This document shows positions 1 to 64,000 of a stretch of DNA of 64,000 nucleotides, piece after piece (position 1 is the first letter of the stretch; every line of letters starts with the position of its first letter). The notes beneath the pieces were generated by a model, which saw only the letters and a list, made by a program, of their open reading frames with translations, had not been told where the DNA came from and made no database searches. The stretch is from NCBI GenBank assembly GCA_963824115.1, contig CAWGOA010000010.1, positions 11,398 to 75,397 of the forward strand. The letters run 5' to 3'. The translations under genes and the position numbers were made by a program. This stretch comes from an uncultured Actinomycetota bacterium (GTDB lineage: Bacteria > Actinomycetota > Actinomycetes > Propionibacteriales > Nocardioidaceae).

Positions 1-1564
1 CTGTCGAGATGCCCGGCATGACCAGCACGAACTCGTCGCCCCCGACCCTTGCGACGGTGTCGGCGTCGCGGGTGGCGCGCACCAACCGGGTCGCGACGGT
101 GCACAGCACCGCATCGCCTGCGTCGTGGCCGTACGTGTCGTTGATGGCCTTGAACCGGTTGAGGTCCAAGGCAAGCACCGCGAGCCCACGGTTGTCCCTG
201 CGCCCGGTGCGTACGGCATGGTCGAGGCGGTCGTGCAGCAGCAGCCGGTTGGCGAGGCCGGTCAGCGGGTCGTGCAGCGAGCGGGCCACGGCGGCGTCCT
301 CGATCCGCCTGCGCTCAACAGCCGCAGCGAGCACGCTGACCACTCCGACCATGAAGTCGACCTCGTCGAGGTTGAACGAGCGATCCCGCATCGAGTGCGC
401 CTGCACGATGACGTGCGGCGCCGGCGCCCGGCCGGGGACGCTGACCGAGTAGAGGGCGCCGACCTCGGGTACCCGGGGCAGGGTTATCTGGTGCGTATGC
501 ACGGGGCGGCCGGCGAGGCGGGCCAGCTCGGCCACGTGCTGCAGCGCGCCGGAGACCTCGCTCGAGCTGTCGAGAGCCGGCTGCCAGCCGACGTTCGCCC
601 GCAGGACCAGCGAGTCGTCGGTGTCCGCGACGAACAGGTCGGCGAAGTCGACGCCGAGCACCCGTACGACCGCCTGGAGCGCCTCGTTGAGCAGCACCTC
701 CAAAGTCGCCGCTTCCAAGGCCAGCTGCGCGAGCCGGGCGACTGTCGCGAGCCGGGTCTCGGCCCGGCGTAGCTCGGTGATGTTCTGCAGCAGTAAGACG
801 AGCTCACCGCCGTCAGGGCTGCCCTGGCGGGGCGAGGGAATCACCGTCGTCTGGAGCGACAGCGCCGCCTCGCCGCGGAACGGCCGCCACTGGAGCTCGG
901 CGAACTGTCGCTGCCGGGTCCGGGCGGCCGTGCCCAGCGGCCCCCATTCAGGGGTCAGCGGGTTCCCGCGAATGTCGCGAACGTCGAACAGGGGGAGCAG
1001 GTCGGCGAAATGGGTGCCTTCCTCGAGGGGATGGGCGAGGAACTTGCGGGCCGTCGCGGAGGCCCGTCTGACGACGAGATGGTCGTCCAGGAGGACAGCG
1101 CCGAAGGGCAGGTCGTCGAACGACTCACCGCCGGCGACGAGCTCCGTCAGCTGGACCCGCTCCTCGATGGACTGCGCGGAGGCCCGTCGGCCGGTGATGT
1201 CCACGAGGGTTCCGCAGTTGCCCACCAAGTTGCCGGCGTCGTCGTGGAGGAGCGTCGCCCGCAGCTCGAGCCAGCGGTACGCGCCAGACCTGGTCCGGTA
1301 GCGGGTCTCGTGATGGCATTCGCCGGCCGCGCCTTCGACGACCGCCATGAACAGCGACACCGTGTGGTCACGCTCGTCAGGATGGACGTAGTCCAGGAAG
1401 TTCGTCCCGAGCGTCTCCTCGAGGGAGTACCCCGTGATTTCGGTCCAGGCCCGGTTGACGTAGGTCCAGTTGCCCTCGGCGTCGGTCGTGAAGACCACGG
1501 CACCGAGGTGCTCCAAGAGGTCGCGTTCGGCCGCTTCCAAGCTCGCGGCGGGCCGGTCGGTCAT
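1..1564 (-). CDS. PAS-GAF-GGDEF diguanylate cyclase, partial (C-terminus lies beyond window start)
   Basis: Own minus-strand translation from ATG 1564: MTDRPAASLEAAERDLLEHLGAVVFTTDAEGNWTYVNRAWTEITGYSLEE (PAS), then SLHDPLTGLANRLLLHDRL, LDLNRFKAINDTYGHDAGD and ARVGGDEFVLV (GGDEF signature). The frame stays open to base 1, so it is absent from the ORF track. Confidence 0.8.
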   Translation of the reverse strand, partial: MTDRPAASLEAAERDLLEHLGAVVFTTDAEGNWTYVNRAWTEITGYSLEETLGTNFLDYVHPDERDHTVSLFMAVVEGAAGECHHETRYRTRSGAYRWLELRATLLHDDAGNLVGNCGTLVDITGRRASAQSIEERVQLTELVAGGESFDDLPFGAVLLDDHLVVRRASATARKFLAHPLEEGTHFADLLPLFDVRDIRGNPLTPEWGPLGTAARTRQRQFAELQWRPFRGEAALSLQTTVIPSPRQGSPDGGELVLLLQNITELRRAETRLATVARLAQLALEAATLEVLLNEALQAVVRVLGVDFADLFVADTDDSLVLRANVGWQPALDSSSEVSGALQHVAELARLAGRPVHTHQITLPRVPEVGALYSVSVPGRAPAPHVIVQAHSMRDRSFNLDEVDFMVGVVSVLAAAVERRRIEDAAVARSLHDPLTGLANRLLLHDRLDHAVRTGRRDNRGLAVLALDLNRFKAINDTYGHDAGDAVLCTVATRLVRATRDADTVARVGGDEFVLVMPGIST

Positions 1565-1681
1565 CGCCCTACCGGTCCTGTCAAGAAAGCGAGGCGGACT
1601 ACTTCCGCGCGAGCGGGCACGCGACTACCTTAGCCCGTAAGTGATGCAGTCAGTGCAGCCTGTTACCGAGGTCGCCGGGAT

Positions 1682-2626
1682 TTGGGGGGAGTCACCATGC
1701 ACCAGCTCAGGCGTCGGATGTGGGTAGCCGCCTTGGCGATGACGCTTCTGGTGGCCTTCTGGGGGACGGGTTCCGGCGGCCCGGCCGTGGCCGCGGACCC
1801 GATCTTCATCGGCTGGTCGTCTCTGCTTCCCGCGTGGGTCTACACCTTCACGCCCAACAGCCAGAACGCGTGCGTTGCGGGCCGGCCGTCCTGCGTCCAG
1901 CAGACCCTCCGCACGATGAACAGCCGCTTCGCACCTCTGGCCTCGTCGTGCAACCACAACGCGGTCTTCTCCCTGGCCTATCTGCGCACGACCGAGGAGT
2001 ACGCACGCACCGCCGCCCAGCCGCACGCCTTCGACGACGTCGCCTGGGTGAACCACGAGGACGCCGTCTTCGCCCAGTTCTACTTCCAGGCCTATGACTC
2101 GTACGCCAACGGCCACCTGGCCCAGGTACCGCAGGCCTGGCAGATCGCCTTCGACGCCGCCAAGAACCACACGGTCACCGGGGTGGGCGACCTGCTGCTG
2201 GGGATGAACGCCGACGTCAACCGCGACCTGCCCTTCGTGCTCGCCGGCATCGGGCTCACCGAACCCGACGGAACCAGCCACAAGCCCGACCACGACGCGA
2301 TCAACGCAATGCTCAACCGGGTCGTCGGACCGCTCCTCACAGAAGAGGCCCAGCGGTTCGACCCCACGATCGACGACGCCGACACGCCATACGAGATCAG
2401 CTACACGGCCCTCATGCAGCTCCTCGTCGCATGGCGCGAGACCGCCTGGCGCAACGCCGAACTGCTGGTCAGCGCACCGAATGCCAACGCGCGGGCCTTG
2501 GTGGCGCAGCAGATCGAGTCCTACGCCGCGACCACGGCACGCTCTCTCGTGTTGAGCAACTCCTACCTGCCGGTGGGGCCGACCAGCGCTGCGCGTGACG
2601 CGTACTGCGCCAGCCACCACCACTAG
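1682..2626 (+). CDS. secreted hypothetical protein (possibly DUF5995-like; family name from memory, unverified)
   Basis: 314-aa ORF. The likely true start is ATG 1697 (MHQLRRRMWVAALAMTLLVAFWGTGSGGPAVAA looks like a signal peptide). GC3-rich codon usage matches neighbours. No catalytic motif recognised. Confidence 0.6.
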   Translation: MGGVTMHQLRRRMWVAALAMTLLVAFWGTGSGGPAVAADPIFIGWSSLLPAWVYTFTPNSQNACVAGRPSCVQQTLRTMNSRFAPLASSCNHNAVFSLAYLRTTEEYARTAAQPHAFDDVAWVNHEDAVFAQFYFQAYDSYANGHLAQVPQAWQIAFDAAKNHTVTGVGDLLLGMNADVNRDLPFVLAGIGLTEPDGTSHKPDHDAINAMLNRVVGPLLTEEAQRFDPTIDDADTPYEISYTALMQLLVAWRETAWRNAELLVSAPNANARALVAQQIESYAATTARSLVLSNSYLPVGPTSAARDAYCASHHH

Positions 2627-2703
2627 CCGCGGTCGTTCCGGCAGAACGAGCGCACCTGCCTGCGTAGTGTTAACGTTACTCAGCGTTATAGCAGGAGGCG
2701 AGG

Positions 2704-4593
2704 ATGAGCTCGAGTAGCGAAGCGGCTGTGGACAGGAACAAGCTGCTGGCAGACGTGCTGGCCGAGTTCGCTCACAACCTCAGCGACGGCTTCCAGATCC
2801 AGAAGATCCTGGACCATCTGGTCCGTCGGATCCGCGACGTGCTGCCGATCACCGGCGCGGGCGTGATGCTGATGGGCCCGGGCGACGAGCTGCACTTCGT
2901 CGCCGCGTCGGACGCCGAGATCCTGACGATCCAGACCCTGCAGAACGAGCTGGGCGAGGGCCCCTGCCTGGAGGCGTACCAATCGGGTGACCCGGTCTCG
3001 GTCCCGGACCTGAGCCAAGACGCACGGTTCCCGCAGTTCTCGTCACGAGCCTGCGAGGCAGGTCTGGCTGCGGTGTTCACCTTTCCGATGAGCCTCGACG
3101 GCAACCGACTCGGCGCCCTCGACCTGTACCGCGACCGGACCGGTCAGCTGGACCCGCCCGCGATGAAAGCCGCACAGGTTCTGGCCGACGTCGCGGCGGC
3201 GTACATCCGCAACGCCCGCGACCGGGCGGACTCGGCGCAGACCCTCGGCGTGCTTCGGCAGCGCAGCTTGCACGATCCCCTGACCGGGCTGCCGAACAGG
3301 ACCCTCCTCAGGGAGCGTCTTGAGCAGGCGGTGGCCCGGGCGAGCCGCTCGCATGAGGTCGTGGCGGTACTCTTCGTCGACCTCGACCGGTTCAAACGCG
3401 TCAACGACCGGTTCGGGCACCACGCAGGGGACAGGCTCCTCGTCGCGGTAGCCGAGCGACTGCGACGGGTGCTGCGCGCCGGTGACACGCTGGCCCGGCT
3501 GTCCGGCGACGAGTTCGTGATCATCTGCGAGGGCCTCGACCGGTCGGAGCTGGCGGAGCACGTCGCCGCTCGGGTCGCCGAAGCCTTGGCGCCGACGTTC
3601 GCCTTGAATGGGGAGACCGTCCAGATCACGGCCAGTGTCGGCGTGGCGTTCTGCGGACCGGCGGAGGAGATGCCCGAGACGTTGCTCCGCGACGCGGATT
3701 TCGCGATGTACGAGGCCAAACAGGCCGGCGGGGGTCGTCACCAGGTCAGTGACCCGGCGGCGCGGCTCGCCGCGGACCGTCGCAAGCGGTTGTCGCAGGA
3801 GCTGCGGGGAGCGCTGGCTCGCGATGAGTTTGCGCTTGCCTACCAGCCCCTGATAGACGTGTCCGACGGCACGGTCAACGCCGTCGAGGCGCTGCTGCGC
3901 TGGCGGCATCCGAACCGCGGCTGGGTGATGCCGAGCGAGATACTCCCGATCGCCGAACCCACCGGCTTGATCCTGGAGATCGGTGAGTGGGTGCTGGCCC
4001 AGGCCTGCAGGGACCTCCGACACTGGCAATCCCAGTACGGCGCGGCCATTCCCCGCGTCTGCGTGAACGTATCGGCCTACCAGGTGATGGCACCCGACTT
4101 CGACGGGATGGTCGAGCGCGTCCTGAACGCCACGGGCACAGACCCTGCAGCTGTGCATCTCGAAGTGACCGAGTCTGCGTTCATCGAGGACGGGCCGCGG
4201 GCGCTGTCGGTGTTGGAGGAGACCAAGAAGCTCGGGGTCGGCCTGATCCTCGACGACTTCGGTACGGGGTACTCCTCGCTCAACTACCTGCGCCAGTACC
4301 CGTTCGACATGCTGAAGATCGACCGGGCGTTCATCGGGGACATCGACACCAATGAGACGACCCGCACGATCGTCGCCTCGATCATCGACCTCGCGCACGG
4401 CCTGGACCTTGCCGTCGTGGCCGAAGGCGTCGAGACCGCTGAGCAGCTCAGGGAGCTCAGCGCACTCGGCACCGACCGCGCGCAGGGCTACTACCTGTGC
4501 CGCCCGCTGCTCGTCGAGCAGCTCGACGAGGCGATCCTGGCAACCGCGTCCGGCCCGACGATCACCCTGCCACTGCCGCGCCGCCCCTGGTAG
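2704..4593 (+). CDS. GAF-GGDEF-EAL c-di-GMP signalling protein
   Basis: AGGAGG lies just upstream of the ATG. Motifs: HDPLTGLPNRTLL, FVDLDRFKRVNDRFGHHAGD, LSGDEFVI (GGDEF-type site), EALLRW, DDFGTGYSSLNYL, KIDRAFI, EGVET (EAL domain). Confidence 0.9.
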   Translation: MSSSSEAAVDRNKLLADVLAEFAHNLSDGFQIQKILDHLVRRIRDVLPITGAGVMLMGPGDELHFVAASDAEILTIQTLQNELGEGPCLEAYQSGDPVSVPDLSQDARFPQFSSRACEAGLAAVFTFPMSLDGNRLGALDLYRDRTGQLDPPAMKAAQVLADVAAAYIRNARDRADSAQTLGVLRQRSLHDPLTGLPNRTLLRERLEQAVARASRSHEVVAVLFVDLDRFKRVNDRFGHHAGDRLLVAVAERLRRVLRAGDTLARLSGDEFVIICEGLDRSELAEHVAARVAEALAPTFALNGETVQITASVGVAFCGPAEEMPETLLRDADFAMYEAKQAGGGRHQVSDPAARLAADRRKRLSQELRGALARDEFALAYQPLIDVSDGTVNAVEALLRWRHPNRGWVMPSEILPIAEPTGLILEIGEWVLAQACRDLRHWQSQYGAAIPRVCVNVSAYQVMAPDFDGMVERVLNATGTDPAAVHLEVTESAFIEDGPRALSVLEETKKLGVGLILDDFGTGYSSLNYLRQYPFDMLKIDRAFIGDIDTNETTRTIVASIIDLAHGLDLAVVAEGVETAEQLRELSALGTDRAQGYYLCRPLLVEQLDEAILATASGPTITLPLPRRPW

Positions 4594-4687
4594 AGGCGCA
4601 CGAGGCGGTGTGCAGGAGACACCCCTGATCGGTCGGGGTTGACCCGGGCTTGGCGAGCGGCCGCCGCCGAGACGTCAACCGGCGCCC

Positions 4688-4731
4688 GACACGCCGACAA
4701 AAGCGGGCCGGTGGTGACGTTTCGGCGTGTC
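4688..4731. terminator. 10-bp perfect inverted repeat (GACACGCCGA / TCGGCGTGTC) at a convergent gene junction; possible bidirectional terminator
   Basis: Arms at 4688-4697 and 4722-4731 with a 24-nt loop. The right arm overlaps the stop codon of the 4730 gene. No T-tract. Shares sequence with the inverted repeat at 36859-36915. Confidence 0.3.
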
Positions 4732-5542
4732 AGCTGCCGGTGCTCTGGTAGCGCCGCATCCCCCGACTCCACACGACCAGAGCCAGCGCTGACAAGACCA
4801 CGGCCACGACCGGCGCCGCGAACCGCAGGACGTTCGGCAAGCCGCCGGGCACGTCGCGGCCCAGGACGTACAAGACGGGGTACCAGTTCACGAACGCGAT
4901 CGGGATGATGAAGGTGATCGCCTTGACGAACTCTCCGGGATAGATCGTGAGCGGGTACTGGGTGAGGTAGTTCCCGCCGTACGTGAACGCGTTGGAGACC
5001 TCGGCGCTGTCGTGGGCCCAGAACTGGAAAGCGCCTCCCAGCACGAACACCGCGGAGAAGATCACCACACCGCACACGGCGCTGACCGCGAGCATGGCGG
5101 CCTTCCCGGGGGTCCAGCCGATGTCCAGCGAGTGGAGCGACCAGACCATCACGACGACCGCCTGGCCGATCCGGCCAAGGCGGCGGAGGGAGAAGTTGTC
5201 GGTGGCGACCTGCACCAGAGCCGGGACCGGTCGGATCAGCATGACGTCGAACGACCCGTCGCGTACTCTGCGGCCCACGAGCTCGCAGTTCCCGGCCAGG
5301 AGGTCGGCGACTCCGATGCCGAGCGACGACACCCCGTACAGCAGCGCGATCTCCGCCAGGCTGAAGCCGCCGAGGGAGCTCACGTTGGAGAACATCACGA
5401 TGATCGCGGCGAAGTCGATGAACGTCGCGAAGAACTGGGAGAGGGTCAGCATCGCGAACGACGTGCGGTAGACCATCGTGGCGCGCACCGACATGCCGGC
5501 GAGGAGCAGATAGCTGCGGGCGACCGCCACGACGTCAGCCAC
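4730..5542 (-). CDS. ABC-2 family transporter permease (DUF990-type)
   Basis: Multi-pass membrane protein (TMVYRTSFAMLTLSQFFATFIDFAAIIVMF ... FIIPIAFVNWYPVLYVLG). Candidate GTG start at 5542 overlaps the upstream stop (GTGGCTGA). The ORF track extends to 5701, which would overlap the upstream gene. Confidence 0.72.
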   Translation of the reverse strand: MADVVAVARSYLLLAGMSVRATMVYRTSFAMLTLSQFFATFIDFAAIIVMFSNVSSLGGFSLAEIALLYGVSSLGIGVADLLAGNCELVGRRVRDGSFDVMLIRPVPALVQVATDNFSLRRLGRIGQAVVVMVWSLHSLDIGWTPGKAAMLAVSAVCGVVIFSAVFVLGGAFQFWAHDSAEVSNAFTYGGNYLTQYPLTIYPGEFVKAITFIIPIAFVNWYPVLYVLGRDVPGGLPNVLRFAAPVVAVVLSALALVVWSRGMRRYQSTGS

Positions 5543-6371
5543 CCTGTACCACCACGACCCTGTTGGCCCTGCGGAGCAGCGCGTACGAGGCAGCGAGCAG
5601 CACGACGCCCCACTCCAGCTCGAAGCCGAGCGCACGGAATGTGCCGAACAGGCCGCCGCTCGTGCCCAGCCACACGTCGGCGGGCGTCTGGACGAGGGCA
5701 CACCACGGCAGATGCAGGAGCAGCAGCCGCAGCCCGCTCGGGAACACGACCAGGGGCAGGACCAGCCCTGAGCAGAAGATCCCCAGGATGGCCGCGATCC
5801 CTTCGGTGCCTCGCGAGTCGACCAGCCAGAAAGCCGTCAGGCTCACCAGGAACCGCAGCCCGAAGCTCACCAAGACGGCCAGATAGGCCGCCGCCGCGAA
5901 CGCCAGCCACCTGAGCGGGTCCAGCGGGAAGCGGATGTGGAAGAGGACGGCCCCCGCGACGAGCATGGGCGCGGCGCGGCCGAGAAAGTGGAACGTCGCC
6001 CGCCCGAGGTCGCTCGCCAGCCACCACGGGACCAGCCCGGTAGGCCGGTAGAGGTCGATCGCGATGTCACCGGAGCGGATCCGGGCGGTGAAGTCCTCCT
6101 GGAAGCCGCCGCCCCACACCGCCACTGGCATGAGCATGGCCTGCCCGATCCACGTGTACGTGACGGCGTCGACGACGTCGTAGCCGCCGAGGTGCGGCCT
6201 CTGACCCCAGAGCGTCAAGAAGACGTACGACGAGATCACGCCGAAGATGACGTTGGTGAAGACACCGGCGAGGGTTGCGACCCGGTACGTCGCATAGCGT
6301 CGGTAGCTGCGGCGCGCGACGGCGTACCAGAGGCCCGCCGTCGCAGGGATGTCTTGAGGACCGCGGTTCAC
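5535..6371 (-). CDS. ABC-2 family transporter permease (DUF990-type), second subunit
   Basis: In-frame GTG at 6371 gives VNRGPQDIPATAGLWYAVARRSYRRYATYRVATLAGVFTNVIFG. The longer ORF-track N-terminus (to 6632) overlaps the PEBP gene and is Arg/Pro/Ser-rich noise. Confidence 0.72.
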   Translation of the reverse strand: MNRGPQDIPATAGLWYAVARRSYRRYATYRVATLAGVFTNVIFGVISSYVFLTLWGQRPHLGGYDVVDAVTYTWIGQAMLMPVAVWGGGFQEDFTARIRSGDIAIDLYRPTGLVPWWLASDLGRATFHFLGRAAPMLVAGAVLFHIRFPLDPLRWLAFAAAAYLAVLVSFGLRFLVSLTAFWLVDSRGTEGIAAILGIFCSGLVLPLVVFPSGLRLLLLHLPWCALVQTPADVWLGTSGGLFGTFRALGFELEWGVVLLAASYALLRRANRVVVVQGG

Positions 6372-6390
6372 GAGCGGACAGTCCGCGTGC

Positions 6391-6915
6391 TCAGTTCTGG
6401 TAGGTCCCGACCACGACGGCGCGGCCGAGCGCCTTGAAAGCGAGGTTGAACGACGCGACGGTCGGCGTGGCGCTGGACTCGACTCCGAGGGAGTCCTCGC
6501 CGACGGCGTGCACGACGAAGTAGTAGCGGTGCGGATGGTCGCCCTCAGGAGGCGCGGCCCCCGCGTACCCGGCCTGGCCCATGTCGTTGGCCAGGTGGAA
6601 GGCGCCGTCCGGCAGCGACTCGTCGCCGTCACCGGCTCCGCGGGGGAGCTCGGTGACGGTTGCTGGGATGTCGACGGCCATCCAGTGCCAGAAGCCTGAC
6701 GGTGTCGGCGCGTCGGGGTCGAAGCACGACACGACGAAGCTCTTCGTACCCTCGGGGTAGCCGCTCCAGGCGAGGTGGGGGGACGTGTTGTCGTCGGCGG
6801 CGTGAATGTCGTCGAGCGGCTGACCGTCGGTCACGTCGGTGCTGGTGACGGCGAAGCTCGGCAGCTTCGGGAGTTTGGCGTAGGGGTCTTCGGCGGTTGG
6901 TCGGTCAAGGCTCAT
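6391..6915 (-). CDS. YbhB/YbcL family Raf-kinase-inhibitor-like protein (PEBP)
   Basis: Motifs [40 protein letters not shown] and [14 protein letters not shown] are typical of bacterial PEBP proteins. Confidence 0.85.
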
Positions 6916-6995
6916 GTGCCCATCTTTGCGCGGGCGCCGGATCCGTCAAATGAGACCGTCCCGGTCAGCGGCTCGGCCGAGCCTACGGTGACGTC

Positions 6996-8220
6996 GTGAC
7001 CTACGACTCCGTGACGCCGCTGTACCCGGCCGGACTCAGACTCGAGGGTCGCCGGGTCGTGGTCGTGGGTGGCGGGCGGGTCGCCCAGCGCCGGATCCCC
7101 TTCCTGCTGACCACCGGCGCCCGCGTAGAGGTCATCTCACCGGCAACGACACCCGCGGTCGAGGGCCATGCTCGGGCCGAAGACCTGGTGTGGCACGAGC
7201 GCGAGTACCGGCACGGCGACCTCGACGGCGCCTGGTACGTGGTCGTAGCGACGGACCGGCGCGACGTGAACGAGCTGGTCTCCGCCGAGGCCGAGGCAAG
7301 GCGGGTGTTCTGCGTGCGGAGCGACGACGCCGGGGCAGCGACCGCCTGGACACCGGCTACCGGCCGCCACGGCCCGCTGACGGTGGCGGTGCTCGGCAGC
7401 AGGGACCCGAGAAGGTCGGCTGCCGTGCGCGACGAGATCTTGTCGCGCCTGCGCAGCGGCGAGATCGCGGCACCGAAGGACCGGGTGAAGACCCCCGGCG
7501 TCGTGCTCGTCGGTGGCGGGCCGGGCGACCCCGAGCTGATCACCGTCGCGGGTCGACGGGCCCTACAGGAGGCCGACGTGGTGGTTGCCGACCGGCTCGC
7601 GCCGCAGGAGCTGCTCGCCGAGCTCTCCCCGGAGGTCGAGCTCGTCGACGCCACCAAGCTGCCCCGGGGCCGCTCGGCCACTCAGCCCGCGATCAACGCC
7701 CTGCTGATCGAGCGGGCGAGGGCGGGCAAGCAGGTCGTTCGCCTCAAGGGCGGCGACCCGTTCGTGTTCGGCCGGGGGTTCGAGGAGGCGGCCGCATGCG
7801 CGGCGGCAGGTGTCTCCTGCCGCATCATCCCTGGGGTGACCAGCGCCATCTCGGTCCCAGGCCTCGCGGGCTTCCCGGTGACGCATCGCGGCGTCGCCCA
7901 CGAGTTCACCGTCGTGTCCGGCCACGTGCCGCCTGGACCATCCCGGGTCACTCGTCAACTGGGCGTCCTTGGCGCAGCTTCGTGGCACCCTCGTCCTGCT
8001 CATGGCCGTCGAGAACATCCGGGCGATCACGGACGTGCTCCTGGCCAACGGCAAGCCGGCTGGAACCGCCGCGGCCGCCGTACAGGATGGCTCGCTGTCG
8101 ACGCAGCGCAGCATCGTGTCCACCCTCGACCGCCTCGCGGGCGACCTGGCCGAGGCGGGACTGCGGCCGCCGGCGACGATCGTGATCGGCGACGTCGTCG
8201 CCGCGGCGCAGGGAACCTGA
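6996..8220 (+). pseudogene. cysG: siroheme synthase / uroporphyrinogen-III C-methyltransferase (CysG/CobA type), frame broken near 7935-7945
   Basis: N-terminal Rossmann VVVVGGGRVAQRR. Methyltransferase motifs VVLVGGGPGDPELITVAGRRALQEADVVVADRL and RLKGGDPFVFGRGFEE. After TVVSGHVPPG the homologous sequence (HPGSLVNWASLAQLRGTLVLLMAVENI...IVIGDVV) continues in the +1 frame (ORF 7969-8220). Confidence 0.8.
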
Positions 8221-8260
8221 AGAGCAGAGCACCTGAGGAGCGCCGGGGTACGGTGCAGGC

Positions 8261-9073
8261 GTGGCGCGTCTGATCCCGGTGGAGGACGCGGGCGATCCCA
8301 GGCTCGCCGACTACCTCTCCCTGCGCGACGTGCAGCTGAGGAAGCTCCTCGAAGCCGACCAGGGGCTGTTCTTGGCCGAGGGCGAGAAGGTCGTCCGGCG
8401 CGCGGTGGCGGCGGGGTACCGGGTGCGCTCGTTCATGATGACGACGCGCTGGCTCACCGGGCTGGTCGACACGCTCGCGGCCGCTCCCGAGGCGCCGTGC
8501 TATGTCGTGACCGACGAGGTGGCGGAGGCCGCGACCGGTTTCCACGTCCATCGGGGTGCGCTCGCCTCACTGGAGCGACGGCCCCTGCTCCCGCTCGACG
8601 ACGTGCTCAGTGCGGCGCGCAGGATCGTCGTCCTCGAAGACATCGTGGACCATACGAACGTGGGCGCCGTCTTTCGCAGCGCTGCGGCACTGGGCATGGA
8701 CGCCGTCGTGCTGTCACCGCGATGTGCAGACCCGCTGTACCGGCGGTCCATCAAGGTCGCCATGGGTGCGGTCTTCGCCATCCCCTGGACCCGGGTGGAA
8801 CGGTGGTATGACGCTGTCGGGCTGCTGTCGACAGCCGGGTTCACCACTGTCGCGCTCACCCCGGACCCCGACGCCGTGCCGATCCGTGACTTCGCCGACC
8901 GATCCGGGGACGAGAGGCTCGCGGTCATCGTGGGGTCGGAGGGGCCGGGGCTCTCGCCGCGATGGCTCTCGACCGCAGATGTCAGAGTGAGGATCGAGAT
9001 GGCGCCGGGCGTGGACTCGCTCAACGTCGGCGCCGCTGCCGCCATCGCGTTCTTCGCCCTCGGGAGGCGCTGA
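8261..9073 (+). CDS. TrmH/SpoU family RNA 2'-O-methyltransferase
   Basis: Motifs VLEDIVDHTNVGAVFRSAAALGMDAVVL, LAVIVGSEGPGLS and IEMAPGVDSLNVGAAAAIA. Confidence 0.85.
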   Translation: MARLIPVEDAGDPRLADYLSLRDVQLRKLLEADQGLFLAEGEKVVRRAVAAGYRVRSFMMTTRWLTGLVDTLAAAPEAPCYVVTDEVAEAATGFHVHRGALASLERRPLLPLDDVLSAARRIVVLEDIVDHTNVGAVFRSAAALGMDAVVLSPRCADPLYRRSIKVAMGAVFAIPWTRVERWYDAVGLLSTAGFTTVALTPDPDAVPIRDFADRSGDERLAVIVGSEGPGLSPRWLSTADVRVRIEMAPGVDSLNVGAAAAIAFFALGRR

Positions 9074-9082
9074 CCGGCCGTG

Positions 9083-9658
9083 TCAGTCGGTCACCCGTGG
9101 CACCACCGGCCAGTCGGCCGGGAACTCGGCGGCCACCTCGGCCGCGTCCTTGAAGAGCCTCTTGCGGGCCCGCGTCGGCAGCCGGTCGCCGAAGACTGTC
9201 CCCTCTAGATGGTCGCTCTCGTGCTGGAGGCACCGCGCCAGCAGGCCATCGCCCTCGTAGCTCACCGGCTCACCTTGAGCGTCGAGGCCGTCGACTCGGG
9301 CGTGGTCCGGTCGTGGGCACCAGATGAAAGCCCCGGGGAGCGACAAGCAGCCCTCCTCGGCGTCCTCGAGCTGCCGGTCGCGTCCTTCGGGGAGGATGAG
9401 GCGGGGGTTGCAGACCACGCCGGCATGTCGCTGCCCGTCGTCATCGGGGCAGTCGAACACGAAGACCTTGAGCGGCACCCCGATCTGGTTGGCGGCGAGG
9501 CCCACGCCGTCGGCGGCGTACATGGTGGCGGCCAGGTCGGCAACGAGAGCGGCCAGCTCGGCGTCGAAGTCCGTGACCGGTCGGCAGGCGGCGTGCAGGA
9601 CGGGATCGCCCCAGCGGGTCATCGCGCGGGTCTTCCCGCCGCCCGGCAGCTCACTCAC
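9083..9658 (-). CDS. def: peptide deformylase
   Basis: Motifs GVGLAANQIGV, EGCLSLPG and QHESDHLEG. The start could alternatively be ATG 9622. Confidence 0.92.
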   Translation of the reverse strand: MSELPGGGKTRAMTRWGDPVLHAACRPVTDFDAELAALVADLAATMYAADGVGLAANQIGVPLKVFVFDCPDDDGQRHAGVVCNPRLILPEGRDRQLEDAEEGCLSLPGAFIWCPRPDHARVDGLDAQGEPVSYEGDGLLARCLQHESDHLEGTVFGDRLPTRARKRLFKDAAEVAAEFPADWPVVPRVTD

Positions 9659-9694
9659 CGAGATGACGTTATCTCAGCGCGGGATCCCCCGCGG

Positions 9695-10501
9695 TCAGGA
9701 GAACTGCCAGGATCGCTTGGACAGGCCGTACCAGAAGCCGTCGATCACGGAGCGCCCGTGCAGCGAGTCGCCGACACTCGCCCCCAGCGTCACGAAGAGC
9801 GGCGCGAAGTGCTCGGTCCGGGGATGGGCGAGCGTGGGTGCGGGTGCCGTGTGCACGAAGTCGATGATGCTGTCGACGTCGCCGGACGACACGGCGCGCT
9901 GCGCCCAGTCGTCGAACTCGGCCGACCAACCCGGGGCAGGCGTGTCGGCGGGTCGGTGCATGTCGATGAGGCCGAGGTTGTGGGTCGTGAACCCGCTCCC
10001 GAGGATGAGGACACCCTCGTCGCGAAGCGGCCGCAGCCGCCGCCCGATGTCGAACAGCTCCTCCGGCTCCAGCGAGGGCATGGAGATCTGCAAGGTAGGG
10101 ATGTCCGCGTCGGGGAACATCTCCACCAGCGGCACGTAGGCGCCGTGGTCGAGGCCGCGAGCCGGTGCGTCGTGTACCGAGTGACGGGGGCTGGACAGCA
10201 GGCTGCGCACCGTCTCCGCGAGGGCCGGGGCCCCTGGCGCCGGGTACGTCACGGTGTAGTAGCGCTCGGGGAACCCCCAGAAGTCGTACACCAACGGCAC
10301 GGTGGTGGTCGCGCCAAGCGTCAGCGGGGCCTCCTCCCAGTGCGCGGAGACGACCAGGATGGCGGTCGGACGAGGTAGCGCCTTCGACCAGCTCGCCAGC
10401 TGGCCGGTCCAGACGACGTCGTCGGCAAGCGGGGGAGCGCCGTGGCTCAGGTACAGCGCCGGCATCGGTACGGTGGCCGGCTCGACCGTCTCGGTGGCCA
10501 T
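9695..10501 (-). CDS. class III extradiol dioxygenase (LigB/YgiD, 4,5-DOPA-dioxygenase-like)
   Basis: From ATG 10501: MATETVEPATVPMPALYLSHGAPPL, ILVVSAHWE, LDHGAYVPL, LILGSGFTTHNL. Confidence 0.8.
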   Translation of the reverse strand: MATETVEPATVPMPALYLSHGAPPLADDVVWTGQLASWSKALPRPTAILVVSAHWEEAPLTLGATTTVPLVYDFWGFPERYYTVTYPAPGAPALAETVRSLLSSPRHSVHDAPARGLDHGAYVPLVEMFPDADIPTLQISMPSLEPEELFDIGRRLRPLRDEGVLILGSGFTTHNLGLIDMHRPADTPAPGWSAEFDDWAQRAVSSGDVDSIIDFVHTAPAPTLAHPRTEHFAPLFVTLGASVGDSLHGRSVIDGFWYGLSKRSWQFS

Positions 10502-10565
10502 GTGTCCCTCCAAACAAGTTTCACTTTCAAGCATACCCCTACCCCCACCCACAACGCCCCACCTA

Positions 10566-10627
10566 CCACCCGAAGGATCCGACTTTCAGGTAGCTCTGGC
10601 TACTTCACAGTCGGATCTTTGGGGTGG
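10566..10627. repeat. palindromic intergenic repeat element, copy A
   Basis: CCACCCGAAGGATCCGACTTTCAGGTAGCTCTGGCTACTTCACAGTCGGATCTTTGGGGTGG. It is self-complementary and homologous to 17008-17071, 44214-44284 and 55961-56030. It ends 2 nt from the glgA stop codon. Confidence 0.8.
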
Positions 10628-10628
10628 T

Positions 10629-11783
10629 TCAGACCAGGCTGGCGTACAGCCGCACGGTCTGGGCGGCGATGGCGCCCCAGTCGAACGACGTGATCGCCCG
10701 CTCGCGTCCGGCCCGACCCATCCGCCCCGCCAGGGAAGGGTCGGCCACGAGGTCGTTGACCCGGGCGGCGAACTCGCGTTCGAAGCCGGCGGGGTCGTCC
10801 GGCGTGTACTCGACCAGGAGCCCGGTCTCGTGGTCGAGCACCACCTCGGGGATGCCTCCGACCGCGCTGGCGACGACGGCTGTCTGGCAGGCCATCGCCT
10901 CGAGGTTGACGATGCCGAGCGGCTCGTACACCGAGGGGCACAAGAACGCGAGGGCATGGGAGAGCACCTGACGGACGCTCTCGCGCGGAAGCATCTGGCT
11001 GACCACGACCACCCCGTCCCGGCTGGCCTGGAGCGTCTCGATAGCAGCGTCGGTCTCCGCCTTCAGCTCGACGGTGTCGGCGGCTCCGGCGAGCAGGAGG
11101 ATCTGTACCTCGGGGTCGAACGCCAGGCCGGCGCGGAGGAGATGCGGCACCCCCTTCTGCCGGGTGATTCGGCCCACGAACGTGACATAGGGACGCGAGA
11201 GGTCCATGCCCAGCGACTCGACGATCGCCGTGTCCGCGTCGTAGTGGTAGAAGTCCGCGTCGATGCCGTTGTAGATCACGTGGATGCGGTCGTCGGGTAT
11301 CTCGGGGTACGCCGAGGCGATGTCTCGCGCCATCCCCTCGCTCACGGCGATGACGGCGCCGGCCGCGTCGTACGCGGTCCGCTCCGCCCACGACGACAGC
11401 CGGTAGCCGCCGCCGAGCTGCTCGGCCTTCCAGGGGCGGAGCGGCTCGAGAGAGTGGGCGCTCACGACGTGCGGGATGTCGTACAGCAGGGAGCTGAGGT
11501 GGCCGGCCATGTTGGCATACCAGGTATGGGAGTGCACGAGGTCACTCGAGCCGCAGGCCGCAGCCATCGCGAGGTCGGTCGACAGGACCTGCAGGGCCGG
11601 GTTCGCCTGAGGGAACCTGCCGTCCTGCTCGGGGAACGCCATCGCGCCCGGACGGTCGGCGCCCATGCAGTACACGTCGAGGTCGACAAGGTTGCGCAGA
11701 TGCCTGGCCAGGAAGTCGACGTGCACGCCCGCGCCGCCGTAGACATCGGGAGGATATTCGCGGGTGAGGAGTCCGACGCGCAT
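10629..11783 (-). CDS. glgA: GT4 alpha-glucan glucosyltransferase (actinobacterial GlgA/GlgM type)
   Basis: MRVGLLTREYPPDVYGGAGVHVDFLARHL, a C-terminal EPLGIVNLEAMACQT motif, and divergent pairing with glgC as in mycobacteria (Rv1212c/Rv1213, from memory). Confidence 0.85.
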   Translation of the reverse strand: MRVGLLTREYPPDVYGGAGVHVDFLARHLRNLVDLDVYCMGADRPGAMAFPEQDGRFPQANPALQVLSTDLAMAAACGSSDLVHSHTWYANMAGHLSSLLYDIPHVVSAHSLEPLRPWKAEQLGGGYRLSSWAERTAYDAAGAVIAVSEGMARDIASAYPEIPDDRIHVIYNGIDADFYHYDADTAIVESLGMDLSRPYVTFVGRITRQKGVPHLLRAGLAFDPEVQILLLAGAADTVELKAETDAAIETLQASRDGVVVVSQMLPRESVRQVLSHALAFLCPSVYEPLGIVNLEAMACQTAVVASAVGGIPEVVLDHETGLLVEYTPDDPAGFEREFAARVNDLVADPSLAGRMGRAGRERAITSFDWGAIAAQTVRLYASLV

Positions 11784-11865
11784 GCCCAGACCATAGCCGT
11801 CTCAGCACCAGGACGTGCGCCCACCTTCGTGGCCATGACAAGGCGGCCACAGTAGGGTCACACCC

Positions 11866-13107
11866 ATGGTGAAGCCGAAGGTTCTGGGTATCGTCCTTGC
11901 GGGCGGCGAGGGCAAGCGCCTGATGCCGCTCACCCACGATCGCGCCAAGCCCGCGGTGCCGTTCGGGGGGAACTACCGGCTCATCGACTTCGCCCTGTCC
12001 AACCTCGTCAACGCGGGCTACCTGCAGCTGTGCGTGCTCACGCAGTACAAGTCGCACTCCCTCGACAAGCACATCTCGGTGACCTGGCGGATGTCCACGC
12101 TGCTCGGCAACTATGTGACCCCTGTACCGGCCCAGCAGCGTCTCGGCAAGCAGTGGTTCCTCGGCAGTGCCGACGCCATCTACCAGTCGATGAACCTCAT
12201 CAGGGACGAGCAGCCCGACATCATCGTGGTCTTCGGCGCCGACCACGTGTACCGCATGGACGCGTCGCAGATGGTCGACGCGCACGTCGAGTCCGGTGCT
12301 GGAGCCTCCGTCGCGGGCATCCGGGTACCCCGCTCGGAGGCGAGCGACTTCGGCGTCATCAAGACCGCCGAGGACGGGGTGCGGATCTCGGGGTTCCTCG
12401 AGAAGCCGGCCGACCCGCCGGGGCTCGTCGACAGCCCGGACGAGTCGTTCGCGTCGATGGGCAACTACGTGTTCACGACGCGGGCCCTCGTGGACGCCCT
12501 CGAAGCGGATGCGGCGAACGAGGAGTCGAGGCACGACATGGGCGGCGACATCATCCCCATGATGGTCGAGCGCAACGACGCGGCCGTCTACGACTTCAAG
12601 CGCAACGACGTGCCCGGCTCCACGCCCAAGGACAGGGACTACTGGCGAGACGTCGGGACGCTGGCGTCCTACCACGAGGCGCACCTCGACCTCGTGTCCG
12701 TGGAGCCGACGTTCAACCTCTACAACCGCGCCTGGCCCATCTTCACGTCCCACGCGCAGGTGCCGGGGGCCAAGTTCGTCGAGTCGGCGTCCGCCAACGA
12801 CTCGATCGTGTGCGGCGGCTCGATCGTCACCGGTGCGTCGATCTCGCACTCGGTCCTGGGCACGGAGGTCTACGTCGCGACCGGTGCCACGGTCGACAGG
12901 AGCGTCGTGATGGACAACGTGAAGATCGGCCGCGGTGCTCGCGTGGTCAACGCGATCATCGACAAGAACGTCATCGTGCCGGACAGGTTCCAGATCGGGG
13001 TCGACCCCGACGCGGACCGACTCGCGGGCTTCACGGTGACCGACGGTGGCATCACGGTGCTCGGCAAGGACCAGCAGATCCCGGGCGACTACACCGGCGC
13101 TCGCTGA
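11866..13107 (+). CDS. glgC: glucose-1-phosphate adenylyltransferase
   Basis: [47 protein letters not shown] and LGSADAIYQ, plus a C-terminal left-handed beta-helix region. Confidence 0.93.
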
Positions 13108-13124
13108 GACGCGTCCCTGCCGCG

Positions 13125-14519
13125 ATGCGCTCCCACCTTCCGGTTTCCGTGGCTGCGGGCAACCCGGTGACGGCCGAGGTCGGTGCGGAGATCCTCCGAG
13201 CCGGTGGCAGCGCCGCCGACGCCGCGGTCGCGATGGTTCTCGCTTCGTGTGTCGCCGAGACGCTGTTCACCGGGCTCGGGGGCGGCGGGTTCGCCACGTA
13301 CTACGACGCGTCGTCGCGTACGACGTCGTGCCTGGACTTCTTCGTGTCAGTACCCGGACTCGACGGCGTGCGGAAGGTGCCGCCCCTCGAGATCGCCGTC
13401 GACTTCGGCGGTCAGGTCGTGCCGTACGCCGTCGGCGCGTCCACCGTCGCCGTACCCGGGGTCCCCGCCGGCCTCGAGGCGCTGCATCAGCGCTGGGGAA
13501 GGATCCAATGGCGTGACCTGGTGGCGCCGGCGATCGTGCATGCCGCCAACGGGGTGTCGTTCGCGCCCCTGCACTCGCGGGTCTTGGCCAAGGTTGCGGC
13601 GGCAATGCTGATCGGGGAGGGCGAGCGGGCGTACGCCCGGGACGGCCAGATCCTGCCTGGCGGCGCCCGGCTGTTCCACCCCGGCCTGGACGGTGCGCTG
13701 CAGCTGCTCGCCGACGAAGGCGCGGCGGCGTTCTACTCGGGACCGATCGGCGAGGAGATCGTGCGCGCGATCGGCGACGGTGGCGATCTCGGCCGGTCAG
13801 ACCTGGCCGCCTACGCCGTGCAGGAGACGCCGGCTCGCACGGTGGCCTTCGGTGACCTCGTCCTGCACGCGCGCGGGAACGATCTCGACGACCTGCTCGG
13901 TACCGCGGAGGCGCTCGAGCTCAGCGACGACCCGGCAGAGCAGGCGCTGTTGCTGGTCGCTGCTTTGCGCGCACCGCAGCTGCGTGGGGACACGACAAGC
14001 GTCGCGGTGTCGGACGGCGACGGCAACGCCTGTGCGGTGACGACGAGCCTCGGCCTGTCCTCGGGCGTGTGGCTGCCGGGCTACGGCATCCACCTGAACA
14101 ACATGCTGGGGGAGGGTGAGCTGTTGCGCGGCAACGAGACTCCCGGTGAGCGGATGGGGTCGATGATGTCTCCGCTCGTCGTCACGGCCGAGGACGTACC
14201 GATACTCGTCGCCGGTGCCGCGGGCGGGAGCCGGATCAGGTCCGCGCTGCTCCAGGTGCTCGTCAACGTGTTCCACTGGCAGCTGTCGGTTCCCGACGCC
14301 ATCGTCGCCCCGAGACTGAATCCGGTGCCGGGACGAGTCCACGTCGAGCCTGGCTTCTCTCCTCGCGTCCTTGCACGCCTGGCAGAAGGCGACGAGGTGG
14401 TCGGGTGGCCGGCGCTGGACTCGTACTTCGGGGGAGTCGCCGCCATCGGCTCGAGCGGTCCCGGTGCGGACCCGAGGCGCGGGGGGGACGTGCGCCGGGT
14501 TGTGGCGACAGCCTCATAA
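13125..14519 (+). CDS. gamma-glutamyltransferase family protein
   Basis: In-frame ATG 13125 (MRSHLPVSVAAGNPVTAEVGAEILRAGGSAADAAVA). Catalytic-Thr region GDTTSVAVSDGDGNACAVTTSLG. The upstream 1.1 kb of ORF 12030-14519 is an overlap with glgC in another frame. Confidence 0.85.
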   Translation: MRSHLPVSVAAGNPVTAEVGAEILRAGGSAADAAVAMVLASCVAETLFTGLGGGGFATYYDASSRTTSCLDFFVSVPGLDGVRKVPPLEIAVDFGGQVVPYAVGASTVAVPGVPAGLEALHQRWGRIQWRDLVAPAIVHAANGVSFAPLHSRVLAKVAAAMLIGEGERAYARDGQILPGGARLFHPGLDGALQLLADEGAAAFYSGPIGEEIVRAIGDGGDLGRSDLAAYAVQETPARTVAFGDLVLHARGNDLDDLLGTAEALELSDDPAEQALLLVAALRAPQLRGDTTSVAVSDGDGNACAVTTSLGLSSGVWLPGYGIHLNNMLGEGELLRGNETPGERMGSMMSPLVVTAEDVPILVAGAAGGSRIRSALLQVLVNVFHWQLSVPDAIVAPRLNPVPGRVHVEPGFSPRVLARLAEGDEVVGWPALDSYFGGVAAIGSSGPGADPRRGGDVRRVVATAS

Positions 14520-14528
14520 GGTGGCCTC

Positions 14529-15354
14529 ATGTCGAACACCAGGCGCCCACGCAATCCCTCCCAGTACGGCGGGCACGGCTCGCCGAGAGCGACGCAAGCG
14601 GTCGTGGTCGCGGTCGCCCTGCTCTGCGTCGGAGCGGTCATCGCCATCGCTCTGGTCGCTCCACAGCGGTGGCGGCTCGACACCGGCGGCATCCGGTACC
14701 ACCGGCCCTACGACGGCCGCCACGGCACCCTCGTCGGCCACAACCTCGTCCGGAACACCGTCGGTGGCGGGGCTGCACTGCAAGGCGGCCCCCGCCCTGC
14801 CTGCCAAACCGAAGAGCTTCAAGGCTGCGCCGCCGAAGTCTCTCGCAGCCAAGGCGACCTGGGACGCAACGATCGCGACCAACTGTGGCGACATCGTGGT
14901 GCAGCTCGACGGCAAGGCGGCACCCCAGACGGTGTCGTCGTTCATCTTCTTGGCGCGTAAGGGCTTCTTCGACAACAGTCCCTGCCACAGGCTGACCACG
15001 AGCGGTCTGTACGTTCTGCAGTGCGGGGACCCGACGGGCACCGGTTCGGGTGGGCCTGGCTACGGCTTCGGCATCGAGAACGCGCCCAAGAACGGCAGCT
15101 TCCCCGCAGGCACCGTCGCGATGGCCAGGGCCACGTCTCCGAACAGCAACGGCAGCCAGTTCTTCGTCGTGTACAAGGACACCGCGCTGCCTACGCAGGG
15201 CGGCGGGTACTCGATCTTCGGGAAGGTGACGAAGGGCCTCGGCATCGTCGCGGCGCTCGCGAAAGCCGGCGTCGCCGCCGGAGGAAGCAGCCAGACCGAC
15301 GGAGCACCTGCCCAGCCGATCAGCATCCTCGGCGTGACCGTGAAGAAGGCCTGA
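14529..15354 (+). CDS. membrane-anchored cyclophilin-type peptidyl-prolyl isomerase (N-terminal anchor in a different frame from the catalytic domain)
   Basis: Cyclophilin core in the frame of ORF 14371-15354: GDIVVQLDGKAAPQTVSSFIFLARKGFFD, HRL, LQCGDPTGTGSGGPGY, MARATSPNSNGSQFFV. A convincing anchor (MSNTRRPRNPSQYGGHGSPRATQAVVVAVALLCVGAVIAIALV) sits in the frame of ORF 14529. The frames switch near 14650. Confidence 0.75.
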
Positions 15355-16993
15355 TGGACGCCCCTGACCTCGTCTTCACGGGAGGCAGCGTCTTCACCGC
15401 CGAGGAGCCGGCGGCTCGGCAGACGACGGTTGCGGTGACCGCGCGGTCGGATCACAGCGGTGGGCGACGATGCGCTGCGCGCGATGGCGGGACCCTCCAC
15501 GCGGGTCGTCGACCTCGGCGGCGGCCTGCTCATCCCGGGCTTCCAAGACGCCCACGTACACCCGTTGCAGGGGGGGCTCGGGCGGCTGACCTGTGATCTG
15601 ACGCCGTACTCCACGGCCGCGGAGTACCTTGCCGCGATAGCTGACTACGCCGAGAGCAGGCCAGACCTCGAGTGGATCACCGGTGCGTGCTGGACGATGG
15701 CCGCCTTCCCTGGGGGCCTACCGCGACGCGAGGCACTCGACGGCGTCGTTCCCGACCGTCCGGCGTTCTTCCCCAACCGGGACGGCCACGGGGCCTGGGT
15801 CAACACCCGAGCTCTGGAGCTCGCAGGAGTCGACGCGGGCACGCCGGACCCGGCTGACGGCCGGATCGAGCGCGACCCAGACGGCACAGCTAACGGCGTC
15901 CTTCACGAGGGGGCGATGGGACTCGTCACGAGACTGCTGCCGCGGGAGAGCCTCGAGGACCAGGTAGGTGCGCTGCTTGAGGCGCAGCGGTACCTGCACT
16001 CGCTCGGGATCACCGCTTGGCAGGACGCGATCGTCGGCGACCACTCGCACATGGCAGACGGAGGCGATGCCTACCAGGCGTGCGCCGCCGACGGCAGGCT
16101 CACAGCGAAGGTCGTCGGCGCGCTCTGGTGGCGCCGCAGCAGCGGCGGGGAGCAGATAGCCGACCTGGTCGAGCGCCGGGCGAGGCAGTCTCGGCCGAAC
16201 TTCAAGCCGACGTCGGTCAAGATCATGCAGGACGGCGTCGCAGAGAACTTCACAGCGGGAATGACGTCGCCGTACCTCGACGGTCATGGCCACCCGACCG
16301 GCAACAGCGGGCTGTCCATGGTCGACCCGGCTGCGTTGCGGGGGTACGTGACCGAGCTGGACAGGCCTGGGGTTCCAGGTCCACGTCCACGCCATCGGCG
16401 ACCGCGCCGTACGCGAGGCACTGGACGCCTTCGAGGCGGCCCGCGCGGCCAACGGGGACAGTGACAACCGGCACCACATCGCTCATATCCAGGTGATCCA
16501 TCCCGACGACGTGGGCCGGTTCCGCGAGCTCGGCGTCACTGCCAACATGCAGCCCCTGTGGGCCTCTCACGAGCCGCAGATGGACGAGCTGACGATCCCC
16601 TTCCTAGGTCCTGAGCGGGCGACGTGGCAGTACCCGTTCGGCTCGCTGGCCGCCAGCGGGGCTCGGCTCGCCGCCGGCAGCGACTGGCCGGTGAGCAGCC
16701 CCGACCCCCTGTGGGGCATCCACGTCGCCGTGAACCGGTCCCTCCCCGACGAAGGGACGTCGGCCGAGCCGTTCCTCGCCGAGCAGGCGCTGGACGTCAG
16801 GACGGCGCTGACGGCCTACACGGCCGGCTCCGCGTATGTCAACCACCTCGACGACACCGGCCGGATCGTCGTCGGTGCGGCCGCCGACCTGGCGATCCTC
16901 GACCGCGACATCACGGCGGGTCCGCGCGAGGAGATCTGCGCGGCGACCGTGCTGGCCACGTACGTCGACGGAGTCGCCGTCTACGAGCGCTAG
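15354..16993 (+). pseudogene. amidohydrolase-3 family metal-dependent hydrolase (YtcJ-like), two frame breaks (about 15443 and 16365)
   Basis: Start ATG 15354 overlaps the upstream stop (ATGA). MDAPDLVFTGGSVFTAEEP... then GRITAVGDDALR, LLIPGFQDAHVHP in a second frame. After VTELDR the sequence FQVHVHAIGDRAVREALDAFEAA, HHIAHIQVIHPDD continues in a third frame (ORF 16493-16993). Confidence 0.82.
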
Positions 16994-17007
16994 CCAGCCC
17001 CCCTTCT

Positions 17008-17071
17008 CCACCCGATAGATCGACTTCGGAGTAGCCATGACTACCTCAAAGTCGGATCTTTCGGGTAGGGG
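17008..17071. repeat. palindromic intergenic repeat element, copy B
   Basis: CCACCCGATAGATCGACTTCGGAGTAGCCATGACTACCTCAAAGTCGGATCTTTCGGGTAGGGG. It lies between the convergent amidohydrolase and DUF3037 genes. Confidence 0.8.
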
Positions 17072-17080
17072 AGATGGCGA

Positions 17081-17473
17081 TCAGCCGAGCACGAGCGCCC
17101 GCATCAGCGAGTCGAGCTCCGCCTCGGGGTCTGTGGTCAGGCCGCCGTGGACGGGGCTCGGCTGGATCACGGTGCTCCTCGGCGCCGACAGGTTGCCGAA
17201 CCTCGCGCCGAGCGAGGCGTTCGCCGCCGAACCCGCCGCTTCGGCTCCGCGGCACACGTCGTCGACGGCCGCCAGCGCGGCCCGCGCAGCGGCTAGGTCG
17301 AGCCCGGCGTCAAGGGCTCGCAAGCGCGGCGGGTCCAGATGGCTCGCGCACCGCAGGACGTCACGGGCCTGGCAGTACAGCACGACTCCGACGTTGACGA
17401 ACTCGCCGCGGTCGACCCGCGGGACACACCGCAGGACGACGTACTGGTAGCCGACCTGCTCGCCGGAGCTCAC
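17081..17473 (-). CDS. DUF3037 domain-containing protein
   Basis: GTG 17473 overlaps the upstream stop (GTGA). VSSGEQVGYQYVVLRCVPRVDRGEFVNVGVVLYCQARDVL matches my recollection of the DUF3037 N-terminal signature. Confidence 0.75.
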   Translation of the reverse strand: MSSGEQVGYQYVVLRCVPRVDRGEFVNVGVVLYCQARDVLRCASHLDPPRLRALDAGLDLAAARAALAAVDDVCRGAEAAGSAANASLGARFGNLSAPRSTVIQPSPVHGGLTTDPEAELDSLMRALVLG

Positions 17474-18240
17474 GCCGCCACCGCTCCGGGCAGCCAGGCG
17501 CTGGCGCCGGCCAGCCGGGCACTGAGGAAGTCGACGTAGGCGGCTCTGACCGCGTCGACGGTGTCGGCTCCGGGCGCAGGCTCGATCCACTCGTCCGGCA
17601 CCTGGTCCACCACCGCTCGCAAGAGCCGGTCATCCACCCTGTCTCCGATCGCCTCGTGCGCTGCTCGGACCCCCGGCGCGTAGCGTGCAAGCACATGCTG
17701 GGAGAGGTCGTACGGCTGAGCCGCGAAGCGCTCGGCCGACCCGAGTCCGTTAGGCCAGGTGTGGTGGAAGTACAGGGCAGCGCCGTGGTCGATCGCCCAG
17801 ACGTCGCCATGCCAGATCAGCAGGTTGGGGTTGCGCCAGGTCCGGTCGATGTTCGCCACGTAGGCATCGAGCCACAGCAAGTCGGCCGCCATCTCGGGGG
17901 CCGGAATGAAGGAGGCGGCGAAGCCGAAGGCGCCCGGCAGGAAGTCGACGCCCAGGTTGAGTCCCACGCTCGCCTTGAGCAGATCCTGGACCTCCTCGTC
18001 GGCCTCATACCTGGCGATGGCGGCGTCGAGCTCCAGAGCGCGCAGCTCAGGCACCCGCAGCCCCAGCCTGCGACCGAGCTCGGTGACAATGACCTCGGCC
18101 ACGAGCGCCTTGCGACCCTGCCCGGCACCGCGGAACTTCGCCACATAGGTACCCAGGTCGTCGGCCTCGACGATCCCCGGCAGCGAGCCGCCTTCTCGAA
18201 GCGGCGTCACGTACCGGATGGCCTTCACTCGGGCGAGCAC
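17470..18240 (-). CDS. HipA-like / PI3-4-kinase-fold atypical kinase (no HipB partner)
   Basis: LREGGSLPGIVEADDLGTYVAKFRGAGQG (nucleotide-binding region) and ANIDRTWRNPNLLIWHGDVWAIDHGAALYFHH (catalytic DRxxxN plus DHG). Confidence 0.72.
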   Translation of the reverse strand: MLARVKAIRYVTPLREGGSLPGIVEADDLGTYVAKFRGAGQGRKALVAEVIVTELGRRLGLRVPELRALELDAAIARYEADEEVQDLLKASVGLNLGVDFLPGAFGFAASFIPAPEMAADLLWLDAYVANIDRTWRNPNLLIWHGDVWAIDHGAALYFHHTWPNGLGSAERFAAQPYDLSQHVLARYAPGVRAAHEAIGDRVDDRLLRAVVDQVPDEWIEPAPGADTVDAVRAAYVDFLSARLAGASAWLPGAVAA

Positions 18241-18413
18241 CTCAGCAGGTTAGCGGGGAGGGCCGGCCGCCCGACACGCCCGAGACCTCGGTAGCAGCAG
18301 AACCGAGTCAGAGTTCGATAGAACTGCCTCGTCGGTTTCACTTTCGCATCCGGCTCTTGCGCTTTTGCCCGCGAGCGGCAGGATGTGAAGTCACGACTTT
18401 CTGGAGGCTCGGT

Positions 18414-19736
18414 ATGGCAAGGCCCGCATCATCTCAGGGGCACGGCAGGAGGCGGGGCCGTCAGCTGGCCGCCCTCGGTGCCGTGCTGGCAACCGCAGCA
18501 TCACTGCTCAGCGCATGCGGGGGCAGCTCCGGGAAGCCCACACTGACGTGGTACATCAACCCCGACCCGGTCGCGTCGTCGGCCGCTGCCGGCCAGTTCG
18601 GCCAGGCCGGTATCGCCAACCGGTGCAGCACCAAGGACTACACGATCACGACGCAGGAGCTGCCCGGAGACGCCACCCAACAGCGGATCCAGCTTGCTCG
18701 ACGTCTCGCCGCGCACGACAACGGGATCGACCTGATGAGCCTCGACCCGGTCTTCACCGGCGAGTTCTCCGACGCCGGGTTCCTGCTGCCCATCCCGAGC
18801 GCGGAGGCGCAGCAGCTCTCCAGCGGGACCCTGAAAGGCGCCATCCAAGGCGCCACGTGGAACAACAAGCTCGCAGTGGCGCCGCTGTGGGCTAACACGC
18901 AGCTGCTGTGGTACCGCAAGTCCTTCGCGCAGAAGGCCGGGCTCGACATGTCCAAGCCGGTGACCTGGAGCCAGATCATCGAGGCGGCGGCGAAGAACGG
19001 TGGCACGGTCGGTGTGCAGGCGAACAAGTACGAGGGCTACGTCGTCTGGATCAACGCCCTCATCCAAGGGGCCGGCGGCAGCATCATCAGCGACCCCACC
19101 GCCGGCGTCAACGCCAAGGTCGACATCAACTCCGCCGCCGGCAAGGACGCGGCGGGCGTGATCCAGGAGCTCGCGCACTCCAAGGCCGCCGAGCCCGACC
19201 TGTCGGTCTCCAACGAGGGCACCGTGCTCGGTCCGTTCGCGACCGCCCAGGGAGCGTTCCAGGTCAACTGGACGTTCACCTACGGCAACTACTCCACGGA
19301 CGCGGCAGTGCAGAAGGACATCGGCTGGGCGCAGTACCCGGAGACGGTCGCCGGCCAGCCGTCCAAGCCTCCACTGGGCGGCATCAACATCGGCATCAGC
19401 AAGTCGTCCAGGTACCCGACCCAGGACCTGGCCGCGATCAAGTGCATCACCTCGTTGCAGAACCAGGTCGAGTACGCCGTCCAGACCGGCAACATGCCGG
19501 CGCGTTCGGCGGCCTACGACTCGCCCGATCTGCAGAAGGGGTACCCCAAGCCCTTGCTCGCGGCATTCCGGTCCAGCCTCAACGTGGCCGGGCCGCGCCC
19601 GATCTCCCCGTACTGGAGCGACATCTCCGGCGCGGTGCAGAGCACCTGGCACCCAGCGAGCTCGGTCTCCGCCAGCACCCCCAGCAAGTCCGCATCGTTC
19701 ATCTCCGACGTCCTGCACGGCAAGGCACTGCTGTGA
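18414..19736 (+). CDS. lpqY: trehalose-binding lipoprotein LpqY (ABC substrate-binding protein)
   Basis: GGAGG 7 nt upstream. Lipobox LLSAC. Blocks QQRIQLARRLAAHDNGIDLMSLDPVFTGEFSDAGFLLPIP, NTQLLWYR and QANKYEGYVVWINALIQGAGGSIIS parallel M. tuberculosis LpqY as I remember it. Confidence 0.82.
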   Translation: MARPASSQGHGRRRGRQLAALGAVLATAASLLSACGGSSGKPTLTWYINPDPVASSAAAGQFGQAGIANRCSTKDYTITTQELPGDATQQRIQLARRLAAHDNGIDLMSLDPVFTGEFSDAGFLLPIPSAEAQQLSSGTLKGAIQGATWNNKLAVAPLWANTQLLWYRKSFAQKAGLDMSKPVTWSQIIEAAAKNGGTVGVQANKYEGYVVWINALIQGAGGSIISDPTAGVNAKVDINSAAGKDAAGVIQELAHSKAAEPDLSVSNEGTVLGPFATAQGAFQVNWTFTYGNYSTDAAVQKDIGWAQYPETVAGQPSKPPLGGINIGISKSSRYPTQDLAAIKCITSLQNQVEYAVQTGNMPARSAAYDSPDLQKGYPKPLLAAFRSSLNVAGPRPISPYWSDISGAVQSTWHPASSVSASTPSKSASFISDVLHGKALL

Positions 19737-19752
19737 TCGAAAGGAGTGGTCA

Positions 19753-20706
19753 ATGACCAACACCGCAGTAGCCACGGTCGCCACGCCGAAGGCACCACCG
19801 CAGGCACACCAAAGCGACCGGTCGCGAGCCGAGAACAGGCTGGGTATGCGGCTGGTCGCCCCGGCTGTGGTCTTGATGCTGGTCGTCACGGCCTACCCGA
19901 TGATCCAGGCTCTCTACCTGTCCCTCTTCAGGTACCGGCTGACGACCCCCGGTGACAAGAAGTTCATCGGACTGTCCAACTACGGGGTGGTGCTCGGCGA
20001 CTCGCTGTTCTGGCACGACATGTTCAACACGGTGATCATCATGGTCGTCACCGTGGCGGTCGAGCTGGTCATCGGTTTCGCCTTCGCGATGGTGATGCAC
20101 CGCGTGATCTTCGCCCGGGGGATCATCCGGACCTCGATCCTCATCCCCTACGGCATCATCACGGTCGTGTCGGCCTTCGCCTGGCAGTTCGCCTTCAGCC
20201 TCAACAACGGGTTCATCGACAGCTGGCTGAAGTGGCTGCCCGGGGTCGATGCGCAGACCAACTGGTTCGGGTCGCACTGGCCCGCCATGATCGCCATCAT
20301 GGTCTCGGAGATCTGGAAGACCACGCCGTTCATGGCGCTGTTGCTGCTCGCCGGACTTTCGCAGATCTCCGAGGACATGCTCGAAGCCGCCCAGGTCGAC
20401 GGCGCGACCTGGACGCAACGGCTGTTCAAGGTGATCCTGCCCAACATGCGGGCAGCCATCATGGTGGCGGTGCTGTTCCGGGCTCTCGACGCGTTCCGCA
20501 TCTTCGACAACATCTTCATCATGACCAAGGGCGCCCAAGGCACCGAGTCGGCGTCGTTCCTGACCTACCGGCAGGTGATCGAGCAGTTCCAGCTGGGGCT
20601 CGGCTCCGCGCTGTCCGTGCTGCTCTTCTTATCCGTGCTGATACTGGCGTTCTTGATCGTCAAACTGTTCCGAGTCGACCTGGCTGCAGCGAGAGGTGAG
20701 GGCTGA
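19753..20706 (+). CDS. sugA: carbohydrate ABC transporter permease (SugA-like)
   Basis: AAGGAG RBS. MalF-type permease with EAAQVDGATWTQRLFKVILPNM (EAA loop). Confidence 0.85.
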   Translation: MTNTAVATVATPKAPPQAHQSDRSRAENRLGMRLVAPAVVLMLVVTAYPMIQALYLSLFRYRLTTPGDKKFIGLSNYGVVLGDSLFWHDMFNTVIIMVVTVAVELVIGFAFAMVMHRVIFARGIIRTSILIPYGIITVVSAFAWQFAFSLNNGFIDSWLKWLPGVDAQTNWFGSHWPAMIAIMVSEIWKTTPFMALLLLAGLSQISEDMLEAAQVDGATWTQRLFKVILPNMRAAIMVAVLFRALDAFRIFDNIFIMTKGAQGTESASFLTYRQVIEQFQLGLGSALSVLLFLSVLILAFLIVKLFRVDLAAARGEG

Positions 20707-21536
20707 TGCGCGGCAAGATGGGAGTCGGTCACTGGATCGGCTTCGTCCTGATCCTGGTCTGGTGCCTGCTTCCGGTGGCGTGGATCATCTCGCTGTCCTT
20801 GAAGCCGGTGACCGAGACAACCACCGGCAGCCCGCAGTTCCTCCCCAAGCATGCGACGCTGCAGAACTACAAGGACGTGCTGAAGAACCACGACTTCCTG
20901 CACGCCCTGATCAACTCCTTCGGCATCGCGATCATCTCCACGGTCCTGGCGGTCATCTTCGCGACGCTCGCTGCATACGCGATCGCGCGCCTGGAGTTCA
21001 GGGGCAAGCGCGTCGTGCTCTCGATCGCGCTGGCCATCGCCATGTTCCCCGTGGTGTCGCTGGTCGGACCGCTGTTCGACATGTGGACCACTTTCCACCT
21101 GTTCAACACCTGGCCCGGACTCATCATCCCGTACATGTCGTTCACGCTTCCGCTCGCGATCTGGACGCTCTCGGCGTTCTTCCGTGAGATCCCGTGGGAG
21201 ATGGAGCAGGCCGCCCAGGTCGACGGTGCCACGTCCTGGCAGGCCTTCCGCAAGGTGATCGTGCCGCTCGCGGCGCCAGGTGTGTTCACGGCGGCGATCT
21301 TGACGTTCTTCTTCGCCTGGAACGAGTTCGTCTTGTCGATCTCGCTGACGTCGACCACTGCGGCGCGGACCGTGCCGGCGCAGATGTCGTTCTTCGTCGG
21401 GTCCGACCCGTTCAACCCGCCATACTCCCAGCTCGCCACGGCGGCGGTCGTCGTGACCGTGCCCGTCATCATCATCGTCCTGTTGTTCCAACGCAAGATC
21501 GTTGCCGGTCTGACCGCCGGCGCTGTGAAGGGTTGA
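20706..21536 (+). CDS. sugB: carbohydrate ABC transporter permease (SugB-like)
   Basis: ATG overlaps the sugA stop (TGATG). EAA loop EQAAQVDGATSWQAFRKVIVPL. Confidence 0.85.
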   Translation: MRGKMGVGHWIGFVLILVWCLLPVAWIISLSLKPVTETTTGSPQFLPKHATLQNYKDVLKNHDFLHALINSFGIAIISTVLAVIFATLAAYAIARLEFRGKRVVLSIALAIAMFPVVSLVGPLFDMWTTFHLFNTWPGLIIPYMSFTLPLAIWTLSAFFREIPWEMEQAAQVDGATSWQAFRKVIVPLAAPGVFTAAILTFFFAWNEFVLSISLTSTTAARTVPAQMSFFVGSDPFNPPYSQLATAAVVVTVPVIIIVLLFQRKIVAGLTAGAVKG

Positions 21537-21542
21537 TCGCAC

Positions 21543-22790
<1,248 letters not shown>

Positions 22791-22812
22791 CGCATCCGCA
22801 CAGCGACATTTC

Positions 22813-22845
22813 AGCCTGGGTGGTCAGACGTCGACCACCCAGGCT
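22813..22845. terminator. 13-bp-arm hairpin between convergent sugC and the GH13 gene
   Basis: AGCCTGGGTGGTC-agacgtc-GACCACCCAGGCT, a perfect inverted repeat. The loop and right arm overlap the stop codon and last codons of the GH13 gene. No T-tract. Confidence 0.5.
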
Positions 22846-24497
22846 GCGGTGTCGGTCGGGAGAACGCCGTCCTCCGGCCCTGGCCCGGAGGCGAGGATTA
22901 ACCGCCCCTTCGGCAGATCCACGACCGCCGGACCGGTGTTCACCCAGCACTGCACGTTCCCGCGTCTGAAGGCGAGCGTGGATTCGGGGGAGTGCAGCCA
23001 GTCGGGCACGTCGAGACCGCGCAGGTGCTCACGCCGTAATCTGAGCGCCTCGCGGTACAGCGACAGCATGGACCCGGCGTCGCCTTCCTCGCGCTCGGCT
23101 GTGATCGAAGCCCACGCGGCCGGCTGCGGCAGCCACGGGGTGGCATCGGCGCCCTCGGGGCTGAAGCCGAAAGGCGGCTCGGCGCCGGACCAGGGGATGG
23201 GCACCCGGCAACCGTCCCGCCCGGGGTCTGTATGGCCCGACAGCTCCCAGGTGGGATCTTGCCGCATGCCGGGAGGGATGTCCTCAACCTCGGTGAGCCC
23301 GAGCTCCTCGCCCTGGTACAGGTAGGCAACGCCGGGCAGCGCGAGGGTGAGCAGGATCGCGGCCCGCGCCCGCTTGGTACCGAGGGCCAGGTCTGCGGGC
23401 TCCTCGGCCCAGCGTTCCCGGTCCCAGTGGCTCTCGACCCGGTGCGCCGGCTGCGACCTGGAATAGCGCGTCACGTGGCGCACAACGTCGTGGTTGGAGA
23501 GCACCCAGGTACTAGGGGCGCCGACCTCCACTGCGGTCTCGAGAGCGTCGTCGATGACTGTACGAAGCAGGTCGGCACGCCACGGCGCCCGAAGGAAGTC
23601 GAACTGGAAGGCCGTGTGGAGCTCGTCGGGCCGGAGGTACATCGCGAGCCGCTGGTTGGACCGCACCCACGCCTCGGCGGTGAAGACGCGCGGCGGATCA
23701 TAGGAGTCCGCCACCTTGCGCCATCCGCGGTAGATCTCGTGCACCTCGTCGACGTCCCACGCAGGATGGGGCTCGCTGTGTGACGCTCCGGGGCCGCGTG
23801 GCCCGGCCGGAGGCAGACCGCGCGTCTTGGCCAGGCCATGGGCGACGTCGATCCTGAAGCCGTCGACGTCACGGTCGAACCAGAACCTCAAGATGTCCTC
23901 GAACTCGCCGCGCACCTCGGGGTTGGTCCAGTCGAGGTCGGGTTGACCCGGTGCGAACAGGTGCAGGTACCAGTCGCCGGGCGCGCCGTCCGCGTTCGTC
24001 GTCCGCGTCCAGGCCGGTCCGCCGAAGTTGCTCTGCCAGTCGTTCGGCGGCTCGTCGCCGGACGACCCGAGCCCGGGCCGGAAGATGTAGCGGGCCCGGG
24101 CCGACGGCTCGCCACGGAGGGCGCCCTGGAACCAGCGATGTGCCGCCGACGTGTGGTTGGGAACCACGTCCAAGAGCACTTTCAGGCCGGCGCGGTGAGC
24201 CTCGCGGATGAGGTCCTCGGCCTGTGCGAGGGTCCCGAACCGCGGGTCGATGTCGCGGTAGTCGGCCACGTCGTAGCCGCCGTCCTCCATCGGGGACGGG
24301 TACCACGGCGTGATCCAGAGCGCGTCGACGCCGAGGGTCGCGACGTACGGCATCCTCGCCCGCAGGCCCTCGAGGTCGCCGATCCCGTCCCCGCCGCCGT
24401 CGGCGAAGCTGCGGATGTACACCTGGTAGATCACCGCGGTCTGCCACCAGTGGGTGCCAGAGTCGGTCGAGGGCTCGTGGGGCGCCGACTCGGGCAT
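22824..24497 (-). CDS. GH13 alpha-glucosidase / oligo-1,6-glucosidase-type hydrolase
   Basis: Likely start ATG 24497 (GGAAGGA RBS). WWQTAVIYQVYIRSFADGGGDGIGDLEGL, DVVPNHTS, GFRIDVAHGL, EAWV, NHD. Confidence 0.88.
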   Translation of the reverse strand: MPESAPHEPSTDSGTHWWQTAVIYQVYIRSFADGGGDGIGDLEGLRARMPYVATLGVDALWITPWYPSPMEDGGYDVADYRDIDPRFGTLAQAEDLIREAHRAGLKVLLDVVPNHTSAAHRWFQGALRGEPSARARYIFRPGLGSSGDEPPNDWQSNFGGPAWTRTTNADGAPGDWYLHLFAPGQPDLDWTNPEVRGEFEDILRFWFDRDVDGFRIDVAHGLAKTRGLPPAGPRGPGASHSEPHPAWDVDEVHEIYRGWRKVADSYDPPRVFTAEAWVRSNQRLAMYLRPDELHTAFQFDFLRAPWRADLLRTVIDDALETAVEVGAPSTWVLSNHDVVRHVTRYSRSQPAHRVESHWDRERWAEEPADLALGTKRARAAILLTLALPGVAYLYQGEELGLTEVEDIPPGMRQDPTWELSGHTDPGRDGCRVPIPWSGAEPPFGFSPEGADATPWLPQPAAWASITAEREEGDAGSMLSLYREALRLRREHLRGLDVPDWLHSPESTLAFRRGNVQCWVNTGPAVVDLPKGRLILASGPGPEDGVLPTDTAAWVVDV

Positions 24498-24523
24498 GCG
24501 GAGTCCTTCCAAGCGGGCACGTA

Positions 24524-24544
24524 AACGGTTGCGCCGCAAGCGTT
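24524..24544. promoter_or_regulatory. candidate LacI-family operator (21-bp imperfect palindrome)
   Basis: AACGGTTGCG-C-CGCAAGCGTT, with 9 of 10 arm positions complementary. It lies 27 nt upstream of the GH13 start, in the divergent region shared with the LacI gene. Confidence 0.3.
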
Positions 24545-24690
24545 GCGAGGGTCACACTCGATGTCAAGTCGGGTCTCGGCTCGGGCACCCACTGCCGGAC
24601 GGTCGCACGCCGGCCGTCGAAGAGGCGACACGGAGGGATATGCGCGAACCCGTTCACCGCCGGCCGGGGGAGTCCGGTTCCGCCGTCCAG

Positions 24691-25692
24691 ATGGCCGACG
24701 TCGCCAGGCTGGCCGGCGTGTCCACGGCGACGGTCTCCCGGGCCCTGCGCGACATGCCCGGCGTGTCGGTCTCAACGCGGGTCAGGATCAAGCAGCTCGC
24801 CGAGGAGCTCTCCTACGTCATCTCCCCCGAGGCATCGGCGTTGTCGAGCGGTACCACCGGACGGATCGCCGTCGTCGTGCCCACGATCAACCGCTGGTTC
24901 TTCGCCACCATGCTGGCCGGAATCGAAGCGGTCCTGCGGGACGCGGACATGGACGTCCTCATCTACCACGTCGATGGCGCGGAGGAGCGACGCTGGTTCT
25001 TCGACCGTCTCCCGGCCCGACGCAAGGCGGACGCCGTGATCGTGATCGCGCTGCCTGTGCCCGAAGGGGCGGCCGAGCGCCTGGATCTGTTGGGTGTGCA
25101 GGTCGTCATCGCGGGCGGCGAGCTGGACGACTACCCCCACGTCCGCGTGGATGACGTGGCGGTGGGTCGCTGCGCCGTCGGCCATCTGATCGAGCTCGGG
25201 CATCGAGATATCGCGATGATCCGGACCGAGGACGCCGAAGGCTCGGTGTGGGCGGCCGACCGGGCCAGGTCAATCGGGTACTGCGAGGCGCTGGCTGCGG
25301 CGGGGATCGACCGCCGACCGGACCGGATGGTGACCGTCGACTGGGGCATCGAGGGTGGCGCCCGAGCCATGGACCAACTGCTGTCGCTCGAGGAGCCCCC
25401 GACCGCTGTGTTCGCCTACTCCGACGAGGTCGCGATGGGGGCGTTGCTCAGCCTGCGCCGGGCCGGGATATCCGTGCCCGGCCAGGTCTCCGTCATCGGG
25501 GTCGACGACCACCCGATGTCGGAGCTCAACGCGTTGACGACCGTACGCCAGCCGGTCGAGCTGCAGGGAGCGACAGCTGCCCGGCTGACGATCGAGCTGC
25601 TCAACGACGGGAGGAGCTCACAGGCTCGGCTCACCCTCCCGACCGAGCTCGTCGTCAGGGGCACCACCGGCCCGCCACCCGGCTGTCGCTAG
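24691..25692 (+). CDS. LacI family transcriptional regulator
   Basis: MADVARLAGVSTATVSRALRD (HTH) followed by a periplasmic-binding-fold domain. Alternative start ATG 24640. ORF-track start 24454 overlaps the divergent gene. Confidence 0.88.
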   Translation: MADVARLAGVSTATVSRALRDMPGVSVSTRVRIKQLAEELSYVISPEASALSSGTTGRIAVVVPTINRWFFATMLAGIEAVLRDADMDVLIYHVDGAEERRWFFDRLPARRKADAVIVIALPVPEGAAERLDLLGVQVVIAGGELDDYPHVRVDDVAVGRCAVGHLIELGHRDIAMIRTEDAEGSVWAADRARSIGYCEALAAAGIDRRPDRMVTVDWGIEGGARAMDQLLSLEEPPTAVFAYSDEVAMGALLSLRRAGISVPGQVSVIGVDDHPMSELNALTTVRQPVELQGATAARLTIELLNDGRSSQARLTLPTELVVRGTTGPPPGCR

Positions 25693-25750
25693 CCTCGCGC
25701 ATCCCGGCCCGGTCCGCTCGTCGGGGACTGTCCGGCCGTGAGGCTAGGTT

Positions 25751-27889
25751 GTGCTGGTGACCTCGCCACCGTCCGTCGGCGCTGCCAGCAGCCCGCTCGC
25801 GCCCGCCCGCGCCGAGGTGGCAGCGGCCGTGATCGAGGCGATCGCGGGTCCGGGCGCGATGCTGAGGCCGGACCAGGAGGCCGCGGTGGCGGCCCTGTGC
25901 GAGCCGGCGGCGCGGGTACTTCTCGTCCAGGCGACGGGGTGGGGGAAGTCCGCTGTGTACTGGGCCGCGACCGCGATCCGGCGGGCGGAGGGGAACGGGC
26001 CGACCCTGGTGGTGTCGCCCCTGCTGTCGCTCATGCGTGACCAGGTGGCTGCCTCGGAGCGCGCCGGGCTGCGGGCAGCGACCGTCAACTCCTCCAACAT
26101 CGACGCCTGGTCGCAGATCGAGCAGGACCTCGTCGCCGACCGGCTCGACGTCTTGTTGGTCTCCCCGGAGCGCCTCGCGAACCCTGGGTTCGGCCGGCGG
26201 GTGCTCGACGTGTCCGCTGGGCGCCTCGGCCTGCTCGTGATCGACGAGGCGCACTCGGTCTCGGACTGGGGGCACGACTTCCGGCCCGACTACCGCCGGG
26301 TGTCCGACGTGTTGCGCAGGCTCAACCCCGACACTCCGGTGCTGGCGACGACGGCGACGGCCAACCAGCGGGTGACCGACGACGTCGCCGCCCAGCTGGG
26401 GGAGGCGACACTTGTCCTGCGCGGGCCGCTCGCCCGGGGCAGCCTGGAGCTCGCCGTGCTGGCGCCGATGAGCCCGCTCGAGCGGTTCGCCTGGGTGGCG
26501 GAGCAGATCGCGACGCTGCCCGGCAGTGGCATCGTGTACACGCTCACGGTCTCCGATGCCGAGCGCTTGGCGGCTGCAGTCGACGCCGTCAACGGCGTCA
26601 ACGTCAAAGTCGCCGCCTACACCGGCCAGCTCGAGTCGCAGGAGCGCGAGCGGCTCGAGGAGAGCCTGCGCGCCAACGAGGTGAAGGCGCTGGTCGCCAC
26701 GTCCGCACTGGGCATGGGCTACGACAAGCCCGATCTCGGCTTCGTCGTCCACGTCGGCGCCCCGCCCTCACCGGTCTCGTACTACCAGCAGGTGGGCAGG
26801 GCGGGCCGGGCGATCGACCATGCCCTCGTGGTCTTGCTGCCGTCCGCCGCAGACCAGGGGGTCTGGGACTACTTCGCGACGGCGACGATCCCGGACCCCG
26901 AACAGGTCGGTCGGCTGCTGGCATGCCTGGAGACCGAGAGCCCTGACGGGATCTGGACCGTGCAGGCAATCGAGGCGGAGACCGGGCTGCGCAGGACCCG
27001 CGTCGAGCTGATGCTCAAGCAGCTCGCGGTCGACGGCGCCGTCGACCGGGTCGACCGCGGCTGGCGCCGTACGCCGCAGGAGTGGCGCTTCGACACCGAG
27101 CACTACGAGTCGATCGTGGCGACCCGCAAGCGGGAGGCGGCGATCATGCACACCTACATCGAGGGCCGAGCGTGCCTGATGCAGCTGCTCCAGGAGTCCC
27201 TGGACGACCCCAGCGCCAGCCGCTGCGGGAGGTGCTCGGCTTGCCGCGACGAGCTTCCCGAAGGACTGCCCTCGCGTCCGCAGCCGTCGAGCGTCCAGTC
27301 GGTGGCGGCCGTACTGAGAGGTGAGAGGCACCTGCTCGTACCCCGGAAGATGTGGCCAGGGGGGGATTTCGGCCGGCGGGGACGGATCCCACCCGACGAG
27401 CTGGCCGAAGAGGGCAGGACTCTCATCTTCGCCGACGCACCGGAGTGGGCCGACGACATCGCCTCGTTCGGCCCCCGCTCGGGGCCGTCCGATCAGCTGC
27501 TGGCGGCCAGCGTCGCCCTGATGTCCACCTGGCGAGCCTCCTGGCCGGCGCGCCCGGAGATCGTGCTGGCGCTTTCCGCGGCGGGACTGCGACCGCTGGT
27601 CGAGGGCGTTGCGGACCACCTCGCCACGGTGGGCCGGTGGCAGCGCTGCGACGTCGTCGTCGACGCCCGCCCCGACGGCAACGGCCGGCTGAGCTCCTCG
27701 CAGGAGGCGGTGTTCTGGCAGGACGCACTTCACCTCGACCCCGTCGGCACCGAGCTCGTGGACGGGCGGGTTGTCCTCCTCGTCGTCGACGCCACGGCGT
27801 CGCTTTGGCCGATCACGGTGGCCGCCGCGCTCCTGCGCAAGGCCGGTGCCACCTGCGTACTGCCGCTCCTGCTGCATCAGCGCCCGTAG
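25751..27889 (+). CDS. RecQ-like ATP-dependent DNA helicase (RqlH-type, with a non-RecQ C-terminal domain)
   Basis: ATGWGKSAVY (Walker A), VIDEAHSVSDWGHDFRPDY (DEAH), ATSALGMGYDKPDLGFVVH, YYQQVGRAGR, Cys cluster C...SRCGRCSAC. The C-terminal roughly 230 aa ends GRVVLLVVDATASLWPITVAAALLRKAGATCVLPLLL. Confidence 0.85.
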   Translation: MLVTSPPSVGAASSPLAPARAEVAAAVIEAIAGPGAMLRPDQEAAVAALCEPAARVLLVQATGWGKSAVYWAATAIRRAEGNGPTLVVSPLLSLMRDQVAASERAGLRAATVNSSNIDAWSQIEQDLVADRLDVLLVSPERLANPGFGRRVLDVSAGRLGLLVIDEAHSVSDWGHDFRPDYRRVSDVLRRLNPDTPVLATTATANQRVTDDVAAQLGEATLVLRGPLARGSLELAVLAPMSPLERFAWVAEQIATLPGSGIVYTLTVSDAERLAAAVDAVNGVNVKVAAYTGQLESQERERLEESLRANEVKALVATSALGMGYDKPDLGFVVHVGAPPSPVSYYQQVGRAGRAIDHALVVLLPSAADQGVWDYFATATIPDPEQVGRLLACLETESPDGIWTVQAIEAETGLRRTRVELMLKQLAVDGAVDRVDRGWRRTPQEWRFDTEHYESIVATRKREAAIMHTYIEGRACLMQLLQESLDDPSASRCGRCSACRDELPEGLPSRPQPSSVQSVAAVLRGERHLLVPRKMWPGGDFGRRGRIPPDELAEEGRTLIFADAPEWADDIASFGPRSGPSDQLLAASVALMSTWRASWPARPEIVLALSAAGLRPLVEGVADHLATVGRWQRCDVVVDARPDGNGRLSSSQEAVFWQDALHLDPVGTELVDGRVVLLVVDATASLWPITVAAALLRKAGATCVLPLLLHQRP

Positions 27890-27900
27890 TGTCGCTCACA

Positions 27901-27933
27901 GATCCGACTCACGGGCGCCCGGTGAGCCGGATC
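27901..27933. terminator. GC-rich hairpin after the helicase gene; shares the GATCCGACT arm with the palindromic repeat family
   Basis: GATCCGACTCACGGGCGCCCGGTGAGCCGGATC. It starts 12 nt after the stop at 27889. Confidence 0.4.
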
Positions 27934-27961
27934 GTGCTGCCCTGGTAGATACGCTTCGAAC

Positions 27962-29005
27962 GTGTGCAGGCGACAGTTCGGCTTCGCCTTGGTGCTTTCG
28001 GTGGCGCTGACGGTTGTCGCCGTCATCGTGGCGCTCACGCAGAATCTTCCGTACCGCGACCCCGACGGGGTCGTCGGGCCGACGTTCGTCCTGCTTCCCA
28101 TCATCGTGACGCTGGCCTTCCTCACCGATGTGGCGCCCCGGGCGGTCCACAGGGCGCACCTTGCGGGGTCCCTGCGCCAGTTCCCTCAGAGGTTCCGCGA
28201 GGTCACCATCGAGCGCTGGACGTGGGAGCACGTCCGCTTCGCCCTGCTCGGGCTCGGAAGCTGGTACCTGACCTACGTCTCGTTCCGCAATCTCAAGAGC
28301 TACGTCCCGTTCGTCAACCCGCACCTCTGGGACTCGTCCCTCAACAGGTTGGACGAGAAGATCCTCTTCGGACACGACCCTGCGGTCGTCCTGCACCACC
28401 TCCTGGGTACCGGCTGGGCCGCCCATGTGTGCTCCGACGTCTACATCGCCTGGATCGCGCTCGTGCCGGTGACCTTGGCGGCAGCGCTCGTGTGGTCGCG
28501 CAACGAGGCGGCAGGCTCGTGGCTCGTCACTGCGGTGGCGGTCGACTGGGCTCTCGGGGTCGCGACGTACTACATCCTGCCGACGCTGGGACCGATTTAT
28601 GCCAAGCCCAAGCTGTTTCGTCAACTTCCTCAGACGTACGTGACCCGCATCCAGGCGACGATGCTCGAGCAGCGCCACGCGGTGCTCGCCCATCCCTTCG
28701 GCACCGAAGCCGTCCAGACCATCGCGGCCTTCGCCTCGTTGCACGTCGGCATCACGGTCACGGTCTGCGTCATCGCCCACCTGCTGCGCCTCAACATCTG
28801 GTGCCGGATCGCGTTGTGGGTGTTCTTGTTCCTGACCGTCGTGTCCACGATCTACCTCGGGTGGCACTACCTGGTGGACGCGTTCGGTGGTGTCGTGCTC
28901 GGCGTCGCGGGAGCCTGGATCGCCGCCGTCGCCACCGGCAACCACGTCCGGCTGCGCCCCGTGCTCCGCGGAGCCGCCCGCGAGCTCGAGCCGACTTCGC
29001 TGTAG
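27962..29005 (+). CDS. PAP2 superfamily membrane protein (PAP2_3 / inositolphosphotransferase-like)
   Basis: Multi-pass membrane protein with C-terminal PAP2 motifs FASLHVG and GWHYLVDAFGG. GTG start is uncertain. Confidence 0.75.
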   Translation: MCRRQFGFALVLSVALTVVAVIVALTQNLPYRDPDGVVGPTFVLLPIIVTLAFLTDVAPRAVHRAHLAGSLRQFPQRFREVTIERWTWEHVRFALLGLGSWYLTYVSFRNLKSYVPFVNPHLWDSSLNRLDEKILFGHDPAVVLHHLLGTGWAAHVCSDVYIAWIALVPVTLAAALVWSRNEAAGSWLVTAVAVDWALGVATYYILPTLGPIYAKPKLFRQLPQTYVTRIQATMLEQRHAVLAHPFGTEAVQTIAAFASLHVGITVTVCVIAHLLRLNIWCRIALWVFLFLTVVSTIYLGWHYLVDAFGGVVLGVAGAWIAAVATGNHVRLRPVLRGAARELEPTSL

Positions 29006-29022
29006 GTGGATAGCCTTCTCGG

Positions 29023-29289
29023 ATGGAGCGACGGCGAGTCATCGTGCGCGGCGAAGTCCAAGGAGTGTTCTTCCGGGACAGCTGTCGGCAAGCGGCGATC
29101 TCCGCTCACGTGAGCGGCTGGGTCGCCAACCTGCCCGACGGAAGGGTCGAAGCGGTCTTCGAGGGCGACAGCGACGCCGTGGACGCGCTGTGCGACTGGT
29201 GTCGTGAGGGACCGCGGGACGCGCGCGTGGACGAGGTGACAGTCACGTCGGAGCCGTCTCGCGGCGAGTCCGGTTTCCGGGTGCGATGA
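29023..29289 (+). CDS. acyP: acylphosphatase
   Basis: VIVRGEVQGVFFRDSCRQAA...GWVANLPDGRVEAVFEG is the canonical acylphosphatase signature. Confidence 0.9.
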   Translation: MERRRVIVRGEVQGVFFRDSCRQAAISAHVSGWVANLPDGRVEAVFEGDSDAVDALCDWCREGPRDARVDEVTVTSEPSRGESGFRVR

Positions 29290-29528
29290 CCTCGATCCTG
29301 CGGGCGTGGCAGGCTCGTCCTATGGGATTCAAGGTGCACAACGCGTCCGGGTACGAGAGCTACTCAGACGACGCCACATACGGGTTCAACGAGGCCGGGC
29401 TGCTGGTCATCAAGCTCGGCGGCAGTGGCGGGACGCTTACCTACTCGCCGCACGCCTGGACGGTCGTCGAGGAGCCCGACCGCGACGGGGGGTATCACCT
29501 CCAACGGGCCACGTACTCGCGGGAGTAG
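29286..29528 (+). CDS. small hypothetical protein
   Basis: ATG overlaps the acyP stop (ATGA), suggesting coupling. No recognisable domain. Alternative start ATG 29322 (MGFKVHN). Confidence 0.45.
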   Translation: MTSILRAWQARPMGFKVHNASGYESYSDDATYGFNEAGLLVIKLGGSGGTLTYSPHAWTVVEEPDRDGGYHLQRATYSRE

Positions 29529-29536
29529 CCGCAGTT

Positions 29537-29641
29537 CTAGGTGACCCCGGGCATCACCAGCTGCGCAAGTCCGAGCTGGTTGCCCTCACTGCCGTGGAAC
29601 CAGGCGGCCCGCTCGCCGACCGCGCCCGTGGACGGGTAGCC
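29537..29641 (-). pseudogene. 3'-terminal remnant of a VOC/glyoxalase-family gene
   Basis: Minus-strand translation GYPSTGAVGERAAWFHGSEGNQLGLAQLVMPGVT* resembles the C-terminal strand of VOC proteins (xxFxDPxGNxxxLxQ). A stop sits immediately upstream in frame, and the rest of the gene is missing (replaced by the LamG gene). Confidence 0.4.
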
Positions 29642-29720
29642 TCACGCTGAGAAGCGGCTCGCTGTGGTCAGCGGCCTGGCGCGGCGCTAGACATGAAGCC
29701 GGTCGCCGCTGTAGCGCGCG

Positions 29721-30404
29721 TCACGAGACGAATGCGTCGTAGATCTCACCCAGGAACCAGTCGGCACTGGGATCGTTCACGTCAGCCTTAGCTCCGATGC
29801 TGAGCTTGGCCGTGTTGGAGATTGACCCGATCCCGGCGGCATTGGTCTTGCTGCGCGTCGGATAGGCATCGACTTGGAGCCGCAGGGTGTTGCCCACCTT
29901 GCTGCATGTGATGGTGTGCTGCTGGCCGTCGTTGAGGCCCGCCTTGGGTCCCCAGATCACTGAGGTGGCGTGCTTGGCAGAGTCTTTCACGATGCAGAAT
30001 GCCTTCGCCACACCGTTACGCGGCACGACTTCGATCTTGAACTCCCCACCGACGGAGCTGGCCAAGCCCTTGCGAAGCAGGTCATAGTCGGTACCTGGAG
30101 CCGGCGTCGTCGTCGTGAGCGTGAGCCCGAAGGAGAAGTCGCTCGGACCAGGGTTGAGCGAGTCTGAGCTCGGGACGGTGACACGGGAGTCCGCGCCGTC
30201 GAAGACGTAGCCTTGCCCGTCACCGATGACGTTCTCGCTGTTCCCGTTGTTGTTGTTGCCCGAGTCGTCGGTCGCGGTGGTCGTGCCGATCTCGTCGAAA
30301 CCCCAGTGGCCCCGCACTGTGGCGGCTTGCGCGCCCGGTGCGGAGAGGGCGAAGACGACGCCGAACAACCCCGCGGCGATGATGGTTATGCGTGAAGCTC
30401 TCAA
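29721..30404 (-). CDS. secreted LamG/concanavalin-A-like lectin-fold protein
   Basis: TTG start with AGGAAG RBS. Signal peptide MRASRITIIAAGLFGVVFALSAPGAQA. GHWGFDE...DSGNNNNG...FDGADSRVTVP is typical of Laminin_G_3 domains. G+C is visibly lower than the surroundings. Confidence 0.75.
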   Translation of the reverse strand: MRASRITIIAAGLFGVVFALSAPGAQAATVRGHWGFDEIGTTTATDDSGNNNNGNSENVIGDGQGYVFDGADSRVTVPSSDSLNPGPSDFSFGLTLTTTTPAPGTDYDLLRKGLASSVGGEFKIEVVPRNGVAKAFCIVKDSAKHATSVIWGPKAGLNDGQQHTITCSKVGNTLRLQVDAYPTRSKTNAAGIGSISNTAKLSIGAKADVNDPSADWFLGEIYDAFVS

Positions 30405-30706
30405 GAGCGGCTTCCTACGGTTGAACGCCCGGCCCGGTGCCGAGAGTCAGGAGTGGCAAGGGCGAGAGCAGCTGCTGCCTCGATGCGACTCCGGCCGTGG
30501 CGCGCCTGATAGAGCAAATGGCCTAGCAGGCTTTCCGTTTATAGCCCATTTATAAGGGTTTAGCAATCTCGGCTAGAACTCCGACGTGGGATGTCTCGTA
30601 ATGCGGTGACACCACGTTTCCAGACGTTCACACAGCGCAGGAATTGTCAGGCTATTCGGTCCGGTGAGGCAGGTTGTCGCGTCGGGGACAGGTTTAGGGT
30701 GACGCC

Positions 30707-30982
30707 ATGGTGGTCCTCGACCTCGGCGGCGTGATCGTCGCCGTCATCATCGGAGCGCTCCCGGCATTCATCATCTGGAGGGGGTCGCAGCAGGCTCGCG
30801 TGGACAACGACGAGCTTCGTAGCGACGTGGTCAGGATGCGGGCCGAGAACTCCCGATTGCGTAAAGGACTGGATGAGATCACTCGGCGCACCATCGAGGA
30901 GGCGTCCGTGGACCCAGCGGTGAGGGACTTCTGCATCGTCATCTTGGACGAGGCCGACAAGCTCCGCAGAGATCTACCCTGA
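30707..30982 (+). CDS. small membrane-anchored coiled-coil protein, hypothetical
   Basis: N-terminal TM segment (LGGVIVAVIIGALPAFIIW) followed by a heptad-like charged helix (DELRSDVVRMRAENSRLRKGLDEI). No homolog recognised. Confidence 0.45.
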   Translation: MVVLDLGGVIVAVIIGALPAFIIWRGSQQARVDNDELRSDVVRMRAENSRLRKGLDEITRRTIEEASVDPAVRDFCIVILDEADKLRRDLP

Positions 30983-31035
30983 GGGGCCACGCCTCGTTGT
31001 GTGGACTGAAAGGGAGATGCCGTTACCCCCATGCA

Positions 31036-31446
31036 TCAGCCGTGCCGGGTGTTCCAGGCCGTGGCGGCGCCGAACGAGACACCTGCGATCGCGCCAAGCG
31101 CCGCCCACGGGTTGCCGTCCCTGCCCTGTGCAACCTCCCAGATGAACATCGCGATGATGACCAGGATCAAGACCTCGCCCGTGAACGCGAGCGACCTCAA
31201 CGAGTTGGCACGGCCTCGTTCGTCCGGCACATCACCGCCCAGCAGTCCGATCGTCTCGCTTCGGCGTCCCAAGGTGAGCAGGACTGCTGAGTACACCGCC
31301 ATGATGACGAGCGAGGTGACTGCGCTCGTCCAGTCGCCGCGAACGGCATAGATCACGAAGAAGAGCAGCCCGAAGGCGATCCCAAGGATCGGAGTGACGA
31401 ACCGCTCAATGGTCTTGCGGTTGCTGATTCGCACAAGAGTCGACAT
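31036..31446 (-). CDS. four-TM membrane protein, partner of the small XRE regulator
   Basis: Four hydrophobic segments. It overlaps the 3' end of the HTH gene by 41 nt (operonic). Confidence 0.6.
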   Translation of the reverse strand: MSTLVRISNRKTIERFVTPILGIAFGLLFFVIYAVRGDWTSAVTSLVIMAVYSAVLLTLGRRSETIGLLGGDVPDERGRANSLRSLAFTGEVLILVIIAMFIWEVAQGRDGNPWAALGAIAGVSFGAATAWNTRHG

Positions 31447-31627
31447 GGAAGATCTCCTCGATGATGGTGTCGAACTGTCTGGCGATGCGCATGGCCAGCG
31501 GGAGCGTCGGGTTGTAGCGGCCGGTCTCGATCGCGTTCACCGTCTGCCGCGAGACGCCAAGCGCAGCAGCGAGCTGGCCTTGGGACAGGCCGGCCTGCTC
31601 TCTCAGCGTGCGGACGTCATTGCGCAT
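31406..31627 (-). CDS. XRE/Cro-C1 family helix-turn-helix transcriptional regulator (about 70 aa)
   Basis: MRNDVRTLREQAGLSQGQLAAALGVSRQTVNAIETGRYNPTLPLAMRIARQFDTIIEEIF is the canonical HTH_3 pattern. Confidence 0.85.
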   Translation of the reverse strand: MRNDVRTLREQAGLSQGQLAAALGVSRQTVNAIETGRYNPTLPLAMRIARQFDTIIEEIFHVDSCANQQPQDH

Positions 31628-31630
31628 CGC

Positions 31631-31676
31631 TGTAAAGTTTGCTTGTCAGGTGATGCTCTGTCAAGCAACCTTTACA
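31631..31676. promoter_or_regulatory. 19-bp inverted repeat (17/19 match, 8-bp spacer) directly upstream of the XRE gene; candidate autoregulatory operator/promoter
   Basis: TGTAAAGTTTGCTTGTCAG-gtgatgct-CTGTCAAGCAACCTTTACA. It starts 4 nt from the ATG. On the coding strand it contains TTGACA. Confidence 0.45.
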
Positions 31677-31934
31677 ACTGGTCGAAAGGTCCGACGGCGT
31701 CGGCGACGTGGCTGGGCGCCCGAGACGCAACGTGGATCGATGACCGCCGGACCCACGTGCAATTTCCGCGTAGGCCAGCAGACGAAATCAGTAGGCGGGC
31801 AGTCGTCGGAGATAGGAGGCACCCGCCTACTGGCCGTGTGCACCCACGATTTCCGTGGCGCTCGCCACGGCTACAGCCACTCTCAGGACCGTCGCCCTCG
31901 ATCGGTTGGCAATCCCGAGCCATGACGTCCTAGG

Positions 31935-32012
31935 TCATCTGCGGCCTCGGAGAAACCCGAGAACCACCACGACCACGATGACGACAATGACGATAATAAT
32001 CAGCAATCTCAT
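31935..32012 (-). CDS. candidate 25-aa ultra-hydrophobic mini-protein (MRLLIIIVIVVIVVVVVLGFLRGRR)
   Basis: ATG...TGA, below the ORF-track cutoff, in the most AT-rich stretch of the window. A TTGACA lies 65 nt upstream on the same strand. No clear Shine-Dalgarno sequence. Confidence 0.3.
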   Translation of the reverse strand: MRLLIIIVIVVIVVVVVLGFLRGRR

Positions 32013-32078
32013 AGATCGAGAGCATAGCTGAACCCACGCGGCTGGCGGCTGATAAGAACGTGACCGTGGCCCGAGCTG

Positions 32079-32416
32079 TCAACGCCGCCTACTACCTGTT
32101 GCGCCAGTTAGTGCAGTGAACCCCCGGTCGAGGCTTTCGACGTCGACCAGGCGATAGCCCGCCCGCAGTTCTTTCGACTCCGGGTACGGGCCGTCGATGA
32201 CCTTCGGCGGGTTGACGCCGTCGGATACCACGATCTTTGCGACGTCCGGCCGGCCAGGCCCTGTGCGTCGACGAGCTCGCCGCGGTCCAGCAGCTCGACG
32301 TTGAGCGCGTGCTGGAAGTCGATGTGGGCTCTGACATCTTCGGGCGCCCACTCGGTCATGGGCGTGCACCCCTCGAGCTCGACCTCTCCGTAGGCTTGCA
32401 GGAGCATGTATCGCAT
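32079..32416 (-). pseudogene. YciI (YCII/DGPF) family protein, frameshifted near 32251 and apparently truncated at the 3' end
   Basis: MRYMLLQAYGEVELEGCTPMTEWAPEDVRAHIDFQHALNVELLDRGELVDAQGLAG, then the homologous PDVAKIVVSDGVNPPKVIDGPYPESKELRAGYRLVDVESLD continues in another frame (ORF 32079-32369). The expected C-terminal helix/strand is replaced by lower-G+C sequence. Confidence 0.6.
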
Positions 32417-32501
32417 GGCTTCATCCTCTCGTGGGAACGGGCCGTTGTGGCCGCGCTTCACCCCAAGGTCGAAGCCCGTGCGTCGTTCTCGACACCCCTC
32501 G

Positions 32502-33857
32502 CTAGGCGAGGGCACCCATCGGGTCCCACGCGGGAAGCACGCGGGGCTCCTGCTCGAGGGCGGCCTTGAGATCGTCCGGTAGGCGGTTCTTGTTCACGAC
32601 GATCTCGAAGACGTACTCCTCGAACCACGAGTCGCTCATGGTGTAGAAACCAGACACGCCGGCCTTCTTGCCCCAGCTGTTCTCGACCCGCCACCGCCGA
32701 GGATGGCCGTCGACCACGTCGACGCCGGTCAGCAGCATCGCATGCGTCATGGCGGACTCCTGGTAGCGAACCCGGTCCTCCTTGGAGAGGCTGAAGTCGG
32801 TGCCGTAGACGCCGGCCACGTCGTAGAGATGGCTGTGCCAGATCCCTAGGTCGTTCTGTAGCTGCGGACCGACGTCGCACCCGAACCAGACCGGCTCTCC
32901 ATCGACGATCGTCTCCATCGCGATCGTCTTTGCGAGCTCGATGTCGACGTTGAGGTACCGGACCGGGTTGCCCCCCACGACGTTGCCGAGATGCTCGACG
33001 GTCAGCATCTCGCCTTTGTGGTGCTCCGCGCGCGGGTCGTCGACCAAGCAGACGTAGTCACTCAGGTCGAAGGTGACGTACTTCGCGAAGAACTGCTGAG
33101 GGGTGAGCTCGCCGTCGCGGTGGAACACCTTGTCGTCGTCGGTCCACTGCCAGTCGAATGTCGCCGGCGGGGTGCCGAGATGGATGGTCAGAACCGAGTG
33201 GACGTCACCGAGGATCTCGCGCTTGGCCGCCTGGAGCTCCGCCGAGTCGGCGCCCTTGGCGACGAGCCCACGCATGCGGATGGCGCCGTGCCGCGCCAGC
33301 GACTTCAAGGCGGAGTTCATCCGCCGAGTGTCGGAGGACGACTGGGTCTCAGGCATCACGGACTTCGGCACCACTCCATGCTTCGAGAAGACGCTGACGA
33401 TCATGTCCCACTGCCCGCCGTCGTCGAGGGCGTTGACGAGCAGGAAGGAGACGAGCCGGTCGTCCGCATCGCGGTCGGCGGTGGCGAGCACGGACTCGAG
33501 GAAGAAGTTCGCCCGCTCGAGCTTGTCGTAGTACATCGCGTGGTTCTGGGAGAACTCGAAGTCCTTCACGCCAAGCCGCTTCCGGGTGCCGGACCGCAGG
33601 AGGTTGAGCCCCGCGAACAGCCAGCATCGTCCAGAGTTCTTCTGGTTCGTGACTTTCCAGTCGTCGAGTCGGTGCGACACCGAGTGCGACATCGACGTCA
33701 CGACGTCGTGGTCGAGCGCGACCTCGGCGATGCTCACGCGTGCGACGGCGTTCTGCATCCGCTTGAGCTCAGGACGCTTGGCAAAGTGTGAGCTGAACGA
33801 GGTGAGGTCGTCAGCGGTCAGCTCTGCGGTCAGTTCATCGTCTCGAGTGGGAGTCAT
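32502..33857 (-). CDS. pepC: aminopeptidase C (bleomycin-hydrolase-type C1 cysteine peptidase)
   Basis: QKNSGRCWLFAGLNLLR (catalytic Cys), HAMLLTGVD (His), WRVENSWG (Asn). Confidence 0.9.
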   Translation of the reverse strand: MTPTRDDELTAELTADDLTSFSSHFAKRPELKRMQNAVARVSIAEVALDHDVVTSMSHSVSHRLDDWKVTNQKNSGRCWLFAGLNLLRSGTRKRLGVKDFEFSQNHAMYYDKLERANFFLESVLATADRDADDRLVSFLLVNALDDGGQWDMIVSVFSKHGVVPKSVMPETQSSSDTRRMNSALKSLARHGAIRMRGLVAKGADSAELQAAKREILGDVHSVLTIHLGTPPATFDWQWTDDDKVFHRDGELTPQQFFAKYVTFDLSDYVCLVDDPRAEHHKGEMLTVEHLGNVVGGNPVRYLNVDIELAKTIAMETIVDGEPVWFGCDVGPQLQNDLGIWHSHLYDVAGVYGTDFSLSKEDRVRYQESAMTHAMLLTGVDVVDGHPRRWRVENSWGKKAGVSGFYTMSDSWFEEYVFEIVVNKNRLPDDLKAALEQEPRVLPAWDPMGALA

Positions 33858-33899
33858 CTAGCCAACCTATCCCTACGACTCGGCCGGTTGAAACCCAAT

Positions 33900-35406
33900 T
33901 CAGCCGAACTCGACTCCTTGGGCGAGGGGAAGCTCGGTTGAGTAGTTGACGGTGTTGGTCACGCGACGCATGTAGGACTTCCATGCATCGGATCCGGACT
34001 CTCGCCCTCCGCCGGTCTCTTTCTCACCGCCGAAGGCGCCGCCGATCTCCGCTCCGCTGGGGCCGATGTTGACGTTGACGATGCCGCAGTCGGAGCCGGC
34101 AGCGGAGAGGAAACTCTCGGCCTCGCGCAGATCGAGGGTGAAGATCGACGACGAAAGTCCCTGGGCGACGTCGTTGTGCAGTGCGATCGCCTCGTCGAGA
34201 TCGTGATAGTCGACGACGTACAGGATGGGGGCGAACGTCTCCGACCTCACGATGTCGGTCTGCTGCGGCATCGCGACGATGGCCGGCTCCACGTAGTAGC
34301 CGTCACCCATCGCCGTCGATCCTGCCGCCGCCGGTCACCAACCGCCCGCCGTCCTCCTGCGCGACACGGATCGCGCGAAGGAACCCGCGGTAGGCGGCCT
34401 CGTCGACCAGAGGACCCACCAGCGTGTCGGCCTCGAGTGGCGAGCCGATCGGCAGTGTCTCGTACGCAGCCTGCAGTCGGTCGACGAGCTCGGGCCTGAT
34501 CGACTCGTGCACGATGAGCCGGCGCAGGGATGTGCATCGCTGACCCGCCGTTCCAACCGCCGAGAACACGATCGCGCGCACCGCCAGATCGAGGTCGGCG
34601 CTCGGTGCGACCACTGCCGCGTTGTTGCCGCCGAGCTCCAGCAGCGATCGCCCCAGGCGCGCGGCGATCCGCGGCGCGATCTCCTGGCCCATCCTGGTCG
34701 AGCCGGTCGCAGAGACGAGAGCGATGCGACGGTCGTCGACCAACCGCTGACCGACCTGTCGGGTCCCGATCAGCACTGCCGAGACGTCGTCCGGAGCGCC
34801 TGCCCTTCTGGCTGCTTCGGACAGCAGTGCCTGACAGGCAACGGCTGTCAACGGCGTCTTCTCCGAGGGCTTCCACACGACAGTGTCTCCGCACACGAGC
34901 GCCACGGCGGCGTTCCACGACCACACCGCAACGGGGAAGTTGAAGGCGGAGATGATCCCGACCACCCCGAGCGGGTGCCACTGCTCCATCATCCGATGAC
35001 CGGGTCGCTCGGTCGCGATGGTCAGGCCGAACAGCTGGCGGGACAGCCCTACGGCGAGGTCGCAGATGTCGATCATCTCCTGGACCTCACCCACGCCCTC
35101 GGAGATGATCTTGCCGGCTTCGATCGACACGAGGGCGCCAAGGTCCTGCTTGTGCTGGCGCAGCAGCTGACCGAGCTCGCGGACGAGCTGCCCGCGCACA
35201 GGAGCCGGTACCAGGCGCCACGTCGCGTGGGCTCGCTGGGCTCGCGCGACGACGGCGTCGACGTCTGCATCCGCGTGCGACCTGAGCCGGCCGAGCTCAC
35301 CCCCGTCGATGGGGGATCGCGCTACCAGATCGCCGTCGGCGCTGAACGGGTCCACTGCCCCAAGTCGGCCCAAGATGTCGGATGCGCGCCCAGCGAGTTC
35401 GTCCAC
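33900..35406 (-). pseudogene. ALDH7-type aldehyde dehydrogenase (piperideine-6-carboxylate dehydrogenase-like), frame break at about 34306
   Basis: FNFPVAVWSWNAAVALVCGDTVVWKPSE, LELGGNNA, GTAGQRCTSLRR in ORF 34303-35796, which ends ...GGRIDGDG*. The overlapping ORF 33900-34310 continues [11 protein letters not shown]...[11 protein letters not shown] one-base excess in a G-run explains the break. Likely GTG start at 35406. Confidence 0.85.
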
Positions 35407-35461
35407 CCACCCACCTTCGCGATCGGGGCTCCCACGCGCAAGACGCAGGCATACTGACCGG

Positions 35462-36855
35462 ATGACGGATCGCACGGCTGCGGTCTCACGGCGTTCGCTG
35501 GTGGCTGCCGCGGCGGCGGGGTCGCTGTCTGCGGCCATGCGGCCGGCCGATGCCGTCTCTGGCGCTAGCCGAGGCGCCGTCGTCGTGGTTGTCGGTGGGG
35601 AATGGCGGGGATCTCCGCTGCCGACCGGCTGCGCCGGCTCGGGTACGACGTACGGATTGTCGAGGCGCGCAACCGCGTGGGTGGTCGGATTCATACCTGG
35701 CGGGGGTGGCCCCACTCGACAGTGGACCTGGGAGCGTCCTGGATCCACGGCTACGCAGCGGGCAACCCGATCACACCGATCGCACGCAGAGCACACGCGC
35801 GGCTGGTGCCGTCGTCGTACTCGTCGGGCCAGATACGCATCGACCCGACGTTACGGGCGGCCGGCGTCACGGGGCCGAACAGCGCTCGCTGGGCACGGGT
35901 CGTCGACCAGGCCGAGCGACGCGCCGGCCGGCGGCCACGCGACGAGTCGCTGGCGCAGGCGGTACGCCGACGTGTGTCCGATCGCCATCTCGACGGGATC
36001 GAGGAGGATGAGCTGGCCTTCTACCTGAACGCCAACTACACCACGGAGTGGGGTGCCGACCCCGTTCGGTTGTCCGCCTTGACAGTGGACGAGGGCAAGG
36101 AGTACGGCCCCACCGGCGAAGACGCCTTCTTCCCGAACGGCTATGACCAGGTCACGAACTACCTGGCGCGACACCTGAACGTCCATACGGGAGTCGTGGT
36201 GCGACGCGTGGAGCTGCGCCAGCGCGGGGTCGAGGTGCAGACGAGCGCCGGGAGCATCCACGCCAGGGCTGTTGTGGTGACTGTCCCGCTCGGCGTCTTG
36301 AAACAGCAAGGGATCGCGTTCGTGCCCTTGCTTCCACGAGGCCACGACGTGGCGATCGACCGGCTGGGGATGGGAGTGCTCAGCAAGACCTTCCTGCGCT
36401 TCGACGCGCCGTTCTGGCCGGTTGACATGGACTGGCAGGAGTACCTCGGACCGCGTCACGGAGCCTGGGCCGAGTGGTTCAGCATGGCGAAGGCGGGCCC
36501 ACCGGTGATCCTCTGCTTCCACGGGGGGCGCCGGGCGCGGGAGATCGAGAGGGCTCATCCCGACGAGGTACGAGACGAGGCCATGCGGGTGCTGCGCACG
36601 ATGTTCGGCCATCGCATCCCGGATCCCCTCGCCCACCTGACAACTGCCTGGTCAATGGACCGGTTCGCGCACGGCTCGTACTCGACGAACGCCGTCGGCT
36701 CGACCCGCGCCGATCGGGTGTCGCTGGGCGAACCGGTCGACGGGCGGCTGTTCTTCGCCGGCGAGGCGACCGAGCCCGACTACAGCTCGACCGTGCACGG
36801 CGCGTACCGGACCGGAGTGCGGGCGGCTCACCAAGTCGCCGCCACCCTCGGTTGA
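35462..36855 (+). pseudogene. Tat-signal flavin-dependent amine oxidase, frame break at about 35598 inside the GxGxxG motif
   Basis: MTDRTAAVSRRSLVAAAAAGSLSAA (twin-arginine signal) ...AVVVVVGG lies in the frame of ORF 35309. MAGISAADRLRRLGYDVRIVEARNRVGGRIHTW... lies in ORF 35602-36855. C-terminal FFAGEATE. Confidence 0.78.
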
Positions 36856-36858
36856 CCC

Positions 36859-36915
36859 CGACACGTCACCACCGGCCCACGACACGCCGTACGACGACCA
36901 CCGATTGACGTGTCG
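36859..36915. repeat. 10-bp perfect inverted repeat (CGACACGTCA / TGACGTGTCG) at a convergent junction, related to 4688-4731
   Basis: Shares a 16-mer ACGTCACCACCGGCCC (reverse complement) and GACACGCCG with the 4688-4731 element. Confidence 0.3.
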
Positions 36916-36959
36916 ACGAGCGGCGACCTCCCGCCGGCTCGGACAGTCACTCTTCCAGG

Positions 36960-37784
36960 TCAGATGGGCAGGCTCTTGAACTGCTCGACCTGTGCTCGGA
37001 TCGCGCGCTCGGTCGGCAACCGCTCCATGCTCGAGGCTCCGAAGAAGCCGACGATCCCCGTGGTGCGCTCGAGGACATGGCGTGCATCGTCGGGCTCGGC
37101 GATCGGCCCGCCGTGACAGAGCACGATGACGTCCGGGTTCACCGCCTTCGCCGCGTCGTGCATGCGCCTGCACCGCCTCCACCGCCTCGTCGAGCGTCAT
37201 CGCGGTGGCCGCGCCGATCGTGCCCTTGGTGGTCAGGCCCATGTGCGGGACCAGCACGTCTGCCCCGGCCCGGGTCATGGCCACCGCCTGGCTCGGCGTC
37301 GAAGACGTACGGCGCAGTCAGCAGATCGAGGTCGTGGGCCGCGGCGATCATGTCGACCTCGAGACCGAAGCCCATGCCGGTCTCCTCCAGGTTCTGCCGG
37401 AACATGCCGTCGATCAGGCCGACAGTGGGGAAGTTCTGCACGCCGGTGAAGCCCGGCTCGCTGCAGCTCGCGCAGGAACGGCGTCATCAGCCGGAACGGA
37501 TCGGTGCCGCACACGCCGGCCAGGACGGGCGTGCGCTGCACGATGGGGAGCACCTCGCGGGCCATCTCCATCACGATGGCGTTGGCGTCGCCGTACGGCA
37601 TCATGCCGGCGAGCGAGCCGCGGCCGGCCATGCGGTAGCGGCCGGAGTTGTAGATGATGAGCAGGTCGATGCCGCCGGCCTCCGCGGACTTGGCGGACAG
37701 GCCGGTGCCGGCTCCGCCGCCGATGACCGGCCGTCGCGACTCGATCTGTCGACGCAGCCCAGCCAGTGCAGTGTCGCGATCCAC
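36960..37784 (-). pseudogene. phosphoenolpyruvate-hydrolase-like TIM-barrel protein (PF09370-type), three frame breaks
   Basis: Pieces in three frames read consecutively: [50 protein letters not shown]...FLRELQRAG | [35 protein letters not shown]...PYVFD | [23 protein letters not shown] | [21 protein letters not shown]...GFFGASSMERLP. Breaks at about 37452, 37285 and 37165. Confidence 0.75.
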
Positions 37785-37786
37785 GC

Positions 37787-39034
37787 TTACGAATCCTTTG
37801 TCTCGGCGTTGCCGGTGATGAGCTCGTGCAGCCTTTGCGCCGCCTGCCGGCCGAAGCCTGGGTCGTTCACCGCCAGATCGAGCTCGCGGATCCCCACCTG
37901 CGTGCCGGCCAGTCCTTTACGCAGTGCGTCGAAGAGGCCAAGGTCTGCGTCCGGGTCGAAGAAGGGCCCGCCCTCTACGTCGATGCCGGAGAGCCCTCGC
38001 AGCGGCACGAGCACCTCGGATGGGCCCGTGGCGCGGGCCAGCTTCGCCGCGATCCGCTGCCCGAGGACCTCCATCTCTTCTGCACTGGTCCGCATCAGCG
38101 TGACGGTGGGGTTGTGCACCGATGATCTGCCGGTCGGCGAACTGGTCCGGCACGCTGTCTCGTGATCCGAAGTTCACCATGTCCAAGGCTCCGAGGCTCA
38201 CCACCTGCGGTACACCCTGCCTGCCGGCCGCCTCCAGGCGGTCCGGCCCTGCGGTGAGGACACCGCCGACGAGGTCGTCGGCGAGCTCGGTCGTGGTCAG
38301 GTCCAGGACCCCGTCGATGAAGCCGTCTGCGACGAGGCGCTCCATCGCCCGGCCGCCGGACCCGGTGGCATGGAACACGAGGACCTCGTAGCCGAGCTCA
38401 GTCGAGCTGCTCCCGCGCCTCGTCGACCGCGGGGGTGGTCAGCCCGAACATGGTGGCGGCGACGACCTTCCGCGCATCAGCAGGAGGCGGGTCGTGTCGG
38501 CTGCGCGCATAGGACGTGGCCATTCCGGCGACTGCGGCTGCGGCGTTTCCCAGGACTGCGCGCGAGATCGCGTTGATGCCGGCAACGTCGACCACGGAGT
38601 ACATCAAGGTGACGTCGGTTTCGCCCACGTACGGCGAGACATCCCCAGCGGCCATCGTCGACACCAGCAGCTTGGGAACTCCGACCTCGAGCGCCTGCAT
38701 CGCCGGCGCGGCCACCGACGAGCCGCCGGAGCCCCCGATGGCGAGCAGCGCGTCGAGCCGGCCCTCGCGGTGGAGCCGCGCGACGAGGACGGCGGCGCCA
38801 CGGCCCATGACCTCCATGGCCGCACCGCGGTCGCGGTCGTTCTGGAGAGCCTCCAGGCTTCCCCCGGCGGCCGCCGCGACGTCTCCCAGGTCCGATGTCG
38901 GCGATGCTCCCGTCCGAGAACGTGCCGACGTCCAGCAACGTCACCTGGCTGCCGGCCGCGACCAGCCGGTCGCGAACCCAGGACAGCTCCTCCGACTTGG
39001 TGTCGAACGTCCCCATCAGGACCACCGTTGCCAC
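37787..39034 (-). pseudogene. Tm-1-like / UPF0261 ATP-binding protein, three frame breaks
   Basis: VATVVLMGTFDTKSEELSWVRDRL... | VAAAAGGSLEALQNDRDRGAAMEVM...AIGGSGGSSVAAPAMQALEVGVPKLLVSTMAAGDVSPYVGETDVTLMYSVVD | ELGYEVLVFHATGSGGRAMERLV...GALDMVNFG | VHNPTVTLMRTSAEEMEVLG. Breaks at about 38888, 38399 and 38120. Confidence 0.75.
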
Positions 39035-39235
39035 CGACCGCCTCCTCCTCGTGCGTCGCCGCAACGATCGATGTACCAGGCAGCCGACCTGACGGCTAGC
39101 CGTACGCTACGCCGGTTGCGATCTCGTGCAGCGGTCGGCGTGGGCGAGGCGCGTACAGGCAGAATTGCCCGGCGCTGTCGTGCTCGAAGGCTGCGCAGGT
39201 AGGTGGATCCGGGTGGCTGATGTGACGTGGCGCCG

Positions 39236-40013
39236 TCAGGCGGTCCACGCACCTTGGCCGGAGTCTCGCAAGGTGACGTGTTCGATCTCGGGTCCGAGCG
39301 GTGACGCCTGCACGACGGTGACGCCGGATCGAGGCGCTCGTCGACGAGGTAGCGGGCAATAGAGCTCCTCGTCGGCAACCCGAGCGAGAGCGTCGTCGCC
39401 GCCGCCGGCGGTGTCGTGGTCAGCGGTGACCAGAAGGCGCGCCACCTCGTCCACCTCGTCATCGGACAGCGGTGGCCCATCTGGCGCGATGGCTCCCCAC
39501 GCGTCCCAAAGCAACAGCTCGTCGCCGTAGCGATGGGCGACTTGCCTGATGACGTACGCACGTACGAAGCTCGTGGCCGGACAACCCCATGCCTCGGCCC
39601 CGGGGAAGACACCGTGGTCAGGAACGGTCCAGGTTCGTCCGTTCGGACCCAGCCACGCTTTCGGCGGCGGTGCGGAACGGGACGAATGCGCCTGGCCGAG
39701 ATCCGGACGTCGACCTCGAGGTCGCCGGCGGCGAACTCTGGATGGTTCGGACCAGCGGGTCCCGTCGTGGTACTCGGTGATGACATGGTCGTACACCAGC
39801 CCTCCGACAGGTACCGCGCGAACCCGAGCGGTGGTCGCCGGCACGCCGCGTTCCCGCAGAGCAGCGGTCAGGAACAGGCTGTGATCGCGGGCACAGCCGG
39901 CGACGCGCTCGGTGAGCGGACGCCGGATCGAGCGGGTACGCCGAAGCGCTCCTGGTCACGTTGAGGATGCGGCTCGACCAGCGGCTTGACCTCCGGTAGA
40001 CGGTCCACGGTCA
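39236..40013 (-). pseudogene. transglutaminase-like domain gene, heavily frame-disrupted (4 or more breaks)
   Basis: Fragments in all three minus frames: RPLTERVAGCARDHSLFLTAALRERGVPA, YDHVITEYHDGTRW, PEFAAGDLEVDV, GVFPGAEAWGCPATSFVRAYVIRQVAHRYGDELLLWDAWG, SPLGPEIEHVTL. The order matches my memory of an actinobacterial transglutaminase-like family. Assignment is tentative. Confidence 0.4.
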
Positions 40014-40249
40014 TCTCAGGCAGCTCGGCACGATAGTCGGACCATACGTTACGGCTACTGCGCAGAGCGCCTCTATGTCATCGGGCATCACGTAACCGGT
40101 CGGCGTACTGACCCGGGTCGGAATATGCACTGTGGTCTGCGGGGTTGGGGAGCGTCGCCATCCGATCAGCATCTCAAATACCCTCTGCGGGCCACGCTGT
40201 GGCGACTGTTCGCCTGGCACAGCCGGCAAACCATGTCCCCGCGCGTGAC

Positions 40250-40661
40250 TCAAGCGAAGTTGCGGACAAAGCGACGCTGCCATGGCGTCTCCACGGCGTG
40301 ACGGGAGTAGTGCTCTCGGACGTAGGCGACGGCCTCGGTACCCGCTACCCCGTCGAGCACCGCCAGGCAGGCGAGGGCGGTGCCGGTGCGTCCCAAGCCG
40401 CCGGAACATGCGACCTCGACCCGCTCGTACTCCGCCCGGTCCAACCCTTCCTGGAACGCGGCGCGGGCCGGGTGTCGATCCGTGGGTAGCCAGAAGTCCG
40501 GCCAGCGCACCCACCGGCTTTCCCATTCGACGTCCCGTGCGGCGATGGCCAAGACAGACACTGAAATCGGGCAGCGGCTCCGGTCGTGTGCGCTTCAGGC
40601 TCGTCCCCGCACGCGTCGCCCAGAGGGCAGACGCATGACCCCCGCTACTCTGTCGTCCCAC
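40250..40661 (-). pseudogene. Cys-based protein phosphatase (CX5R, dual-specificity/PTP-like), frame break at about 40565
   Basis: VEVACSGGLGRTGTALACLAVL (CX5R P-loop) in ORF 40250-40561. The family-typical N-terminus ...RTRPEPLPDFSVCL is in the frame of ORF 40011-40661. Confidence 0.6.
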
Positions 40662-41117
40662 GGCTCAGCCACCAAACGACGATAGCGAGCGCCACTCTCA
40701 GCGCTTCCTGTCGTCCGATAATCGGCGCGAGCGCGCATAGCGGCGACGAGCGGGTAGTGGTCGTGGCGACTGGGCGCGTCGCCTGCCTACGCGTCGTCAC
40801 GTTCGTCCATTCGGCCAGCCGATCACGCCTTCAAACGTCAGGGGCGACCCGGGGTTGGTGAGAGCGCTGGCGACAGCGTCGACGACGGTCGCGGCGTCGT
40901 TCACCACCGGACGAACGCGCACACCAGCAGGATGTCACGCCGGTGAAGGAGACCAGACCTGTACGCGCAAGTGGAAGCGGTGGGGGTGGTAGGACCGCTC
41001 CCTTCCAGGCGGGAGTGCATTCGCGATGCTCAGATTTGGTTCTTGCGTACGGCGTTGTCGCCAGCGACGCTGCAAATACGAAGCCGTGGTGGTCGCACCA
41101 GGCCGTACCATCTGGTC

Positions 41118-41841
41118 ATGGTCCCCGACGTGCCGAACGTGCACGACCAGATCGCTCAGGGGCTCAGGGACCATCCGGCTAAGCAGGGCATGCGGTTCAA
41201 CATCCTCGTCACGCTTGTCGATCGGTGGGAGCATCGCGCTGTTTCACCTCGCCCACAGGATGGGTGCGAGCGAAGTTGTCAGCAATTTGGTCGGCAGCAT
41301 CGGGCCGGTCGTCGGTGGGCTGACCATCTGGGCAAAGGCGCGTAATTTCAGTGGGGCTTCGGCCGCGATCTTCGTCTTCACCGCTGTGTCTGCGATGATC
41401 GCTCTGATCGCTAGCACGAGCCCCAGGGTGTTGCTCTATAAGGACTGCGCGACAACGGCCCTGATCGGTCTGATCTTCCTGGGCTCGTGCGCCTTGGCCC
41501 GTAAGCCGCTCGTGTTCTACTTCGCGCAGCGATACGGCACCGATGGCACCCACGACGGGATGGCGGTCTTCGACTCGATGTGGGACCTCTACCGCGACTT
41601 CCGCGCCGGAATGTACGTCACGAGTTACCTCTGGGCGGCATTGTTCATCATCCAGGCCGCGGGAACCGCGCTGATCGTCCACAAGACCACCTACTCGATC
41701 GCCTACGACTTCAACCAGGTCCTGCCGTTGGTCGCGACCGCGCTCGGGATCGCCGGGTCGATCGTGATCGGCCGATACTTCACCAAGAGAGGCAAGGCCC
41801 GCGGCGCAGCCGCTGCCGCCGGACACGCCGACCCGAGTTGA
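41118..41841 (+). pseudogene. polytopic membrane protein (VC0807-like, tentative), frame break at about 41221
   Basis: MVPDVPNVHDQIAQGLRDHPAKQGMRFNILVTLV (ORF 40971 frame) continues as IGGSIALFHLAHRMGASEVVSNLVGSIGPVVGGLTIWAK... (ORF 41026-41841). Confidence 0.5.
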
Positions 41842-41953
41842 CGCCCGCGAAAACCCTCACGATGCCCGCGATGGCCTGGGGCTTCATCGGACGCCGGGCG
41901 TCAACCGCCCGGAGTTCTAGCCGCCGATCGGCTTCGAGACATAACCTGTCGGT

Positions 41954-42550
41954 GTGGAGGTTCGGTCGGTTGCTTTCGATGTGCACCTTCCCGCGGGTGT
42001 CGCGGGTCCGGACCCTATGGACTTCGATGTTCGATGTTTCCTCGTGCCCCACCCGACTGGGTTCTCGCTGGTCGACACGGGCTTGCCCGGCTCAGCCCCC
42101 GAGATCACCGCAGCGCTGGATCAGATGGGCGCTGCGTGGGCTGACGTCAGCGACATCGTGCTTACTCATGACCATCCCGATCACGTCGGCGGCCTGGCCG
42201 AGGTCATCGCGCTCGCGCCGCAAGCAACGATCTGGGGCAACGCTCCACTGACCGCGCACCCTCTCGGCGATGGCGCAACGATCCGCGACTTGCGCGTGAT
42301 CGCGACCCCGGGCCACACCGCCGGTCACATCAGCCTCCTCCACGGCGAAGGAACACTCCTGGCCGGCGATCTCATCGGTAGCCGCGACGGGCATCTCGAG
42401 CGCCCGCCCGCGCCGTTCACAGCCGACGCCGCGCAAGCCGAACAATCCATCCACAAGATCGCCGGATTCGATGCAACACGCTTTCTGTTCGCCCACGGCG
42501 CCGAGATAGAGCAGCCGGGTCAGGCTCTGCGTGCCCTCCTCGCCAGCTAA
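41954..42550 (+). CDS. MBL-fold metallo-hydrolase
   Basis: THDHPDHVGG (HxHxDH), TPGHTAGH, FAHG. Confidence 0.85.
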   Translation: MEVRSVAFDVHLPAGVAGPDPMDFDVRCFLVPHPTGFSLVDTGLPGSAPEITAALDQMGAAWADVSDIVLTHDHPDHVGGLAEVIALAPQATIWGNAPLTAHPLGDGATIRDLRVIATPGHTAGHISLLHGEGTLLAGDLIGSRDGHLERPPAPFTADAAQAEQSIHKIAGFDATRFLFAHGAEIEQPGQALRALLAS

Positions 42551-42736
42551 CGGGATCGCCACGGTCTAGCAATGTTCTGGCGACGTCGGCGCCGTTGCTG
42601 GCCGCTCAGTACATCGGGGTATCTCTGTCCGGTATGAGGAGGCGGGAGTGGTCCGGGTGCGCGGTGCTATCACCCAGGCCAAGAACTGTGCGAGCTTAAG
42701 CCTCGCTGACCGACCGCCCCGTGGGCGTCTGGTTCG

Positions 42737-42821
42737 TGTCCGAGGGGGGACTTGAACCCCCATGCCCTATACGGGCACTAGCACCTCAAGCTAGCGCGTC
42801 TACCTATTCCGCCACCCGGAC
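42737..42821 (-). tRNA. tRNA-Leu (anticodon GAG)
   Basis: Reverse complement GTCCGGGTGGCGGAATAGGTAGACGCGCTAGCTTGAGGTGCTAGTGCCCGTATAGGGCATGGGGGTTCAAGTCCCCCCTCGGACA. It has a 7-bp acceptor stem, anticodon stem CTAGC/GCTAG with loop TTGAGGT, a long variable arm and a GTTCAAGT T-loop. No encoded CCA. Confidence 0.92.
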
Positions 42822-42900
42822 GTGGGCGTCACCTCTGCCTTGGTGAGCGTCCGACACCTTAGCAAAGTCCACCCGATGCAGCGTAGTCACGTGCGGCAGG

Positions 42901-44247
42901 ATGGAGCGCATGACGAAGGCGTACGCACCCGACGCGGAGGTCACCGAGATCTGCCGCGACCTGATCAGGATCGACACATCGAACTACGGCGATGACTCGG
43001 GGCCGGGGGAGCGGGCGGCCGCCGAGCACGTGGCCGGGCTGCTGAGCGAGGTAGGCATCGAGTCGGAGCTGTTCGAGCCCGCCAGCCGGCGTACCTCTGT
43101 CGTCGCGCACTGGGGCGATCCCTCCGCCGCCGACCGGCTGCTGATCCACGGCCATCTCGACGTCGTCCCCGCGGCCAAGGCGGACTGGAAGATCGACCCC
43201 TTCTCCGCGGAGGTGCACGACGACTACGTCTGGGGCCGCGGAGCCGTGGACATGAAGGACTTCGACGCGGCGATCCTCTCCGTCGTCCGCGCCAGGACTC
43301 GGGCCGGCGCGCTGCCGAGACGAGCGGTCACGCTGGTCTTCACGGCCGACGAGGAGGCGGGCAGCATCCACGGCGCGCACGCGCTGGTCGACCAGAGGCC
43401 GGACCTGCTCGAGGGATGTACCGAGGGGATCGGTGAGGTCGGCGGGTTCTCCGCGACCGTCGGCGGCAGGCGGCTGTACCTCGTCGAGACCGCCGAGAAG
43501 GGTATGGCCTGGCTGCGGCTGAGGGCCCACGGCACGGCCGGGCACGGCTCGATGCGCAACACCGACAACGCCGTGACCGCCATCGCCGAGGCGGTGGCCG
43601 CGATCGGGCGTCACCAGTGGCCGATCAGGATCACTCCGACGATGGGTGCGCTGCTCGAACAAGTCGCTGCCCTGACCGGCCAGGAGGACGTCCACGCCGA
43701 CGTCGACGCGCTCATCGAGCACTTCGGCGCCGCAGCCCGGATGCTCGCCGCCGTGGTACGCAACACCGCCAACCCGACGATGCTGAGCTCGGGCTACAAG
43801 CACAACGTCGTACCCGGCGAGGCGACCGCATGCATCGACGGGCGGTTCCTCCCGGGCTACGAGGACGAGTTCTTCACTACCCTCCGGAGCCTGCTGCCCG
43901 ACAACGTCAGCTACGAGCTGCTGGTCCACGACAAAGCCCTCGAGACACCGTTCGACGGCCCCCTGGTCGACGCCATGTGCGCCTCCCTGCTCGAGGAGGA
44001 CCCCGAGGCGACGGTGCTGCCGTTCTTGATGTCGGGAGGTACCGACGCGAAGGCTTGGAGCCGGCTCGGCATCAGGTGCTTCGGGTTCTCCCCACTGCGG
44101 CTGCCTGCCGGACCTCGACTTCACTGCCTTTTCCACGGGGTTGACGAGCGGGTACCATCGACGGCCTCGAGTTCAGCGCCCGCGTGCTGGACTCGTTCCT
44201 CGACCGGGCCTGACCCCAGACAGAATCCGACTCGCGAGTGGCCATAG
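42901..44247 (+). CDS. M20/M25/M40 family metallopeptidase (DapE/ArgE-like); the 3' end carries three small indels
   Basis: LLIHGHLDVVP, GRGAVDMK, FTADEEAG, GTAGHGS. The expected C-terminus LRLPxDLDFTALFHGVDERVPIDGLEFSARVLDSFLDRA* is recoverable only by frame switches at about 44110, 44130 and 44155. The corrected stop is TGA 44211-44213. Confidence 0.85.
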   Translation: MERMTKAYAPDAEVTEICRDLIRIDTSNYGDDSGPGERAAAEHVAGLLSEVGIESELFEPASRRTSVVAHWGDPSAADRLLIHGHLDVVPAAKADWKIDPFSAEVHDDYVWGRGAVDMKDFDAAILSVVRARTRAGALPRRAVTLVFTADEEAGSIHGAHALVDQRPDLLEGCTEGIGEVGGFSATVGGRRLYLVETAEKGMAWLRLRAHGTAGHGSMRNTDNAVTAIAEAVAAIGRHQWPIRITPTMGALLEQVAALTGQEDVHADVDALIEHFGAAARMLAAVVRNTANPTMLSSGYKHNVVPGEATACIDGRFLPGYEDEFFTTLRSLLPDNVSYELLVHDKALETPFDGPLVDAMCASLLEEDPEATVLPFLMSGGTDAKAWSRLGIRCFGFSPLRLPAGPRLHCLFHGVDERVPSTASSSAPACWTRSSTGPDPRQNPTREWP

Positions 44248-44284
44248 CCACGTCGAGAGTCGGTCGTTCGGGTGGTGGCGGTGG
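44214..44284. repeat. palindromic intergenic repeat element, copy E
   Basis: CCCCAGACAGAATCCGACTCGCGAGTGGCCATAGCCACGTCGAGAGTCGGTCGTTCGGGTGGTGGCGGTGG. It is wedged between the corrected stops of the M20 and DUF5703 genes. Confidence 0.75.
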
Positions 44285-44285
44285 A

Positions 44286-44494
44286 TCAGACGAGAGGACG
44301 GAACTCCCGGGTGAGCGTCGGGCGCGGACCCGGATGATCGTCCGGCGCAGCTCGACTTTACGGGTGCCGTCGGGGTACAGGCGCAGCCTGGCGAGCTCCC
44401 AGCCGCCGTACTCGGCCCGGTCGGTCAGCATCCGCCGCACGGCTGAGCGCGTGAGGGTCCGCGGCAACGAGAAGCGTTGAAACTCGTATTCCAT
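44286..44494 (-). pseudogene. DUF5703-like small protein; as sequenced the frame reads through to 44072
   Basis: MEYEFQRFSLPRTLTRSAVRRMLTDRAEYGGWELARLRLYPDGTRKVELRRTIIRVRARR. The as-is ORF then translates the repeat element and overlaps the M20 gene. A -1/+2 frame gives ...TREFRPLV* with a stop at 44286-44288, directly abutting the repeat. Confidence 0.6.
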
Positions 44495-44584
44495 ACCGCC
44501 CCCATCGTGACACGTCAGACACAGCATCGACCACCCCAGACCCCGGTGTACCGGGTATGAGACGCGGCGGCATACGCTCACCTC

Positions 44585-46498
44585 ATGGCTCTCCCGATCG
44601 GTGACTACGCCGTGCTCGGTGACACCGGAACCGCGGCCCTCGTCGGGCTCGACGGCTCGGTCGACTGGCTCTGTCTGCCGCGCTTCGACTCACCGGCCTG
44701 TTTCGCCGCGCTGCTCGGCATCCCCGACAACGGCCGCTGGCTCATCGGGCCCCGCGGCCCTGCCACGACGACTCGCCGGTACGTCGGCAACACGTTCGTG
44801 CTCGAGACGACGCACGAGACGGCCGACGGCGTGGTCAAGGTGATCGACGTGATGCCGCTCGGCGACGGGAGGGCCGACCTCGTCCGCAGCATCGAGGGGG
44901 TCTCGGGCAGCGTCGAGATGCGCCACGAGTGGATCGTGCGGTTCGGGTACGGGAAGGTGCTTCCCTGGGTGATGCGGCGCACCGACCCGGATGGGGCGAA
45001 GCTGATCTCCGCGACAGCAGGCCCCGACATGCTCGTGCTGCGCGGCCCACGGCTCCCGAGGGCTGTCGGCGGCCGCCACGTCGACGAGTTCACGGTGAGC
45101 GCCGGCGAGGTACTGACGTTCTCCACGACCTGGTTCAAGTCACATCGACCCATACCCCCGATGCACGACGTCGATCGGGCGGGTCGAGCGGACCGCGGCG
45201 GTGACCGAGGCCTGGGCGGCGCGCTGCCAGTACGACGGCCCGTACCGCGCGGCTGTCGTCCGGTCGCTGCTGGTGCTGCGCCTGCTGACCCACGGCGAGA
45301 CAGGCGGGATCGTCGCGGCACCGACGACGTCGTTGCCTGAGTCGTTCGGAGGCGTGCGCAACTGGGACTACCGGTACTGCTGGCTCCGCGACGCCTCCCT
45401 CACCCTCGAGGCGCTGCTCTCAGCCGGTTATGAGGACGAGGCGTTGCTCTGGCGGGCCTGGCTGCTGCGGGCGATCGCCGGTGACCCGAAGGACATCCAG
45501 ATCATGTACGCCGTCGACGGCGGTCGCGAGCTGCCCGAGCGCGAGCTCGACCACTTGAGCGGGTACGCCGACTCCCGACCCGTCCGGATCGGCAACGGCG
45601 CGGTGGACCAGCGGCAGACCGACGTCTTGGGCGAGGTCATGGCCGCGCTCGAGCACGCCCGGGTCGAGGGATGCAGGGACACCGCCCACTCGTGGTCGCT
45701 GCAGCGCTCCCTCGTCAACGAGCTGGCCAAGCACTGGCAGGAGCCCGACAACGGGGTGTGGGAGATCCGTGGGCCGCGGCGCCGGTTCACCCACTCGCAG
45801 GTGATGGTGTGGGTGGCGTTCGACAGCGCCATCAGGGCCGTCGAGCGGCACGGTCTCGAGGGACCGGTCGACAATGGCGCCAGGTGCGCGACCAGGTCCG
45901 GGCCGAGATCTTGGCGCATGGGTACAACTCGGAGCGCAACACGTTCGTCCAGCATTTCGACACCACCGAGGTCGACGCCTCGCTGCTGCTGATCAGCGCC
46001 GTGGGGTTCCTGCCGGGCGACGACCCCCGGGTGCTCGGCACGATCGCGGCGGTCGAGGAGGACCTGCTCCGCGACGGCCTCGTGATGCGGTACCGGACGC
46101 ACACGGGGGTCGACGGGCTGCCAGGCGCCGAGCACCCGTTCCTGGCGTGCTCGTTCTGGCTCGTGTCGGCCTACGCGCTGGCCGGTGAGCACGACCGGGC
46201 GGACGAGCTGATGACCCGTCTCGTAGGGCTCAGCAACGACCTCGGCCTGCTCGCGGAGGAGTACGACCCGGTCAACGAGGTGATGGTCGGCAACTTCCCC
46301 CAGGCCTTCTCACACCTGGCCCTGGTTGGGGCGGCGATGGCGCTCGCGCACGGCAAGTCGCTTGGGCTCGAACGCCCGGCGACATGCCTCCGAGTAGCCA
46401 AGGTCCGTCGCCGAGCGTCAATCGGTGGCGGACACGCCGACAGAACAGGGCCGAGTCTGACGCTCTCGGCGCTGCGGGAAGGTCAGGCCTCCGGGTAG
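44585..46498 (+). pseudogene. glycoside hydrolase family 15 (glucoamylase/trehalase-type), two or more frame breaks
   Basis: IGDYAVLGDTGTAALVGLDGSVDWLCLPRFDSPACFAALLG | TEAWAARCQYDGPYRAAVVRSLLVLRLLTHGETGGIVAAPTTSLPESFGGVRNWDYRYCWLRDAS | WRQVRDQVRAEILAHGYN...FPQAFSHLALVGAA. Breaks at about 45178 and 45874. The true 3' end is possibly near 46396. Confidence 0.8.
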
Positions 46499-47452
46499 CC
46501 CAAGTCGGGCGCCGACACGTCGTCGAGCGCGTCGACGATCTCCGCGGGCAGCTCAACGGACTCCGACGCCAGCGAGGCGAGCAGCTGGGCGGTGGTCCGG
46601 GCCCCGACGATCGGCGCGGTGACCGCAGGCTGGTCACGTACCCAGGCCAGCGCCACCTGGACGGGCGACAGGTCAAGGCCCTCGGCCGCGCGACAGACGG
46701 CCTCGACGACCCTGGCCGCCGACGGTGTCAGGTACTCGGCCACGAACTCTCCGAAGGCGGCGGACGCGCCCCGCGAGTCGGCCGGCACAGCGGAGCGGTA
46801 CTTGCCGGTGAGTACCCCTCGACCGAGCGGCGACCAGGCCAGGATGCCCAGACCGAGGTCTTGGGCCGCCGGGACGACCTCTCGCTCGACTCCTCGCTGG
46901 AGCAGGGAGTACTCCACCTGGCTGGAGGCCAGCGGCACCCGGCCAGGGACGGCCCGCTGGTACGTCGCCGCCTGGGCGGTCTGCCAGCCGGCGAAGTTGC
47001 TCACGCCCACATAGCGCACCCGGCCTGACGCCACGGCGGCGTCGAGCGCGGAGAGGGTCTCCTCGACCGGAACCTCGTGCCGATGCCACGTGAACCTGCC
47101 AGAGGTCGACATAGTCCACACCGAGCCGTTCGAGCGACGCGTCCAGGGAGCGCAGCATCGCGCCGCGCGACGTGTCCTGGACCCACTCGCCGCGAGACAG
47201 CGCGATGCCCGCCTTCGTGGAGATCACCAGGTCCTCCCGGGTGAACGTCCCCCTGAGCAGGGCGCCGACGAGCGCCTCACTCGCACCGCGACCGAAGCTC
47301 GGGGCGGTGTCGACGAGCGTGCCGCCCGCGCCCACGAAGGCCCGCAGCTGCGCGCCGGCCTCGTGCTCGTCGACGTCCGTGCCCCACGTCCAGGTACCCA
47401 GCCCCAGCCGGCTCACGGTGAGACCCGTCGTCCCGACGTAGCGCTGCTTCAT
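46483..47452 (-). pseudogene. aldo/keto reductase, frame break at about 47089
   Basis: MKQRYVGTTGLTVSRLGLGTWTWG...LGVDYVDLWQVH | WHRHEVPVEETLSALDAAVASGRVRYVGVSNFAGWQ. Deleting one G restores QVHWHRHEVP. Confidence 0.8.
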
Positions 47453-47497
47453 GGACCGCACCCTAGACCGTGCCCTGAGGCTCAGTAGGGTCGAGCC

Positions 47498-48480
47498 GTG
47501 AAGCTCGGCGTCAGTCTGGGGTATGTCGTCGGCAGCGACGTCCATGACCAGGTGGCTCTCGCGCAGGCCGCCGACCGGCTCGGGTATTCAGTCGCCTGGG
47601 CTGCCGAGGCGTACGGCTCCGACTCGCCGACCGTGCTCAGCTACGTCGCAGCCAAGACCGAGCGCATCGACATCGGCGCTGCCGTCATGCAGATACCGGC
47701 GCGCACACCGGCCATGACGGCGATGACTGCTGCCACGCTCGACCTGCTCAGCGGCGGCCGCTTCCGGCTCGGGCTCGGGGTTTCCGGGCCGCAGGTGTCG
47801 GAAGGCTGGCACGGGGTGCGCTTCGACCGGCCGCTCGCACGCACCCGCGAGTACCTCGACATCGTCAACCAGGCGCTACAGCGAGGTCTGGTCCAGTACG
47901 AGGGCGAGTTCTTCACGCTGCCCCTGCCGGACGGGCCGGGGAAGGCCCTCAAGCTCACGGTCCACCCGGTACGGCGGCACCTGCCCGTGTACCTCGCAGC
48001 GGTGGGTCCGCACAACCTCGAGTTGCCGGAGAGGTCGCCGACGGCTGGCTGGCGATCTTCTTCTCGCCGGAACATGCCGCCGAGCTCGATGGCGAGCGTG
48101 GCTGCTCGGTCGCGCGCGCGGAGCCCTCGCAGAGCCAACCGTTCGACGTCGCCGCCACCGTGCCGGTCTCGGTCGGCGCGGACGTCGAGACCTGTGCCGA
48201 CGCGATCCGCGGGTACGCCGCCCTCTACGTCGGCGGCATGGGGAGCCGGGAGCAGAACTTCTACAACGCTCTGGCCCGCCGGATGGGCTTCGAGGCTGCC
48301 GCCGAGCGGATCCAGGACCTGTTCCTCGACCATCGTCAGCGCGAGGCCGCCGCCGCAGTGCCCCTCGACTTCATCGACCAGACGTCGCTGCTCGGACCGC
48401 CCGGCCGCATCACCGAGCGGCTGCATGCGTTCGCCGACGCCGGCGTGACGACGCTGACCGTGGCCCCGTTCGCGAGCTGA
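47498..48480 (+). pseudogene. LLM-class (luciferase-like) F420-dependent oxidoreductase, frame break at about 48030
   Basis: MKLGVSLGYV...YSVAWAAEAYGSDSPTVLSYVAAKTERIDIGAAVMQIPARTP...FRLGLGVSGPQVSEGWHG...AAVGPHNLEL | AGEVADGWLAIFFSPEH...YVGGMGSREQNFYN (ORF 48160-48480 frame). Confidence 0.8.
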
Positions 48481-48555
48481 CCTGGACATAAGAATCGACA
48501 CGCTTCGACACGTTTCCGCAGCCCTGGAGGCCGCCGGTCTAGCAGACTGACCTCC

Positions 48556-49473
48556 GTGGACTTCCTTCAGGCACTGGTCCTCGGCATCGTGGAAGGGCTC
48601 ACCGAGTTCTTGCCGGTGTCGAGCACCGGCCATCTCACGATCGCCGAGAAGCTGCTCGGGCTGTCGATCAACGACTCCGACGTCACGGGCTTCACCGCCG
48701 TCATCCAGATGGGGGCGATCATCGCCGTCATCGTGTACTTCCGGCGAGACATCTGGTCGATCGCCAGTACCTGGGTGCGCGGGATAGCGAAGCCGGAGCT
48801 CCGGGGCTCGTTCGACTACCGCATGGGCTGGTACGTGATCATCGGATCGATCCCGGTCGTGATCGTGGCGCTCCTGGGGAGGCACCTCGTCACCGGCGCC
48901 CTTCGCAACCTCTGGTGGGTCGCCGGAGCGCTCATCGTGTGGAGCGTCGTCATGGTCGCCGCGGAGCGGGTGGCCCGTCAGGACCGTCACGAGCAGGACC
49001 TGACGCTGAAGGACGCGGTCATCATCGGCCTCGTCCAGTGCGTGTCGCTGGTCCCGGGTGTCTCACGTTCCGGGGCGACGATCTCGGCAGGGCTGTTCGT
49101 GGGTCTCGACCGGGTGACCGCCACCAGGATGTCGTTCTTCTTGTCGATCCCGGCCCTCACGGCCGCCGGGCTCTACGAGCTCCCGAGCGCTGTCGGCGGC
49201 AACATCTCCGTGGCCACGACGCTCGTCGCGACAGTGGTGAGCTTCGTGGTCGCCTACGCCGCGGTGGCGTGGCTGCTTCAGTTCGTCGCGCACCACCCGA
49301 TCACGTGGTTCGTCGGCTACCGGGTCGCCGTCGGCGTCATCCTCATCGTGCTGCTCGCAACGGGCACGATGGGACCCGACCTGACCCCTCGAGGTCAGAG
49401 CCAGCCGGACTGCTTGAACAACCGGAACAACACGACGCAGACCGTCGCCATGAGCAGCAGTGCCAACGGGTAG
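48556..49473 (+). CDS. uppP: undecaprenyl-diphosphate phosphatase
   Basis: VEGLTEFLPVSSTGHL and PGVSRSGATI motifs. GTG start. The last roughly 25 codons overlap the convergent corA gene. Confidence 0.9.
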   Translation: MDFLQALVLGIVEGLTEFLPVSSTGHLTIAEKLLGLSINDSDVTGFTAVIQMGAIIAVIVYFRRDIWSIASTWVRGIAKPELRGSFDYRMGWYVIIGSIPVVIVALLGRHLVTGALRNLWWVAGALIVWSVVMVAAERVARQDRHEQDLTLKDAVIIGLVQCVSLVPGVSRSGATISAGLFVGLDRVTATRMSFFLSIPALTAAGLYELPSAVGGNISVATTLVATVVSFVVAYAAVAWLLQFVAHHPITWFVGYRVAVGVILIVLLATGTMGPDLTPRGQSQPDCLNNRNNTTQTVAMSSSANG

Positions 49474-50378
49474 CCGTACTGCCAGTGCAGCTCGGGCATG
49501 TGGTCGAAGTTCATGCCGTAGATGCCGGCCAGCGCCGTCGGTACCGCAGCGATCGCGACCCATGCCGAGATCTTGCGCATGTCGTCGTTCTGCTGGACCG
49601 ACACCCGAGCCATCTGGGCGTCGTGCGCGCTCGAGAGCAGGGTGTCGAGCGACTCGACCTGCTCCTGGACCCGGATGCAGTGGTCGAGGACGTCCCTGAA
49701 GAACGGCGCCGCTTCGTTCGGCATCCCCGCGATCTGCCGCTGGGCCAATCTCGTCAGCGGGTCGCGGAGCGGGACGACGGCACGGCGGAACTCCGACATC
49801 TCGCGCTTCAGGATGTAGATCCGCTGCGAGACGTTGCGGCGGGACTCGGAGAAGACCGACTTCTCCACCTCGTCGACGTCGTCTTCCAGCTCGGCGGCCA
49901 CCTGCGCGTACTTGTCGACGACGCTGTCGCAGACCGAGTACAGCACCGCGAATGGTCCGTGTCCGAGCACCTCGGTGTGCTCCTCGAGCTCGCGGCGGGC
50001 GAAGCGGAGAGCGGCGCCTGCGCCGTGCCGGACCGTCACGACATAGTTGGCGCCGACGAAGACGGCGATCTCACCGGTCTCCACGGCGTCGTCGGCGTCG
50101 ACGTACCAGAGCGTCTTCAAGATCATGAACAGCACGTCCCCGTCGTACCTCTCGAGCTTCGGGCGCTGGTGCGCGACAACGGCGTCCTCCACGGCAAGTC
50201 GGTGCAGCCCGAACGACAGCGCGACCAGCTCCATCTCGTCCTGCGAAGGCTCGTGAAGGCCCACCCAGACGAAGTCGCCGGGCAACGTGGCGACGTCGAG
50301 CGCATCACCCAGGTCGTTGCTGTCATCGGGCAGCTGCAGGCGAACCCCGTCCCGGTACACAGCACAGTCGACGATCAC
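49395..50378 (-). CDS. corA: magnesium/cobalt transporter CorA
   Basis: C-terminal YGMNF motif and two TM helices. Chosen start is GTG 50378 (VIVDCAVYRDG), because the ORF-track N-terminus overlaps the divergent phosphatase gene. Confidence 0.88.
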   Translation of the reverse strand: MIVDCAVYRDGVRLQLPDDSNDLGDALDVATLPGDFVWVGLHEPSQDEMELVALSFGLHRLAVEDAVVAHQRPKLERYDGDVLFMILKTLWYVDADDAVETGEIAVFVGANYVVTVRHGAGAALRFARRELEEHTEVLGHGPFAVLYSVCDSVVDKYAQVAAELEDDVDEVEKSVFSESRRNVSQRIYILKREMSEFRRAVVPLRDPLTRLAQRQIAGMPNEAAPFFRDVLDHCIRVQEQVESLDTLLSSAHDAQMARVSVQQNDDMRKISAWVAIAAVPTALAGIYGMNFDHMPELHWQYGYPLALLLMATVCVVLFRLFKQSGWL

Positions 50379-50430
50379 CCCGTCATTGTCACCCGGAATT
50401 GTGTTGCTCGCCTCCAGATAGGGTGGGTCC

Positions 50431-51129
50431 GTGGCGACAGTTCTGCTGGTCAGGCATGGTCGTACCGCAGCCAACAGCCAGGGTGTGCTGGCCGGGCGAA
50501 GCGCCGGTGTGGACCTCGACGAGCGCGGCCAGGCCCAGGCTGAGGAGACGGCACGAAGGGTGGCCGTGCTTCCCCTGGCGGCGCTGGTGTCGAGTCCGCT
50601 CGAACGGTGCCAGCAGACGGCGACAGCGATCGCGGCGGTGGCCAAGAAGGCCGTCGAGGTCGAGACGGACGACCGGCTGACCGAGTGCGACTACGGTGAC
50701 TGGACCGGCATGGAGCTCAAGAAGCTCGCGAAACAGCCGATGTGGAAGGTCGTCCAGGCCCATCCCAGCGGAGCGATCTTTCCGGGCGGTGAGTCGATGC
50801 GGGAGATGCAGGCACGCGCGGTCGAGGCCGTTCGTGACTGGGACTCCACGGTGACCTCGGCACATGGTGCGCACGCGCTGTGGGTGGCCGTCAGCCACGG
50901 CGACGTCATCAAATCCGTCCTCGCCGACGCGCTTGGGATGCACCTCGACAACTTCCAGCGCATCGTGGCGGACCCGGCCTCGGTGTCGGTGATCTCGTAC
51001 ACCCCCTTGCGGCCGTTCGTCGTGCGGTTCAACGACCAAGGTGATCTCGGCGCCCTGGTGCCGCGAAGCCGGACCAGACGGCGTCGCGCGGCCAGCAGTG
51101 ACGCAGCCGTCGGCGGGGGCGCCGGCTGA
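50431..51129 (+). CDS. histidine phosphatase family protein (MSMEG_4193-type putative phosphomutase)
   Basis: VLLVRHGRTAAN (RHG), SSPLERCQQTA, VSHGDVIK. Sits with DUF3090 and an SCO1664-type kinase. Confidence 0.85.
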   Translation: MATVLLVRHGRTAANSQGVLAGRSAGVDLDERGQAQAEETARRVAVLPLAALVSSPLERCQQTATAIAAVAKKAVEVETDDRLTECDYGDWTGMELKKLAKQPMWKVVQAHPSGAIFPGGESMREMQARAVEAVRDWDSTVTSAHGAHALWVAVSHGDVIKSVLADALGMHLDNFQRIVADPASVSVISYTPLRPFVVRFNDQGDLGALVPRSRTRRRRAASSDAAVGGGAG

Positions 51130-51178
51130 GCACGTGGTGCGCCCAGTGGGGAGTTGGCGGGGGTCGTAGGCTTTTCGC

Positions 51179-51769
51179 ATGTCGATTCTCGTCCACAGCT
51201 TCGAGAAGCCGGACCGGTTCGTCGTGGGGACTGTCGGCGAGCCCGGTCAGCGCACCTTCTTCCTCCAGGCCAAGGACGGGCCCCGGGTGACGAGCGTCGC
51301 GCTCGAGAAGCAGCAGGTGGCGATCCTTGCCGAGCGCATCGACCTGCTGCTCGACGAGGCATTGCGTCGCAGCGGCGGCGATGCGGCGATCCCCGCCATC
51401 GCGCCGGCCGGCGTCGGAGACGGCCGTCCGCTGGACCAGCCCATCGTCGAGGAGTTCCGCGTCGGCACCATCACGCTCAGCTGGGACGCCGAGGAGGGCA
51501 GTGTCGTCATCGAGCTCTTCCCGGTTTCGGAGGAGCCGGCAACCGAGTCGTTCGACGACGAGTCCGCCGAGGCGGAGGAACCGGTCGAGATCGAGGCCGA
51601 CGAGATGGTCGTGGTCAAGCTCGACCCTGCGTACGCCCGGTCGTTCGTCCGGCGCGCCCAGACGGTCGTCTCCGCCGGTCGGCCACCGTGCCAGTTCTGC
51701 GGGAACCCCCTCGACGCCGAAGGGCACCTGTGCCCACGTGCCAACGGGTTCAAGCGCATTGCCCACTGA
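51179..51769 (+). CDS. DUF3090 domain-containing protein
   Basis: FEKPDRFVVGTVGEPGQRTFFLQA and a C-terminal Cys/His knuckle GRPPCQFCGNPLDAEGHLCPRANG. Confidence 0.85.
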   Translation: MSILVHSFEKPDRFVVGTVGEPGQRTFFLQAKDGPRVTSVALEKQQVAILAERIDLLLDEALRRSGGDAAIPAIAPAGVGDGRPLDQPIVEEFRVGTITLSWDAEEGSVVIELFPVSEEPATESFDDESAEAEEPVEIEADEMVVVKLDPAYARSFVRRAQTVVSAGRPPCQFCGNPLDAEGHLCPRANGFKRIAH

Positions 51770-52571
51770 CGAGCCGAGGACACTCGACGACGCCGAGATC
51801 GAGACGATCCTGACCGCAGGCTCGCTCGAGCTCGATGGTCGGCTGGTCACCGCTTCCAACGCGTCGTTCCTCGGCGAGGTGATGCTGGATGGTACGAGCC
51901 TGCGGTGCATCTACAAGCCGATCCGCGGCGAGCGGCCGCTCTGGGACTTCCCGGACGGGACCCTGGCCGGACGCGAGCGCGCCGCCCGGCTCGTCTCCGA
52001 GGCAGGCGGCTGGGACGTCGTACCGCCGACGGTGCTGCGTGACGGGCGCTACGGCCGCGGCATGTGCCAACGCTGGGTCGACGTCGAACACGACCACGAG
52101 CTGGTCGACGTAGTAGGCAACGACTTCTCGGAGCCCGGCTGGATCGCCGTCTTGCAGGCGGAGGACCGCAACGGCAGTCCGGTCCTGCTCGTGCATCGAG
52201 ACGACGACCGGCTGCGCGACATGGCGGTGTTCGACGTGGTCATCAACAACGCCGACCGCAAGGGCGGTCACGTGCTCGCCGAGTCGACAGGTCACCTGTG
52301 GGGATGCGACCACGGCGTCTGCTTCCACGAGGACCCCAAGCTGCGGACGGTCCTATGGGGCTGGGCCGACGAGGCGCTGCGACCGACCGACGTCGATCAC
52401 CTGCGCAGGCTTCTGATGACACTGGACGGCGGCCTCGACGACGAGCTCGGCAACCTCTTGTCTCAGGTCGAGGTGATGGCCCTGCGCGAGCGGGTGGAGG
52501 ACCTGCTCACCGCCTCGCGGATGCCGCTGCCCCACGGGTCTTGGCCCGCGATACCGTGGCCGGCCTTCTGA
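51759..52571 (+). CDS. SCO1664 family protein (PI3/4-kinase-like putative kinase)
   Basis: In-frame TTG 51759 overlaps the DUF3090 stop. CIYKPIRGERPLWDFPDGTLAGRERAA, VINNADRKGGHVL, WGCDHGVCFH. The upstream part of ORF 51327-52571 overlaps DUF3090 in another frame. Confidence 0.8.
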   Translation: MPTDEPRTLDDAEIETILTAGSLELDGRLVTASNASFLGEVMLDGTSLRCIYKPIRGERPLWDFPDGTLAGRERAARLVSEAGGWDVVPPTVLRDGRYGRGMCQRWVDVEHDHELVDVVGNDFSEPGWIAVLQAEDRNGSPVLLVHRDDDRLRDMAVFDVVINNADRKGGHVLAESTGHLWGCDHGVCFHEDPKLRTVLWGWADEALRPTDVDHLRRLLMTLDGGLDDELGNLLSQVEVMALRERVEDLLTASRMPLPHGSWPAIPWPAF

Positions 52572-52595
52572 GCGTTCGCCACTAGGCTGACCGAT

Positions 52596-53822
52596 ATGGA
52601 CGCCTGGCCTGCTCCGCAGCTGTCGTCGGTCGTCCGCGACCGGATGGGGCCCGCTCCCGAGCTGGCCCTCTACGACGCTCGAACCGGCGCTGTCGAGGCG
52701 ACGTCGCCAGGCGACGAGGCGCGGATCTACGTCTGCGGGATCACGCCGTACGACGCCACCCATATGGGCCACGCGGCGACCTACGTCGCCTTCGACCTCG
52801 CCATCCGGGCCTGGCGGGAGGCCGGCCACCGGGTGAGGTACGTGCAGAACGTGACCGACGTCGACGACCCGCTGCTCGAGCGCGCCAAGGAGACCGGCGA
52901 GGACTGGAGGGCGCTCGCCGAGCGGGAGATCCAGCTCTTCCGAGACGACATGAGCGCGCTGGCCGTGATCCCGCCCGACGTCTACGCGGGCGCCGTCGAG
53001 ACGATCCCGCTCGTCGTCGACCTGGTCAAGCGGCTGGAGACCAAGGGTGCGGTCTACCCGGTGGACGGCGACCTGTACTTCGCCGTCCACGCCGATCCCG
53101 CCTTCGGGCGTGTCTCCGGCCTCGACCGCGAGGGGATGCTGGAGGTGTTCGCCGCACGCGGCGGCGATCCCGACCGTGCGGGCAAGCGCGACCCGTTGGA
53201 CTGCCTGCTGTGGCAGCAGGAGCGGCCGGGGGAGCCGGCCTGGGACACCGAGCTGGGTCGCGGTCGGCCCGGCTGGCACGTCGAGTGTGCGGCGATCGTG
53301 CTGCACTACCTCGGGCCCACCATCGACATCGAGGGTGGCGGCTCCGACCTCGCGTTCCCGCACCACGAGATGTCGGCAGGTGAGGCGCAGGTGGCGGAGG
53401 ACGGAAAGGCGTTCGCGAAGGCGTACGCGCACGCCGGGATGGTGGCGCTCGACGGCCACAAGATGTCGAAATCTCTGGGCAACCTCGTGCTGGTGTCCCG
53501 GCTGCGCGCCGAGGGCGTCGACCCGCGAGCGATCAGGCTGACGCTCCTGGCCCAGCACTACCGGTCCGGGTGGGAGTGGACGGACGACCTGCTGGCGTCC
53601 GGTGAAGAGCGCCTCAAGCGGTGGACCGAGGCGATCGTCACCGGCGGACCGGCCGCGGACGCCACTGCCGAGCTTGTGCGCGCGAGCCTCGCCGACGACC
53701 TGGACTCACCCCGCGCCCTGGCCGTCGTCGACGCGTGGGCCGAGTCCGGCGGCCCTGCAATCGAAGGGGCCGGCGAGCTGGTCGCCCAGGTCGTCGAGCA
53801 GTCCCTGGGCGTCAGCCTCTGA
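52596..53822 (+). CDS. mshC: cysteine:1D-myo-inosityl 2-amino-2-deoxy-alpha-D-glucopyranoside ligase (mycothiol biosynthesis)
   Basis: Class I synthetase motifs [19 protein letters not shown] (HIGH-type) and [16 protein letters not shown]. About 408 aa, without the CysRS anticodon domain. Confidence 0.9.
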
Positions 53823-53846
53823 CTCCGCGGTGCCACACTCGGCCTG

Positions 53847-55110
53847 GTGACTCGCAGCTTCCTCAGCCACCTCGAGTGCTCCCGATGCGCCGAACGGCTT
53901 GACGCTGATGTGACTCAGGGACTCTGCCCCTGCGGGGGACCGCTGCTGGCGCGCTACGACCTTGAGGCAGTCGGGCGGTCCGTGACTCGCCGCACCATCT
54001 CCTCCCGGCCCGGCACATTGTGGCGCTACCACGAGCTGCTGCCGGTCCGCGATGCCGCCAACGTCGTGTCCCTCGGCGAGGGCATGACCCCGTTGCTGCA
54101 CATGCCCCGCCTCGGTGCCGCGTACGGCCTCGACCGGCTCCTGGTCAAAGACGAGGGCCTGCTTCCCACCGGGAGCTTCAAGGCCCGTGGTGCCGCCGTC
54201 GGTGTGTCCAGGGCGCACGAGCTCGGTACGACAGGTGTCGCGATGCCGACCAACGGCAACGCCGGCGCCGCCTGGTCTGTCTACGCGGCGCGCGCCGCGA
54301 TGCGCAGCCTGATCGCGATGCCGGAGGGCGCACCCGACATCACCCGGCGCGAATGCCTGGCCGCCGGCGCCGAGCTGTACCTGGTCAACGGCCACATCGG
54401 CCAGTGCGCGCAGCTGATCAACGCGGCCGTCGCCAGGCGCAGCGGCTACCAGGAGGTCTCCACCCTCAAGGAGCCCTACCGGCTGGAGGGCAAGAAGACG
54501 ATGGGGCTGGAGATCGTCGAACAGCTCGGCTGGCGACCGCCCGATGTGATCGTCTACCCGACCGGCGGCGGAGTGGGGATCATCGGCATCCACAAGGCAC
54601 TTCTCGAGCTGCGGGAGATGGGTTGGCTGCACGGCCGGCTCCCGCGACTCGTGGCGGTGCAGTCCACGGGCTGTGCCCCCGTGGTCAAGGCGTACGACGA
54701 GGGGGCCGCCGAGTGCCGGGCATGGCCGGATCCCGAGACGATCGCGTTCGGCATCACCGTGCCGAAGCCGCTTGGCGACTTCCTCATCCTCGATGCCGTC
54801 CGGGCCACCGACGGGACGGCCGTCGCGGTCGACGACGCCGACACCTTGGCCGAGGTGGGGCGCTGCGCCCAGCTCGAGGGACTGTTCGTATGCCCGGAGG
54901 GCGCAGCCGCCCTGGCCGCGGTCGGTCAGCTGCGGGCCTCCGGTTGGCTCGGGCAGGCCGACGAGGTGGTCGTTCTCAACACCGGCTCGGGTCTCAAGTA
55001 CCCCGGCACCGTGAGCAACGTCGCGAGCGTGCTGGAGCCCACCGACCCGATCCCGGACACACCCGGGGACACGTCCGGCTCAGCTGTCGTCGGCACGTCG
55101 CTTGAGATAG
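53847..55110 (+). CDS. threonine-synthase-family PLP enzyme with an N-terminal Cys knuckle; 3' end uncertain
   Basis: LECSRCAERLDADVTQGLCPCGGPLLARYDL, PTGSFKARGA (PLP Lys), NTGSGLKY. The as-is ORF has no stop until 55985 and runs antisense through the PAC2 gene. Both alternative frames stop at 55103-55110. Confidence 0.72.
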
Positions 55111-55928
55111 CGCTCGAACTCCCGCGCGATGGCGTCACCCGTCGCCTCCGGAAGGTCGGCCGTGTCGCGCTCCTCTTCGAGCGAGCGCACGTAGTCGGCG
55201 ACGTCGGAGTCGTCCGAGGCCAACTCGTCGACGCCGCGCTCCCAGGCCTTCGCCTCCTCCGGCAGCCCGCGCATGTCGATCGGCACTCCGACGAGGTCCT
55301 CGATCTGTCCCAGAAGGGCGAGAGTCGCCTTCGGCGCGGGCGCCTGAGCCACATAGTGGGGCACCGCAGCCCAGTACGACATCGTCTCGAGCCCGCGCCG
55401 ATGCGAGGCCTCCTGGATCACGCCCACGATGCCTGTCGGACCGGTGTACCGCGACGGCTCGAGTCCGAACCGCTCTGCCAGGTCGGGGTTCGAGGAGATC
55501 CCGTTGACCGGGACCGGACGTGTGTGCGGCACGTCGGCAAGCAGCGCACCCAGGGTCACGACGGAGGTGGCGCCGATTCCGGTGAGGTAGTCGAGCAGCT
55601 CCTGACAGAAGGACCGCCAACGCAAGTTGGGCTCGATACCGGTGAGCAGCACCACGTCGCGGTCCGGTGGGCCGGCCTGGCAGTGCCAGATGCTTGTCGT
55701 GCGCCACGACAGCTCCCGCCCGCCCTCGGAGTCGAAGCCGACATGGGGGCGGTTGACCTGGAAGTCGTAGTAGTCCTCCGGGTCGATCGACGCGAGCAGG
55801 GTGGCCCGCCAGCCGACCAGGAGGTGCGAGACCGCCTCGCTCGCCGCCTCACCGGCATCGTTCCAACCCTCGAACGCGGCGATGACGAGGGCGTTGTCGA
55901 AGTGCCTGTCGGCCTCGATGTCGATCAC
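55080..55928 (-). CDS. PAC2 (proteasome assembly chaperone 2) family protein
   Basis: ALVIAAFEGWNDAGEAASEAV, LLTGIEPNLRW, GPTGIVGV. An acidic C-terminal tail is typical of the actinobacterial PAC2 family (Rv2125-like, from memory). Confidence 0.85.
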   Translation of the reverse strand: MIDIEADRHFDNALVIAAFEGWNDAGEAASEAVSHLLVGWRATLLASIDPEDYYDFQVNRPHVGFDSEGGRELSWRTTSIWHCQAGPPDRDVVLLTGIEPNLRWRSFCQELLDYLTGIGATSVVTLGALLADVPHTRPVPVNGISSNPDLAERFGLEPSRYTGPTGIVGVIQEASHRRGLETMSYWAAVPHYVAQAPAPKATLALLGQIEDLVGVPIDMRGLPEEAKAWERGVDELASDDSDVADYVRSLEEERDTADLPEATGDAIAREFERYLKRRADDS

Positions 55929-55960
55929 GTGGCCAGCCTACGGGTCCCGTCGCGGCCGCT

Positions 55961-56030
55961 CACCACCGCGAATATCCGACTCTGAAGTGGTCAGAGCGAC
56001 GGAAGGGTCGGATATTTCTGGTGGTGGTGG
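55961..56030. repeat. palindromic intergenic repeat element, copy C
   Basis: CACCACCGCGAATATCCGACTCTGAAGTGGTCAGAGCGACGGAAGGGTCGGATATTTCTGGTGGTGGTGG. It lies in the divergent PAC2/metH intergenic region. Confidence 0.75.
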
Positions 56031-56110
56031 CGCGCATGAGATCGCCTTCACCTGTCGGACGGCGCGGCTAGGCTTGTCCAACCCGCTGCCCGGACTACGC
56101 GAAGGAGCCC

Positions 56111-59100
56111 ATGGTGCCTGCACAGCCGACAGCTCTGCGGCAAGCGCTGGGGGAGCGGGTAGTCGTCGCCGACGGGGCCATGGGCACCATGCTCCAACAG
56201 CAGGATCTGACCCTCGACGACTTCGACGGTCTCGAGGGATGCAACGAGATCCTCAACCTGACGCGACCCGACGTCGTCCGGCACATCCACGACTCCTACT
56301 TCGAAGCGGGCGCGGACTGCGTCGAGACGAACACGTTCGGGGCGAACCACGCCAACCTCGACGAGTACGACATCGCCGGGCGCATCTACGAGATTGCCCG
56401 CGCGGGCGCGGTCATCGCCCGCGAGTCGGCCGACGCCTGGTCGACACGCGAGCGGGTCCGGTGGGTCCTCGGCTCGGTCGGTCCAGGCACGAAGCTCCCC
56501 ACACTGGGCCACGTTGGCTTCGCCACGCTCAGGGACGCCTACGCCGAGCAGACGCGCGGGATGCTCGACGGAGGCGTCGACGCGGTACTAGTGGAAACTG
56601 CCCAGGACCTGCTCCAGGCGAAGGCCGCGATCATCGGCGCGAAGCGAGCGATAGCCGCGACCGCAGGAGCCGAGGCGACCCCCGTGATCGTCAACGTGAC
56701 GGTCGAGACCACGGGGACGATGCTGCTCGGTACCGAGATCGGCGCGGCGCTGACAGCCCTCGAGCCCCTCGGCATCGACCTGGTCGGGCTCAACTGCGCG
56801 ACCGGACCCGCGGAGATGAGCGAACACCTGCGCTACCTGGCCCGCCACGCCGCGATCGGCGTCGCCTGCATGCCCAACGCCGGCCTGCCCCAGCTCACGT
56901 CGGACGGCGCGTACTACCCACTGACGCCGCGAGAGCTCGCGGACGCACAGGACACCTTCACGCGGGAGTTCGGCCTGTCCCTGGTCGGGGGATGCTGCGG
57001 CACCACGCCCGAGCACACCCGCCAGGTGGTCGAGCGGGTCGGTGGCCGGCCGCTGGCGCCGCGTCGGCCGCGCCGCGAGGCAGGCGCGGCGTCGCTGTAC
57101 CAGCATGTGCCGTTCCGGCAGGACACGTCCTACCTGTCGATCGGTGAGCGCACGAACGCCAACGGCAGTCGGGCATTCCGCGATGCGATGCTCGCCGACC
57201 GTTGGGACGACTGTGTGGAGATCGCGCGCGGCCAGATAAGGGACGGCGCGCACCTTCTCGACCTGTGCGTCGACTACGTCGGCCGGGACGGCGTCGCCGA
57301 CATGCGCACCGCAGCGAAGCTGTTCGCCACGTCCTCCACGCTGCCGGTCGTGCTCGACTCCACGGAGCCGGAGGTGATCCAAGCCGGCCTCGAGGCGCTG
57401 GGTGGGCGTTGCGTCGTCAACTCGGTCAACTACGAGGACGGTGACGGACCTGGCTCGCGCTTCGCCCGGGTGATGCCGATCGTCAAGGAGTTCGGTGCCG
57501 GCGTGATCGCGCTGACCATCGACGAGGAAGGCCAGGCCCGCACGGCCGAGTGGAAGGTCCGGGTCGCCGACCGGCTCATCGCCAACCTCACTGCCGACTG
57601 GGGCCTGCACACCAGTGACATCATCGTCGACTGCCTGACGTTCCCGGTCGCCACGGGGCAGGAGGAAACCCGGCGAGACGGCCTCGAGACGATCGAGGCC
57701 ATCCGTGAGGTGAAGCGGCGCCACCCGGAGGTACAGACCACGCTGGGTGTCTCGAACATCTCCTTCGGGCTCAACCCTGCGGCCCGGGTGGTGCTCAACT
57801 CCGTGTTCCTGCACGAGTGCGTCAAGGCCGGCCTCGACTCGGCCATCGTCCACACGGCGAAGATCGTGCCGCTGTCGCGTATCCCCGACGACCAGCGCCA
57901 GGTCGCCTACGACCTCGTGTACGACAGGCGCAGCGAGGACTACGACCCGCTCCAGAGGCTGCTAGAGCTGTTCGCCGGTGTGACGACGACGGACACGAAG
58001 GAGACCCGTGCTGCGGAGCTCGCCGCGCTGCCGCTGCCGGAGCGTCTCCAGCGCCGCATCATCGACGGCGAGAAGCTCGGCCTCGAGGCAGATCTCGACG
58101 AGGCACTGGAGCGTGGCAGGTCCGCCCTCGACGTCATCAACGACGACCTGCTGTCCGGCATGAAGGTCGTCGGCGAGCTGTTCGGCTCGGGCGAGATGCA
58201 GCTTCCCTTCGTCTTGCAGTCGGCGGAGGTGATGAAGACAGCCGTCGCCTACCTCGAGCCGCACATGGATAAGAGCGACGACCGCGGCAAGGGCACGATC
58301 GTGCTCGCGACGGTGAAGGGGGACGTGCACGACATCGGCAAGAACCTCGTCGACATCATCATGTCCAACAACGGCTACACGGTGGTCAACCTCGGGATCA
58401 AGCAGCCGGTGAGCGCGATCCTCGACGCCGCAGAGGAGCACGACGCCGACGCGATCGGGATGTCGGGCCTGCTCGTCAAGAGCACCGTCGTGATGAAGGA
58501 CAACCTGGAGGAGCTCAACCAGCGGGGGATGGCGCAGCGCTGGCCGGTCATGCTGGGAGGAGCCGCACTGACCCGCGCCTACGTGGAGCAGGACCTGGCG
58601 CAGCTGTTCGGCGGCGAGGTCCGCTACGCACGCGACGCGTTCGAAGGGCTGCGGCTGATGGACGCCGTGATGGCGGTGAAGCGCGGCGACCCCGGCGCGG
58701 CACTGCCGATGCTGCGGGACCGGAGAGTGAAGGGGCCGGTGGCGACACCGAAGCAGACAGAGCCGATCGACCTGCCCGCCCGCTCCGACGTCTCGCTCAC
58801 CAACTCGGTGCCGACGCCACCTTTTTGGGGGGACCGGATCGTCAAGGGCGTCGCGCTCGCGGACTTCGCGTCGTACCTTGACGAGCGGGCGACGTTCATG
58901 GGGCAGTGGGGGCTCAAGACCTCGCGAGGAGACGGCCCGTCGTACGACGAGCTGGTAGAGACCGAAGGACGTCCGAGGCTGCGCAGCTGGCTCAACCGCA
59001 TCCAGACCGACGCCATCATCGAGCCGGCCGTCGTCTACGGCTACTGGCCCTGCTACAGCGAGGGCAACGATCTGGTCGTGCTCGACGCGCAGACCCGCTC

Positions 59101-59605
59101 GGGTGAGGTGGCGCGGTTCTCGTTCCCGCGACAGCACCGAGACCGCTTCCTCTGCCTGGCCGACTTCTTCCGCCCGAAGGACAGCGGCGAGCTCGATGTC
59201 GTCGCGTTCCACCTCGTCACCATGGGCCAGCGCGTCAGCGAGGTCACCGGCGAGCTCTTCGCCGCCAACGCCTACCGCGACTACCTCGAGCTGCACGGGC
59301 TGTGCGTGCAGCTCACCGAGGCGCTGGCCGAATACTGGCATGCGCGCGTGCGAGACGAGCTCGGCTTCGCGGGCGAGGACCCTGAGGACATCGGCGCGGT
59401 GTTCCGGCAGGGCTACCGCGGGTCGCGGTACTCCTTCGGCTACCCGGCCTGCCCCGACCTCGCGGACAGGGCGCAGCTCGTCGGGCTGCTCAAGCCAGAA
59501 CGCATCGGGGTACGCCTCAGCGAGGAGCTCCAGCTGCACCCCGAGCAGTCGACGGACGCCCTCGTCGTGCACCACCCCGAGGCAAAGTACTTCAACGCGC
59601 GGTGA
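56111..59605 (+). CDS. metH: cobalamin-dependent methionine synthase
   Basis: GAAGGAG RBS. 1164 aa. Hcy-binding GGCCGTTPEH, pterin-binding domain, B12-binding GDVHDIGKN, and a C-terminal AdoMet activation domain. Confidence 0.95.
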   Translation: MVPAQPTALRQALGERVVVADGAMGTMLQQQDLTLDDFDGLEGCNEILNLTRPDVVRHIHDSYFEAGADCVETNTFGANHANLDEYDIAGRIYEIARAGAVIARESADAWSTRERVRWVLGSVGPGTKLPTLGHVGFATLRDAYAEQTRGMLDGGVDAVLVETAQDLLQAKAAIIGAKRAIAATAGAEATPVIVNVTVETTGTMLLGTEIGAALTALEPLGIDLVGLNCATGPAEMSEHLRYLARHAAIGVACMPNAGLPQLTSDGAYYPLTPRELADAQDTFTREFGLSLVGGCCGTTPEHTRQVVERVGGRPLAPRRPRREAGAASLYQHVPFRQDTSYLSIGERTNANGSRAFRDAMLADRWDDCVEIARGQIRDGAHLLDLCVDYVGRDGVADMRTAAKLFATSSTLPVVLDSTEPEVIQAGLEALGGRCVVNSVNYEDGDGPGSRFARVMPIVKEFGAGVIALTIDEEGQARTAEWKVRVADRLIANLTADWGLHTSDIIVDCLTFPVATGQEETRRDGLETIEAIREVKRRHPEVQTTLGVSNISFGLNPAARVVLNSVFLHECVKAGLDSAIVHTAKIVPLSRIPDDQRQVAYDLVYDRRSEDYDPLQRLLELFAGVTTTDTKETRAAELAALPLPERLQRRIIDGEKLGLEADLDEALERGRSALDVINDDLLSGMKVVGELFGSGEMQLPFVLQSAEVMKTAVAYLEPHMDKSDDRGKGTIVLATVKGDVHDIGKNLVDIIMSNNGYTVVNLGIKQPVSAILDAAEEHDADAIGMSGLLVKSTVVMKDNLEELNQRGMAQRWPVMLGGAALTRAYVEQDLAQLFGGEVRYARDAFEGLRLMDAVMAVKRGDPGAALPMLRDRRVKGPVATPKQTEPIDLPARSDVSLTNSVPTPPFWGDRIVKGVALADFASYLDERATFMGQWGLKTSRGDGPSYDELVETEGRPRLRSWLNRIQTDAIIEPAVVYGYWPCYSEGNDLVVLDAQTRSGEVARFSFPRQHRDRFLCLADFFRPKDSGELDVVAFHLVTMGQRVSEVTGELFAANAYRDYLELHGLCVQLTEALAEYWHARVRDELGFAGEDPEDIGAVFRQGYRGSRYSFGYPACPDLADRAQLVGLLKPERIGVRLSEELQLHPEQSTDALVVHHPEAKYFNAR

Positions 59606-59728
59606 CCCCTGGGCCCGTCAACAAAGCCGAAAACGGTGACCGTGTCGTGACGAACCTTTGCTGACATCGTGTCCTAGGTCCTCTATGGTCGGCAGATCAG
59701 ATGACCTCGACCAGTCGACGGGAGCATC

Positions 59729-61354
59729 ATGCTCGGGAACAGAACACGGATCGTCGCGATCGGCGGGGCGGCGGTTCTGCTGCTGTCCCTGGCCGCCTGT
59801 GGCTCCAACCGGACCAACAACTCGGGCGGCAACAGCTCGGCGTCGGGCAAGAGCTTCACGATGGGCACGACCGACACCGTCACCGCCATCGACCCTGCGG
59901 GATCGTACGACCTCGGGTCCTCGACGCTCCAGTACAGCATCTTCCAGAACCTCCTCACGATTCCAGCGGGGCAGACCACGCCGGTAGGCGACGCGGCGCA
60001 GAGCTGCACCTACGGCAACCCGTCGACACTGACGTGCAAGCTCAAGCCGAATCTCAAGTTCTCCAACGGCGACGCATTGACGTCGGCAGACGTCAAGTAC
60101 AGCTTCCAGCGGGCATTGGCGATCGGCGACCCGAACGGCGCCGCGATCTACCTGCTCGGCGACATCGCCCAGACCGACAAGGCGGGCAACGTGACGGGCC
60201 TCAAGAAGGGCGCCATCGACACCCCGGACCCCTCGACAGTCGTCTTCCACCTCAACAAGCCCGACGTGACGTTCCAGTACATCCTCACCTACCCGGGCAC
60301 GGGCGCCATCGTCGACCAGCAGGTCTTCCCGGCGGACAAGAAGCTGGCCGACGACCAGGTGATCGGGTCAGGCCCCTACAAGCTCAGCCAGTACAAGGCG
60401 GGGCAGCAGGCGGTCCTCCAGATCAACCCCAACTACACCGGTGACCGGGTGGGCAAGGCGCCCGAGATCTTCATCTCCTACTACCAGGACGCCACAGCCC
60501 TCAGGCTCGCTGTCCACTCCGGCGAGGTCGACGTCGCCTGGGACAAGCTCGGTCCGACCGACATCGCCGCCCTCAAGTCCGACAGCAGCGTGACCGTCGC
60601 GCAGGGCGCCGGCGCGGAGATCAGGTACTGGGTGTGGAACAACGCGAGCGGACCGGGCAAGGAGCTCGCCGTCCGCAAGGCGGCCGCGCAGATCATCGAC
60701 CGCGCGGCGATTGCCAAGAACGCCTACGAGAACACGGTCACGCCGATGTACTCGATCGTGCCGCCGGGACTGCCGGGCATGACCGAGTCGTTCAAGACCG
60801 CCTACGGGGCGTCCCCGAACGTGGCTGCTGCCAAGAAGACACTCTCCGACGCAGGCATCAAGACGCCCGTGACCATCACCATGGGATACACGCCGACGCA
60901 CTACGGACCGAACACCGTTGACGAGGCGACCGAGTACTCACGGGAGCTCCAGGCCAGCGGGCTGTTCAAGGTCAGCCTCAAGAGCGCCGAGTGGACGCAG
61001 TACCAGACGATCTACAAGCAGGGCGCGTACGACCTGTGGATCCTCGGCTGGTACCCCGACTACACCGACACCGACGACTACCTGTCGCCCTTCCTCGTCG
61101 ACGGAGGCTTCTTCCAGAACGGCTACAAGAGTGCCCTGGCCGACAGGCTCGTCGGCCAGGAGCAGGGGACGACCAACACCGCGACGCGGCTGGCGGCCTT
61201 CAAGAAGCTTCAGGACCTGGCCGCGAAGGATGTGCCGTTCATCCCGAGCTGGGTGGGCAACAACACGGCCGTCTACCGTGCGGGGATGAACGGCGTGAAG
61301 CAGACGCTCGACCCGGCGTACATCTTCCGGCTCTGGACGATCTCCAAGTCCTAG
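59729..61354 (+). CDS. ABC transporter substrate-binding lipoprotein, family 5 (peptide/nickel type)
   Basis: Lipobox LSLAACGS. Length and GPYKL / WYPDY-type motifs match SBP_bac_5. Confidence 0.88.
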   Translation: MLGNRTRIVAIGGAAVLLLSLAACGSNRTNNSGGNSSASGKSFTMGTTDTVTAIDPAGSYDLGSSTLQYSIFQNLLTIPAGQTTPVGDAAQSCTYGNPSTLTCKLKPNLKFSNGDALTSADVKYSFQRALAIGDPNGAAIYLLGDIAQTDKAGNVTGLKKGAIDTPDPSTVVFHLNKPDVTFQYILTYPGTGAIVDQQVFPADKKLADDQVIGSGPYKLSQYKAGQQAVLQINPNYTGDRVGKAPEIFISYYQDATALRLAVHSGEVDVAWDKLGPTDIAALKSDSSVTVAQGAGAEIRYWVWNNASGPGKELAVRKAAAQIIDRAAIAKNAYENTVTPMYSIVPPGLPGMTESFKTAYGASPNVAAAKKTLSDAGIKTPVTITMGYTPTHYGPNTVDEATEYSRELQASGLFKVSLKSAEWTQYQTIYKQGAYDLWILGWYPDYTDTDDYLSPFLVDGGFFQNGYKSALADRLVGQEQGTTNTATRLAAFKKLQDLAAKDVPFIPSWVGNNTAVYRAGMNGVKQTLDPAYIFRLWTISKS

Positions 61355-61428
61355 CCCAACGGCAGCGCCTTGCTGGGGAGGGTCTGTGCAGTGAGCCCTC
61401 CCCAGTTCGGGCGTAGAGGAAGAGTCGT

Positions 61429-62454
61429 ATGAGCGCATCGGCGGGCTCGCTGCCCAGGTTCATCCTCCAGCGGGTGCTCCTGGTCATCCCGATGATCTGG
61501 ATCTTGATCACGCTCGTGTTCATCGTGTTGCGCGTAGCCCCCGGAGATCCCATCTCGGCGGCCCTGGGGGGCAAGCTGAATCCGGCCGCGCTCGCGCGGG
61601 CCCGCCACCAGTACGGCCTCGACAAGCCGATCATCGTCCAGTACGGCGACTATCTGTGGTCGGTCCTGCATCTGGACTTCGGCAGAAGTTTCACCGACAA
61701 CCAGTCCATCTTGTCGGTCGTGAAGCAAAACGGCGGCGCGACCCTGTCTCTCACCATCGCCGCGTTCATCGTCGCGCTGGGAATCGGCATTCCGCTCGGG
61801 CTCCTGGCCGGCCGACTGCGCGACACCGCCGCCGACGTGGTGATCCGGCTCTTCGGCATCGTCACCTATGCCGCTCCGATCTTCTTCGTCGGACTGCTGA
61901 TCCAGATCCACATCGCTCCCTTGCTGGGGCTGCCCACCAGCGGTGAGGCGACGCCCGAGACGCTGTTCATCGTGCCGGAGCGCACCCACATCGTCTTGAT
62001 CGACGCGTTGCTGAGCGGCGACTGGCCGTCCATCGAGGACGTCCTCAAGCACCTGGTGCTTCCCGCGTTCACCCTCGGCATCTTCATCTGTGGGGTGTTC
62101 ATCCGGCTGGTCAGGGTCAACATGCTGCAGACGATCCAGAGCGACTACGTCGAGGCAGCGCGGGCGCGGGGGATCTCGCAAGGCAAGGTCACCCGCAACC
62201 ACGCCTTCCGCAACGCACTGGTACCGGTCATCACCATCGTCGGGCTGCAGATCGCTCTGCTACTGGGCGGCGCGATTTTGACCGAGACGACCTTCAACTG
62301 GCCCGGAGTCGGCTACAAGCTGTACAAGTACATCTCCGGGCGTGACTACGAGGCCGTCCAGGGCCTGGTGACGATCTTCGCCCTTGTGGTCATCCTGGCG
62401 AGTCTCATCGTCGATATCGTCAACGCCTTGATCGACCCGAGAGTGAGGTACTGA
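61429..62454 (+). CDS. ABC transporter permease (DppB/OppB-like)
   Basis: FILQRVLLVIPMIWILITLVFIVLRVAPGDP N-terminus and EAA-type loop YVEAARARGIS. Confidence 0.88.
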   Translation: MSASAGSLPRFILQRVLLVIPMIWILITLVFIVLRVAPGDPISAALGGKLNPAALARARHQYGLDKPIIVQYGDYLWSVLHLDFGRSFTDNQSILSVVKQNGGATLSLTIAAFIVALGIGIPLGLLAGRLRDTAADVVIRLFGIVTYAAPIFFVGLLIQIHIAPLLGLPTSGEATPETLFIVPERTHIVLIDALLSGDWPSIEDVLKHLVLPAFTLGIFICGVFIRLVRVNMLQTIQSDYVEAARARGISQGKVTRNHAFRNALVPVITIVGLQIALLLGGAILTETTFNWPGVGYKLYKYISGRDYEAVQGLVTIFALVVILASLIVDIVNALIDPRVRY

Positions 62455-63410
62455 TGCGCCGGATAGTCACCGTCGTCATCGCCCCCTTCTCGAAGACCCA
62501 GGGGGTCGCCCGCTGGATGCTCGTGGTGGGCGCCGCGATCACCGGCTTCTTCTTGATCCTGGCGGTGTTCGCGCCGTGGATCGCACCCTACGGGTTCGCC
62601 CAGTTCTCCAGTCACGGCACGGAGTTCACCAAGCTCGGCCATCCGAGCTCTACGCACTGGTTCGGTACGACCGACTTGCAGACCGACGTGCTCTCACGGG
62701 TGATCTGGGGTGCGAGGACGGCCGTCGAGGTAGTCGGGCTCGCCGTCATCTTCTCGCTGGTCCTGGGACTGTTCCTCGGGATCGTGTCAGGCTACTTCGG
62801 GGGCTGGCTCGACCGTGTCCTGGTCTTGTTCATGGACGCGGTCTTCTCCTTCCCTTCCCTGCTGCTGGCCATCGTCTGCGCGTTCTTGTTCACCAACATC
62901 ATCGGCAACGGGATCTTGTTCCTCACCAGCGGCGTCGTCGCGGCCGCGCTGTCGTTGACCGCGATCTACATCCCGCAGTACTTCCGGGTCGTGCGCAACA
63001 CCACGATCAGCGCGAAGGAGGCGACCTATATCGAGGCGGCTCGAGCTCTTGGCGCCACCGACAGCGTGATCATGCGGCGGTACCTGTTCGGAAACGTCAT
63101 CCAGAGCGTCCCGGTGCTGGCCACCCTCAACGCCGCCGACGCGATCGGGACCCTTGCCGCACTGGGCTTCCTGGGCATCGGCATCCAGCCCACCCAGGCA
63201 GGGGAGTGGGGCTTCGACCTCCAGCGTTCCCTCGACGACGCAGGTCTCGGCATCTGGTGGACTTCTCTGTACCCAGGGCTGGCAATCGTGGTCTTGATCA
63301 CCGGGCTCACGCTGGTCGGCGAGGGACTCAACGAGACCATCAACCCGCTGCTGCGCAAGCAGCGGCTGGTGCCTGTCGAGATGACCCGACGAGACCAGGT
63401 AGAGCCATGA
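62454..63410 (+). CDS. ABC transporter permease (DppC/OppC-like)
   Basis: ATG overlaps the upstream stop (TGATG). YIEAARALGATD loop. Confidence 0.88.
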   Translation: MRRIVTVVIAPFSKTQGVARWMLVVGAAITGFFLILAVFAPWIAPYGFAQFSSHGTEFTKLGHPSSTHWFGTTDLQTDVLSRVIWGARTAVEVVGLAVIFSLVLGLFLGIVSGYFGGWLDRVLVLFMDAVFSFPSLLLAIVCAFLFTNIIGNGILFLTSGVVAAALSLTAIYIPQYFRVVRNTTISAKEATYIEAARALGATDSVIMRRYLFGNVIQSVPVLATLNAADAIGTLAALGFLGIGIQPTQAGEWGFDLQRSLDDAGLGIWWTSLYPGLAIVVLITGLTLVGEGLNETINPLLRKQRLVPVEMTRRDQVEP

Positions 63411-64000
63411 CCCTCATCGACCAGTCGGCGCCCGGAGCCTGGACCCACGGGCCGGTGATGGACGTGCGCGACTTGCGGGTCTGGTACGGCACACCCCGCG
63501 GCGCGATCCGGGCAGTCGATGGCGTGAGCTTCGCGCTCGAGGGTGGCCAGACGCTCGGCCTGGTCGGTGAGTCGGGCTGCGGCAAGTCAACCCTGGGGCG
63601 CGGGTTGATGGGCCTTCTCCCCGAGGGCGCCAAACGCGACGGACAGGTGCTCTTCAAGGGTGAGGACATCTTGCAGATGAGCGTCCACGACGCCCGATCC
63701 ATGCGTGGCGCTGACCTCGGCATGATCTTCCAGGAGCCGCTGACGCGGCTGAACCCGCTCATGCGCATCTCGCAGCACTTCGAAGAGACGATCAAGCAGC
63801 ACGAGCCCTCGCTGAGCAAGCGTGCCGTTCGGGAGCGGGCCATCGAGGTGCTGAACCTGATGGGCATCCCACCCACCCGTTACCGGTCCTATCCGCACGA
63901 GTTCTCCGGCGGCATGCGGCAGCGCCTGATGATCGCGCTGGCCGTGGTCCTGCGGCCGGCTTTCGTGGTGGCCGACGAGCCCACCACCGCCCTCGATGTG
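63407..64000 (+). CDS. ABC transporter ATP-binding protein (DppD/OppD-like), partial at window end
   Basis: Own translation from ATG 63407 (ATGA overlap): MTLIDQSAP...LGLVGESGCGKST (Walker A), FSGGMRQRLMIA (signature), ADEPTTALDV (Walker B). No stop before 64000. Confidence 0.88.
   Translation, partial: MTLIDQSAPGAWTHGPVMDVRDLRVWYGTPRGAIRAVDGVSFALEGGQTLGLVGESGCGKSTLGRGLMGLLPEGAKRDGQVLFKGEDILQMSVHDARSMRGADLGMIFQEPLTRLNPLMRISQHFEETIKQHEPSLSKRAVRERAIEVLNLMGIPPTRYRSYPHEFSGGMRQRLMIALAVVLRPAFVVADEPTTALDV

Follow-up and report, generated by a model that had tools for sequence, protein, structure and literature searches.

Four intergenic sites in the window, the whole 64-kb stretch of DNA analysed here from an uncultured soil actinobacterium of the family Nocardioidaceae, are best read as copies of one lineage-restricted, dispersed palindromic element of the REP-REPIN/TRIT kind (TRIT, Tuberculosis Rho-independent terminator motif), which is as yet unnamed. 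The copies are strongly concentrated right after stop codons, above all in the gaps between convergent genes, and their occupancy differs among related genomes. At two gene-end sites, the sequence of the arms, not their pairing alone, is constrained. The element is real and probably functional, and its placement, symmetry and constraint point to a putative bidirectional role at transcript ends.

The four copies and their fold

Two covariance models describe the element. R1, built from the four window copies as the first-pass annotation had proposed, recovers these copies with 73-85 bits; R2, built from nine sequences including copies of other genomes, scores the window copies at 55-80 bits (E 7e-15 to 1.5e-22). 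With the filters off, the models find exactly four full copies in the 64-kb window and no other, and the four sequences quoted in the first-pass annotation lie exactly where it had placed them:

Copy A: palindrome proper 10565-10628 within 10563..10634, plus strand; R1 78.7 bits, R2 80.1 bits; RNA MFE -43.4 kcal/mol, z -9.2
Copy B: 17001..17077, plus strand; R1 81.6 bits, R2 69.3 bits; z -4.5/-5.3
Copy E: 44211..44284, plus strand; R1 73.2 bits, R2 55.2 bits; z -2.9/-3.1
Copy C: 55955..56033, plus strand; R1 84.7 bits, R2 73.4 bits; MFE -50.6 kcal/mol, z -7.9

The four copies are alignable over ~70 columns with a mean column identity of 72-74%, copy E being the most diverged, and the conserved blocks named at first reading are those seen in the alignment. 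The consensus reads roughly (CCA)CCCGAAAGATCCGACT, followed by ~25 variable nucleotides containing a small apical stem-loop and then by AGTCGGATCTTTCGGG(TGG). The core arms are CCCGAAAGATCCGAC / GTCGGATCTTTCGGG, the ends of the element are CCACCC/GGGTGG, and 15-nt arms of identical sequence recur across unrelated loci and other genomes. In the case of copy B, a C is absent in GAT-CGAC, possibly as an assembly indel. All four window copies score best on one and the same strand, an observation with n = 4 and with a model built from that strand, and the orientation of the element is independent of the direction of the flanking genes. The description of the family as dispersed, intergenic and palindromic, without an ORF, tRNA or transposase, is borne out. 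A density of one copy per 16 kb in the window would extrapolate to a few hundred copies per genome.

Each full copy forms an imperfect hairpin of 24-26 bp, which consists of a lower stem of 7 + 12 pairs, a small internal loop, an apical stem of 5-7 bp and a tetraloop, in agreement with the imperfect stem of ~25 bp first proposed. With RNA parameters, all four copies fold far better than shuffled sequences (z down to -9.2), and DNA parameters give similar results. In the nine-sequence alignment, 81% of the cells form standard pairs, compared with 31-47% in controls with one arm shifted by 1-3 columns, and nine pairs carry changes on both sides. The arms of copy C contain a compensated change, ATATCC/GGATAT in place of AGATCC/GGATCT, by which G-C is replaced by U-A and the stem is kept. 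For copy A, the strand antisense to the flanking genes gives the more stable fold (-43.4 vs -35.9 kcal/mol).

Placement at gene ends and occupancy in related genomes

The window has a GC content of 69% and represents a conserved actinobacterial chromosomal region, encoding LigB, a GlgA-like GT4, GlgC, GGT, a PPIase, an amidohydrolase, DUF3037, an M20 peptidase and DUF5703, together with UppP, CorA, DUF3090, MshC, PALP, PAC2 and MetH. Where labelled, the best protein matches come from Nocardioidaceae/Propionibacteriales MAGs. The amidohydrolase, M20 peptidase, DUF5703, trehalase-like GH15 (GH15/TREH) and PALP enzyme genes are frameshifted in the window, and the reading frames at 15460-16993, 42901-44247, 44072-44581, 44585-45992 and 53847-55985 are frameshifted or unstopped compared with intact orthologues. 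These frameshifts are most likely long-read indel errors, and they result in false ORF ends inside elements E and C. As written, the M20 reading frame runs into the loop of E, and that of DUF5703 reads through E; the true stops around E are taken from the orthologues in the relative L038. Indel errors in the window could also affect single positions of the elements.

The genes flanking the copies are functionally unrelated. Copy A lies 1 nt from the stop of the GT4/GlgA-like gene (10629-10631, minus strand) and 64 nt upstream of the LigB start (10501, minus strand), which is on the same strand as GT4. Copy B is located in a convergent gap, with the amidohydrolase stop (16991-16993) 14 nt away on one side and that of DUF3037 (17081-17083) 9 nt away on the other. 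Copy E occupies the entire convergent gap between M20 and DUF5703: it follows the stop of the M20 peptidase (TGA 44211-44213) at 0 nt, and 1 nt separates it from that of DUF5703 (44286-44288, minus strand). Copy C is situated in a divergent spacer, 32 nt from the PAC2 start (55928, minus) and 80 nt from the MetH start (56111, plus), in accordance with its earlier assignment to a position between divergent genes. The first-pass annotation had put A, B and E at 0-10 nt from stop codons; the stops it named are the true ones once the frameshifts are allowed for, at corrected distances of 1 nt (A), 14/9 nt (B) and 0/1 nt (E).

Beyond the window, a strict hairpin pattern scanned over 185,579 species genomes yields four loci: two from a Microlunatus MAG (L001 and L002, shorter variants of 19-31 bits), one from a Nocardioidaceae MAG (L003, with one copy of 61 bits with R2) and one chance match. 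In the JGI metagenomes, the same strict pattern finds 28 loci, about the chance expectation; the model confirms only L020 (44 bits) and the L012/L023/L025 locus (45 bits), the other metagenome matches being due to chance. Related copies are absent from the plasmids searched by BLAST and from the viral contigs covered by two scans.

A stop codon is found 0-18 nt away at seven of eight independent loci, and five of these seven are situated in convergent stop-to-stop gaps, namely B, E, L020 (18 and 0 nt off the two stops), the L025 group (17 and 5 nt) and L002-5023 (6 and 0 nt). A and L002-1010 stand directly after a stop, and only C is divergent. The L002 hairpin at 5023-5092 (Microlunatus MAG JASGEZ01) has a 16-bp stem, from which a 3x3 internal loop separates a 6-bp apical stem with a tetraloop; it shares the family architecture, has a different arm sequence and occupies its convergent stop-to-stop gap. 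This architecture suggests a wider superfamily with lineage-specific arm sequences.

Occupancy can be followed site by site in related genomes. The relative L036, whose GlgC shares 93.5% protein identity with that of the window and whose fourfold-degenerate sites differ at 28-45% (0.28-0.45), carries copies at exactly sites A and B (66 and 60 bits, the B copy at L036 8013-8094). Site A is empty in L005 and L007: the upstream motif TTCAAGCATAC is kept, the sequence then leads nearly straight into the stop codon, and the empty spacers do not fold (z > 0). Across 58 kb of L005, L006 and L007, no intact copy occurs, the fourfold divergence of L005 being ~0.5. At site E, L038 has an unrelated 75-nt spacer, and its 21 kb contain no copy. 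In L039, L040 and L043-47, with PAC2 94-95% identical, the MetH-PAC2 spacer is 54 nt long and without the element. L041 and L042 (96% identical, fourfold 0.38) retain a decayed orthologous remnant of C, with 18 and <7 bits, respectively, and the L041 remnant no longer folds (z 0.0). In more distant relatives, no intact copy is found in about 119 kb, and the A, C and E sites are empty. Empty sites, which the first-pass annotation had advised looking for in close relatives, exist in these more distant ones at A (L005, L007) and at C (L039, L040, L043-47). Between filled and empty site A, no direct repeat is visible, with flanks too diverged for certainty.

Several minor features accompany these sites. 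In L005, a degenerate look-alike (15534-15604, 14 bits) stands in the part that corresponds to B, flanked by a 122-aa gene on one side and a methyltransferase gene on the other, both of which are absent from the window and L036; the family may predate the loss of those two genes. Between L041 (985-1131) and L042 (1-229), PAC2 is 99.3% identical, and the upstream spacer and the 5' end of MetH differ by ~20%, a contrast that points to recombination with a breakpoint at the start of PAC2. This breakpoint accounts for the difference between the two C remnants, and hypervariability through element-specific mutation is rejected.

Near copy A, a motif AGTTnnnnnTTCAAGCATAC (10518-10537), ~20-40 nt upstream of the start of the LigB-family dioxygenase, is kept in the window, L036, L005 and L007 (alignment A3), with the remaining spacer not conserved, and may represent a promoter or operator. 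Directly downstream of copy A along transcription, four G-runs (GGGG, GGG, GGGGG, GGGG) are located at 10537-10562 on the minus strand, a potential G-quadruplex; this tract belongs to the extra sequence missing from the empty A sites. Elsewhere in the window, a stretch at ~28000-42700 is GC-poorer (0.63-0.67 vs about 0.69-0.71), contains a C1-like peptidase and several ORFs without a Pfam match, and ends at tRNA-Leu(gag) (42736-42821, minus). At the corresponding place beside M20, L038 carries a phage-type integrase, and the stretch probably represents a genomic island or a hot spot of integration.

Constraint on the arms and the competing explanations

Between the window and L036, the core arms of sites A and B differ at 5 of 60 positions (~8%). 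Against a neutral divergence of 28-45%, this corresponds to a binomial p of 2e-4 to 6e-10, in a test that comprises two orthologous pairs and takes their copies to be related by descent, not through repeated insertion or short-patch gene conversion. The central 50 positions (the 25-nt apical part at two sites) differ at 40%, which is neutral, and the apex drifts, its changes not being clearly compensated; the conserved part of the element is formed by the arms, each of about 19 nt. Meanwhile, the promoter-side copy C has decayed in L041 and L042 at a divergence comparable to that between the window and L036. Arms kept at gene ends, together with a decayed C, fit a host-level function tied to the gene-end position. 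This pattern of constraint is at odds with a purely selfish element, of whose fixed copies uniform decay would be expected.

The best explanation, held with slightly more confidence than doubt, is that a REP/TRIT-like palindrome is kept as a transcript 3'-end hairpin without a U-tract and is read by a sequence-specific factor. Once transcribed, the element would fold into a long hairpin lacking a U-tract, which would define or protect transcript 3' ends in both directions through polymerase pausing or termination, and/or would block 3'-to-5' exonucleases after Rho-dependent termination. The invariant GATCCGAC/GTCGGATC stem would be recognised by a sequence-specific host factor, either on dsRNA or on a DNA hairpin. 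The copies would spread via a hairpin-dependent or transposase-dependent process, being retained where they are useful or harmless and decaying at other places, of which the divergent promoter site C of relatives is an example. No U-tract or T-run follows any copy on either strand, and consensus scans for terminators and for promoters are both empty at the four sites. The better fold of copy A on the antisense strand counts against a transcript-end hairpin.

Part of the evidence would also suit a purely selfish, non-autonomous MITE/REPIN-like hairpin, served by a transposase elsewhere and without a host function, whose gene-end placement reflects tolerated insertions; this alternative is conceivable but doubtful. 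The variable occupancy among relatives, the decay of copy C and the conserved arms with a variable centre, a classic TIR-plus-filler pattern, all agree with it, the lack of an intact copy in ~119 kb of relatives fits a lineage-specific burst, and the shared orientation of the four copies could reflect single-strand transposition (n = 4). However, fixed same-site copies should decay neutrally, and the core arms stand at ~8% vs 28-45%; target-site duplications are not visible at filled vs empty site A, where the flanks are diverged, and the viral contigs and plasmids searched hold no copies. Pfam detects no transposase, RAYT or integrase in the window, and the retrieved loci contain no RAYT, IS or transposase; the search for a RAYT gene suggested at first reading, confined to the window and these loci, found none. 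An improbable alternative places recognition at the DNA level, with a cruciform or the paired half-sites GATCCGACT...AGTCGGATC bound by a nucleoid, topoisomerase or gyrase-type factor where supercoils build up between convergent genes, as proposed for E. coli BIMEs. The conservation of sequence beyond pairing in both arms, the enrichment at convergent junctions, the orientation independent of flanking gene direction and the strongly significant folding with DNA parameters would all be expected of such a site. Nevertheless, these observations fit RNA recognition equally, the compensation seen between the arms of C and the pairing left in the centre argue for a folded single strand rather than a duplex site, and we know of no candidate binding protein.

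Independent small-RNA genes, or cis-regulatory leaders of the neighbouring genes, are very unlikely. The hairpins are stable and conserved, and C is placed 5' to both MetH and PAC2, but promoter-like sites are lacking at the four copies, no Rfam family matches, the neighbouring genes have unrelated functions, and upstream of MetH and PAC2 in relatives, C is either missing or decayed. Chance likeness among ordinary GC-rich terminator stems has a negligible probability. Taken alone, neither the 8-mer ATCCGACT (6 found vs 2.5 expected) nor the loose CCGACT...GTCGG pattern is significantly enriched, as would be expected of chance; against this stand the full-length model E-values of 1e-14 to 1e-22 and the identical 15-nt arms at unrelated loci and in other genomes. 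A generic terminator-stem similarity, the outcome named in the first-pass annotation as speaking against a family, is ruled out by the model E-values and the L036 copies.

Relation to described palindromes and to other hairpins of the window

In Rfam searches of the window at gathering and permissive thresholds, tRNA-Leu alone reaches its gathering threshold, the element regions giving far-sub-threshold miRNA-hairpin noise, and TRIT is not among their matches. The literature yields no named palindromic family for Nocardioides or Actinobacteria that matches the element. The earlier statement that no named family fits therefore stands, with neither an Rfam family nor a published family found for the lineage.

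Judged by analogy, the mycobacterial TRIT motif, not BIMEs, is the closest described analogue. In M. tuberculosis, TRIT comprises 147 palindromic, bidirectional copies placed tightly at stop codons, for which Gardner et al. (2011, PMC3152330) proposed a dsRNA-binding factor. Both are dispersed, sequence-conserved palindromes of a high-GC actinobacterium, confined to a single lineage, with bidirectional symmetry, a narrow placement at stop codons, no canonical U-tract and a conserved stem sequence that suggests a binding factor. In contrast, reports of TRIT come from Mycobacterium alone, and most TRITs begin within the coding sequence, at about -8 (PMC3152330), whereas the present copies start 0-18 nt after the stop and occur in Nocardioidaceae, with related variants in Microlunatus; the two are compared here by description. 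Predicted TRITs of M. tuberculosis overlap only 2-4% of the mapped termination sites (bioRxiv 10.1101/2022.06.01.494293), and for this reason the TRIT analogy would be no guarantee of a terminator function. Term-seq in Streptomyces has revealed structured 3' ends of transcripts that lack U-tracts (PMC8269248). The element resembles such I-shaped terminators or HS-U-lack hairpins in its strong GC-containing stem-loop directly downstream of genes, its missing U-tract and its bidirectional use at convergent genes. However, those hairpins have evolved individually and share no sequence, whereas the element is one sequence family at unrelated loci.

REP and REPIN elements, known from enterobacteria and pseudomonads, are likewise extragenic palindromic repeats found at many loci, at gene 3' ends and in convergent gaps, with lineage-specific sequences, and the ~70-nt hairpin resembles a REPIN. 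Proposed roles of REP and REPIN elements include mRNA stabilisation, termination and protein binding. A short imperfect palindrome at multiple extragenic sites, one criterion of REP, is present here in four intergenic copies in 64 kb. Further criteria are a copy number above 100 per genome, with which the extrapolated window density would agree, and a single-copy RAYT (Y1 transposase) gene flanked by the repeats. Compared with REP and REPIN, the element has no terminal GTAG/CGTC tag, its arms are not themselves small palindromes, and no RAYT is seen. The survey of GTAG/CGTC REPs (PMC3733652) mentions neither Actinobacteria nor the actinobacterial genera looked for. Within the window copies, GTRG is confined to the apical stem, and the L036 orthologues have lost it (GTCGC, GCTGC).

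Bacterial MITEs are exemplified by Correia and ERIC. Terminal inverted repeats, one criterion of MITEs, exist in the form of the ~19-nt arms, and further likenesses are the short, non-coding nature of the element, its inverted-repeat ends with a variable centre and the presence/absence differences between relatives. At the same time, ~70 nt is shorter than most MITEs, orthologous copies are host-constrained, no target-site duplication is visible at site A, where the flanks are diverged, and the retrieved loci hold no parent IS, the ends of which would have to match CCACCCGAAAGATCCGAC. The designation as REP/BIME- or MITE-like thus survives for dispersal and variable occupancy; membership in these classes is not supported, the GTAG/CGTC head being absent and no RAYT, target-site duplication or parent IS being found in the window and the retrieved loci. 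A canonical intrinsic (L-shaped) terminator is rejected owing to the lack of a T-run after any copy on either strand. An integron attC site is also rejected: the copies have no GTT/AAC cores (RYYYAAC / GTTRRRY), and the flanking genes are syntenic core genes rather than cassettes. Furthermore, dif, parS and operator sites are rejected on sequence and location.

The mode of transcript ending in high-GC actinobacteria is unclear, canonical terminators being rare and the role of TRIT disputed. The element adds a second family in another order, with the same placement and with measurable purifying selection on the stem sequence, and such a second constrained family provides a comparative handle on which factor reads the stems and whether they terminate, pause or stabilise. 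It is not a new kind of system; it is an unnamed, lineage-specific dispersed palindrome at gene ends, alongside E. coli REP and Mycobacterium TRIT. A broader idea drawn from the TRIT analogy, speculative and rather unlikely as a whole, is that high-GC actinobacteria, lacking terminators with a U-tract, repeatedly evolve sequence-specific, factor-read hairpin modules that serve as bidirectional transcript-end signals and spread like mobile elements. The element family would then be a second independent instance beside TRIT, with the invariant GATCCGAC stem read by a dsRNA- or hairpin-binding termination or processing factor or by a domesticated transposase. For annotation, the model (consensus CCCGAAAGATCCGACT...AGTCGGATCTTTCGGG) is usable to mark sites in Nocardioidaceae MAGs and can flag false ORF extensions ending within elements, and the element is usable as a strain-level presence/absence marker.

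Two weaker hairpins of the window are not counted as members of the family:

27901..27933, strand not assigned: short hairpin just past the stop of gene 25751-27889, sharing GATCCGACTC / CCGGATC with the family
22804..22854, strand not assigned: hairpin (inverted repeat I5) at the convergent junction of genes 21543-22790 (plus) and 22824-24551 (minus)

The first of these had been put forward as a fifth, short member. It has the 10-mer GATCCGACTC in common with the family, but with R2 it reaches only 9.2-9.5 bits (E about 1), its fold is weak (z -1.7/-2.6), and membership is not demonstrable; it is at most possibly a truncated relative. The second (match 22809-22853) obtains 17.4 bits with R2 (E 0.004) in an alignment with large deletions. 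It is rejected as a member, the model match being weak and CCACCC standing beside the loop rather than at the base. Hairpins at 4678-4741 and 22804-22854 of the window are unrelated in sequence and are both situated at convergent gene junctions, so that junction hairpins are not unique to the family.
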